Of a stretch of DNA of 64,000 nt, positions 1-64,000 are shown one piece after another. The position numbers and the translations under genes were made by a program. The stretch is from Antedon mediterranea (Eukaryota > Animalia > Echinodermata), in assembly GCF_964355755.1 (NCBI RefSeq), contig NC_092676.1:7231888-7295887 (forward strand), read 5' to 3'. Every line of letters starts with the position of its first letter. Position 1 is the first letter of the stretch. A model generated the notes under the pieces. That model saw only the letters and a list, made by a program, of their open reading frames with translations. It did no database searches and was not told where the DNA came from.

Positions 1-71
1 GAAAATATTACTTTGTGTCAACAGAGTCCAGGACAAAACAAAGGAAACAAAACACTGAAATGGATGGAAAA
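1..71 (+). mobile_element. Left part of a decayed LINE ORF2, interrupted by the DIRS/Ngaro-like element
   Basis: Frame 1 reads ENITLCQQ...KTLKWME and joins in frame (W-M-E-K-V-K-A-I) with the LINE remnant resuming at 4733 once the insertion and one AAAA copy are removed. Confidence 0.6.
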
Positions 72-597
72 TGTCATTTATTATTAAATGACGAAATAAC
101 TAAATATATAATGTAAAACTATTGTAATAATAACAAAGGGGGCAGCCACCATTACATTATGTAGGTTATGGTATTGATATTACATCTAATACCTTACATT
201 ACGTGAAGGCTGCCCCTGTTGAATATATAGTATTAACAATTAGCATTCCCCATTGTTATATAGAAAACGCACCATTAATATACTTGTAAAATAACCGATA
301 ATATAATATAAAAGTTATAGGTCTATACAGAATCGTAACTAACATATCGTAGAATTAATATACATAATCAAATTGAGATATAATTATTATGGGCACACAC
401 GCCAAAAACCCGACTCGCAGAGAGGGTTCCGCCCAGAAAAGTATATCGAAATAAATGCATAGGTTTGTATCTGTTTAGTTAATAGACCCAGAGCTGTGCT
501 CAATAGGTCTGCCTGAACTACGAATGTTGTAATGAAAAGATATGCTTTGCGAGCCACAGCTCAAACAAATACATTAGTGCGTCGGTATTAGTGAAAG

Positions 598-2397
598 CTA
601 AATGTAAATCTGACATGGTGGGACTATGAACGGAAGTGTATTTATATCTGGAAAAAGTTTTTGGGCACGTGAAATTTCCCCCCTTGATAAAAGATCCGCC
701 AAAACATTATCGACGTCGGGAATGTGCGTTGCACGGAAGTGGATATTATGGCGGAGGCAAATTAATACTAAACGTCGTAGAAGTCGCAAAAGCAAGGTAT
801 CTTTAGCAGATTTCTTGTTGATAACAGCCACAACCGCTGAATTATCACAGCGAAATAAAATTCGGTGGTTTGCCAGTTCCGAGCCCCAAACTTCCATTGC
901 TATGACTATGGGAAATAATTCAAGCACCGCGATTGACAGACCATTAAACGTACTACTCCATTTAATAAAGAACCACTTATTGTGGAAAACAGCTGCGCAT
1001 CCGATGGATGCCGCTGCATCGGTATATAGTCGTAGCGTAGTAGAATTAAACCAGTTATGTGGAAGAATTAGGGCTTTCCCGTTGAAGGATTCGAGAAAAC
1101 CTAGCCACATATGTAAATCGTCTTTTACCTCGCGCGACAGGCGAATTAAATGATTTGGATGTTTCGCTAAGGATAGGAGATTTATAAGACGGCGTAAAAA
1201 GGCTCTACCTGGTAGCACCACGCTACAGGCGTAATTCAGCAGGCCGACCATCGACTGCATGTCGCGCAGCGTAACTTTCTTCCTGGCTAAAAATTGGTTA
1301 ATTTTAGTGATTGTCTTCGTAATTTTTGACATAGGTAAACGACATTCCATGGAAACAGAATCCACCTCTATGCCGTATATCACAATGACTGTAGTTGGAA
1401 AAACGGTCTTCGAATCTTTAATGGGTACCCCAAGTGTGTTACAAAGGGAGATGAAATTAGTAAGTGCATTTTGACAAAGATTTGAATGTTTAGGACCGAC
1501 AAAGAAAAAATCGTCCAGGATATGAGATATATCCGGGATATTAAATTTTGTACGCATTATCCAAACTAATGCTGTACTGAACGATTCAAAAATGCTACAT
1601 GAACGACTGGCCCCCATCGGAAGACAGCGATCGTAGTAGTATTTATTATTCCACAAGAAACCCAAAAGGTGATAATCGCAAGGGTGGATTGGAATGATAC
1701 GAAACGCATCCTCGATGTCGGTTTTTGCCATTAAAGAACCGGGCCCGTTTTTTAACACCAAGTTAATTACGACATCAATGGTGTCGTAACTAACTTGGGA
1801 CGCATCGTGCGGAATTCCAGAATTGACCGAGGCCCCGCGCGGGTACGATAAGTCCTGGATAATCCGGAACTTACCCGATTCAGCTTTTGGTACAACCCCT
1901 AAGGGCGAACTAACAAAATTGTTGAGCGGAGGTACCGAGAATGGACCGGCTAACCTACCGAGGTTCAAACCTTTTGTTATAAATTCTTCTATTTGTTCAG
2001 GAAGTTGTATAGCACTCAGGTGTTTACGTGCAACCCCTGGGGTAGGAGGATTTGCGCAAAGAAGGCGAAAACCAAATTCGAATCCATTAACTATTTCCCG
2101 ATAAAGCTCACGCTCGTAACCCACTAAAAGCCGTTTCAATTCATTTACCATTACCGGAGTTGGAAGTCGTTCTCGCTTGGAAATTATTTCGGCGCCCGGA
2201 TTGGCCGCTGTCTCCCGGACTTTTCTTAAGGCATTGTGTCCGAGGATGTGGGTATCGGCAAATGGAACATATGTGGGCGTAAATACAGTTTTGGGCTTGA
2301 CATGGTTGTCCGGCGTTAAATGCGTAGCATACCCGTTGCCGACGAAAATTATGTTGACCTGGGAAACGAGAGTTACCTTTGGAGTTAACATTTCCAA
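598..2397 (-). CDS. DIRS/Ngaro-type reverse transcriptase-RNase H (true start uncertain)
   Basis: RT motifs SPLGVVPK, FRIIQDLS, KTDIEDAFR, LPMG, HILDDF, GIEVDS; DIRS-type RNase H motifs LYTDAA, IAVLELFPI, FRCDN, NVLADLLSR. Confidence 0.93.
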   Translation of the reverse strand: MEMLTPKVTLVSQVNIIFVGNGYATHLTPDNHVKPKTVFTPTYVPFADTHILGHNALRKVRETAANPGAEIISKRERLPTPVMVNELKRLLVGYERELYREIVNGFEFGFRLLCANPPTPGVARKHLSAIQLPEQIEEFITKGLNLGRLAGPFSVPPLNNFVSSPLGVVPKAESGKFRIIQDLSYPRGASVNSGIPHDASQVSYDTIDVVINLVLKNGPGSLMAKTDIEDAFRIIPIHPCDYHLLGFLWNNKYYYDRCLPMGASRSCSIFESFSTALVWIMRTKFNIPDISHILDDFFFVGPKHSNLCQNALTNFISLCNTLGVPIKDSKTVFPTTVIVIYGIEVDSVSMECRLPMSKITKTITKINQFLARKKVTLRDMQSMVGLLNYACSVVLPGRAFLRRLINLLSLAKHPNHLIRLSREVKDDLHMWLGFLESFNGKALILPHNWFNSTTLRLYTDAAASIGCAAVFHNKWFFIKWSSTFNGLSIAVLELFPIVIAMEVWGSELANHRILFRCDNSAVVAVINKKSAKDTLLLRLLRRLVLICLRHNIHFRATHIPDVDNVLADLLSRGEISRAQKLFPDINTLPFIVPPCQIYI

Positions 2398-3122
2398 ATG
2401 ACGCTAGTTTTAACATAAGTTCGGGATGGAGGATTTCCCACTTCAAACGAGCACCTTGTCGTGCTCTTCGGAAGCCTTCATCATACGATCGCCAGTTGAC
2501 ATTCCCTAAGGCATGGAGCTCGAGAATATTACTGGCATATTTTATCAAAGCCGAGCACTCGCTCGGTCGGTGATTTTTTGATAAAAATAGACATGTACAC
2601 CATAAACGCACGCATCCATTCTGTACTAGATAAAACTTTCTTTTTGTTATTGTCATTGTCTAACTTAAGATGTTTGTCGACCACCACAAAGGAGAAGCCA
2701 GACGATTCTATCTCGTTGTTGAGTAGTACCCTGAAGTCAATGTATGTGTCAGTCCAAATCTTATTTTTTACGGCTGCCGTAACATTATTGCCCAATTCTA
2801 TTGAGTCGGACATTGACAAAACGCTTAGTGCCGCTACCTCACCATCTGAAACTTGATCAACAATACTAGTTGTGGGGATCAGTGGATTGTCAGGTTCATG
2901 TGATACCGTAGGTTCATGTGGAACTGTGGTCGTGTTAGGTACATTAGATGACTGATGCTCTGGCAGTTGGTGGTTGGTGGCTTCTGTTTGCATCACCTTT
3001 GCCACCTCGGCAGCCAATTTGGTGTAGTCGATTTGAAGCGAACTTGCATTACGAGCTGTTGCAGATTTCTTGGTTGCTGCCGCAGCCTTAGATGCTGAAC
3101 GGCTAGGTTTGGCTTTAGGCAT
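2141..3122 (-). pseudogene. gag-like ORF1 of the DIRS/Ngaro element, frameshifted
   Basis: ORFs 2529-3122 and 2141-2656 join if a 4-bp CGAG duplication near 2557-2564 is removed (KKSPTE|CSALIKY). WRSYDEGFRR motif and CYAFN..C..C..H..C..C..H finger are typical of DIRS/Ngaro ORF1. Confidence 0.8.
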
Positions 3123-3204
3123 TATATCTAAAAAGGTATGTAAAACAACATAAATTCATGTTATTAGTGTGACGACGCCATCAACCGATACACAGCTGAT
3201 AGAA

Positions 3205-3640
3205 TTAGCCCGGAGGCATTAAAATTAGCCCAAAGCCAACACAAATTTCCCGGAGGCAGTATATGCCCCCGAGAAATACAATATAACAATAGCCCGGAGG
3301 CAATACAACTAGCCAGGAGGCAATATAAATAGCCCGGAGGCAATATAAATAGCCCGGAGGCAACATAAATAGCCCGGAGGCAATACAAATAGCCCGGAGG
3401 CAAGACCGTCCGGAGGCAATGCAACTAGCCCGAAGGCAATATAAATAGCCCGGAGGCAATACAAATGGCCCGGAGGCAATACAACTAGCCCGGAGGCAAT
3501 ATAAATACCCCGGAGGCAATATAAATAGCCCGGAGGCAACATAAACAGCCCTGTAAGCTGAGGCAACATAAAAGCTCGGGGCGATATAAACTGGCCCGAA
3601 TGTGGTATAATATAATAGTATAGCCCGAAGGCAACACAAG
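3205..3640. repeat. 20-bp minisatellite (AGCCCGGAGGCAATATAAAT consensus) inside the retroelement
   Basis: About 20 directly visible tandem units, degenerate at both edges; explains the LPPGYL repeat ORFs. Confidence 0.93.
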
Positions 3641-3689
3641 TAAATCGCCCAAATGCAAATTTATTATAATAATATAGCAAAAATGTGGT

Positions 3690-4277
3690 ATCTATACTGG
3701 CCTCGTAACTTTCCTCAGCAGACATTCCTCCACTAACTGTACTCAGGAACGGTCGTCGGAGATGTACCGATATGCACGGACCGTCTGCCAGGCTGTTTTG
3801 CACGCCATCATACAAATGTAATTGGGACCAGTCATTCCATAGCCTTCTTTGTTTCCAGTAGGTTACTACGGCATCATTTGCGTGAATATACTTTAGTTGG
3901 CGATAATTATCCACAACTGTGTCGACTGGGGTGCCGTTTAAGCAATTGGCTGACCAACACATGGCTGCATTCGACACCAAACTTAAGATATTCGGTCAAG
4001 TAAACAAACATATTTTTGTACAATCGAATTATTTGAACAATCCCCAATGTCATTCTCGCCGAGATGGATATAATGTCCGATGATTTTGGCAGAGAATTTA
4101 GTAAACGAGTGAAGTTGTACACTTTAGCACCTCCTTTGAACCTTTTGCACAATATATAAGTTTATCGATTTTAGAATCTAGGCGTAGGCCTGTAAATTCA
4201 AATTCCTCACAATATGATTTTAACCGTCTGACGAAGGAGTGTCCGAACAGGCTTATTTGAATCGTTTCCGTGGCCAT
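3690..4277 (-). pseudogene. SGNH/GDSL hydrolase remnant (Ngaro-type accessory ORF)
   Basis: Across frameshifts: block I LFGHSFVRRL, block II GGAKV, block III YIHLGENDI, HVLVSQLLKR, and YWKQRRLW...DGVQ (degenerate DGVH). Confidence 0.75.
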
Positions 4278-4732
4278 TATACATACAGAAATGTCCACAA
4301 TTTTGTAGGATAACTATAAGAAATGTTTGATCACTTACTTTTCTAGTCAATATTTCTGCTATATGGAACTATCCGAAGTGTTATAAACTCGTTCAGGAAT
4401 AAATCACACTGATATTGCAAAATGATGATTTTTTACTCGAATGTTCCTCTTATAAAATATCAAAATTGTTAGAAACTCGTTCAGGGTCAGCACTAAAATT
4501 GCGAAATGTTATGAGTAAAATCTGAACACAAGTTTTATAATAAGCGAAGGTGGACCGACGTTATGTACGGTACAACAACAATTTATTGACGTGTTGGTCC
4601 GAAGGAAGGCAAAAGGAAAAGAATGTACATTACTAAAACACTTATACAAAATATCCCCTGAACGCCAATGGGTCAAATACAAAATATTCCCCCTGAACGC
4701 CCTTGGGTCAAAAGTACACGACCTTCTCAAAA

Positions 4733-5455
4733 GGTAAAAGCAATAACAGAACCCTTGGGAACATTCCTGAACTCTATCGACACAAACCCATCTTTCATTT
4801 GGTGAAAAATGTTCTTCAGTGCGTCTCAGTTAAAAAGTGCGGTCAGTGACCAGTTGCGTAAACACTTTCACGTTTGTTGGCTTAATGATATCAACAACAA
4901 CCAGTCGAAGATGCGCACTTATTGCCTATTTAAGAATACATTTGTCACTGAAAATTATGTCAACTAAAAACTAACTAAACTAAAATGCGTTCAAATTTTG
5001 CTAAATTAAGAACAAGTGCTCATTCATCATTGATGATTAAAAAGGGGCGCCATACCCGTACTTTGCCCTCTGATAGACTATGTACGCTTTGTAATAGGAA
5101 CGAAATTGAAGATGAATTTCATTTTCTAATAAATTGTTCATAATATTCGGATTTACGTTATGATTTGTATAGAGAAGTTACAGAGGGTGCAACTCATTTT
5201 GATCACCTTAACAATAATGATAAATTTATATTTCTCATGGGCGCTCAAGATTTTGACATTATTTTACCTGTTATTAAGTTTGTGAACTCCGCCTTTTTTA
5301 GGAGACATAATTAACTTTCTTTTGTTCTTTCTCTTTGTTGTTTGTTCCTTGTTTTTATCGTTTATCTTGATGTTAATTTTATCAAATGTGTTTTGATGTA
5401 TTAAAGAATTTGAATATTTCCAAAACGTTTGGGCAAATAAGTTCTGAGTTCTGAG
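4733..5455 (+). mobile_element. Decayed LINE 3' end (ORF2 C-terminus plus 3' UTR)
   Basis: KMRTYCLFKNTFVTENY, KLRTSAH..LMIKKGRH, RLCTLCNRNEIEDEFHFLINC zinc knuckle with internal stops; ends AAATAA-GTTCTGA-GTTCTGA. Confidence 0.85.
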
Positions 5456-5986
5456 AAACCAACCTCAAGTGAGACTCAAACTCAGACTCTTCAGTATGAC
5501 TTAAATCTTGTGTTCCTAGAGTAAATTATTCAGTTAAGTTAACTATGATCATGGTTGAATAAAAATAGGACTTGTAAACGGCTACAGTAAGAAAGTTCAT
5601 GCGTATAGGTTTTAACGGGATACATGATATTGTTATCTTACCTTTGAAATAGTGTTTAAAGCTACGAGACAAATGATGCGACAGAATTTCTGTACCTAAA
5701 TATCTATAAATATAATTATAATTTGAAGCAGTTATCATGTATTACTATAGCTAAACGCTAGCTAGACGAATCGGTATTTCATCATTGGTTATAACTACAG
5801 TAAGCCTTGTATCTGATCTGTTCCTCGGGCTTTTTATTCTTTCTATTGTTGTTTATACTGGGACTGGGACTACCTTACGAGCAATAGAGCTTCACTGTCT
5901 CTTAAGTAGCTCAAAAACGTTTTTTTTTGGCAAACAAATAAATGAAACGACAGTAAGCAAGCAAGTGCTAGATCAATTGTATTAGC

Positions 5987-6898
5987 TCAGTTCCCACCAT
6001 CGGGTTTTTTTTTCCGTCTTCCAAAGGGACTTGTATTGATTGATAGGACGTCAGGAGAAGAGTGTTGCAATCCCACAGTCATTTCTTCACTTGGTCACTA
6101 ATGACCTACTTTTTGAATAGAATGTCATAAGCTTGCAATTTAGGGACAATCTTTGTATATTGTAGGTATCCAAGGATTGACCTTGTCAACCATTGTGTAA
6201 ATACTTTCTCTGCTCTCTGCTTTGCTATTCTATTTATCATTTAGAATTCAATTGTGATATTGTATATTCTTAATACAAAATCGAAATGGATTTAGTGTTA
6301 CTTTCGAAAGTTTTGATCATTTTGTATATGGTAAGAGAACTAAATAAACGCAAGCAGAAGAAAAAAACGATTGCAAAAGAAACGCAGTGTGTGGGTGAAA
6401 CCATGGATACAGCGGCGAAAATCCCATGGAGCATACCATGATTTAATAAAGGAACTGGAAGTAGAAGACAGACATAGAAAAATATAATAATTTTAACTAT
6501 AATTATATATAAATATATAATATATTATGACTTTTAATAACACTTTATAATCTTTGTATTACATTCAACTCCTAACTAAAGTTACTTCAGGTATCTATAA
6601 TCAAAAGATATATAGTGAACTATATTATATCTCTCTGCTACAATATTCAGATGGTGATCCCTACCAAGCCAAATTCCTGCCCATCTTATTGGCTATTGGT
6701 GTAAAAAACTGGTGTCAGTTTCGTTAATAATAGGACATGCACTAAAACTTATAAGTCACTATTTTCTCTCTTTTATACACAAGGGAGCAGTTAAAATAAT
6801 AGATTTGACCCTAAAGGTGACTGGAAACAGGCACTTTCCATCAATCAATACAGTGTCCCTTTGGAAGACGGAAGAAAAAAACCGATCGTGGGAACTGA
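5987..6898. mobile_element. Unclassified non-autonomous TIR element
   Basis: ~60-bp imperfect inverted repeats TCAGTTCCCACCATCGGG..CCGTCTTCCAAAGGGAC..GTATTGATTGAT (5987-6044) versus 6840-6898; no clear target duplication. Confidence 0.65.
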
Positions 6899-7814
6899 CA
6901 CAAATTTGCTGGCCTATTATTTAAGGTACCTTGCGTGATAAGTTCGATATGCATGATTTAAGATTCAGTGTATAGGAATTGAATACCCTAATATTTGGCT
7001 GATCGGATGCTATGCTAAAACTGTCAATTACAGCATATAAGTCAACAATTAGATAATGTTTTAGAGGAAGTATTGTACTAGCTTAATCATAACTATGAAT
7101 AGTTTTCAGTTTACAAAAAAACAAACAAAACTAAAAGAATCATCTTTTACAATATATCCGTACTCAGACGAAATGTGTCCTTGGCTTACGGGTAGAGGCT
7201 AGTGTTAGTGTTGTTTAGTTTCAAATCATGGTGCAGTAACATTCATTATTGAAGTATATTTCCATTATGCTAAACATTGATAATTTGTACAAATTATCTA
7301 TGGATCGAAATCGGTCCATATTATTTTTAAATGTTTTCAGAAAGAAACTGTCCAAATATAGAACCCGGTCAGTACACTGATTGTGTAATAAAATAGGTCC
7401 TCAGTTATTAGTCAATGGTTGTGTATTTTGCGCCATCGTAAACCAGCATATAATAAAAATCGGTCTTAAAGTCGTAATAAAAGGAACACGTTTTCGTTCG
7501 TTAAAGAGATATTAGGAATTGCGTTGATTTTAAAGTTTTTGTAGATTTTTAGGGTTTTGAGTTCGTTTTTACGATTTGCTGCTCTACGCGTTTTGAATAA
7601 TTTTTCTTCAACAGTATTTTACAAATTGCGTATTTTTTGTTTACTTTAAGATTTGCGACTCTACAGAAGCTCAGACACAATGGTGTTTGCCGCATTTGTT
7701 AAATTCTCTTTTCAATTTCTTCTACATCCACGACACAAAATAGTATTGATGTTGACCACTTTAGCATTACATTTCTAAACATTTGTTTTTGCAGAGCAGC
7801 AAGCACTTTGAACA

Positions 7815-10800
7815 ATGTCAGACATTGAAATTAAGTTTAGAAAATTGAAAGCTGGGCTCAGTAAGCACTATGAAGCTGAAGACTACAAGTTGCTGAAATT
7901 TTGCTTATTTGATATTTTACCACTAGAAAACCTTACAGATCAAACATCCATTGGACATGATTTATTCAATACACTTGATAGTCGTGGTGTTATCTCACAT
8001 AATGATGTCAAACTTTTGTTGGAGATAACAGCATTAACAGGTCCGAAAAAAGCTGAACACCTTGTAACTCAGTATATGAAAGACCACAATATTACAAATA
8101 CTGAAGAAAATAAATTGTCGTCAGACCGAAAACAACTCTTTAATGCTGTTAGACAATCTGAATCTCCTGCTGCACTACAGAGAGTTACTGCAAATTATCA
8201 ACTTAAAAAGTTTAAGTATACACGTATCTGGGATGTAATATTTCATTTGGAGAAGGAAAGAGTTTTACCAGACCAGTTAAATGAGTTTACAAGTCTGCTT
8301 GGAAAACGAGCACAGGAAGAGCTAGGCCTACTGAGTAAATCTACAGGTAAAGAAAATATTTCTTTGATCCTTGATTTTATTATTTATTTTAATGTAGTAA
8401 TAAACATTGTTAGTTGGGCTGAAATACAATTTAGGCCTACTCATGTAAACCTATGAATTAACATATCAACAGGTTTAATATAAACATAAACGTTATGCTT
8501 CTTTTATTTATTCAATAATTACAATTTAAACACAAAATTAAATCTATTCTAATCATTTTATCGTTATTAAGAAGATAGTGATTGTCTAATGATCTTCGAT
8601 ATGTTCTTTGAATTGGCTAAGTGATCTTTGCGAAAAAATTTTATTTGTCCGTTGTTTTTCCCTTAGTCAAAACTACAAAATAACATAATTAAAGTATGAT
8701 TTAATTAATCTTCACTGTTCATGTTTTTGGCGAACAATACATTTTTAATTTAAAGTAATACCTATTTTTTAATTTGATTTCAAATAATATTAAATGCTAT
8801 GCCTTGAATCAATTAAAATATATTTTAATAAACCCATTTATTGACTTTCAACTAAAACGGGTTTGACTAATTTAGGCTACTATCAAAATAAAATATTCAA
8901 TTTAACATTTTAAACATTTATTTTAATTATTCTGATTTCTAGATGGTACTGAGGATCACGAAGAAGACGCAGATGGGCCATCGACCTCCAAAAGAGTATT
9001 TCACAGAAACGGTAATTAATGAAAGGAATAAAATGCTTACAATTCATTTTGCTTTTAGAGTCAATTATGCTATTAAAGAATCCAAACCAAACTCATAAGT
9101 ACAGCACAGCATTTCTGTTCGAATATTATTATATTTAATTATTATGTTGACATTTTAGTGCCTAGTTGTATGTGTGTGTTATTGTAAAATTTATTTTATC
9201 GAAAAATTAAAACCGCTTCAAAATCGATATCATATATATTTACATGAAACTACATGTAATACACATAACAGTGATATTATTCACCCACTAACGAGTTTTA
9301 CAATGTCAAACCTTTTAATTCCGTACTTACATTAATATAGATAGACCAACTTATACATATATTTGTTTAACATTTTAGATTCCTATTCAAAGTGTTTTCC
9401 CAGTTGTAGCAGTAAACCAAAATGGAAAAGAGAAAGATTTAAAGGTATATAATAACAAAAAAATAATAATAATAATGTTTAAACTTCAATGTTATGAATA
9501 TATTAATACGTTGAAATTATGACTAACAATGCGCTATCAGAGTGGATTGAGACATTTTCACATGCGTGTTAACTAAAGATGTAATGAAATAAAAAAAAAC
9601 AACAACAAAAGAAACAATAAGGCAGTTTGTTGTTATCTACTGTGCGATAATGACCAATTATCTTCAATAAAAGTATTATGTACTAAATACCTATCGGTCG
9701 AAAGTCAGCAAAATAGACGCATTAACTAAGTAATAATACATTTAAACTCATGCAAAAAGTTTTTATATTTTTCGAATTGGCGCATTGTAAATGTTATTAC
9801 TCCTCAATTTATAGACTGTGTTGTACAGTAGTTTTGTAATAACATTAGTTTTATTTAAACTTAAAGATTCCAGGTTGTGCAGTGAACCAAAACAGAAGAG
9901 GAGAAAACTTACTGAAGGTAAAAAATCATATGTCAATAAACTAGAAACTTTGCCGCATACTTATAACTATTCTGCAATCTTCTAACAGAAAAGCATTACA
10001 TCAACATTAGATTACTAATCTATCGACTTAAATCATTACGGTAACCTTTTAATTGATAGAATCAAAAGCGTTATGTTATGGGAATGCTTATTTATTTCTG
10101 TTTTCCAAATCCCATCTCAATCCCATCCTACCTTATTGATGTTATTTATTATTTATTGATTAACTTGAATAATATAAAATGTAAAAATCTGGTAATATGT
10201 GTTTTAATAATTAGTATTGAAAACCATATATATGCAAAATGAGAATATGCAACAAATGAAAATGTCTTTTGTTTTTATATTGTATATATCTATAGAACAA
10301 ATAATAAAACAGTACCTGCTTGAAAGACAAACAGAAATGTGCAAGATTGACAACGAGAAATTTACACCATCAATAATGAATAGCAGAGACACTGTCGACA
10401 TCAAAATCTTCACTGAATTGGACCTCCTCAAAGAAAATAATAAGACGAGAGACAGCCACACAACGACGTTACCAGCATTATTAACCACGATTGAGTCCAC
10501 GCGTGGATGTAAAGTTCTTATAGATGGCGAGGCTGGCATTGGAAAAACAACTCTACTTAGGTACATAGCATACAGAACAACTGATAAGAAACCAATAGCA
10601 TTTAAAGGTAAAATTGTATTTTTTTTTAATGTAAGGGATCTAGAGGAAGGCAACACGATTTTTGATCTGATTGAAAAACAACTTGATATGAAAGATTTTA
10701 ACATGGAAACCGATCTTCAACTAGATTCATCCTCAATTAAAAAATTCATAAATAGACATGCCCATAAAACTGTGTTCTTATTAGATGGTTTAGACGAATT

Positions 10801-13800
10801 ACGTTGTAAGAAAGAAAACTTGTTGAATCTATTTAGGAATAAAACGTTAGGAAAAAGTGTTGTGCTACTTACATCGCGATTAGAAAATATAGATGAATTT
10901 ATCAGAGAATGTGATGTACATGTAAGAGTGAAAGGATTTAACCATTATAGCATTGGGGAATATATTAAGAACCATTTTGAGTCTTTTGAAAAACCTGAAT
11001 TGGGTAATGTTCTTACGCAGAAATTAGAGGTTGACAAGGATATTCCTAAAAATAAGCGTAAATATCTCGAAGCATATGAATTGTGCAAAACTCCTTTGTT
11101 ACTTCTCCTAATTTGTATTATTTGGGAAGACAAACAACTTCTTCCTTCTAATAATGCTGACCTTTTCAAAGAAATTTTGTGCTGCAATGTGAATCATTAC
11201 ATTGCAAAATATGAAAACCAAGAAAGCGTTTTGAAATTTGAAAATATTCCAGAAAAATATGCAAATACTATGATTTTTCTTGGTAAGTGTATGTATGATG
11301 CCTTAAAAAAAAATCAACTTTCTATTAAAAAGGGGGATTTGAAAGCTAATAAAAATAAGGACATGGTTAAGATGGCCCTTAACCTAGGATTTATTTATGA
11401 AGAAGCATCGATGTCTCGAGGCAAAAGTGAAGTGTTCTTTTCTGCTAGGCATAAATTAATACTAGAATCACTAGTAGGGTTTTATTTATACAAACTCTGT
11501 AAAAATGAAGGTATGACGAATGAGTGCGCAGCATATGTAAGACAATATGAAACTGAGTGGAATGTAGTAACAAAGTGTCCATATTTAACAATGGCAAATA
11601 GCTTTGCAGTTGGATTTCTTGGTACAAATGCAGGTAAATTCTTAAAGCATTGGGTTACGCATGATGTATCAACTTATCGTCCTTTGATACACACTTACTT
11701 AAATCATGTAACAGATGAACATCATGATTATGTGGGCAACGACCTTACAGATCACATGGACAATATGCAAATAAAACATACGGCCTTATCAAACTCATTA
11801 AATATGTTTCTTGCGCACTTCAATCAAAATTTACCGGGAGGTGAGCATTTTATACATCGTATATGGCAACTCGGTAGAATGAATCTTAATGAGCTTAATT
11901 TAAAGCAATTCTGTAATACATTATCAATTGATAGCAGAGGAAAAATTCTTGCACATATAACATATTTCGTTAAACCTACACTTGACGTACGTAATTACAA
12001 TCTATCAGGTGATGTAATGAATGACATGATTAGAGAGTGGTCTGAAATGGGTGGTGGGTTGATAATAAACCGCCTCAATATCAGCAATAATAATCTCCGG
12101 AGCATCAATCCCGAATTACTGCATCATTTAATGAGGTTGTCTTCTTTTTATATTTCATTTGAGATGATGTATTGCAATCTATCAGGTAAAGTATTGAATG
12201 ATATCATTAAGTGTAGTGAGGGAGATACGCCAACATTGTTAATGTTCAACATGGCTAGAAACAATCTAAGCGACATTGATGGTACACTAGTTGGTACTTT
12301 CTTGAGTAAGATTCCTACATTACTTAGACTTGACATGCATGATTGCAAACTAACGGGTGAAGTAATGAATAATATGATAAACGTGTATTCAGGTAGTAAT
12401 TTAAAATTACAAGAGCTTTGTGTTCCTGAAAATGACCTCAGTGACATTGATGGTACTCTTCTGGGCACTTTATTGTGTAATACTCATAAGCTGCTTAAAC
12501 TTGACATACATGACTGTAAACTATCAGGTGATATACTGAATAAAATGTTTGAAAAGTATACAAGACATGAGTCAGAAATACAGGTGCTTAATATTGGAAA
12601 CAATGATATAAGTGACGTTGATGGTACTTTACTGGGTACATTCTTAAGTAAGTCTCCTAAACTAAGTATACTTGATATGCATGCATGTAAATTATCAGGT
12701 AATATAATGAATAAAATAATCGAAATTTGTGAAGCAGCTTTGTTTCAATTAAGAGAGCTTAATATTGGTAATAATGATGAAAGTAACATTATAGGAACTT
12801 CAATAGACGGATTCTGTAACTCTCCGAAATTGTGTATCGACATACATGATTCTGAACTATCAGGTAACGTAATAAATGAAGTAATCAGTGTCGAAGCAAG
12901 AAAGCAGATCATTAATGAGAATGGTAATATACCTAGAACTGTCTTGAGTAATTCTCCAAATGATTACAATCTATCGGTCATACCTAAATGTAATACTAGA
13001 AATGATTTCAGTGACATCGATGGTACTTTACTGGGTAAGTTCGTGCTTACGTCTTCTAAACTGAATAAACTTGTTATGCATGATTGCAAACTATCAGGAC
13101 GCATAATGAATGAAATGATCAAAGTGTGTGTAAATGATAAGTTAGACTTACAGGAGCTCTATATTGGGAACAATGACATTAGTGACATTAATGGTACCTT
13201 ACTCGGTACATTTCTGTGTCATTCTCCTCAGCTACGCATACTTAGCATGTATTATTGCAAAGTATCAGGAAACGTAATGAATGAAATGTTGAGAGTGTAT
13301 ACAGGAGATGAAATTCAGTTACAAGAACTTTTTTTGTTGGGTAATGATTTCAGTGACATTGATCCTACTTTACTGAGTAACTTTTTGAGTAAGTCTCATC
13401 AACTGCTTAAATTTTCAATGGATACCTGTAAACTGTCAGGTGAGAAAATGAATGCTATCATAACATTTTATGAAAAAAATATGTTTCAATTACAGCAACT
13501 TTATTTTGGGAATAACGATTTTAGTAAAATTGAAAGTACCTTACTAAGTACCTTCTTTAGTAAGTGTATTAAATTGAAAAAACTTTCCCTAAATAATTGC
13601 AAATTATCAGGTTATAAAATAAATGAAATTTTCACAGCTTATGCAGGTGATAATTTTGAATTACAAGAGCTATATATTTCGAATAATGATTTCAGTGACA
13701 TTGATGGTAATTTATTTGGTACTTTCTTATCTAAGACTCCTCAACTGCTTAAATTAAACATGCATAATTGCAAATTATCAGGTGAAAAAATGAATGAAAT

Positions 13801-16800
13801 TATCACATGTTATAATGTTAGAGATAAATTTGAACTACAAGAGTTATATATTTCGGATAATGATTTCAGTGGCATCGATGGTACTTTACTGGGTAATTTC
13901 TTGCGTAAGTCTCCTCAACTGCGTAATTTTCACATAAATGATTGTAAATTATCAGGTGAGAAAATGAATACAATTATAACAGCTTATGATGAGGGAGATC
14001 ACTTTGAACTACACGAGCTCTATATTGGGAAAAATGATTTCAGAGACATCGATGGTACTTTACTGGGTACTTACTTGCGTCAGTCTCCTCAACTGCGTAA
14101 ACTTCACATGAATAGTTGTAAATTATCAGGTGAGAAAATGAATACAATTATAACAGCTTATGATGCGGGAGATCACTTTGAAATACAAGATCTAGTTATT
14201 ATAGATAATGATTTTAGTGACATCGATGGTACTTTACTGGGTACTTTCTTGCGTAAGTCTCCTCAACTGCGTAAACTTCACATGAGTGATTGTAAACTCT
14301 CAGGTAATAAAATGAATACAATTATAACAGCTTATGATGAGGGAGATCACTTTGAACTACACGAGCTTCGTATTTATAATAATGACATCAATGACATCGA
14401 TGGTACTTTACTGGGTAATTTTTTGTGTAAGTCTCCTCTATTGCTTGAACTTGTTATGCATAATTGCAATTTATCAAGTGAGAAAATGAATACAATTATA
14501 ACAGCTTATGATGAGGGAGATCACTTTGAACTACAAGAGTTATATATTGGGAATAATGATTTCAGAGACATCGATGGTACTTTACTGGGTAATTTCTTGC
14601 GTAAGTCTACTCAACTGCGTAAACTTCAAATGAATGATTGTAAATTATCAGGTAAGAAAATAAATACAATTTTCACAGCTTATGACGAGGGAGATCACTT
14701 TAAACTAGAAGAGCTATATATTTTGAATAATGATTTCAGTGACATCGATGGTACTTTACTGGGTACTTTCTTGTGCAAGTCTCGTCAACTGCGTACACTT
14801 TACATGAGTGATTGTAAACTGTTGGGGGAGAAAATGAATACATTTATAACAGCTTATGATGCGGGAGATCACTTTGAACTACAAGAGCTATACATTTGGA
14901 ATAATGATTTCAGTGACATCGATGGTACTTTACTGGGTAATTTCTTGCGTAAGTCTCCTCAACTGCGTAATTTTCACATAAATGATTGTAAATTATCAGG
15001 TGAGAAAATGAATACAATTATAACAGCTTATGATGAGGGAGATCACTTTGAACTACACGAGCTTCGTATTTATAATAATGACATCAATGACATCGATGGT
15101 ACTTTACTGGGTAATTTTTTGTGTAAGTCTCCTCTATTGCTTCAACTTGTTATGCATAATTGCAATTTATCAAGTGAGAAAATGAATACAATTATAACAG
15201 CTTATGATGATGGAGATCACTTTGAACTACAAGAGCTATATATTTGGAATAATGATTTTAGAGACATCGATGGTACTTTACTGGGTAATTTCTTGCGTAA
15301 GTCTCCTCAACTGCGTAAACTTCACATGAATGATTGTAAACTCTCAGGTAAGAAAATGAATACAATTATAACAGCTTATGATGCGGGAGATCACTTTGAA
15401 ATACAAGATCTAGTTATTATAGATAATGATTTTAGTGACATCGATGGTACTTTACTGGGTACTTTCTTGCGTAAGTCTCCTCAACTGCGTAAACTTCAGA
15501 TGAATGATTGTAAACTCTCAGGTAATAAAATGAATACAATTATAACAGCTTATAATGCGGGAGATCACCTTGAACTTCAAGAGCTATACATTTGGAATAA
15601 TGATTTCAGTGACATCGATGGTACTTTACTGGGTAATTTCTTGCGTAAGTCTCCTCAACTGCGTAAACTTCACATGAATGATTGTAAATTATCAGGTAAG
15701 AAAATGAATAAAATTATAACAGCTTATAATGCGGGAGATCACCTTGAACTTCAAGAACTATACATTTGGAATAATGATTTCAGTGACATCGATGGTACTT
15801 TACTGGGTAATTTCTTGCGTAAGTCTCCTCAACTGCGTCAACTTCACATGAATGGTTGTAAATTATCAGGTGAGAAAATGAATACAATTATAACAGCTTA
15901 TGATGAGGGAGATCACTTTGAACTACACGAGCTTCTTATTCATAATAATGACATCAATGACATCGATGGTACTTTACTGGGTAATTTTTTGTGTAAGTCT
16001 CCTCTATTGCTTGAACTTGTTATGCATAATTGCAATTTATCAAGTGAGAAAATGAATACAATTATAACAGCTTATGATGATGGAGATCACTTTGAACTAC
16101 AAGAGCTATATATTTGGAATAATGATTTCAGAGACATCGATGGTACTTTACTGGGTAATTTCTTGCGTAAGTCTCCTCAACTGCGTAAACTTCACATGAA
16201 TGATTGTAAACTCTCAGGTAAGAAAATGAATACAATTATAACAGCTTATGATGCGGGAGATCACTTTGAAATACAAGATCTAGTTATTATAGATAATGAT
16301 TTTAGTGACATCGATGGTACTTTACTGGGTACTTTCTTGCGTAAGTCTCCTCAACTGCGTAAACTTCACATGAGTGATTGTAAACTCTCAGGTAATAAAA
16401 TGAATACAATTATAACAGCTTATGATGAGGGAGATCACTTTGAACTACACGAGCTTCGTATTTATAATAATGACATCAATGACATCGATGGTACTTTACT
16501 GGGTAATTTTTTGTGTAAGTCTCCTCTATTGCTTCAACTTGTTATGCATAATTGCAATTTATCAAGTGAGAAAATGAATACAATTATAACAGCTTATGAT
16601 GATGGAGATCACTTTGAACTACAAGAGCTATATATTTGGAATAATGATTTTAGAGACATCGATGGTACTTTACTGGGTAATTTCTTGCGTAAGTCTCCTC
16701 AACTGCGTAAACTTCACATGAATGATTGTAAATTATCAGGTAAGAAAATAAATACAATTTTCACAGCTTATGACGAGGGAGATCACTTTAAACTAGAAGA

Positions 16801-18928
16801 GCTATATATTTTGAATAATGATTTCAGTGACATCGATGGTACTTTACTGGGTACTTTCTTGTGCAAGTCTCGTCAACTGCGTAAACTTCTGATGAATGAT
16901 TGTAAACTCTCAGGTAATAAAATGAATACAATTATAACAGCTTATAATGCGGGAGATCACCTTGAACTTCAAGAGCTATACATTTGGAATAATGATTTCA
17001 GTGACATCGATGGTACTTTACTGGGTAATTTCTTGCGTAAGTCTCCTCAACTGCGTAAACTTCACATGAATGATTGTAAATTATCAGGTAAGAAAATGAA
17101 TAAAATTATAACAGCTTATGATGAGGGAGATCACCTTGAACTTCAAGCACTATACATTTGGAATAATGATTTCAGTGACATCGATGGTACTTTACTGGGT
17201 AATTTCTTGCGTAAGTCTCCTCAACTGCGTCAACTTCACATGAATGGTTGTAAATTATCAGGTGAGAAAATGAATACAATTATAACAGCTTATGATGAGG
17301 GAGATCACTTTGAACTACACGAGCTTCTTATTCATAATAATGACATCAATGACATCGATGGTACTTTACTGGGTAATTTTTTGTGTAAGTCTCCTCTATT
17401 GCTTGAACTTGTCATGCATAATTGCAATTTATCAAGTGAGAAAATGAATACAATTATAACAGCTTATGATGATGGAGATCACTTTGAACTACAAGAGCTA
17501 TATATTTGGAATAATGATTTCAGAGACATCGATGGTACTTTACTGGGTAATTTCTTGCGTAAGACTCCTCAACTGCGTAAACTTCACATGAATGATTGTA
17601 AACTCTCAGGTAAGAAAATGAATACAATTATAACAGCTTATGATGCGGGAGATCACTTTGAATTACAAGATCTAGTTATTATAGATAATGATTTTAGTGA
17701 CATCGATGGTACTTTACTGGGTACTTTCTTGCGTAAGTCTCCTCAACTGCGTAAACTTCACATGAATGATTGTAAACTCTCAGGTAATAAAATGAATACA
17801 ATTATAACAGCTTATGATGAGGGAGATCACTTTGAACTACAAGAGTTATATATTGGGAATAATGATTTCAGAGACATCGATGGTACTTTACTGGGTAATT
17901 TCTTGCGTAAGTCTACTCAACTGCGTAAACTTCAAATGAATGATTGTAAATTATCAGGTAAGAAAATGAATACAATTTTCACAGCTTATGACGAGGGAGA
18001 TCACTTTAAACTAGAAGTGCTATATATTTTGAATAATGATTTCAGTGACATCGATGGTACTTTACTGGGTACTTTCTTGTGCAAGTCTCGTCAACTGCGT
18101 ACACTTTACATGAGTGATTGTAAACTGTTGGGGGAGAAAATGAATACATTTATAACAGCTTATGATGCGGGAGATCACTTTGAACTACAAGAGCTATACA
18201 TTTGGAATAATGATTTCAGTGACATCGATGGTACTTTACTGGGTAATTTCTTGCGTAAGTCTCCTCAACTGCGTCAACTTCACATGAATGGTTGTAAATT
18301 ATCAGGTGAGAAAATGAATAAAATTATAACAGCTTATAATGCGGGAGATCACCTTGAACTTCAAGAACTATACATTTGGAATAATGATTTCAGTGACATC
18401 GATGGTACTTTACTGGGTAATTTCTTGCGTAAGTCTCCTCAACTGCGTCAACTTCACATGAATGGTTGTAAATTATCAGGTGAGAAAATGAATACAATTA
18501 TAACAGCTTATGATGCGGGAGATTACCTTGAACTTCAAGAGCTATATATTTGGAATAATGATTTCAGTGACATCGTTGGTACTTTACTGGGATCTTTCTT
18601 AAGTAAGTCTCGTAATCTACGTACTCTTGCCATGAATAATTGTAAACTATCAGGTGATGTATTGAATGAAATGATAAGAGGGTATGCAAGAGATGATTTA
18701 GAATTACAAGAGCTTCATGTTTCGAATAATGATTTCAGTGATATCGATGGTATTCTACTAGTTACCTTATTGAACAAGTCTCCTAAGCTACGTAAACTTT
18801 ATATGAATAATTGTAAACTATCACATGACGTAATGAATAATTTGAGAATGACATTGGATTCAAGAGATATTGATATTGATATTGGGAATAATGATATTGA
18901 TGAAATTATTAGGAATCTGATTTTCTAG
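7815..18928 (+). CDS. NOD-like receptor: tandem death-effector-like domains + NACHT + very long ribonuclease-inhibitor-type LRR array; exons 7815-8346, 8943-9011, (9404-9445 optional), 9867-9917, 10296-18928
   Basis: Exon 1 has two DED-like repeats (FRKLKAGLS..LKFCLFD..DLFNTLDSRGVIS; RKQLF..WDVIFHLEKE). All introns are GT-AG phase 1 and keep frame. Walker A GEAGIGKTT, Walker B VFLLDGLDE, PLLLLLICIIW, HKLILE; alternating LxxLxIxxND / LxxLxMxxC LRRs. Confidence 0.88.
13697..18742 (+). repeat. Coding tandem array of 174-bp (58-aa) double-LRR units
   Basis: Anchor GACATCGATGGTACTTTACTGGGTA recurs every 174 bp from 13871 to 18569 (28 copies; the first and last have substitutions); flanking diverged units are 171 bp. 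Confidence 0.97.
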
Positions 18929-20869
18929 TATTGCCAACGATAGCATTTTTTCCTAAAATAAATACCCAATGTTTACGTACTAGAGAAATCTTGATGAAAA
19001 TAGCTTAAAATAAGTTGGTTGGCTGCCATTTTGCTGTATTGGCTTTAATCAGTACATTGATAACTGGCGACAAACCCACGACTACTAAACACTAGCATGG
19101 CCTTCATAACATAATAAATAATGCTAAGGCTTATCAATGTTCTATTACCTCAATAGAATATTGTTAAACATTTTGATGTAAAATTATATTTAGGTAACAA
19201 AGTTAATTGGTTTATTGAACAAACACGTAAACCGACTTTCAAGTTTATTTTTCCGTATTATTTCATGAAACATGTTAAACACTTTTAATATTATATTTTA
19301 ATTAAGCTATTTTTTCAGTGAATTTTGATTAACATAACTATTGTAGTAATACTACATATTTAGATAATATACCCTTTTAGTATACAAGCAGCTAAACCGC
19401 CAAAACAGCTTTTTGAACGACTGTTAAAAGTTGGACTCGTTCAAACATTACCGAAACTCAGCATTAACAGGATAACAGGTTAAATCGTCATTAAGGAGTC
19501 CTCGTACCGTCTTGTTTTCTACAGCCTACATTTTCAGTTACAATAAATGTACTATTATGTATTTATAATTTCTAAGCAGTACTGTAGTGTAAATTCATTA
19601 AAGTTGTATTGTAATACCGTAATTTACTTTTAATGAAGTGTTACACTTTCACAGATGTGTATAAATAGTAAAGTATAGTAATGCATTTTCCTTTTTTTAT
19701 AAATATAAAAAAAATATGCTTAGATGATTGAAAGAAAATTAACATTATTACATTATTACAATCAATGATTATTATTATCAATTATATTAAATAATAATTA
19801 TTATTCCAATAATGTTGTTCTATAGTATTACATGATTATATAAGAAACTTTTTTTAATTGGCAACACCAAAGTTACTGAAATGATATACTTTGACACCAA
19901 GTGTGCCATTTCAAACAAACATTTTATTATGTGACTCCTTACGTAATAATTGTATTAGTTTGTGCACTATACTACTGTAAACACGGCCGTGTATATAGGT
20001 GGTTATTAGTACGGATGTATTAATGTATTAAAGTAATTAATATGCAATGTGTCCGTGAAAATAAGTATAAATAGTCTGTTTGAATGTAGTATCATATCAT
20101 AGGAAATTAATAATATAAGAAATGTTTTCATTAGCATAGGAAATTGTTTATAGGTAGTAAAAATTTCATGTACGATTGTGTAAAATACACCCGTGTATAT
20201 AGGTTTATAAGGGATTATCTTAATGTTTTGTAGCTTGGGTTATGTAGGTTAGCGATAACAGATACTGTAATGTTATATATTGTTTTATCATTTGAATGTT
20301 TAAGTAAGTTAGGCCTAGACACTTTTTAGATTGTAAAACTTTTTCGCGATGAAGTAGCACAACACATTTTAAGTAGTTAAATCATTAAATTAGACTTCGA
20401 TTTATGTTAGAAGGATTAGTGTTAGTTTAAGTACAATACAATGTTTGTTTGTATACTTTATTACCACTATGGTTTACTAATAAAATTAATATACATAATT
20501 GAAATGATTGGTTGTGTTGATTTAATGTGGTTTTTGAGTATGCGATTCAGAATGATGTGGCCTACGGACAAATAGAAAATATTCTTTTATTTCAATTAAT
20601 TAATCCTACGTAAAGACGGACTTACATAACATCGCTCTTATTTCATACGAAATGAGCCTACAGTACGTACAGAAAAACCAAAAAAGCACACCTCATATCA
20701 CATCATATTGGCCTATATAGAAACAATAAGAAACATCGTATTCCATTTTGGGATGGAAAGATCTGATGAGATGATGACAATGATGATGGTTTTGTATCTG
20801 TTTGTAACTGTTCGCGATGATCTAATAAATGAAACACAGAAACCAGGACAATAACGATGATATTGAAAT

Positions 20870-21715
20870 GTTAGGATGCTGTTGAATACGTCACGATGAC
20901 GACGACGATATTGATGATGAATGATTATGAACATGTTGTTGGTTATGGGAATGATGCTAAACATGAGGATTCTGTTGAATACGTCACGATGACGACGACA
21001 ATATTGATGATGAATGATGATGAACATGATGTTGGTTATGGGAATGATGACAAATATGAGGATTCTGTTGAATACGTCACGATGACGACGACAATATTGA
21101 TGATGAATGATGATGAACATGATGTTGGTTATGAGAATGATGCTAAACATGAGGATTCTGTTGAATACGTCACGATGACGACGACGATATTGATGATAGA
21201 TGATTATGAACATGTTGCTGGTTATGAGAATGATGCTAAACATGAGGATTCTGTTGAATACGTCACGATGACGACGACAATATTGATGATGAATGATGAT
21301 GAACATGATGTTGGTTATGAGAATGATGCTAAACATGAGGATTCTGTTGAATACGTCACGGTGACGACGACAATATTGATGATAGATGATTATGAACATG
21401 TTGTTGGTTATGAGAATGATGCTAAACATGAGGATTCTGTTGAATACGTCACGATTACGACGACGATATTGATGATAGATGATTATGAACAATTTGTTGG
21501 TTATGGGAATGATGACAAATATGAGGATTCTGTTGAATACATCACAATGACGATGACGATATTGATGATGGATGATGATGAACATGATGTTGGTTATGAG
21601 ATTGAGGATGATACCAAATATGAGGATTCTGTTGAATACGTCATGGTGACGACGACGATATTGATGACGAATGTTGTGATAGCGGTGATGTTGGTTATGA
21701 GAATGATGACAAATA
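20870..21715. repeat. 93-bp GAT-rich minisatellite, about 9 copies
   Basis: GAGGATTCTGTTGAATAC anchors at 20965, 21058, 21151, 21244, 21337, 21430, 21523, 21622. Confidence 0.95.
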
Positions 21716-21759
21716 TAGGGCCAAACATTGACACTGCAACAGTTCTGGTATTGTGGAAT

Positions 21760-22025
21760 TTTTTTTTTTTTTTTTTTTTTTATTTATTTTTTTTTTTAAC
21801 ACCATATTTAATGAGGGTGATCCATCAAGCTATTGCTGATCATTAGGGACCCTCAGAGGTTCACAAGACAAACATATACACAAGATGCTCTACATAAACA
21901 AAGTCTTATTACAAGTCTTTGGGAGTGAAGTAATTTGGTCCTTAGAAAAATCCTGACATGTGACGGGACTTCAACCCAGGACCCTTGGAGTGGTAGCATC
22001 ATAACCACCAAGCCACAACTCCACA
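21760..22025 (-). mobile_element. tRNA-derived SINE with poly(A) tail
   Basis: Minus strand A-box-like GTGGCTTGGTGGTT and B-box-like GGGTTGAAGTCC; core shared with 43185-43425; poly(T) on plus at 21759-21797. Confidence 0.8.
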
Positions 22026-22214
22026 TACCTCCTATTCAGACAGATAACCCCCACTCAATAAGGGGAAATAAAAAAAGTATGTAAAAAGACAACCAAAAAC
22101 TGTAATGGAAGAACTTGCAAAATATCTGTGCGCAAAAAACGTGGCGATAACTGAAATACAACATAATAGCACAGAAAGCAAGCGCCCTGCAAAGTACACA
22201 TCGTCAAAGCAGCA

Positions 22215-22525
22215 ATAACAAAAAATTGACAGTTGGCCTACCACTACATTCAAATTATAGTAGACCTAATCTGGCAATAACTTGGCAATATCTGAAACAA
22301 AACAAAATAGCAACCCTACAAAATACAGTACAACAATCGTCAACTATACGAATGGCAGTAGGTCTACCACCACATTCAAATAGTTGGCCTACAACTACAT
22401 TCAAATTATAGTAGACCTAACGTGGCAATGACTTGGAAATATGTGAAACAGAATAACAAAATAGCAACACTACAAAATACAGTACAACAATCGTCAACTA
22501 TACGAATGACAGTAAGTCTACCACC
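22215..22525. repeat. ~150-bp direct duplication
   Basis: AGTTGGCCTAC.ACTACATTCAAATTATAGTAGACCTAA...CAAAATACAGTACAACAATCGTCAACTATACGAATG at 22231 and 22382. Confidence 0.85.
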
Positions 22526-23965
22526 ACATCCAATTACTTTGACAATGAACGTAAAATACAGCGGTATGATGCAATAACGGTACAGTGGCTTTGTCTATCA
22601 AATCGATCAACGTCCAGTCACTGTGAACTACCGTAATGTCTACATTATAATATGTCATGGACAAAGAATTCATTGTACAGTATATATAATATGCGTTTAA
22701 CATAGTATTGGTATATAGACAAGTAGTGATTACTTACAAAGACTGTAAATGTATGTCATCAGATTTTCTAGTATGCCTATTGTTGCGTAACTATCTCGTT
22801 CGAAAATGAAAACCACCAAATACTATTCAAATTAGGTACGTCTGCCTAAATACCTCTGGCAATACATTTACAACCTGATTTTTATATTTTAAAAAACATG
22901 ATTCCACAATCAGGTATAAATATTCCTTAGTTTTAGGAAAAGGAATAAGATCTACATCTAGTCTTAAAAGAAGTAGGCCTAATTGTTGGTGACTCTTAAA
23001 TAATTTGTTTATAAACCACACGATCCGCTATTTACAATGATGAAAGTAGATCCTTTTTGCATCATTTTGCCTTGCATTAAAATGTGCTGAACGATACCAA
23101 TCTAAACACATAATTCATTATGCATGTGATCGCCTCCAGAATCATGGCTTCTTTAATCCTAAAAAATAGCACAAGTAGAATTCAAAATAGTGTCACGTGT
23201 CTTGATTTTGTTCATATTTATTGCGATATTGCAATCAGCAAAACTACAACGAACAATAACAACGAAGAATAGAAAGAGTTAGACACGAATCTGTAGAATA
23301 TTTGATCGCGAATAAAATATCTATTACAACAGCAAATCCATCCGCAATAGCATACTTGGTAATTAACGCCATTATAGAGAAACTTGAAATAAGAAGACAG
23401 TTATTCTTTTTGGAGAATATTAAAGGTAGGTGTTAAACAATTTAAGATAAGTTTAAGTTAAACAAAATAAGGTTAAAAGAACTTTAGAAATACATTTGTA
23501 ATAACAAATTAATTGAGAAACATTAACAATTTATGAAATGTGCAATATAACCAATTGTAGATGGATCAAAATATAGAAATAATAATTGGTAAAAACACTA
23601 TTAAATTTTCTTTCAATATTAAAAAAAATGTGTTAATATAAGTTAAAATGAACACGAAAATAAATTGTAATCACAAAAGAAAACGAAACCGTAAAGATGA
23701 TACATGATAATAATAACCAGGTTATAATGAAGGTATATATAGATAGTATACTAAAATACTAACAATTAATGATTAAATTAAAGTAATAATATTTCTTTCT
23801 CAGTTAATGTAGTAAGTAAAAATTGAATAGTTAAGATAATTTAAAATTAATCTTAAGTTTGTTAAGTTTTGGTTAGTACAAAATACAAAATCAAATCATT
23901 AAAAATAGATTATATTATTGTAATGAAAAAAATAAGTAATTTTGTTAACAAAAATCTTTCGTTTA

Positions 23966-25327
23966 AGATGTATTGTCAAATTCCAAAAAAAAATTAAAAT
24001 TAGAAGATTTCGAAAAAAGGTGGGTCATTTTGAAGTATCATAATAGTTATTAACTTTCCCCAAAAATTAGTCGAAAAAAAATTATTTAACTAAAATATAG
24101 ACGTTTTTTAGTTCAAAAAATAACTTTGACTTCCAGTCTAAGGCCCTGTTTCTGCTGCCAACTAAATACCGTATACTATACGGTCTTTTTTTGAATACCG
24201 TATATATACGGTATATTTTTGGCAGCAGAAACTGCGCTCATAAAAAATATACCGTATTTTGTATACCGTATTTTCCCCACAAAATTTGTGGATAAAATAC
24301 GGTATTTACAAATGTATACCGTATTTTTTGTACCCGTTTCTGCTGCCAATAAAAAATACCGTTTTTTTTTTTACATGACAAAAGGTCAACATTCGTGTTT
24401 TTATTTTCTGTCGCTGTCAGCTGCTTTACACACGTGTATAGATATATTCGGCGAAAATGTGGAGCGAAGACGTCACAGTTTTACTAAATAAATGTGTGTG
24501 GGGAAGCTAAAATGTCTGGCCAACTAAAAGGTAATAAAAGGGACAACCACATTTATAAAGACATTTCTAAAAAAATAAAGCAGGAGTATGGAATAGACTG
24601 GTCTCCAAAGCAAGTAAACTCAAAGCTGAAGAGCCTGCGAAAGCAGTACAACATTGCAAAATACAATAACTCGGGGAGGGAACGAATTAATTGTCCCCAT
24701 TACGATGTTTTCTGCGCTCTCACAACATCTCTATCACTAGGGCTAGGCTGTTGAAAGTGATGACGTAAAACTTCCTTTATTGCGACTTTTAATTATCGAT
24801 CAAATAAATGAATGGCAATTTGGGTAAAAAAAGATGAAATTTAACACGACCACCCAAGAAGTATTGTTAGCAGAAACGGGGTACTAAAAAATACGGTATA
24901 AAAAATACCGTATTTTATACCGTATTTTTATACCGTAGGCATATTGCAGCAGAAACAGGCCCAAAAAGTTTTCGATCAAAACATATCTCATAATGCAATG
25001 TGCTTGTTTGGCGCACTCTGTATGCATAATCATAAAACTGCGATCTGTGTGAAAACACCTTCTCAACCGTGACGAGTTGTAAACAATCCTAATTAGCATC
25101 ATGCATAATGCATACTCTTGGTTTGAAATCTTTGTTTACTTTCGCTCGCGACGATTTTCCAGACGAAATGTAATCAAACTAATTTACCTGTTAACTACGT
25201 AAAATTGTTGTTTTTGGCACGAATTTTCGACTTAAAGTGAATAACTTTAATATTACTTTGATATGGCTAATTTAAATTTAGAATATTTTGACTTTCATTT
25301 TTTTGTGTTTCAAGGGACTATACATCT
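23966..25327. mobile_element. Kolobok-like MITE hosting a nested Harbinger derivative
   Basis: Termini AGATGTATTGTC / GACTATACATCT, flanked by TTTA and TTAA; same termini as 38008-38330. Confidence 0.6.
24142..24962 (+). mobile_element. Non-autonomous PIF/Harbinger transposon carrying a Myb/SANT (trihelix) gene remnant
   Basis: TIRs GGCCCTGTTTCTGCTGC / GCAGCAGAAACAGGCCC, TAA on the left, many ATACCGTAT subterminal repeats; frameshifted MWSEDVT...IYKDISKKIKQEYGIDWSPKQVNSKLKSLRKQY...CPHYD at 24457-24754. Confidence 0.82.
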
Positions 25328-26074
25328 TTAAGCTAATTTTTTAATAAAGATTTTGTTATATATAAAGCAAGAAAATATACGCCTATAATATAATATAACT
25401 AAACAAAAAACATCTATAAAAAAAACATCCCCGTCTGAAGTCGGAGATGCTACCTCATCGTGGTAGACTGGTGTTAACGTCATTGGTAAAAATATGGTAT
25501 CAATGATGGCTAACAGCATCTCGCTAAATGGTAAAACGCGATTCTGTAGAGAAACGATGTGATTTCGCGGACTATTAGGGTTAGGCAATTAGTTAAAAAA
25601 CAGTTCAATAGCCAGTTATGTCAAAAATTAAAGGGTATAAATTTGGCAATGTTTCTTGTTTCATTGTTATCATGATTATATGAATGCAAATAATAATTCG
25701 AAAGCAGATAAATTGGTTAATATTTCTTTTATTTATCTATAATATAAATATATACAGTTTATACAGCATTATAACATTTGTTAGTTATGTATCTGATAGT
25801 GGATTAGAATATAACTATTACAATACATGTGTAAATGCCATGGTAAACTAAAATCATGATACAAAAATAAAATAAACTAAATATGCCAGTCGAATCAATG
25901 ATAAACAGGCAAAATAATAATTTTAAGATTAATTTAACCATACAAGAAAATGACAAAAACCTATTCTCAACTACTACCGTAAATTGAAGTGCGGACAGGC
26001 ATCTACTAACATTAGGGTTAAGGTGAAATGGCAATATTTGTTTTATATTTCATAGGAACAACAGGTACTATTAA

Positions 26075-26235
26075 CAGTGGCGTAATACAGAGGCCTGAGC
26101 ACCCTGGTTTAGGAACCCTAAGTGGCCCTCCAACGCTGGACCCTAACACTTTTCGACATATTTTCTTTTTTCGTCTGTGCACTGCTCAGGGGCCCCTGGG
26201 TTTAGCCAGCGAGTGTGCCCAGCTGTACGCCACTG
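26075..26235. mobile_element. hAT-type MITE
   Basis: TIR CAGTGGCGTA / TACGCCACTG with perfect 8-bp target duplication ACTATTAA. Confidence 0.9.
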
Positions 26236-26318
26236 ACTATTAACATCAACTCCCTGATAACACTGTGAACAGGGTTGTATTTATGGATACAGTAATTAAT
26301 GTCTTGACCTTCGACACA

Positions 26319-29300
26319 TCAATCCATATGAAAACTTTTCTGGCTGTTAAGTCTTCGTCTGTCTTGAGAATTAGCCCCAAACTGAAATACAAGCATGTTC
26401 CACATTTACTAAACAAAAACTAAACTTATTGTCTTAACATCAATGACCAAATTAGTGTTATGTTTCAGTGCTTAAATGGAGAGTGTTTTTATGGTATTCA
26501 AACAGTTTTGTTATTTTGTAATTTGTTAAAGATACTCTTTACAGTAATATTATTACCTCCTAATAATATTGTATGTGCATGTACTCATTGTGGTACAATA
26601 TACTGTACCAATATAATAATTAAAAAAAGAAATGAAAAAATATTATTTGTTTGTTTAAGATATATATTTCTAAAAGAGAATTATATATTAGAAAGAAAGT
26701 GTGTTTTATGCCCTAATTAATTTATATTTTGAATGTTTAGGGGCTGAACTTGATTAGTTTTAACTATTCTTTAGCCATTCCCTTAATATATTATGTTTTA
26801 TTTATGTTACAATTTTTATACTTTATATTTGTGGGTAAATAAAAGAAATAAAAAAAATATACATGATGTGTGCATGGGGGTGGTGGGAGTCAAAATATTC
26901 AGAATGGACTCACAAAGAGTCATGCTATATCAATTCACAGGCTCCCTCTACGGATTTCGCAACATGCACTTACATCAAAATATTTCAAGAAAAAATGTGC
27001 TACCATGCTTTGAAGTTGTGACCGACCTGTGAACTTTCTCGACTGACCTGTCTTCTCTCGATCACCTGAAATATGAATATACAACACTAGATAATTAAAT
27101 ATTTCACTAGCTTTGCATACAAAGGCTAGTCAACCCAACTTCCTAAAAGCCCAGTTGTCCAGTAGGTAATTTATTTGAAATTTGGGACAAAATGAACATG
27201 CCAAATAATGCTTATATAAATCAAGAAGTAACTCAGTCAGGTTAAAAAAATTGCGGTAAATTTGGAATATGAATTGGCCAGTATCTACAAAAGCTAGTCA
27301 ACCCAACTTCCTAAAAGCCCAGTTGTCCAGTAGGTCATTGACTTGACATTTGGGACAAAATGACCATGACAAATAATGCTTATATAAATCAAAAAGTAAC
27401 TCGGCCACGTTAGAAATTGCTGTAAATTTGCAATATGAAATAGCCAGTGTATTGAATGTTCAAAACAACATGATCTGCATGAAAAACAAACTGCAAAACG
27501 ATGATATATTCAGTAAAAAGTAACAATGTGAAAATGAAACAAAGCATCCTCTGTGGCTGGCTCTAAGGCTCTGTCTACAATCAAACTTTATGTGACAAAG
27601 AATGTGATGTACCCACATATGGACATGATGATGTTATCACTACCATATTTGGGCATATTACTACTATATTTAGGCACATCATATTTTTTTGTCACATAAA
27701 GTTTGTAGATAGAGCTTTACAAAGAGAGCATAAATTGATTGTGAATACAAAAATGACTTATATTCAATTGCTGTCTTCTCAATATATAACATTAAGATTT
27801 TAACTGAATTAAACAAACCAGTGTGTAAAAACTCTTGGATTGTATTTAAGTCTATTGTTAAGGATCTGAACAAACTAACGCTCATATAATGTTAAAAGAG
27901 TTACCGGTACCTAATAAATTTATTAAACGTTGTTTTATATCTTTGTATATAATGTCTATAAGATGTATATAAATGGTATGTATATTGTCTGTGTACAATG
28001 TGAATAATAACAAACCATGAAAGCAGGAGGATAATATTGGAAACAATATGTGAAAAACTAAAATTTACAAAAATTACTGATATTTTTTTTTTGAGCAGAA
28101 AAAGATAAAGAAAAATGTAGAATATTAACGGAAAACAATATAATTAAAGAAAGAACATATGAAGACAGATATTACTGATTTATTTGTAATGTATTTAATT
28201 ATGATATGAAAGAATAAAGGTGGTGGTTCACGCCACAAAAGAGAAAAAAAAAAAAGAGAGCATAAAAAAATATAAAAAAACCATGTCCAGGTCAAATCAG
28301 CATTTTTTTTAAATGTTATGAGAGGAGAGGCTAGTCACATTGAAGGCTATAAAGGTCTGTCTAGACTATCAAACTAGTTTGGCAAAAAAAGTGTGATGTA
28401 CCCAAAAATGGTAGTGATATGCCCTCATATGGCCGTAAGATGACATCATCATGTCTATATATGGGCACATCACATTTTCACATTTAGTATAGACAGAGCT
28501 TTAGACAACATCAGGCAGCTTTTATCAAAATCAATTGTAATAAACTATGTTTTATAAGTTTACAATATAATGTAAATATGTATAAATAAATAACAGATTA
28601 ATCATGAAAATTTTTAGTTTCATCTTGTTAAAAATCACACGGCATAACAAAATCACTTTTCAAAAGTTAAACAAAATATACAATATTAGTAAATTTGCTA
28701 TAAAACACCTGGTAAAGTAATACAACAAAAGTGGAAGTCATTTAATTTTACTGTTTATTTTGCCGTTACTTGAACTTGAGGGCGCTTCTTTTAAAAGTCA
28801 CATGACCATGCACATTCAATGAATGTAAAATTAAGGATGTTTGAAAAGAAATGTTATGATGGTTATCATAGTGGTGTCAAATAATTGATTAAAACACACA
28901 AAAATGGACATATCATTCAATTAATATCAAGTATAAATGATCAACATGTGCTCTATAAAGGCCAATTTATATAGACGAGCAGTAACGGTAATAAAAATAT
29001 AAAATCTATGTTACTCCTTTACTGTATGACCACTTACACACACTGCAGAACAGATGGGCGGTTTCCGATCAGGATAGATACAGATTCGACGCGAGATAAG
29101 CTACATGGTTTTTTGGCTTAAAGTCACCGCTCGTCTGTGTAAATTGGCCTTAAAACAACTTGCATATTTGGGAAGGAATGAAATTATATTTTGGAAGAAA
29201 ATACACCCCAACTACACACAAGGAAAAAGAAGCCCATAGCAACAGAGAATCAAATTCCAATTATGAATTTTATTTATGCATTATTTTCAGCAACGAAATC

Positions 29301-32300
29301 ACGAGGACAGCCAACAAAACAAGTAAATCATATTATTTGCTCTCATTTTTATTTTAGATTTAGAGTAAAACTACTGTAGTTTTCAAAATGTAGAAACAAA
29401 TTAATATTTTTTGTAGCCCTGCATTATAAAGCTCTGTCTACACTATCAAACTAGTTTGAATATCAAAAAAGTGTGACAGATATGGTAGTGAAATGCCCAA
29501 ATATGGTAATGATATGCCCAAATATGGTAATGATATGACCAAATATGGTAGTGATATGACCAAATATGGTAATGATATGCCCAAATATGGTATAGTGATA
29601 TGACTTCATCATGTCCATATATGCACATCACATAAAGTTTGATAGTGTAGACAGAGCTTTATGCAGATTAGTTTGGCAGTGAGAATCATAATATTCCTCC
29701 TGCGTCGATTCTCTAATAACGCGATGGGCTTGAAATCCATGCGAGTAAACTACAAGAATGTATTAATCACCTGCACACCTTTTGGGGCGAGTCTCTTGCT
29801 GGATATTGGTAAAAACGCCGGAAAATTACCTGAGAGTTTAGAAGCAAAATGACACATAGTATCTGATATAAGCATCATCTGCATCAATTAATTATGTACT
29901 TTAAAGAACCTAGTACATCTTTTGAGACGAGTAGGAGATTACCCCGGTGTATTAGTTCAGACAGCCACTGTTGTGGACAGACAGATGAGAGAACGCCTAA
30001 ATTGGCTGGACTGACATGACGCTTAGGAAGAAGCATGTAGCTGAAAAGTGTAACATCGGATCGCCATGAGCAGTGATCCATGCGTTGGAATCAACGCTAT
30101 ACAAGAACTCGTATATAAAAAAATACCTGCAAGCACATTCATAGATAGATATTTTGTGTTTATCTATATATAAATTATATTACTCTTAACAATACCAATT
30201 TTAGCAACTTCCATAATAAAAACCTGCAAAATAAAATGGACACCGACAGAAATCAAGTTATTTCTCATCCTGTGTAAGTAATTAGTGTAGAATATGTCAC
30301 TCACCTTATCAAAGAACCTTGTTAATTTTACAGAATTTGTAGAGCCTGGCGCTAGGTGTTTCGCACTTAAACAATCCTGCAATAAAAAGAATACAAATAA
30401 TTATTATTATAAAGAAGAAGAATAAAAAAATAATATATAACATGTATATACAGTGGAACCCCATTTTTGGAAAAAAAAAATCTTGCTATGTATGGAATTA
30501 GGTTAAGATAAATTCTGATACTGTGGAAGAGAAAAGGATTTGAACCTGGGACCTTGCTAGTAGTAAGAAAGCATGAAAACCACCAAGCTACAGTGCCACA
30601 ACAAAACAATGATCTCTTATCATTCAATTACAGTGTTTTTTCTTACTAAATTAAACTCATCCGCTCCACATTCTTCAGCTATAAGTGATGTATTTGAAAG
30701 AAATGCTTGTCGTTTGCTGTCAACTTGGTCTGCTTTTGTTCCGAGCACTAAGATAGGTACTTGGCAGCCTACAAACTGTTCAGGGTCATACTCTCTGTAA
30801 AACAAAGTCAGAATTGCTACTGCTTGTCACTTATTGCTTTTTAGGTTATATGCATTATCATGCTTCATGCTTCTTCCTTAAAATGTTCATATATTAAAGT
30901 TAAAAGTATATAGTTTCAGTCAGTTGTGTATGGCTCGATGGTCTGTACTCGTGTCTATGGCATTCAAGGTACCGAGATCGAGTCTTGTGTCTTTTTCGTT
31001 TATTATTCGTATTGTTTGTTCAATTTTATTTGTTAGTGTATAGATTATACATATGATTTATAATGAAATCTGAATCAAAAGTAAATTATGTCTTTATTAT
31101 GAAACCAATGTGGTTTATGATATTAAAGGCAGAGGGATATATGATCGGATTGTGATACCGGCTATTGTATTTGCATTAGCAAGATCGTTTCATATATTAT
31201 AAATAATTAAAGATTCTGAGAAAATCAATCAGTCAATATATCTTTTAAAAATCAATTATCAATAATCAATGCATATAACCTATAATTTGTCATAGTGACG
31301 AATTAAATCTAGTTTTATTCCCTTTGACACATAGCAAAAGGTTTGCCAAGAGTGAAGTCACTGTGGACGTGGAAATCTGTTTCACTGAACAAACATGCAC
31401 AAGATTTTCTACACAAACTATTGAAACATGTCTTTAGGGATATTTGAGGAGCATTCTCAACCTTATTCAAACTTACACAAATATCCACAAGTAAAATATT
31501 TTATATTAAACCATAAATTAAACTCTTACGATGAAGACTTTGATCGTCCACCACCTCCATTCTCACGTGATAAAACTTCTCCTAGCCATTTTCTTAAATT
31601 AAGTAGTGATTTTCTGTTTGTTAAATCGTGAACTAAGATGATACCTATAAAAAAAAAAAAGGATGGTTTTAAAAATATAAATAATAAAGTATTGAACACA
31701 TTTTACATTACAATTCATTAAGACGTAAACTTACCATTAACTTGGTTAACTTTAAACTTACCATTAACATGGTTACCTAAACCTACAATTAATTTGGTTA
31801 CCTAAACTTACCATTAACTTTGTTAACCAGGGGTGGATTGCTATAAAACAGTCTTAACTGATGGTCTTAACTCCCCGATTAAAGCCAGCTTTATCAAATA
31901 GACGGTCTTACTAAAGCCACCCCTGTTAGACCGTTGCTATAAAACAGTCTTAGATAAGACCGCATAAAGTAACAAATTGAGGGCGTTAAACTTACAATTA
32001 ACTTGGTTATCTAAACTTACCATTTATTAACTTGGTTACCTAAACTTACCATTAACTTGGTTACCTAAACTTACAATTAACTTGGTTACCTAAACTTACC
32101 ATTAACTTGGTTACCTAAACTTACCATTAACTTGGTTACCTAAACTTACCATTAACTTGGTTACCTAAACTTACCATTAACTTGGTTACCTAAACTTACC
32201 ATTAACTTGGTTACCTAAACTTACCATTAACTTGGTTACCTAAACCTACAATTAACTTGGTTACCTAAACTTACCATTAACTTGGTTACCTAAACTTACC

Positions 32301-34040
32301 ATTAACTTGGTTACCTAAACTTACCATTAACTTGGTTACCTAAACTTACCATTAACTTGGTTATAAAATACATGTCTACTATTTGCATGATTAACAGATC
32401 CGCCAACATCCCACAATTCTATAAAATAACTCTTTTGTCTCGGTGTACCTTCTTTATATTCATGAATCTAAAAATGAAAAAAACATTTTCATCTTAATGG
32501 AAAGGTCTTATGAATAGAATAGCAGGCAAGTTTTTGTATATAATATACTGTGAACAAAATTTCATAAAAATAAAAACTGAAACTTCGAACCTTAACATCA
32601 ACTGCAGCCCCAATGGTATATGATGGATTAGAACAGACTTGATTATGACATATAAGGTGTACTGCACATGATTTACCCACCCCTGCAAAGTAAAGCATAG
32701 TTTAGGATTTAAAATAAAAAGTCTGTTAAAAAGTATATGTCTATGGAGAAATGTATAACTGGACCAAATTTAATGGTTTCTTACTGTTACAAATTGAATT
32801 ATGTTTAGGCCTCTACTAGGCTACCATATCTTGCTATTAATAATTACAAACAGACCTAAACAGCTGCCAGTACCATACGTCCCAACTACCCTAAATAAGC
32901 CTTAGACCTACCTTCCACCTGCCGACAATACAAGCTATTATTTTCAGGCTCAACTTGGTTCATACTAATCTATGCCCGGTAGGGTTTTACGATAAAAAAT
33001 GTTATCAAATACATGCTAACATTATGCACTTGTCAATTGTATGATCCACTATATGAACTCCGTGCATCATATCTCACTATCTCATACCCCACTACAACAA
33101 TAACTATTTGTAAATGACACATTTTAGAGTGAAAATTATAATTAACAATAAATAATTTTATTGTATTCATTTTTTTAACTTGTTTCTGGAAAAAAAATAT
33201 ATAATATACCACTGACACAAGGCCTAAAACATGTTTACACATGTACTTGATATCAATTGTGATACAGGGCCCTATTGGGCGTAGATTAGTATGACCGCCC
33301 AGCTCAGCCTTTCTATCTATCTAGGCCTACTGCGAGAGAGTACGACTTTTATGTGCCCGATTGTCTTATACATTTGGCCTGATCGTCTTAGGCGTTGTGC
33401 CCGAACGTCCACAAAGTTGGGCCCGATAGTCTTAACATTTTGGGCCCGGCCCGGCCCGGTATCCAAGTATATCGTTTGTAAATCTGTTCCATTATACTGT
33501 AGTTTATAATTGAGTTCTCGGCAAAACAAATAAATGAGTATAGAAATGTTTATTACATTTGTATCACAAACTCGTGGAAAGAACACCCGGCCTTAAATTT
33601 ATTTATTTATTTTATAGTTATGGTGAACAATTATTATTCGCCGATTATTATTTCGTGTAGCCCTCCCCGATCTTCTGGCATATAAATGGGCCGATCGTCT
33701 AGGCTAGGCCTAATTATATTGGTCCGATCGTCTTAGGCGTTGAGCCCGAACGTCCACAAACAAAGTTGGGCCGAACGTCCGCACGCGTTTGTACGTACCC
33801 GATCGTCTTTGTTTTTGGCCCCGATCGTCTTTGTTTTTGGCCCCGATCGTCTGTCAATAATCTTACTGGTACGACTTCTATAATAGGCCACCTACTAGGC
33901 CTACTAGGCCCAGGCCTACAAACGAGGCTTAACCTAACCTAAATATCAATGTCTAGCTAACTTATAACCATAGAATATACCATCAGTCCATTACCCGAGT
34001 CTCCTACAACCACCACACGAACTTTCTCTAAAGTTGTCAT
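26319..34040 (-). CDS. RABL3: Rab-like protein 3; exons 33995-34040, 32591-32682, 32350-32467, 31530-31644, 30647-30794, 30305-30376, 27027-27065, 26319-26381
   Basis: Spliced translation [20 protein letters not shown]...[72 protein letters not shown]; all junctions GT-AG and in phase. Confidence 0.93.
27119..27450. repeat. ~168-bp direct duplication in a RABL3 intron
   Basis: GCTAGTCAACCCAACTTCCTAAAAGCCCAGTTGTCCAGTAGG occurs twice, near 27125 and 27293. Confidence 0.9.
27567..27716. mobile_element. MITE family A (Harbinger-like, TIR AGCTCTGTCTACACTATCAAACT)
   Basis: Inverted termini, TAA/TTA flanks, internal AAATATGGTAGTGATATGCC motif. Confidence 0.8.
28353..28500. mobile_element. MITE family A copy
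   Basis: Same TIR and internal motif as 29430-29658. Confidence 0.8.
28959..29150. mobile_element. MITE family B (Harbinger-like, TIR AGGCCAATTTACACAGACGAGCGG)
   Basis: Inverted termini with TAA on both sides; related copies at 51657, 51922, 56512, 61060. Confidence 0.85.
29430..29658. mobile_element. MITE family A copy with expanded internal 21-bp repeat
   Basis: Perfect TIR AGCTCTGTCTACACTATCAAACT / AGTTTGATAGTGTAGACAGAGCT, TAA and TTA flanks, about 6 internal 21-bp units. Confidence 0.9.
30530..30600 (-). mobile_element. tRNA-derived SINE head fragment
   Basis: GTGGCACTGTAGCTTGGTGG...CCAGGTTCAAATCC on minus, similar to the 40651-41115 units. Confidence 0.55.
31726..32362 (-). repeat. 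25-bp minisatellite made of the RABL3 exon-3 end plus its 5' splice site, interrupted by an unrelated segment at ~31828-31985
   Basis: Minus-strand unit AACCAAGTTAATG|GTAAGTTTAGGT; 13 units in exact register from 32041 to 32341 plus about 6 degenerate units. Confidence 0.95.
33336..33880. repeat. CpG-rich repeat-bearing element in RABL3 intron 1
   Basis: Recurrent (G)CCGATCGTCT / CCGAACGTCC motifs and a ~65-bp direct repeat at 33366 and 33713; probably transposon subterminal repeats. Confidence 0.5.
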
Positions 34041-34150
34041 TTACGAAAATAAACAAAATAAGACAAACGTTAGGACTCTATCTCTGAAGGACACACGTCC
34101 ACAAAAATGTTAAAAAAAAATTGATTATCATCAAAATGGCAGTAGGTAAA
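34041..34150. promoter_or_regulatory. Probable bidirectional promoter / 5' UTR region of RABL3 and GTF2E1
   Basis: RABL3 ATG at 34040 (minus) lies ~100 bp from a plus-strand donor (TAG|GTAAAA, ~34146) that could splice to the acceptor at 34845 just before the GTF2E1 ATG; AAAATGGC YY1-like motif at 34133. Confidence 0.5.
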
Positions 34151-34857
34151 ATACGTGGTAAAACTGTTCTGCAGTCCATTCATTTATATCTTATTTATAG
34201 TTAATGTGTTAAATAGTTTCATTCTTTACAACATAATAAAAATACAAGAGGTAGGTAAAATACGCAATTTGATTTTCTGCAGTCCGATGGATAGAGCATT
34301 TTTCAGTGTGATCAGAAATATAGTTTCATTCTTTACATTAATTCGGAAGCTCATGAGAGTTTCTCTGATTTTGTTTTTAAAATTAACTGAGTTATTAAAG
34401 TATGTATTAAAGTATATAGGCCTAATAATCTTTTTTCTAGATATCATATTTAGTTATAATACCTTATAGGCCTATACGTATATGTAGCCTACTAGAAATA
34501 ATAAGCATCTTTACTCTAGCTAGCTTGTCTCTTTCACCTGGCTGGCACGGCACCTCGCCAGTCAGAGCCAACTAAAGATGTCATTGCCTTTATTTGGGGT
34601 CGTTTTGTCCCGATTACTATTGTTATCGAAAAGGTCACTTTCTTTCCATTCACTACTAGTACAGTGACAACAATTCACTCGAGGGGTACCTTGGAACAGC
34701 CAAAAGTGACTAATCAGATGTCAGAACGTCATTTTATGACAAGACACCGGCCAACAGAATTTGAAAAGTTTGAAAATTAGCAATAAAATTTATTATAAAT
34801 CATTAAAGATATTTTGTAAAATTTAAAAATATCTTTTTATTTCAGACAAACTTAAAA

Positions 34858-36435
34858 ATGTCGAGTGCAATTGATCCAGATATACTCACACAAGTTCCAG
34901 ATGACTTGAAAAAACTTGCTAAGCTCATAACGAGAGGATTCTACACAGTTGAACATGTGCTTGTTATTGACTACTTAGTGCGCAATCAGATAATGAAAGA
35001 GGACGATATGTTAGAACTTCTAAAATTTGAGAAAAAACAATTACGACTGCTTTTGAATCAGTTAAAGAACGATAAAATTATCAAACAGACAGTTCGAGTT
35101 GAAACACAGCCAGATGGTAAAACAAACCGCCATAATTATTACTTTATCAACTATAGAGTTTTTGTGAATATTGTAAAATATAAATTGGACAAAATGCGTA
35201 TAAAAATAGAGAGTGAAGAAAGGGACTCAACGTGTAAGGCGTTGTTTTCGTGTCCTGGATGTGAAAAGGTTTACAACGACTTTGACGCTATGGATTTGCT
35301 GGACCCGGCTACGGGGGACATGAAATGTACGCACTGTGGGTCAGTTGTAAATGAAGATGAAAGTCAGGCACCAAGTTCCTCTAGATTACAGATTGCCGAC
35401 TTTGTTCGTCAGGTTGAGCCTCTGTATGAACTCTTGCAGCAAGTTGAAGATATTAAATTGGCTCCAGAAATATTGGAGCCAACTCCAGATGTTGGTTCCA
35501 TCAAATCTCGGTATCTACTTTTTATAAATTTGGTTAAAATCACAATTTTTTATAAACGAACTACAAATTCCTCCTCCACGTTATTTGCATTCCAAACTGC
35601 AAAATGGTCTCAGATCAGTCAAATTTAACTTACTGTACATCAAACAATGGATTATGTATTGTGAATCGCTTAGAAGCATTGTGCAATAAGTGCTATAAGA
35701 ACGAATATTATTGAGATATGTGCTAGCTTGTTTGTTTCCTTTTAGTAATGTCATTAGTCCAGAGTTGAAATTGGCCCATACAGTATAAACACATTCTCAT
35801 AGTATGTTCTAACTTATCAAAAATTCTTGATTTTTTCCAGGCCCCTTGGAAGTGCCAATCGGAAGTTTGGTGAATGGAGTAACTCTAGTAGTGCTGGTAT
35901 TGCCTATAACCAGAGTTTTACAATTCAGGTTGGCGAGAATGACAATAGTAAAAAAGAAGTAGCCAAACCCAAAGAGATGCCCGTTTGGTTAGCTAAGAGC
36001 ACAATAGATGGCGCTATTACAGAAGAATCCGAAATTGCCGCACCCAGTAACGAACTAAAAAGTCCAACAAGGTCTCATCGTAGCGAAGAAATTATGAAAA
36101 CTTTATTAGCGCACGAAAAGAAACGCAGCGGCGCTTTGGCAACTGCTTTCCCGACGGATAACGGTAGCGACAACGAAAGCGATAAGAGCGCATCTGAGGA
36201 TGAGTTAACAGCGGATGCAGCATTTGGTATAAAAACAGAAAAGACAGATTCTCAGACTGTGGAGATGATAAGTGATGAGGAGGAAGAAGACGACGAAGAA
36301 ATGATGGTTATGGTCAACGGTAAACCAATGCCGTTCCAAGATGTAACCGACGATATCTTGCACCAAATGACGCCCTCTGAAAAAGAGAACTATATAGAGC
36401 TTGGACGACGGGCGTATGAGGCTATGTATGAATAG
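34858..36435 (+). CDS. GTF2E1: General transcription factor IIE subunit 1 (alpha); exons 34858-35510 and 35841-36435
   Basis: VPDDLKKLAKLITRGFY..NYYFINY..VKYKLDKMR, zinc ribbon CPGC...CTHC, KEMPVWL, acidic C-terminus MTPSEKENY; phase-2 GT-AG intron. Confidence 0.95.
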
Positions 36436-36602
36436 TTAGACATTTTCACCGTTTCCAAATGTTGTAAAACTGTAACTGTATATGTATTCTTTGGTTATAC
36501 AAAGTACCAGTAGGTTGGATATAAAATAGTTAGAAAACCTATCAGTTTATGGAGTTATACCTCCATGATCAGTTTTATTAAGTAGGCTTCCTGAACTTAT
36601 CC

Positions 36603-36757
36603 TTAACACTATTTACACTATCAAACTTTATGTGACTAAAAAATGTGATGTGCCTATATATACTACAGTATGGACACGATGTCATAATCATATACTACCA
36701 TATTTGGGCACATCACACTTCTTTTTATCAAACTAGTTTGATAGTTTAGACAGACTT
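36603..36757. mobile_element. MITE family A copy (degenerate)
   Basis: TACACTATCAAACTTTATGTGAC ... AAACTAGTTTGATAGTTTAGACAGAC. Confidence 0.7.
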
Positions 36758-37529
36758 TAAAGGCTAGGTTGGATTCAGGATTTTCAAATGTCTGAGCCAC
36801 TAACATATAATATAGCTTTTGACCCATGGATCTGCACGATCCTGTAAGAACCCAAGGCGCCAAATGGTACATTGTAGTAGTTATCTGTAATAACCAATAA
36901 ATGCAGTTTAAGCCGGGGAAAAAAGAGCATGAAAGTTTTTCAATGGTACATTCCAGTGGAATCATCTATTATTGCAATTGACGTTTAATTTATCTAAACT
37001 TTATTGCAATTATATTTACGGTTTTCTACAGTCGATGTCTACAAATTTTGAAAAACATGAGAAATAAATGTTTTATACAGTAATACTATTTATAAGTTAT
37101 TTACTATAATTTGCACAAAAAAAATACATTAAAATCAAATGAGTATTAATTACTTAATTTGAAGCTGCATAATAATGACCTTTCACCTCATAAAACTCTG
37201 TAAATAATTAATTTAAAATAACATACAAAATATAGTACCTAAGTTTTACATTCTGATATGCTTAATATCACAGAATATTATAACCATTTCTCGTCTACTT
37301 TACTACAGTATAGTAAATGTACGTATGGCCCATATACTTTGTGTTTGGACATGTTTTTACCACTGATTTAATAGAGGGCGCTTTTTCCGAACCTTCTCAA
37401 CCATTAGTATGTGTAAAATAGTGTATAGAATATACTGTATCAATAATGACGAACTAATATTATTACAATTAAAATATCAAACTAAACATCAAAAGAAAAC
37501 AAATACAGGTTCACCAAAAATGAAACTAA

Positions 37530-37661
37530 ACCTCTTTCTGCACTATAAACTAGTTAGACAAAAAAAAAGTGCAATATGCCCAAATATGGTAGTAATATGA
37601 CATTTCCATATATGGGCACATCACATTTTTTTGTCACAAGATTGATAGTGTAGACAGAACT
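37530..37661. mobile_element. MITE family A copy
   Basis: CCCAAATATGGTAGTAATATG internal motif and GATAGTGTAGACAGAACT terminus. Confidence 0.7.
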
Positions 37662-38007
37662 TAAAACAAAATGTATATTGTACAACTGAATTATCTGAAG
37701 AACATGTGTTATGAAAAATTGAAGAAACAATTATTTGGCCGATGCAACAACTGCATAGAATAAAAATCGTGACATACTAATTACTATGGAAGAGCCTGAT
37801 TTTTATCACAAAACATCTAAATACAAACAAAAAAATACTGAAACAAAAATATCAATTCAAAACTTTTGTCATTATTTTCTCCTCACTTTCCAACATCGTA
37901 TTAATGATGAATAAAGTTTGTAAATCTAATACATTTTTTTAATTAACTAGGCAATAATTTTTCGAAAAATTATTTGTACATCGTTTTTTCATCTCTTCCT
38001 CATTTAA

Positions 38008-38330
38008 AGATGTATTGTCCCCGAAAAACATGAAAAAGAAGATTAATAAAATCCAACTTTAAACAGGCCATTTTGCAGTTTTAATAAAGTTATTCACTTC
38101 TGTAAAAAAAATAAAAATTATTTTACATATAAAAAAACAAAACAAACGTTTTAATTTTAACCTAAAATCATTGTCCGACAGACAATTGGAAGTACAGTAC
38201 TGTACTTTGTGCTTTAGATTTTTTTCAGGTAAAAAGTTTTTCCGATCCAGTTTTTGGTCAAAGTGAATAACTATTATGTGACATTAAAATGGCATATTAA
38301 AAAACAATTATTTAGGGGGACAATATATCT
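38008..38330. mobile_element. Kolobok-like MITE
   Basis: TTAA|AGATGTATTGTCCCC ... GGGGACAATATATCT|TAA. Confidence 0.7.
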
Positions 38331-38876
38331 TAATATTTTTTTTTAATTTATACATAAATATACTTGGAATATTTTAAGTGTACCAATTTACAAACTGGGT
38401 AATTATTAGCTTAAATATCTAATACAAACCAATGTCCTGAATATGAATATTATAAATTATAGTTAAAAATCAAAGCATTTCTCTCATGTCACTTGCTTTG
38501 GATCAACTACAGTAATTTTACTTATTTTAAAACATTTCATACACAAAAGACATAAATATACAGACTTGCCTGTGAATGTTTTAAAAATATGGTTCCAATC
38601 AATTCCAGCCATTCTTCATTAATTAACAGCACCTTGCTTGATTCGAACCCAAACCTTACAACCATTGCACATTGCGTTAATAACTTATGTTACAGAATGC
38701 TCACTCTTTTTATTCACATTATTCCTAGCACCATTTCAACTTCAATTTGAAACAGAAACCTGTCCGATTCTAAAAATACTCGGTCAAAATATTATACATA
38801 TTTGTTCTCTTTCAGAATAATTTAAAATCTATAATTTAAAGAATTTCTAAAATAATGATGGATTATCAATTATTGC

Positions 38877-41800
38877 TTATAATTCTGTATCAAATTTGTA
38901 CTCATAAGTAATATAGATTCTTCTAATTATAAGCAAAAATATTGCTAAACCAAGGAATATCATTATGACAAGAGATAGTACTCTATTGGAGCCTTGCTGC
39001 TGTTGTCCAACAGGACGAACTGACTCGGTAGCTGGGTTAGCCCCGGTCCGTGCAGTATTCGCCCCTGGCCTACGACGTACAAGTGGGGGATTTGTGGAAG
39101 ACTGCTGGGGGGGAGATGTTGAAGGCAAGGATGTGGCTTGGGTTGTTGGTTGGACATCTGGTGTTGACTGATCCAAAGTTGATGGTGTGGCAACAGATGA
39201 AGAAGTAATTGATGTTGGTGCGGTGGTATTGGATTCACCATCTGGTAAATCTGCAACCCCATCTACAGCACTCTTTACTTCCGATTCTGCCTTTGTTCCG
39301 GGTGTTGATGTCTGTAGATTTGGTTCTTCAGATTTTGTTTTGATTTCCTCTTCAAATTTCTGTTTCTAAAATGACAATAAAAAAACAAATGTTAATGCTA
39401 GCACATTCAAGTATACCATTTGTGTAAAGGGGTGAACATTTCTACTTTTCTAATTATATCTCGCTCTTCAAGGAGAAAGGGCTATTGTTGGTTTATCCAG
39501 GTAAGCTATAGGCATGAAATAGAATATGCAAATTTGTAAGCCTTAACAGTGATAGCATCAAGTTCTAAAGCCTTGTCAAACTTTATGTGACAAAAAAAAG
39601 TGTGATGTACCCAAATATGGTAGTGATATGCCTAAATATGGTAGTGATATGACATCATCATGTCCATATAGGCACATCATATTTTTTGTTATATAAAGTT
39701 TGATAGTGTAGACAGAGCTAAACTAGCTTGACCAAAAAAGTTTGATGTACCCAAATATGGTAGTGATATGCCTAAATATGGTAGTGATATGCCTAAATAT
39801 GGTAGTGATATGCTTAAATATGGTAGTGATATGCCTAAATATGGTAGTGATATGCCTAAATATGGTAGTGATATGCTTAAATATGGTAGTGATATGCTTA
39901 AATATGGTAGTGATATGCTTAAATATGGTAGTGATATGCCTAAATATGGTAGTGATACTGTATGCTTAAATATGGTAGTGATATGACATTATCATGTCCA
40001 TATGTGGACAGAGCTTAACAGTGGCAATAATATCTGGTGTTTACCGTAAGCTGTACTTCAGCCACAACTTTAGCTGCTTCTTGTTGCATCTCTTTTGCCT
40101 TTTCTTGTGAGGTTTCTTCTGGTAAAATATTTTTATTCTTTACTTTACAAACCGGACATTGCCAATCTTTTGACCTAAAGAAAATTTGTTAAAAATGTCA
40201 ATATGGCCTTTCTTAGACGGGTTCGCGCGAATCGAAAGCGTCTGTTTATTTCTATCTCCCAAATCCCTTTTTACGCATGCGTATGAGGCAATTCTTTCAA
40301 TTCGTGCAAACAAATTTGGCTAGTGGAAAAATTGGCCTTTCATTTTCATTTTATTTCACTTCACTAATAATTTAAATAAAATGGAGGAGCCTGCCTAAAT
40401 AAAGCATACAGATACAATGTATTCCAAATAACACTTGACACCCAACATACCTTTTGGCAAGAACTTTCCTTTCTTCTGGAGTGTAGTCAAGCGAGCCAAT
40501 CGCTCCACCCCCATGTGTTGGCATAAAACCCATTATGGCTAATAGAACAGTTCGTACTGAAACAAGAAAGCATTAGATTAATTTTAAGGCTCTTATGATA
40601 GGAATTTTGTGTACATTCTGTAAATTATAAAACCCAATATAATTCGTGTTGAAAATAGTGGCACTTTGGTTTGATGCCCGACATGCTTGCTTAAAAATCC
40701 CATGGTTTTTGGTTCAAATCCTGTCATAATTCCAGGATAGTGCCCACAAAGTGTAACTACTGTACTTAAATCATATACATGTTTAAAATAGTGGCACTGT
40801 AGTTTGGCGCTTAACATGCTTGCTTAAAAATCCTAGGTTCTTGGTTCTAATCCTGCCATAATCCCAGAATAGCACCCACTACAGTGCAACTACTGTACAA
40901 GTCATACTGTACATGTACAAATAGTGGCACTGTAGTTTGGTGCTTAACATGCTTGCTTAAAAATCCTAGGTTCTTGGTTCTAATCCTGTCATAATCCCAG
41001 AATAGCACCCACTACAGTACTACTCTCCCTAAGTCATACATGTTAAAATAGTGGCACTGTGGTTTGGTGCCTGACATGCTTGCTTAAAAATCCTAAGGTC
41101 CTTGGTTCAAATCAAAATAAAATCCAATTACAAAGCCATATGAGAAAGTGAAGCAAAAATATACATACTACTCCATGAAGGTTGCCATGTTTCTGGATGA
41201 TGTCCTGATATTGATAAACATATATTCATTGCTATTTTAAATCGTCCAGTTGGCTGTTGGAAAAAAAACCCAATAATTTGAACATTTATAATGGAATAAT
41301 GGTTTGTAATAAAATACATAAAGATAACAGTTACTTAGCTAGTTACTTAGTTAGCTATAAAAACAGAGTCCTAAAAAACAAACATACTAATAATAATAAT
41401 AATATATATATATATAATAACAAGTTGTAAGCAGGTTTGATCTCCCGGCTCATTGCCCGTATGCACACGCAAACCTTGTGAAATATTTGGAGAAAGCATA
41501 GTTGCACACTATTCTATTACTATGATTCGTCATTTAATATCAGGGCAGTACAAGTGTGCACAGTAACAACTCGGGACATCTTAAAACAAAAAAAGCTCTC
41601 TCATCAGTGTGTTTTTCTCCAAAGATTTCACAGGGGTCCACCTGTAAAAAATACACTATGAATACCTGGCTACAACTTTTTACAAGCATTTTGCAGATGT
41701 GAAAAAACTAAAATTGGCATAAAAACATTTTATATTACAAATTTATAACACATTATATTATATTAATGGGACAACCCTATTAATGGGACACCCGTATGAA

Positions 41801-44800
41801 TTGGGTACCCCTATTAATGGATCACCCCTTTTAATGGAACACCCTATAAAATATAAAATGAATGAAGGCAATTATATTTTTTAACACTATTGCCCACCAT
41901 GAATTGGGCAACCCTATAATGATCACCTCCATTATTAATGGAACACCCCTATTATAAATTCCCTCCTCCCACCCCTATTAATTGTACACCCACTATTAAT
42001 GCCACCCCCCCCCCCCCCCTTATAAAATAAGCAATTATATGTTTTAACACTATTGCCCACCATATTTAGGGGACAGAGTATTGCTATATTGACGAACTTA
42101 TAAACATTAATTAGTCAAACATCTTACTTCAGTATAATTCCATTTTATTCACTGTTTATTGACTTGAAAAATATAATGATAAAACCAGATCATGATTTAA
42201 TGATATTTAATATTCAAACAATCTATACATAAAACATACAGAGTAGACTACCAGTAGATTTTCTGCCAACCACAGCAAATTTCCATAACTATTCATTATT
42301 AATACAGTAATTTATACCATGTCATTTTATTGCAGCAGATAAAACCTTATTGCATTGAATTTGCGCATATTGAAGAACTTACCGTGAGCAGCATAATACT
42401 TGGAGGTTTCATGGGATATTCGGGAGGAAATGTAATTCGTCCGTGATAAACGCCACCTTCATATTCACTTCCTGATGGTCCTCGAAACGTGAAGTGCCAT
42501 TCGAATAGATTATCCTACAAATGTGACGGTAAAGATTTCACTTTTAATCAGAAAATTTAGAGCTGATTTGACATATTAAATAGTAGGCCTGGGTGACAAT
42601 TTGTTTGTTTAGCAAACACAGTGTTATTATACTGTATAATTCTAGACTCTAGATGGAAGGGTGGTTTAATATTCCTTAAAAAAAAACATTTTGGCATACA
42701 TGGCGTGTCATTACTATGTCATATAACTATGTTTGCGCTGGAATCACTATAAACAAAAATTGAATCATCCGCTAATGAATGGCGGAATATATTAAAGACT
42801 AGTAGTTATTTTGTAATGATTTTGTCATTTTTATTATACCATGTATTTGTATATGGTTACTATGGTAGAGCACTTGATGTCCATACATATTGCTATAAAC
42901 AGATGGCATAAACTGCATTTTTCCACCTACTTATCTTTAGGGATGGGTTCAAATCACAGCAATATTAATCAGTGGTTGAAACGTAAACTTGACCCTAAAG
43001 ATAATCGGGCGATAATTCATTTTCGCACCTGTCTTGTATTTCAAGTCCAAATTTGTCACTTGGCTAATTTTATTGTGAATACCACTTCTTAGAATTAGGC
43101 CTCAAAAATACTTTTATGGAGGACAATGACATAAAAAGTAACAAATAAATCCTTTAAATTGATGATTTTACAGTACACTGTTCACATACTTGGCTACCAA
43201 TCTAAGAGTCCTGGGTTCAAGTCCTGTCATATGTCAGGGTTTTTTTCTCATGACAATTTACAACTCCACTCCCAAAGACTTAATAATAAGTCTTTGTTTA
43301 TGTAGAGCATCTTGTGTATATGTTTGTCTTGTGAAATTATTAAATAGTTTATCCATCCTGTAATTGGCGGGTTACTCGCTGTTGGATGAGAATAAAATAA
43401 AATAAAATAAAAAATAAAATAAAATACTCTATGTTGAAGTGGCAGAATGTTTTTGTTTCTATGGAGTAAAAATACAAGGCATGTGTGAAAGGGAACTAGC
43501 ACCACATAACCTAGGTGCGAAAATGTAGTTATCACAAAAATAAAATTCTGTATCCTCACATCTAAAGGGCTAGCATAATACTGTGATGTTGGTTCACTTA
43601 GCTCCTGAGCTTCTTTCATTAGCCTCTTGACAGCTGCAAAAATAAAATAATTATTTATGGATTAGAAAAAATGAATACTAAATAAATTGTTAATGTTATG
43701 TGCACCAGGTGGAAGCATTACATCTTTATAAAGTTTACAAATTATTCATAATTCTGCAAACAACCGATGACATGTTAATAATAATAAATTTATTATAAAT
43801 TATTATTTGATTATTCGGAACAGCAGATTTAAAATTTTTTTAAATGTTTAAAAGCAAGGCTATACAGTAGGTACTGAGTATATTTATTTTATTTTATTTC
43901 AACAATATTGTGAAGTGAGGTCCTTCCAGCCGAAGCTGATTATGAATATGATAGATCATTTATTATTTGACAATAATAATTGATATAATGATTATAAATA
44001 TGGAGTTCAACAATCAAATAAAATAACTACTAGGATTAACAATAAATAATTTAATCATGATGTACTATGTAGTTGTAGGCCTATCCATGGAGGTATAAAA
44101 TAGACCTCCATGGTCTATAACTATATATGCTTCTATTTATTAGGCAAATTGGCTTTTAAATGCTAGGCCAGCTAGATCCCCCGTAAGCCTACCCTTCTAC
44201 TACACTACTACTAGCCTCTCAAGGCTCCGCGCATTCCTCTGCTGAACTTTATACTAACAAGCCAGCTCAATTCTACAAAGGCTAGCTAGGGAGGGCTAGG
44301 CCTAGACCTTAGAATAGTAGAATAGTAGGCTAGTAGGCTAGGCCTTATTTATTAGGGTAGATAGGCTAGCCTACTAGTACTAGGGTGTCAGATGAAATCG
44401 GTCGCGCTTGAAATCGGTCGCGTTTGAAATCGGTCGCGATAAAATCAACTTCCGGTATTTTGTATGGCGCGCCGCTAGAGCTATACTTTTGATTATATCG
44501 GTCGCGTTTGAAATCGGTCGCGTTTGAAATCGGTCGCGCTATTTTGTATGGATCGAGCGGGATGCATGCTAGAGCGGGATATACATTTTTCGTTTATATA
44601 GATTTAATTGATATTTTTAAGGAACTAGATTATTTATGTGGATATTTGTTACTTGGTTAATAAATATTTATTATTAATCATTAATTAATTTTTTTTTTGT
44701 ATTTCACAGGTCTCGGAGAAGGACGGTGTCTTTTCAAAATGTCCATTTCTAAACACGTTTAAATATTATATTAGGCATAATGTTATATTATGCATATAAT

Positions 44801-46547
44801 AATTTACCTCTATTTATATGTACTGTAATTAATATATTATATAGAGAATATACGTTTGTCGTGTCTTTTATTATGCAAACAATTACGTATGGTTTTAGGA
44901 TATTAATAAAATATATAGATAATATGCCGATGATAGATGTGAGAATAATAATGTATGGATAATAAAGGTGGACACAATTCTCAAAGAGGTAATCTGCACT
45001 GATATTTAAACGTTTAGATTTACGAACGGCGTATGAATGCGAGACACTGAGTTGCACTTACTTAATTATTTACATTAAATGATTATTATAAATGAAGAAA
45101 AAAATAAAAAATATTCAAATTAAAATCTATAGTATCGCCGACGTATATACGTATAAATCATACTGTCAAATTATAGAAAAAGTGCTTTATTCGGAATTAT
45201 TATGGATAAGCAAGCCTGTGAGCTACAGCGATTTAATTGCTTTTGCTTATCCTTGCCTCCTTACATTTCCACGTGTCTTGATTTGGTTACCTATGTTTTA
45301 AATGTATTTCGATTTTAAAGGCTAAATAAACTTAATGAATGAACATGATCTCATAATCGCGTCGAGCATCTATAGCTCATTGGATCGTTTCACAAAAACA
45401 CGTGCAGGAGGCCTATAGACCTTTCAAATGTATGGTTATTAGTAATAGACGTCATCTTTACCTCGCCATGGACAACGATCGTACGTGTTTTCTCCATGAT
45501 TTGACATACTACTAGTGCGTGTTTTTTAAAAAGGGGAATCCCCGTCAGCAAAATAACGTATTGTTAGAGGAAACAGCTGCACGATCATAGAAGGCGCATC
45601 TCCAATATGGCTTATTCGGGGGTTTATTTCAGTAACTCGCCTGTTAACCATCCGCATATAATGATCATTTTACTAAAAACTATTTTAAACATTAGAAATA
45701 AAAACATACACGTGATTTGCCTCAACAATAATCATTATACACTTAGAAAATAGAAAATAAAATAAGGTGATCGAATAGTATGTTGTTAACGACATGATAT
45801 AATCAGTCACAGTATGCATAAGTATAAAAATGGATACGCTGGCTTTACGGGCTATATTGTAAAAATTCTTGTTTTTAAATAAATTGTTCTCTTTTACGTA
45901 ATTGTTTGCGTAATAAAAGACACGACAGACGTATATTCTCTATATAATATATTAATTACAGTACATATTAATAGAGGTAAATTATTATATGCCTAATAAA
46001 TATAACATTATGCCTAATATAATATTTAAACGTGTTTAGAAATGGCCATTTTGAAAAGATACAGTCCTTCTCCGAGACCTGTGAAATACAAAAAAAAAAT
46101 TAATTTAATGATTGGTAATAAATATTTATTAACCAAGTAAAAAATATCCACATAAATAATCTAGTTCCTAAAAAATATCAATTAAATATATATAAACGAA
46201 AAATGTATATCCCGTTCTAGCATGCATCCCGCTCGATCCATACAAAATAGCGCGACCGATTTCAAACGCGACCGATTTCAAACGCGACCGATATCATCAA
46301 AAGGATTATAGCTCTAGCGGCGCGCCATACAAAATACCGGAAGTTGATTTTATCGCGACCGATTTCAAACGCGACCGATTTCAGACGCGACCGATTTCAT
46401 CGTAAACCAGTACTAGCCTAGGCCTAGCTGCTGCTAGGCTAGCTAAATTAAGAAAACTAACTTTACGTCTGGCCTATATTTTGCTTTAATTAACCAAATT
46501 CAAGCCTACGCACCTGGACATCTGCTTGAAAATCGCTGTTGAGACAT
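38877..46547 (-). CDS. UBE2J1: Ubiquitin-conjugating enzyme E2 J1; exons 46514-46547, 43560-43633, 42383-42514, 41169-41253, 40451-40556, 40045-40174, 38877-39365
   Basis: PAVKRLMKEAQEL, DNLFEWHFTFRGP, YHGRITFPPEYPMKPP, catalytic ICLSISGHHPETWQPSWS, GAIGSLDYTPEERKVLAKRS, C-terminal transmembrane anchor; junctions in phase. Confidence 0.95.
39568..40015. mobile_element. Two fused MITE family A copies, the second with ~11 tandem 21-bp units
   Basis: AAATATGGTAGTGATATGC(C/T)T array at 39753-39985; family A terminus at 39697-39719. Confidence 0.85.
40651..41115 (+). repeat. Four tandem ~130-bp units resembling tRNA-derived SINE heads
   Basis: AAATAGTGGCACT..GTTTG..CATGCTTGCTTAAAAATCC..GGTTC(A/T)AATC at about 40652, 40786, 40919, 41045. 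Confidence 0.8.
43185..43425 (+). mobile_element. tRNA-derived SINE, 5' partial, with (AAAAT)n tail
   Basis: B-box GGGTTCAAGTCC; core CACTCCCAAAGACTT..TTTGTTTATGTAGAGCATCTTGTGTATATGTTTGTCTTGTGAA shared with the 21760-22025 copy. Confidence 0.8.
44384..46408. mobile_element. Foldback (long-TIR) non-autonomous DNA transposon in UBE2J1 intron 1
   Basis: ~510-bp inverted arms (44384-44889 and 45895-46408), 17-bp subterminal repeats GAAATCGGTCGCGTTT, 8-bp target duplication AGTACTAG. Confidence 0.92.
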
Positions 46548-49437
46548 TATTTTATTTTAAAGTTATATTTAATGGAAAAATATCCAGACAATCAAGTCTG
46601 CTCCCCGTCCGTGCTTAACTTACTTAATAAAATCGGGTCATCTGACGTGTACATTATAATCTAAAACGGACTTTGATTGGATATTGATGTGATACGTTAC
46701 GTAAAGTAGCCAATGATACTCGGCCTTTATAACTTCATGGCTGATAGGGAAATCCCCATTCAGAAAATAATCATCAACAAAATAAACAGCATGCATATCA
46801 ATATCAGCATACTGTTAAATACAGTGCCATACAAAATTATGAGGAAAAAACATATCACTCCACATGACCATACACATAGGCATACTAAATACTACTACAG
46901 TAGTAGTACTACTACTACTACTAGGCATATATTTGAGAAAACACAACACGATGCTCTTCATGTGTTCTTATATTTTGAAGTTTATAAAAAAATTAGGTCT
47001 GTTTATTCAGGGAGTTGTAAAATATATTTATTTTACAACTCCCTGGTTTATTTTATGCATTTTTCAAATTTACAGTACATAACTGAAATTTCTAACAATA
47101 GGTCTAGTAAATCGTTTTACTTTTATAGGCAATATTTATAAATATCATTCTATAATTTTAACACTACGTGTAATTCTTAATTCGCATCATTAATCAAAAT
47201 ATTTTTAACTTTTTGGCGATTTGGATAATAGCAGCAACAGCAGCGACACAACACAACACAGTCGCATAAATTCCAATTACTATGCTACAGTACCCGGATT
47301 GTAGATTAACGTGTGCTTAAACCCGGTCAACCGTATCTAAACAAAACCCATATGCCGCGGCAGATCTTCCATATTATTCTTCTTTTATTCTGTTTTTCAC
47401 AATTTGTATTCAAAGTACACAGGTTATTGTAGAGTTCAAACGCTGACTCTTTATTCTAGGCCCCCGTGTGGTCACAGAATACGAGTTAAGCATATCGGTG
47501 AAATTCCGAGTGCTTTCAAATTGTGTACCTTGATCTTTGTTACACCAGAGTAAACAATAATTGCAACAACGAGTTATATGTACGACGTGGTTTGACCGTA
47601 ATGTTATATAATATTCTAATAGTGGCGTAAGTGTGATTTTTCTTTCGTTTTTGTTTCGAAGTACAAGTTAGACCTGCGTTTACATGGTGTTGAACACTCT
47701 AATTCAATTAAGTTAGTGTTTTGGGAGTTAAACACCACCACGTCTGTTTCGACAGTTTGAACAACGGGTTGCTTTGTATTCATACATCATGAATAACGTG
47801 CGGCCTAGGAGGCCTACTATCTGTTCATAAATTAAACCGTCTAAACACGTAGGCTTGGCTACATCACCATAAGATGCAGAGCGCGTACAAACGACTATCT
47901 TTCATGCTGATTAATAATTAGCATAATAATACACAACGGAAGTACAGTGCAGTTATTTACAAACAAATATACATTGCTTCTGTGCTTCCTATGCATTTTT
48001 AAATTATATACAAATTGTCCATTTGTATACTTTATTGTTAATAATTTACAGTTTTTGCTTAAACAATCTATATTTTATACAGGTGACGTTATTGTGCTGT
48101 TGAAAACGGACGGAAGATAACCTGTTATATCGATTTTAAATCATCTATGAATGTTTTATAATGTAAGTATTGTATAGTTAGAATAATCAGACAAACATTT
48201 TGATCACAGCATAGAGATATTATAGTTCATAATATTATGATCACACTCAGCACGGGTTTTTTTTCCTTGGAATAATAAAGATTTCAGATCCGCCTGTATG
48301 CTATTTGACGATGACTGTTATAGTTTTGAGGAAGTTTGGTAGGCGCCTAACCTTCAATTGCTTTTGTGCCACCATAGAGATATATACTATTTCTATGGTG
48401 GCATATTCTTTCCTGTTGCCGTATGATAGCCTATTCAGTTTACAAAGTTTAGAGAATTATTATGAATAGGGGCCTATTATTCACTTAGATAAATGGATTT
48501 AGGCCTATTTTACTCCTAATCCGTTCAAGGATAAAACACACTAGGGTGTTCTTATAAGCATTTTCCAGGCGTTAATTTTTATTTTAAACATTGTATTTTA
48601 TTATATTATTATATTTATTTATTTGTCTGGTCAGATGACGCAATAAAAAAAATAAAACTGATATTGCGCGCGCATTACGTAACATCTCAGATTTCGTTTC
48701 AATTGTCTTTATTTTGAGAACGGTGTTAAATAATTCAACTTAAAAGCCTTTTCAATGCGTCAGTATTAATACGATTACCACCTGTTTGCATCTTATGTAT
48801 AGGTAATTTTCTAATCAAAAAGTATTGTTTGTTTCAGCGTCAAGAACGAGTGTATTGTATACAATAACTTGCAGAGAGAAGTAGGCTTCTGACTGAGACG
48901 TTGCGGTAAGTTGCTGGTGGTAGAGTAGCCTAATACAAATAGGCTACCTCTGGCTAACATTATTTCTTTTTGTTGAAATTAAATCATTAACTATGTGACG
49001 GTTTCATTGATCTTTAATTCCTTCTTCCTGGTAGTTTCTGATCGATTCTTTGGGCCCGTTCAAACTTAGGCCTATTTATTTATCCAAGTAATACATTTTG
49101 GTTTGTGCACAGTGATTTTTTATCGCAAGGTAGGCTTACACGTTTACTCCATGAGGTATAAACTAACTAATACCCGGGTAAATATAAGCCTGAACGGTCC
49201 CTATGACTTTTGTCTTCGCTGATATCGTTCTAGTTTCTGTTCACAGTTGCACGTTGCTACGTATTAACCATTATTCTTTATTCATTGTCGTATAACGGTT
49301 CTGTAACATGACAGCACAAATAGAATTAAGTTAACTAACTGCAAAGTAGGGCCTATATGCCGAGTTTGTATACATTCACACGATACAAATAATATCATAT
49401 ATTGTTTACATTTCAGTTGTGATACGGCTTGAGCACG

Positions 49438-50514
49438 ATGTGGACCGTCAGGTTGTTCCGTGATGACCAACTTCCGTCTGTTTTTCACGAACCTTTCATC
49501 AAAACCGGGTACCGAGCTTGTGAGACGAGTCTTTCCGAGTGTTTACGAAGTGCATTGTACGGGACCAACGAAACCTTGAATTTTTGGACGCACTTTCTGC
49601 CAGTGTTTTACTATCTATGGCGTATTTGGCGCATAGGATCCGAACATGACTTCATCAACGATCCATATATGTGGCCCTTGCTGGGCGTACTCATTTGCGT
49701 CTGTTTATATTCGTTGGCTAGTAGCGTAGCTCACCTTTTCAGCTGTCTGTCCGAACGCGCACGCCATGTTTGTTTTTTTATGGATTATTCTTCGATCGGA
49801 ATGTACAGTGTGGCTTGCTCCATTGCCTACAAATGTTACTCGTTTCCTAACAATTTGATAGATACGCCATACTTTAATTCCTACATTCAAATCAGTGTGG
49901 TAAACGCAGTTTTGATGTGCACGTGTGGTGCGTGTGCGTCCCGTTTTATGGATGAGAGTTTATTGCGTCATTTATGTCGTCTCTCGTCGTTCTCGCTCCC
50001 GTTTATAATCTGCAACGTGCCGATAGTTTACCGCGTGTTTGCCTGTCCTGGTGACGATTGCGACGGTACGTCTGTCGCTCTGCTCCGATGGCAGTATCTT
50101 GCAGCGGCCGTCACAGCCTTGATTTTTGCCACTCATTTCCCCGAGAGAATGGCGCCAGGAAGGTTTGACGTATTCTTTCACAGTCATCAGATCTTCCACG
50201 TAGCTACAACCGTATCAAGTAACTTTCACGTGGACGCAATGTTAGCCGATATGAGCCAGCGGCGCGACGTCTTGGAATCGACGGTGGGGATGCCAACCTT
50301 TTGGAATTCTATAGGTTTACTCAGTGCAGTATTCTGTATAAACGCATTGCTCGTGTTGTGTTTCTCAGTCATGATTTATAGTAGCCCAGAACCGGAGCAT
50401 TTTTACAAAATAAAGCACAGTGAAGGTACTGGAAAACGACAAATCGCTAAGAATTACCGCCATCGAGTAGAATGTCGAAACCGGGCTCAGCAAGGAAGCA
50501 ATGTTAAACGGTAA
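49438..50514 (+). CDS. PAQR5: PAQR-family membrane progestin receptor gamma-like, copy 1
   Basis: FHEPFIKTGYR, NETLNFWTH, SSVAH, ARHVCFFMDY, PERMAPGRFD, HSHQIFH; multiple hydrophobic segments. PAQR5 versus PAQR6 orthology not resolvable by eye. Confidence 0.88.
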   Translation: MWTVRLFRDDQLPSVFHEPFIKTGYRACETSLSECLRSALYGTNETLNFWTHFLPVFYYLWRIWRIGSEHDFINDPYMWPLLGVLICVCLYSLASSVAHLFSCLSERARHVCFFMDYSSIGMYSVACSIAYKCYSFPNNLIDTPYFNSYIQISVVNAVLMCTCGACASRFMDESLLRHLCRLSSFSLPFIICNVPIVYRVFACPGDDCDGTSVALLRWQYLAAAVTALIFATHFPERMAPGRFDVFFHSHQIFHVATTVSSNFHVDAMLADMSQRRDVLESTVGMPTFWNSIGLLSAVFCINALLVLCFSVMIYSSPEPEHFYKIKHSEGTGKRQIAKNYRHRVECRNRAQQGSNVKR

Positions 50515-51656
50515 TAATGCAGGCTAGCAAACAGAATAGAATAATTATTACCGATAAGGGTCAGAGGTTAAATAATTAGGCCTATATCTAAATTGATATC
50601 AAAATCAATTAAGGAAAGCAGTTGATAGTGATGTACACAACAAATACACGTGAATCTATTAATTAGCATATTAAAAAGGTGCTTTGAGCTGGTACTACAC
50701 TCATCTTCCGATTGTTCTTTTAGCAGTTGAAATAAAATTTCTTTAATCAGAGGCGGATAGGGAGGTGCAGATATTTTTTTATACATCGCCATTTTGATAA
50801 TAACCATAAATATAAAATATTTTTTCATTTTCTATTTGCAATTACTGTATCTATCTTATGACATGACGGTAATATAAAAAGGTATTTCTCTATGGTCGTA
50901 TAACTGTCGCCCTCTTTGCAAATCTGCATAGTCTGCCATTGACGATTAACAACTGAAATAATACACTAATAGCGTTCCATACCTATGGTAGTAAATTATG
51001 AATACCTTCAGTGGATTAGGATTTTCCCATGGAAAGATGGAACAATTAGTTTATTGGAATTTGATATACTGACTATTTCTAAATAATTCCTGTATAATTC
51101 TATATTAATTTGCTTCCAATTATGTTTGGATCATCTTAGGCCTATTTGTATTACGACGTTTGTAACTATTTTTAGAATAATTATATGTTTACAATATTTG
51201 CATATTAATATTATTGCTCGGCCAGATGGCTCAGCCTATCATTCATACTAAATCAAATAATCAGTAATCGGCAAAGGAAGATTCTGAAATAAATCGTTTT
51301 AAAGCCAAATAACAAAGATTCGTATGAAAAGCGTTTGCAATTTTATGATCTTCGAACTTTTTGTACAAGGTAATTGGTATCATAATAAAAATTCTGGTTG
51401 TTTGTATGCATTATTCCCTATGTCTTTATTTTTAATTTTAAAAACAGCTGACACCGTGTTATGGGGTCGATTTGCTACTCTCGATTCAGTGAGGAAAGAG
51501 GAGTAACGGGATTTTACTAATTTGAGAACCAATAATTGAAACAGTTGTGGCCGGCAAGGGATAACGAGAATCACATGACGCACCCCGCGCTTGGTTTTCC
51601 ATAACTATGTAATGTTTAGGCGTGTGCACAACATTCTCCACGTAATGACATCATAA

Positions 51657-51820
51657 AGGCCAAGTTACAAAGACGAGCGGTAACGGCAAGCGGAAAACCG
51701 CGTAGCTTGTCCCACGTAAAGTCTGTTATCCTGTCCGGAAATCGCCCGTCTGTTCCGCCGCGTTGTGATGGTCATAAGGATATTTTTGTTATCGTTACCG
51801 CTCGTCTGTGTAATTGGCCT
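51657..51820. mobile_element. MITE family B copy (another partial copy at ~51922-52106)
   Basis: AGGCCAAGTTACAAAGACGAGCGG ... CCGCTCGTCTGTGTAATTGGCCT. Confidence 0.8.
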
Positions 51821-52106
51821 TATGTGGAGACCCCGGCCGGCCGGCCAATCCAGACGTATTTGTTTTAAGGGAATGCTAACATAGTTATCAAGTTCATGTA
51901 ATTTTTTAGCTGTGTCAAAATGAGGCCGTGCGACATCTGTGCCCCAAGTGGAACGGTAAGCGGAGCGGAAGATCGACTTATTTTTGTCCCACGAATCGTA
52001 TCTATCCTAAGCGGGTTTCCGCTCAAGCGGCCATCATCCGCTTCACGGTTTGTGTAAATGGTCATATACATTTTACCGTTTACAGCTCGTCTGTGTAAAT
52101 TGGCCT

Positions 52107-52238
52107 TCCAAGTTCCAACACTAGAGGAATCGGGTGTTTTTAGTCGGCATAATTCATCTGGGCACTGCTCAGGGCCCCCATAAGCCCCGGCCCCTGGGTT
52201 TAGTCATTGAGCTCTCATATCCGTTACGCGCGCCACTG
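52107..52238 (-). mobile_element. Partial hAT-type MITE related to 54758-54950
   Basis: Reverse-complement similarity from CCAAGTTCCAAC to GCGCCACTG. Confidence 0.65.
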
Positions 52239-52400
52239 ACGCACGCACCGAGCACGTCCCCGTAGTAAACTCAGACCGATGTATCCAGTATTAGCCAATG
52301 AGTGTGCGTTCTAACTCTATTGGTGCATGTCTTTTAACACGTTTTATTGATTGACGTAAAGATAAACCGGGACCACTTTTACCCCGAAGTTGCGCGATGG

Positions 52401-52621
52401 CAGGGTAGGCCCAGTCTGGGTAGGCCCAGTCTGGGTAGGCCCAGTCTGGGTAGGCCCAGTCTGGGTAGGCCCAGTCAGGGTAGGCCCAGTCAGGGTAGGC
52501 CCAGTCAGGGTAGGCCCAGTCTGGGTAGGCCCAGTCAGGGTAGGCCCAGTCTGGGTAGGCCCAGTCTGGGTAGGCCCAGTCTGGGTAGGCCCAGTCAGGG
52601 TAGGCCCAGTCTGGGTAGGCC
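52401..52621. repeat. 15-bp minisatellite GGGTAGGCCCAGTC(T/A), 14+ copies
   Basis: Directly visible; source of the WAYPD / GRPSL / GPVWV ORFs. Confidence 0.97.
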
Positions 52622-52669
52622 GGGGGCTGGGATTCGTGTCGACTCAAGAATGTGAAGTAATTATCTTTC

Positions 52670-53498
52670 AAATTATTATTATTATTAATATTATTATTAT
52701 TATTATTCTTTATTTCATATAAAACATCAAAAACATTAGACACCACCATGCCACAAGTTACCACTAGTGGCCAAAGGCCAGATTGTGGGTAACTTTTACA
52801 TGCTATGTACCTAGACCAATAAAAATATACAAAATTGAAACATACAAAATAATAAATTATACAAAAATTAGTGAAAATCAGGCGTTAAGCAGGCGGATAA
52901 AATAAGGGATTGGGCTGTTACTGAAACGGGCGGTTCTGGATGGTAATTGTGAAATGTTATTACTATTACGGAGCAACCTCCCATGACTTTCAAACCGTGT
53001 CACCGGTAAAAGATCAGCAGAATGAACAGTCTGAGATATTCCCTTGGCAAATTTGAGACTGTGAGCTATTCTCCTATCAGTAAGGGATGAGATGTTACAG
53101 ACCTTTAGAGCTTTGCCATACGAACTAAAATCCCTTCCCAATATGGTACGGCATGCTCTGCGTTGGACAGATTCTATAGAGTTGCTAAGCGATTTGGTTA
53201 AGCCGGGGTGCCATACAACATCGGTATATTCAAGGAGGGGTCTAATATACCCACAGTAGACAGAGTATAGTTCATCAGGGTTGAAGCCAAATTTCTTTAG
53301 ACTCCTTAAAATAAAAATCTTCCTATTAGCCTTGAGGACAATATCCCCAATATGCTTATCCCATTTTAAGTTATTTTGTAACGTGACTCCAAGTATTTTA
53401 GCATGAGTGACAAATGCTAGTTCGTTACCCCCGATATAAATTTTATTTTCAGGAATATTCCTTTTACTAAAACATATTTGTAGTGCCTGGCATTTAGC
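52670..53498 (-). mobile_element. 5'-truncated LINE (CR1/L2 group) with intact-looking ORF2 C-terminus and (AAT)n tail
   Basis: KILGVTLQNNLKWDKHI..IRPLLEY..VWHP..IESVQRRACRTI..RTARFSNSPIPY*; tail microsatellite at 52671-52706. Confidence 0.9.
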
Positions 53499-54757
53499 AC
53501 GTTAGTACAGTACATTTAAACATAATTATTAACAACAATTGCCTTGATTTGCGCATAGAGATAATAGTCCACTATAAAAATTGCCCAAGAGAATGTTAAT
53601 TTGTAGAATTATTAAACAGTTATTTAACAAAAATGATGCCGCCCTTCATTATGACGGAATTTCTAACGATGGCTGACACTTACAGTCAGTCAAGCATATC
53701 GAATTATAAAAGCATGTCCTTGGATTTCATCTATTGTATTCATTCATAAATCGGATATACTAGGCTGAATAGTTGAATCATAGTCGTCGTCACTGTAAAT
53801 ACAGCCAAGGCTCAAACCGTATGTGAGATCATGTAACAAATTATCGTATGACGACAAGTCAGGCTCAGGGTAAACAAACTGTGAGTTTAATTTAAGTAAT
53901 TTTCTGTTGATTTGTCATAATTACGTCATTAGGTTTGCCCGTGAATGAGATCGGGTAATTAGTGACTGGGTGGGGCGAACACCGACTTAGTTACGCACGA
54001 CAACCGTATACTCAAGTTTGATTGATTGTAAAGTAGGCCTATATGCACTATAATTAGGCCTAAACTAGAAAGACTGTTTTGGTAAAATCATAGAGAGATA
54101 ATCTCTACTATATATAGTATTTATTATGATGGTAGCCAATCAAAGCAACGTTGCAGAATGCGCTTGGTACCGAAAATAAGTTTTGAAACTAAAACACAGT
54201 TATTAGGCATACTATGTTGGTTCGAAAGGATCAACGGTATAAGATAAGTAGGTCTACAAATGCAGTTACATTTTTTATTGAACTCAATTAATCAAAACAA
54301 AATGAGAGTAAAACAGTCGGATTCTATACGCATGAAAAACCATCATTAATTTACAATAATAAAGGCAATTGCTTATTGTGAAATCCAGCGATGCATAACA
54401 ATAGGACTTTGGTGAATCCTTCAATAATCCGTTTAATTCCTGTATATTGTATAGAGGAACTCCTTGTAAAGATAAGGTCTCGCATTTGCCTTTGTAGGAG
54501 TGTAGTGGAACAGTGAAACCACAGGAAGTGTGGTTTCATAATACACGGTAAACAATTATGGGAACTGTTTGTTTACATTTAACCTACCGGCACAGTGTAA
54601 GGGTTTTTACATATTTTTGTCTCCTTTGGAATACCATATTCAAGGGGACACCACCCCTATTAAGAGGACACTTTCCTGTGAAACGAACGAGGGGAAATAT
54701 TTTAACATAACATATACCCCAACTATTAAGGGGACAACCTAATTAAAGGAGAGCGGC

Positions 54758-54950
54758 CAGTGGCGCAACGGGCATGAGCGCTTACTGACTAACCCCAGGG
54801 CCCCGGAGCTATGGGGGCCCGTCAGTTCCCAGAGGAAAACCAGACATTAAAATATGCCGAAAAGGATGAAACACCCGAAGCCTGCGGCGTTGGAACTTGG
54901 AGGGCCACTTAGGGTTCCTAAACTTTAGCCCTCTGCACTATACGCCACTG
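54758..54950. mobile_element. hAT-type MITE
   Basis: CAGTGGCGCA ... TACGCCACTG termini like the 26075 element; target duplication not clean. Confidence 0.7.
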
Positions 54951-56511
54951 GGCGCGACACTTGTTGGGTCTCGAAGATGTTCCTCAGTGGTTCTACTGTG
55001 TTTTACATATCAGAGACAGAGCGGGCCTAAATCCAAATCGTTCTTAATTCACTTAAAATCATGTGCCCATTGTATTATGTGCTATCCTCTGTATAGTTTC
55101 AATCGCTATCCACACCTTGATCGATACAGAAAACAGGAAAAGTCTTAGAACAAGGGAAGCGTAGAAATAAATTGAAACGGAAATACTGTATGAAACAGCG
55201 ATCAATTATTATACACTTGAAACAATATGAAATTAAGTAATTTTTGTATTAGATATTATACAGTTTTAACGAAGAGGTGTCCCCGGTAAAACAATTATAA
55301 ATACAGTATATCAAATTATTACATTAAATTCAATTTAATTTTGCTTTTATTTAAGGTTTAAATCCATAGCACAAGCTACAAAACATATCGCAGCACATAA
55401 GAACAAACATGGTATAACGATATAAATATATATTTGGAAAAAATTCCTTCACTTGCACTGATAAAGGGCAGTGTTGACCGAAAGCTCTGCTAACTTTTCT
55501 GGCTGTTTTACTTATCGTTTTGATTTAGTTTTTCGCTTTTTTTTGTATCTCCATTTAGATCCAGCCACTGATATCCACAGCATTGTCATTTTTTCAGTAA
55601 TTTGCCTTTGGATTTATATTTGAAAAGAAAGCTATATTACTAATTATATTATATTATGAAACATTAACCGGATCAGATCATCTGATGATCTCCATCATTT
55701 TGTAATGAAGTCTGGATAATTCAAATACATTCTCTATTTTTTCAAAATTACAGTAGAATCTCTCTTTTGCGACATATTTGTTTTCTACCACTATACAGTC
55801 AACCCCTATTCAGGGGAGAAATAAAAGGGGATACTTCGTGGCCCCAAAGCATTCTCCTTACTTGTGTTCTATTGCATTAGACACCCTTAGCAAAAGAATA
55901 CGCCGTGTAGCATAACTCTGCACACAAAAAGAAAAGAAAATATGTTTCTTAATTGTGTAGCCTATATGAGCCAACGGAAATACCAATAGATTATTAGATA
56001 TATTTAATAGAAAAGTGACCTTGTTTCAAAATCTAGTTAAATTTCTAACAGGATTATGTTGGTTTTGTTTTGCAGTGACTTCCCGGATATAATCTGTTAT
56101 TGTTTTCAGCAAGGAGTGACCACGGTTATTGTGTTCTGCTTGGGTCATTTATTTGATGGTATGACGCGGTTTTAACTCACAGTCAACAAGAACTTGATGT
56201 GTATACAGTGAGCCTAGCGTGGAAACTGCTTTTAGTAAGTATATAACGTAGATAAGTTAAAAATCATACACAGACAAGGGTTATAAAAACATAACATAAA
56301 ATACTGAGCGAACTTTCTATTCTCACAAAAAAAAGGAGGAAGGAAGCGTCGATGATTTGTAAATTATAAAGCGTCTCATAATTGAATTGTCGACCTTTCA
56401 CACTCGAGTCATGTTGCAACAAACATGAGCAACATTATCAATTTCTTCAATTCCCCCAAATATATGGGAGTCTATTCGATTCTCGGTCAAATTCGGCTCG
56501 CCCTCCTTTAA

Positions 56512-56697
56512 AGGCCGATTTACACAGACGACAGGTGACGGCAGGCCTAATAAAAATATAGAATTTTTGTACTCCTATTACTATTTACACAAATGAAGGA
56601 GGAACAGACGGGCGGTTTCCGCTCAGGATAGATACTACGTGAGACAAGCTACGTGGTTTCCCGCTTACCGTTGCCACTCGTCTGTGAAAATTGGCCT
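56512..56697. mobile_element. MITE family B copy (paralogous copy at 61060-61247)
   Basis: TIRs with TAA on both sides. Confidence 0.85.
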
Positions 56698-56895
56698 TAA
56701 TTCGCATCTGAACTAAATGTAGGACAGCCATACTAATATGTATACGAATAGGCCTACTTTAAAACAAATTACGTCAGCACTTTCCATAATAGAAACGGCA
56801 GCTTATCTGTGGATTGTATTCGGTTTTACAAATTATTTGTCGATTGATAGATATTGTGTTTATTTTCTAGGTGTATAAACCAAAGATCAACGAAA

Positions 56896-58038
56896 ATGTC
56901 GACTGTACGAGTGTTCCGTGATGACCAACTTCCGAAAGTCTTTCACGAACCATTCATCAAAACGGGATATCGAGCATGTGAAACGAGTCTTTCCGAGTGT
57001 TTACGAAGTGCATTATACAGGACGAACGAAACCTTGAATTTTTGGACGCATTTTGTACCATTTTTATACTTCTTATGCCGCATATTTTATCTTAGTTCCT
57101 ACCTCGACTTTCTAAACGATCCGTTCACATGGCCGTTGCTTGGTCAACTTGTATGCTCTTGTTTGTATTTGTCAGCGAGCAGTGTTGCTCATCTGTTTTG
57201 CTGTCTGTCTGAACGAGCCCGTCACGTCTGCTTCTTTTTCGACTACTCATCGCTGGGAATGTACAGTCTAGGCTGCTGCGTCGCCTATAGATTTTACGCT
57301 TTCCCGCACAATTTGATGAACACAAACTACTTCTTTTTATACATCCCTATTGCTGCATTAAACGCTGTTTTCATGTGCACGTGTGGTGCATCCGGTTCAC
57401 GGTTTATGAAAGAGAGTTTATTTCGTCATCTGTGTCGTCTTTCATCGTTTATGTTCCCGTATATATTTTGCAGCCTTCCTCTTTTATACCGCGTAACCGC
57501 CTGCCCAGACGACGAATGTGACGCACCGTCAGTTGTCGTACACCGATGGCAATTCGTCGCGGCCTTTTTCACTGCCTTGATCTACGCATCCCACTTTCCA
57601 GAAAGGTTTGCTCCGGGCAAGTTCGACGTCTTCTTTCACAGTCATCAGCTGTTCCACATTGTTGCCAGTATAGCGACTAATCTACAGGTAGATGCCCTTT
57701 TAATAGACATAAAAGAACGAAGAGATTTCCTTATTGCAACCATTGGAATTCCAACGTTTTGGTATTCGATCGGAATTCTCTCAATTATATTCGGCATAAA
57801 ACTCTTCCTTATTTTGGTGTTTTCAATTAAAGTTTACAGCAAAGCAGAGAATAAACACGTTTACGGTGAAATTGTTGAAAATAGTTGTAGGCCTACTACC
57901 GATCACGGAACATGCGCACACGTTTGCAATGGTGGAAGAAATCTTACCAACGGATCGTGTGTCGTTACCAATAATGGCAAACGTAAAAATAATAACCATA
58001 CACACAAGTCAAGAAAAACGAAGTTGAAAAATCATTGA
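56896..58038 (+). CDS. PAQR5: PAQR-family membrane progestin receptor gamma-like, copy 2
   Basis: Same PAQR motifs; ATG at 56896 downstream of splice acceptor TTTTCTAG (56870). Confidence 0.88.
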   Translation: MSTVRVFRDDQLPKVFHEPFIKTGYRACETSLSECLRSALYRTNETLNFWTHFVPFLYFLCRIFYLSSYLDFLNDPFTWPLLGQLVCSCLYLSASSVAHLFCCLSERARHVCFFFDYSSLGMYSLGCCVAYRFYAFPHNLMNTNYFFLYIPIAALNAVFMCTCGASGSRFMKESLFRHLCRLSSFMFPYIFCSLPLLYRVTACPDDECDAPSVVVHRWQFVAAFFTALIYASHFPERFAPGKFDVFFHSHQLFHIVASIATNLQVDALLIDIKERRDFLIATIGIPTFWYSIGILSIIFGIKLFLILVFSIKVYSKAENKHVYGEIVENSCRPTTDHGTCAHVCNGGRNLTNGSCVVTNNGKRKNNNHTHKSRKTKLKNH

Positions 58039-58429
58039 TTTAACATCAGGCTTCAGAAGCGTTTTTTTTCTTTAATATTTTGCGACGCTGGTCACTAGAT
58101 ATAAATATTATAATAATGATAATTTTTCGCTTTAAAAACTGGACAATTATAGTTATTATCTTTTGTTTTTTTTTATGATATGCAATGTAGCAATAAGACA
58201 ATGCAATTTTTATACCGCTGCGCGATAAGTTGAGGGCGTAACTAGCCCATGTTTTCATAATAACTTAATTAGTTTAATTAGATGTGAGTTTGTTGTGCTG
58301 TATTTAATTCCACACACTTGCCTCTGTTTGGATTGTGCACTTATTCAACAAAGATAGTTATATATTTTCTAACTTTATAAAACACAGAATTTAGCTGATA
58401 TTTTCTACAATCAAAAGTGATGTATTATT

Positions 58430-58760
58430 GGTTCCAACTATAGGACACAACGCAAAGACGTAATTTCAACTCAAGTGAATTGACCAATCACAGAGACAGT
58501 TAAGATGATACATCACCCCGTGATTGGCCAAACTGCTTGTGGTGCGGTTACGTCCTTGTATTGCGTCCTAGTGGGAACCAGGAATAAAGCGTGGTTCCCA
58601 TTAGAACGCAACGCAGTGACGTATCGACGCAAAGTGCTGTATAGCGTAATCACAACGCAATAGTGCTGCAAACATCGTAGGTTTGATTTCACGCAGGCGG
58701 GGCAAACACAATGATTGGAAGGGCATTTTCTTACGTTGCGTGCAAGTGGGAACCAAGCTT
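58430..58760. mobile_element. Two adjacent MITE family C copies (TIR GGTTCCCACTAG..CGCAAC); paralogous pair at 63237-63574
   Basis: GGTTCC.A.TAG ... CTAGTGGGAACC / AAGTGGGAACC inverted termini. Confidence 0.75.
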
Positions 58761-60877
58761 AAGTCATGTAAGGTTGTGGGCATGATGCTTTATCACTGAA
58801 GAAATAAAAGCACGTATATATAAATTAAATTATTAGTAATGTTCAGTAATCATGATACGTCTAAATCAACAAGCATTTATTTTGTCCAATAACTTACATA
58901 GGCCATAAATACAATGCAACACACTCGGACAAACGGCCAGCTTGAACATGTATTCGGTTTTTTTGTGATTTGTATGGTCTAACAATTTAGAACTATACGA
59001 CAGACGGATAAAATGGTAGCCTAATATGACGAGACTAGATGCCAACAATTTAAGTTAAAACTGTTTTTCGGAGGTTATCCTCTCACAATTATACTCGAAA
59101 AGAATGAACTCCATAACCGATCACCTGGAAGAGAACAATGGTAACACAATATGTCATAATCCTTAAATTCAATATTTTAAACGAAGTTTCTTTTACTTTT
59201 ACCAAAAAAATAAAATTTAAATATTTTTTACAGTTAACTTCTTACGAGTAAATCGTATGACAAATCACAAATGAACTAAAAATAATATCGTTATACGTAC
59301 TGTAACAGTTTCACAAAGAAAGTTGTTTACAATAAGACTTATGGTCTAGCTGTTCACACAATTAAACTTTATGTAACAATGTTTTGCTTATGGACACAAT
59401 GACGTCATATCACTACTACATTGTGCATATCACACTTTTATTTATCAATTCCAATTTGTTGTGCAGACAGAGATTAAGAGGTTAAATTGGCATAATGCAG
59501 AACCCAGTAGCTTGGACCTATAGTGATAGTTACAATGTAAGGCGTAACGAATTGGGAAAAGGCCCTTGTTTAGCGCTCCTATGGGCCCTCCAACACAGGG
59601 TTGTTGCATTGGGCTGCTGTGCTCATGCTCTAGAACTCTTAAGCTTTGGGGCCCCTGGGTTTAACCGGATAAAAAACTTCTAGGTGCTTTCGATGGCAAA
59701 AAGACCTTGATCTAAATATCTACATCAGCCTGTTAATCCAACGAACACTATTTATTTAAAAACAAATTTAAAAGGAATCAAATCCGACGTTATTCGCATA
59801 GAATATATTGTAAATACTTATTCAAAACGTGAAATCAGTACAATAGTTTGCCAAAACTAAACAATCGCTTAATCGCCGATTGTTCAGATAGGTCTCGGTA
59901 CGATCAGTAGGTAAAGCTTGGTACGTTCCCACTAGTTGAATTCCCACTATTTTTTAAAAAAAGACAAAAAAAAACTATAAAAAAAATATTATATGAAACA
60001 TTAACCGGATCAGATCATCTCTCATGATCTCCATCATTCTGTCTGTCTGGATAATTTAAATACATTCTTTTTTTTTTCATTCATATTTAAAACAAATTAC
60101 ATTAGAATCTCTCTTTTGCGAAATATTTGTTTTTAACACTATGGTCATCCCCTATTCAGGGGAGACCTAAAAGGGGATACTTCGTGGCCCCAAAACTGTC
60201 TCCTTTCTTGGGTTGTTCTACTGGTATTAGACACTCTCAGCATAAACAATCCGCCGTCTAGCACAACTCTGCACAAAAAAAGAAAATTATGTTTCTTAAC
60301 ACATAATTAGAGCCATCGGAAATACAAATAGATGATTATTAGTACAGAAAAGTGACCTTGTTTCAAAAACTGGTTTAATGGATAATGTTGGTTATGTTTT
60401 TCAGTGACTTATCGGATAGAATCTTTTATATTGTTTTCAGCAAAGAGTGACCATGGTTATTGTGTTCTGTTTGGGTCATTTATTTGATGGTGTGTTACTG
60501 TTTTAACTCACAGTCGACAAGAACTCGGTGTGTATACTGTGAGCCTAAGCGTTGAAGCTGCTTTTACAGTGAGTATTAAAACGTAGATAAGTTAAAAAGC
60601 CGTCAAATTTTACAAAGACAATCAGGAGGTTACCCTTTTGCTTACGAGGGACAGAATGAAAATACTAAGCGAAAATTTAACTTGTTCACGTTCACCAAAA
60701 AATTAGAGGAAGGAAGCGTCGATGATTTGTAAATTATAAAGCGTTTCATAATTGAGTTGTCGACACTCGAGTCATGTTGCAACAAACATGAGCAACATTA
60801 TCAATGTCTCCCTCCAATTCCTCCAAATGGGGGTCTATTCGATTCTCGGCCAATTTCGGCTCGCCCTGCTCCTCTAA

Positions 60878-61056
60878 AGCTTGGTTCCCACTAGAACGTA
60901 ACGCAAGGACGTAAACGCAACGCAAGCGTTTTAACCAATGACAAGCGAAGTTATAGACAGTTAGCAATCACAAGTGAATAAGCCATCGCTTGTGATTGGT
61001 CAATTCACTTGCGTTGCGTTATGTCCTTGTTTTGCGTCGCTAGTGGGAACCACACT
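60878..61056. mobile_element. MITE family C copy, present only in the second duplicate
   Basis: TAA|AGCTTGGTTCCCACTAG ... CTAGTGGGAACCACACT|TTA, absent at the paralogous site 56509. Confidence 0.88.
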
Positions 61057-61442
61057 TTAAGGCCAATTTACGCAGACGACCATCAGTAACGAAAATTAAA
61101 ATATAGAATCGAAATCTATGTTACTCCTTATGACTGGTGGAGAATTGAACGGGCAGTTTCCGCCGCTCAGGATAGACACAGATTCTACGTGAGACAAGCT
61201 GCGTGGTTTTCCGCTTACCATTACCGCTCGTCTGTGAAAATTTGCCTTAATTCGCCTCTGAAATAATGTAGGACAGTTATGTAAATAAATATGTTCTTTT
61301 TTAGATTTCAGCAGCACTTTCTCTTAGAAACAACAGTTTATCTGTGGATCGATTGTAGGCCTATTCGGTTTTACAGATTAGTGATCGATTTAGTATAGAT
61401 GTTGTTTTATTTTCTAGGTGTGTAAACCAAAGATCGACGAAA

Positions 61443-62588
61443 ATGTCGACTGTACGAGTGTTCCGTGATGACCAACTTCCGAAAGTCTTTCACAAACCAT
61501 TCATCAAAACCGGATATCGAGCTGGTAAGACGAGTCTTTCCGAGTGTTTACGAAGTGCATTATACAAGACCAACGAAACCTTGAATTTTTGGACGCATTT
61601 TGTACCATTTTTATACTTTTTATGCCGCATTTTTTATCTTAGTTCCTACCTCGACTTTCTAAACGATCCGTTCACTTGGCCGTTGCTTTGTCAACTTGTA
61701 TGCTCGTGTTTGTATTTGTCAGCGAGCAGTGTTGCTCATCTGTTTTGCTGTCTGTCTGAACGAGCCCGTCACGTCTGCTTCTTTTTCGACTACTCATCGC
61801 TGGGAATGTACAGTCTAGGCTGTTGTATCGCGTACAAATTTTACGCTTTCCCTCACAATTTGATGAACACGAACTACTTCTTTTTATACATCCCTATTGC
61901 TGCATTAAACGCTGTTTTCATGTGCACGTGTGGTGCATCCGGTTCACGGTTTATGAAAGAGAGTTTATTTCGTCATCTGTGTCGTCTTTCATCGTTTATG
62001 TTCCCGTATATATTTTGCAGTCTTCCTCTTTTATACCGCGTAGGCGCCTGCCCAGACGACGAATGTGACACACCGTCTGTTGTGGTACATCGATGGCAAT
62101 TCGTCGCGGCCTTTTTCACCGCCTTGATCTTTGCATCACACTTTCCAGAAAGGTTTGCTCCGGGCAATTTCGACGTCTTCTTTCACAGTCATCAGATTTT
62201 CCACATTGTTGCCAGCATAGCGACTAATCTACAGGTAGATGCCCTTTTAATAGATATAAAAGAACGAAGAGATGTCCTTATTGCAACCATTGGAATGCCA
62301 ACGTTTTGGCATTCGATCGGAATTCTCTCAATAATATTCGGCATAAAACTGTTCCTTATTTTGGTGTTTTCAATTAAAGTTTACAGTAAAGCAGAGAATA
62401 AACACGTTTACATGGTTAACGGTGAAATTATTGAAAATAGTTGTACTACCGATCTCAGAACATGCGCACATGTTTGCAATGGTGGAAGAAATCTTACAAA
62501 CGGATCTTGTGTCGTTTCCAATAATAGCAAACGTAAAAATAAAAACCATACAGACAAGTCAAGAAAAACGAAGTTGAAAAATCAGTGA
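61443..62588 (+). CDS. PAQR5: PAQR-family membrane progestin receptor gamma-like, copy 3
   Basis: Nearly identical protein to copy 2; intact ORF. Confidence 0.88.
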   Translation: MSTVRVFRDDQLPKVFHKPFIKTGYRAGKTSLSECLRSALYKTNETLNFWTHFVPFLYFLCRIFYLSSYLDFLNDPFTWPLLCQLVCSCLYLSASSVAHLFCCLSERARHVCFFFDYSSLGMYSLGCCIAYKFYAFPHNLMNTNYFFLYIPIAALNAVFMCTCGASGSRFMKESLFRHLCRLSSFMFPYIFCSLPLLYRVGACPDDECDTPSVVVHRWQFVAAFFTALIFASHFPERFAPGNFDVFFHSHQIFHIVASIATNLQVDALLIDIKERRDVLIATIGMPTFWHSIGILSIIFGIKLFLILVFSIKVYSKAENKHVYMVNGEIIENSCTTDLRTCAHVCNGGRNLTNGSCVVSNNSKRKNKNHTDKSRKTKLKNQ

Positions 62589-62751
62589 TTTAACATCAGG
62601 CTTCAGAAGTGTTTTTTTTAAACATTGGGCGACGCAGGTTAATATTATTATAGTTTGTTGTGCTGTATTTAATTCCACACACTTGCCTCTGTTTGCATTG
62701 TGCACTTATTTAACAAAGATAGTTATATATTTTCTAACTTTATAAAACACA

Positions 62752-63197
62752 CGAAGATCAGTATCACCTGCCATTTACTCGAACTAGTCTTAAAATGAAT
62801 ACCCTTGTATACACTAGACCTAAACTCTGGAATTCTCTTCCTTTATCTCTTAAAAAAATCTCATAACTGTGGTTTATTTAAACGTCAATTTAAACTATTA
62901 TTGGTTGAAGGTTCTTTGTAAATTCGTTTATTATTGATATATTTGATATTTCTTAAATAATTTATATAATCTATTTTTTACTTGTTTTTTTAGTTTTAAA
63001 CATGTTAAACTTATGTGTTAGAGAAAAGATATTAGTTTAATTGTTGTTTTTTTTAAGTTTCTAATTGTGTTATATTATTTATATTTTATTTGTTTTGTTT
63101 TGAGGAGCCTATTCACCACAAGCTTTGCTTTCTTTTAGGCTCCTCCACTTTATATTTATATATTTGTAAAGTGAAATAAAAAATGAAAATAAAAAAA
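62752..63197 (+). mobile_element. 5'-truncated LINE (Crack/L2-like) 3' end, present only in the second duplicate
   Basis: YHLPFTRTSLKMNTLVYTRPKLWNSLPLSLK, 3' stem-loop GAGGAGCC...GGCTCCTC, A-rich tail; empty site at ~58386. Confidence 0.85.
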
Positions 63198-64000
63198 GTT
63201 TAGCTGATATTTTCTACAGTCAAGTGATGTATTCTTGGATCCCACTAGGACACAACGCAGGACGTAATTTCAACTCAAGTGAATTGACCAATCACAGAGA
63301 CAGTTAAGATGATATATCACGTCGTGATTGGCCAAACTGCTTGTGGTGCGCTTACGTCCTTGTATTGCGTCCTAGTGGGAACCAGGAATAAAGCGTGGTT
63401 TCCATTAGAACGCAACGCAATGACGTATCGACGCAAAGTGCTGTATAGCGTAATCGACGCAATAGTGCTGCAAACATCGTAGGTTTGATTTCACGTAGGC
63501 GGGGTCAAACACAATGATTGGAAGGGCATTTTCTTACGTTGTGTTACGTTGCGTCGCAAGTGGGAACCAAGCTTACGTCATGTAAGGTTGTGGGCATGAT
63601 GCTTGTTCACTGAAGAAATAAAAGCACGTATATGTAAATCAAATTATTAGTAATGTTCAGTGATTATAGTAGGCCTATGTCTAATTCAACAAGCATTTAT
63701 TTCGTCAAATAATTTCCATAGGCCATACATAAACACACTCAGACAAACGGCCAACATGAACATGTATTCGGTTTTGATGATTTGTATGACCTAACAATTT
63801 GGACCTATACGATAGACGAGATACAATGGTAGCCTATAAATAATGAGATTACATGCCAACACTTTTAACTAATTTTGGAGGTTAATCCTCCACAGTTAAA
63901 CTCGAAAAGAATGACATAACCGCTCACCTAGAACAGTGCCCCAATGGTTTTGATCAATACCTAAACAAAAAAAGAGCAATGGTAACAAAATGTTAGGCTT

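Follow-up and report, generated by a model that had tools for sequence, protein, structure and literature searches.

A crinoid NLR gene with a mosaic array of 174-bp LRR units that probably renews its sensor by germline recombination

The gene found in the window, by which we mean the whole 64-kb stretch of DNA analysed, is supported by its sequence as an animal NLR of crinoid type, with crinoid NLRs as its nearest relatives. Its LRR sensor is probably a coding minisatellite, in which blocks of units are duplicated and patches exchanged in the germline, renewing the binding strands. Inherited recombination thus likely supplies the gene with new recognition surfaces, as it does the fungal self/non-self receptors.

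A joined five-exon splice model (Table 1) predicts a product of 3116 aa with a DED-like/NACHT/LRR architecture, whose first 260 aa are 46% identical to the crinoid homologue P0001. The stop-free frame from 10211 to 18928 (8.7 kb) houses the whole array. As expected of an NLR, both Walker A (GEAGIGKT) and Walker B (LLDGLDE) motifs are present in the NACHT translation, and the C-terminal LRRs are of the ribonuclease-inhibitor (RI) type, as indicated by a Pfam LRR_4 match, by the structure model and by TM-score. Indeed, the AlphaFold2 model of 10 array units (pLDDT 87) shows regular strand-helix repeats, and the top query-normalised TM-score among the matches listed is that of ribonuclease inhibitor (1dfj, 0.61/0.76). 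The DED-like domain (residues 8-75) matches Pfam DED with an E-value of 7e-7 and 29.8 bits, under the curated cut-off of 35.9, and this N-terminal death-fold candidate is joined to the NACHT domain only through the predicted splice model. The second helical segment of exon 1 matched none of the Pfam families, which leaves a second DED in this exon unconfirmed. We also observe that X5 contigs, whose RNA nature is a guess, show depth within the predicted introns.

Table 1 Predicted gene features and array landmarks in the window.
Feature	Position	Strand	Remarks
Predicted coding exon 1	7815..8346	+	ATG, DED-like domain, second helical segment; GT donor
Predicted linker exon 2, 69 nt, phase 1-1	8943..9011	+	AG/GT ends, open frame, joined model
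Predicted linker exon 3, 66 nt	9379..9444	+	joined model
Predicted linker exon 4, 51 nt	9867..9917	+	joined model
Predicted giant last coding exon, NACHT and all LRRs to stop codon	10296..18928	+	stop-free frame
NACHT domain	10514..10981	+	Pfam PF05729, E 2.7e-20
LRR pairs of RI type, diverged, 57 codons in most (approximate start)	11960..13870	+	70-83% nt identity to unit 11
Unit 0, first 58-codon unit, closing the diverged LRR stretch	13697..13870	+	33-42 of 174 nt off core units
Homogenised array, 27 x 174 bp	13871..18568	+	each unit two LRRs (30 + 28 aa)
Tandem duplication of 8-unit block	15005..17788	+	copies 15005-16396 and 16397-17788
Conversion-like patch, 166 bp, in second copy	16718..16883	+	0 differences to 14630-14795; direction inferred
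Terminal units 28 and 29, both diverged, with the stop codon	18569..18928	+	unit 28 of 57 codons

A sequence-only reading of this DNA had described 28 units that keep an exact 174-bp register, free of indels and stops, which holds for units 0-27 (13697-18568); the end of the array had been placed at 18742, one unit too far, as unit 28, which starts at 18569, has 57 codons and is out of register. Because unit 0 deviates from the core units to the extent given in Table 1, we restrict the homogenised core to 27 units. These comprise 22 distinct DNA sequences and 21 distinct proteins, with 92.9% nt and 86.6% aa identity to their own majority sequence. Three units proposed to be chimeras do have this character: unit 7 has the front of unit 1, unit 17 differs from unit 5 at 2 nt and its successor starts like unit 6, and unit 18 lies 4 nt from unit 10 with a front of the unit-6 type. 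The recurring multi-unit blocks were also recovered, but pairwise unit differences show that their edges are ragged. Units 3-4 differ from 15-16 by 0 and 5 nt, units 8-9 from 13-14 by 2 and 0 (16 between units 10 and 15), units 5-6 from 24-25 by 2 and 0 (21 between units 7 and 26), and units 11-14 from 19-22 by 3, 0, 1 and 2 (13 between units 15 and 23).

Recombination between units is shown by the pattern of differences within the array. The mosaic goes beyond what chance or a simple tree would produce (PHI p=0.0002, 5000 permutations); among informative sites that are synonymous, 14 of the 66 pairs conflict, and site-pair incompatibility climbs with distance, from 23/385 under 20 bp to 82/214 at 80-99 bp. 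Under a copy model, 14 segments and 34 mismatches are enough to account for all 4.7 kb of the array. Over their 1392 bp, the twin copies of the 8-unit block show 28 differences, of which 21 fall inside 158 bp, and 25 of the 28 are templated, in that the base occurs in other units. The conversion-like patch has 20 differences to its twin, whereas its flanks of 336 and 229 bp have none. Chimeric repeats and conversion tracts inside the gene, two features of HIC-type NLRs, are therefore both present. What did not survive of the proposed combinatorial shuffling is free combination, since cassette order is strongly non-random: successions of an A strand and the next B strand fall into 15 pair types, against 21.2 expected, and none of 20000 shuffles was that low. 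The array can be read as about seven cassette types that recur, plus a few chimeras; counting block-to-block cycles was not informative. The helix that follows the B strand was not established as a recombination hotspot (incompatibility 0.26 vs 0.09), since 28 of 449 comparable simulations (2790 run) reached an equal asymmetry.

We propose that the 174-bp units duplicate in blocks and swap patches, with unequal crossing-over and gene conversion in the germline as the most likely mechanisms and misaligned in-register pairing of units as the probable engine; the germline origin of the changes is assumed by parsimony. The set and order of binding strands would likely be renewed on a uniform scaffold, alleles would differ in the number and order of units, and selection may retain divergent strand types, synonymous diversity being raised around them. 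Ligand binding at the concave face would then switch the NACHT domain, and cell death or immune activation would follow from a signal relayed by the DED-like N-terminus.

Variation is concentrated 4.8-fold at ten exposed strand positions per unit, on the predicted binding face, with a minimum of 31 amino-acid-changing changes per 24.1 sites in exposed strand codons and 30 per 112.1 elsewhere (p=4e-9). Amino-acid change in these codons occurs at 2.0x the unit-wide synonymous rate (p=0.006). Synonymous diversity itself reaches 1.34 per site in the strand regions and 0.25 in the helices (p=1e-4). Against this local baseline the exposed codons give 1.29 vs 1.34, a dN/dS of about 1 (p=0.61), so that positive selection at these codons is no more than likely. 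The exposed positions are the more variable ones in 15/15 multi-unit crinoid NLR genes, the window gene included, so that hypervariability falls on few surface positions (10 exposed codons), as in HIC-type NLRs.

The same dN/dS would be expected if the array underwent passive repeat turnover, with chimeras formed by slippage or crossover, strand positions merely unconstrained and an array length without a sensing role. Neutral simulations with uniform breakpoints gave mean incompatibilities of 0.28-0.50 vs 0.13 observed, and since they match or exceed the observed value, the mosaicism needs no special machinery. The length of the solenoid is also consistent with this explanation: 38 units, about 76 LRRs, far exceed solved RI-type proteins. 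We nevertheless consider it unlikely, as helix-region codons, exposed residues included, are four times less variable (0.30 vs 1.29 per site, p=9e-8), the five-fold raised synonymous diversity around strands is unpredicted by relaxed constraint alone, the bias towards exposed positions is the same in every multi-unit gene, and the reading frame is intact across 8.6 kb.

The locus is one of several. At least 4 units with an in-gene partner at least 85% identical occur in 14 of 63 crinoid homologues, most of which have a gene-specific unit, and the trait thus recurs across the crinoid NLR family. The two nearest relatives, P0088 (42 such units) and P0001 (11), form a clade with the window gene in a quick tree (SH-aLRT 99), and their arrays are mosaic themselves (PHI p=0.0003 each). 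At the protein level, PHI reached significance in only 5 of the 10 genes assessed, a further 5 having too few units for it. For 27/27 window units the nearest unit lies in the same gene, the best outside match being 68% in a comparison that excludes same-species paralogues. The quick crinoid NLR tree carries 8 changes of the array trait, suggesting that a hypervariable state has been entered and left several times. P0094, the one LRR-only A. mediterranea protein (51%) found in a six-unit search of 191-609-aa proteins, was rejected as a shared-cassette donor.

The parallel to Podospora het-d/het-e drawn in the sequence-only reading proved a close fit, as far as the passages of PMC2873952 used here describe that system. 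In these and in passages of PMC13449251 and PMC4986451, the HNWD/HIC NLRs of Podospora anserina (het-d, het-e, het-r) also combine NACHT with near-identical C-terminal repeats. They share with the window gene a small number of hypervariable surface codons that form two clusters in each unit, units made chimeric by deletion or unequal crossover, conversion tracts of short length, and homogenisation of each gene's own repeats. The Podospora repeats are WD40, ANK or TPR, whereas the crinoid genes, in an animal, carry 27-42 RI-type LRR pairs and a DED-like N-terminus; function, allele series and inter-gene exchange are described for Podospora, whereas the crinoid gene is known here from sequence alone. 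The window gene is not of the HNWD family proper, having DED-like and LRR domains instead of HET and WD40. Its 27 units of 58 aa do reach the repeat identity of HIC NLRs (the mean of 86.6% was computed to the majority unit, not by T-REKS, and compared with thresholds from the literature).

Other systems resemble the window gene in part, as described in the passages of the papers cited. Tomato Hcr2 (Cf-2/Cf-5) likewise has an LRR sensor with nucleotide-level tandem repeats, in which intragenic recombination alters LRR number and order, but it is a receptor-like protein of plants, extracellular, whose LRRs measure 24 aa and which lacks a NACHT domain (PMC7468133). The zebrafish NLR-B30.2 genes are, like the crinoid family, an expanded animal NACHT-LRR family moulded by gene conversion, and in groups 2b and 4 the LRR is repeated more than 20 times; their LRRs lie on separate exons and are not particularly variable, selection acting on B30.2 (PMC4852459), whereas in the window gene the LRRs, in one exon, are the variable part. 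Repeat shuffling has also been proposed to diversify the immune sensor of brown algal NB-ARC-TPR/LRR genes, which have one repeat per exon and spare repeats in introns, and use exon shuffling (PMC13449251). By contrast, the window array has no introns, and the 64-kb window holds no spare cassettes.

A 2026 survey (PMC13449251, section 12) states that animals have NLRs whose internal repeats are highly conserved; this section and the further passages used contain no sequence-level analysis of the animal cases, and the supplement or Fig. 8c may list an animal LRR example. The passages of a coral paper (PMC10236652) contain nothing on LRR shuffling, and we found no description of crinoid NLR repeat arrays in a literature coverage that leaves out most subscription journals. 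The locus is probably the Podospora het-d/het-e strategy made with ribonuclease-inhibitor-type LRRs in an animal, and offers, at nucleotide resolution, an animal case of the repeat shuffling established for fungal NLRs. It bears on the long-standing question of how receptors diversify in invertebrates, which lack antibodies. As the array lies in a single exon that can be amplified and typed with long reads, mutation rate, allele diversity and the question of somatic change are directly testable.

Lamprey VLRs are built of LRR cassettes with a variable concave face, and their incomplete germline genes are assembled somatically from flanking cassettes. Concave-face variation is common to both systems; the window gene, unlike a VLR, is complete and open as found. 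A blastn search of the 64-kb window found no flanking or orphan cassettes and no unit matches outside the gene, and 7001-21000 contains no exact V(D)J heptamer or nonamer. The possibility of somatic, VLR-like assembly, raised earlier, thus found no support. Rearrangement of the array by immune cells, giving differing receptors within one animal, is highly improbable: the array is prone to recombination, and Podospora HIC repeats do alter by somatic mutation according to passages of PMC13449251 and PMC2873952, but inherited duplication and conversion fit all differences here, as far as contigs, which drop rare variants, can show. For a crinoid clade of giant single-exon NLRs, somatic rearrangement, possibly per immune-cell clone, atop germline turnover is likewise very unlikely, while we lean slightly towards individual-specific germline arrays alone, which would rearrange fast enough to give each animal its own strand order. 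If true, this would be an echinoderm receptor repertoire built by repeat recombination.

Summed X4 contig depth at unit positions varies between about 54 and more than 120 single-copy equivalents, with bases foreign to the window among it (18428 C>A); as paralogues and overlapping contigs contribute, this depth is unusable as copy number. It is most improbable that the array is an assembly artefact, in which reads from several paralogues or from the two alleles were joined into a spurious mosaic or an array that is too long. In favour of an artefact, no read or contig among those examined spans the array or bridges either border, the source organism is rich in similar LRR units with a summed depth far beyond one copy, and one X4 and one X5 contig have different sequence ahead of the terminal units. 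Against it, the longest exact repeat inside the array is 336 bp, while false expansions duplicate long stretches exactly; an independent Antedon mediterranea assembly contains a sister gene in which 42 such units show comparable block repeats; and the unit junction from 14019 back to 13857, with its RIYN strand, is present in contigs of two samples. The X4 contigs examined do not include the window's own version of 18600-18870, where gaps prove nothing. One 933-nt contig (sample S1, record 5 of run X4) aligns with 18578-18903 apart from 26 differences and has other units upstream, at spacings of 507 and 171 nt vs 519 and 174 in the window; record 13 of X5 likewise deviates from the window upstream of the terminal units. 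Judged by these differences, record 5 is likely a second allele with another array end, and it could also be a close paralogue.

The window NLR is predicted, from a five-exon model whose GT-AG introns are all in phase 1, to encode an open 3116-aa protein, the domains of which are listed below. The best 57 of 87 matches in one protein search and all 6 of 6 in another come from two feather stars, Antedon mediterranea and Anneissia japonica, at no more than 52% identity to the window NLR, which makes a crinoid source very likely. Ten array units form a regular strand-helix solenoid in an AlphaFold2 model (pLDDT 87), for which ribonuclease inhibitor gave the top query-normalised TM-score, 0.61 (0.76 by target), among the PDB matches listed.

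Features of the window and of the predicted NLR protein
Feature	Position (strand)	Details
DED-like domain		N-terminal part of the 3116-aa model; Pfam score under cut-off
Linker		Between DED-like domain and NACHT in the predicted gene model
NACHT domain		After linker; Walker A and Walker B present
LRR region		C-terminal to NACHT; 38 two-LRR units
Stop-free frame	10211-18928	Encloses the 174-bp array
174-bp array	13001-18823	Tandem Repeats Finder
8-unit tandem duplication	15005-16396 and 16397-17788	28 differences, 21 inside 158 bp
Patch in second copy	16718-16883	Identical to 14630-14795; 20 sites differ from twin
Reverse transcriptase element	598-3155 (-)	Overlapping frames, Pfam reverse transcriptase and RNase-H-like, plus CCCH-like frame; ~4.7 kb upstream of NLR
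93-bp repeat	20873-21708	Nine units, 1.9 kb past NLR stop; one open frame per strand
TFIIE alpha subunit gene	34807-36435 (+)	Two frames (Pfam)
HlyIII/PAQR-type genes	49423-50514, 56851-58038, 61359-62588 (+)	Three in tandem, single-frame

Cut at 13871, units 1-27 of the array align without gaps; the mean pairwise difference among array units is 11.5%, and five pairs are identical (3=15, 6=25, 8=16, 9=14, 12=20). The sequence-only reading had counted 28 in-register units free of indels and stops, which agrees with the gap-free alignment, the open frame and the register of unit 0, although unit 0 is about 20% diverged from the others. The array end that it had placed at 18742 has to be abandoned, as unit 28, with 57 codons, already drops out of the 174-bp register.

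Array units have exchanged sequence by recombination, and the products are directly visible. Recombination detection on the aligned units, proposed in the same reading, gave p=0.0002 in the PHI test at each of three window sizes; site incompatibility within units rises with distance and extends to synonymous sites (14 of 66 pairs), and a single tree of the units has a consistency index of 0.64. The chimeric units named earlier are correct on unit comparison, as are the recurring multi-unit blocks, except that block ends are ragged. The patch in the second copy of the 8-unit duplication, whose flanks of 336 and 229 bp match the twin exactly, has the hallmark of either gene conversion or two crossovers. 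Bases at 25 of the 28 differences between the twins occur in other units, and the whole array holds only 10 bases private to one unit.

When units are parsed from codon 32 onward, in the order helix, A strand, helix, B strand, their sequence along the array is A B C D E F G D H C I J D H C D H K I J D H C E F L J M, with seven recurrent cassette types (C, D, E, F, H, I, J), while G, K, and L are chimeras. Re-assortment of cassettes, as first suggested, is borne out by the chimeric units and by recombination, but the order is constrained: 15 pairs of A strand and next B strand are observed vs 21.2 at random, and 19 B-to-A pairs vs 21.8 (p=0.04). Shuffling is restricted, not free. Neutral simulations with uniform breakpoints scrambled the array to an equal or greater extent, and no dedicated cassette machinery is needed. 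The apparent crossover preference for one helix was equalled in 28 of 449 comparable neutral runs.

In LRRs, the x positions of LxxLxLxxN/C make up the exposed concave face. We defined as exposed the ten x positions of a unit's two motifs, the strands being placed there by the AlphaFold2 model, and it is there that variation is located: amino-acid-changing changes number at least 31 per 24.1 sites, vs 30 per 112.1 in the rest of the unit, and the exposed rate is double the synonymous rate of the whole unit. Since strand regions also exceed helices five-fold in synonymous change, local dN/dS comes to about 1. The simplest reading is that divergent strand types are old and kept by selection, with helices homogenised. 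Relaxed constraint together with an uneven history may instead lie behind the strand variation, and passive turnover of the repeats is an unlikely, if the nearest, alternative.

We propose that in-register units would misalign in the germline, giving block gains, block losses, and patch conversion, that varied strands would be retained by selection, and that ligands would be bound on the concave face, with signaling via the death-fold domain. Taken together, these steps form a probable explanation; what we infer in it is the timing in the germline, the action of selection, the diversity of alleles, and the function. Somatic rearrangement of the array is very improbable.

Some contigs of runs X1 and X4 (sample S1) are identical to the window, so S1 may be its source and brings no independent evidence, and no array-spanning contig was found among the run contigs compared; we give mis-assembly of the array little credence. 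The 3' UTR occurs in X4 in two contigs (depths 145 and 163), the deeper with a 27-nt deletion common to sample S2; besides this deletion, the two versions (18907-19066) show about ten differences in 75 nt. In X4, the intron sequence within 9820-10243 has no more than single-copy depth. Alleles of the window NLR are possibly very divergent. A 933-nt X4 contig (depth 155) has 26 differences from the window over 18578-18903 and, upstream, more terminal-type units at 507- and 171-nt spacing vs the 174-bp units of the window, whose own version of 18600-18870 is absent among the X4 contigs compared. A 432-nt X5 contig has 7 differences over 18578-18771, its upstream 238 nt being unplaced on unit 27. 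These sequences hint that alleles differ at the array end; an origin of the 933-nt contig in a close paralogue is possible.

A homogenised, variable LRR array is a trait of the crinoid NLR family. Units with an in-gene partner at least 85% identical number at least two in 23 of 63 crinoid homologues, at least four in 14, and at least eight in 9. In a quick tree, the window NLR clusters with the crinoid proteins P0088 and P0001 (SH-aLRT 99), and the trait requires 8 changes, vs 13.7 with shuffled labels. P0088 (3951 aa) has 42 units and P0001 has 11 units of at least 85% in-gene identity, both genes being built on 57-aa units, and each is mosaic (p=0.0003 in both cases). Of 10 genes put to a protein-level PHI test, 5 gave a significant result, and in 15 of 15 genes it was the exposed positions that varied more. 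Among the crinoid homologues compared, no unit of another gene is more than 68% identical to those of the window NLR; therefore, each gene homogenises its own unit.

Near-identical repeats are also found outside crinoids, in P0060 and P0083, unnamed NACHT-LRR proteins far from this family, with repeats of 31 and 56 aa, respectively. In runs X6 and X7 of a related organism, B, many contigs resemble unit 27 (18395-18568) at about 89%, yet the 3' UTR of the window NLR is uncovered, which suggests that organism B has its own homogenised array.

Podospora NLRs with highly conserved internal repeats are a close match to the array: some of their repeats are chimeric, a conversion tract spans 88 bp, and each unit has two clusters of variable codons (PMC2873952). 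Tomato Hcr2 undergoes the same repeat recombination and is alike in strategy, but its LRRs are extracellular (PMC7468133), whereas zebrafish NLRs differ in having LRRs on separate exons, called not particularly variable (PMC4852459). The suggested novelty for a metazoan NLR survives in part: our literature search found no study of such repeat arrays in crinoids, but a SMART survey that included LRRs concludes that NLRs of this repeat class are present in animals (PMC13449251), and the idea is therefore already in print.

Elsewhere in the window, the reverse transcriptase element presumably resembles a DIRS/Ngaro-type retrotransposon. The 93-bp repeat gave no credible Pfam match; it may be a minisatellite that codes for nothing and whose open frames arose by chance. 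Pfam identifies HlyIII in the first two HlyIII/PAQR-type genes; compared by eye, the second and third are nearly identical.
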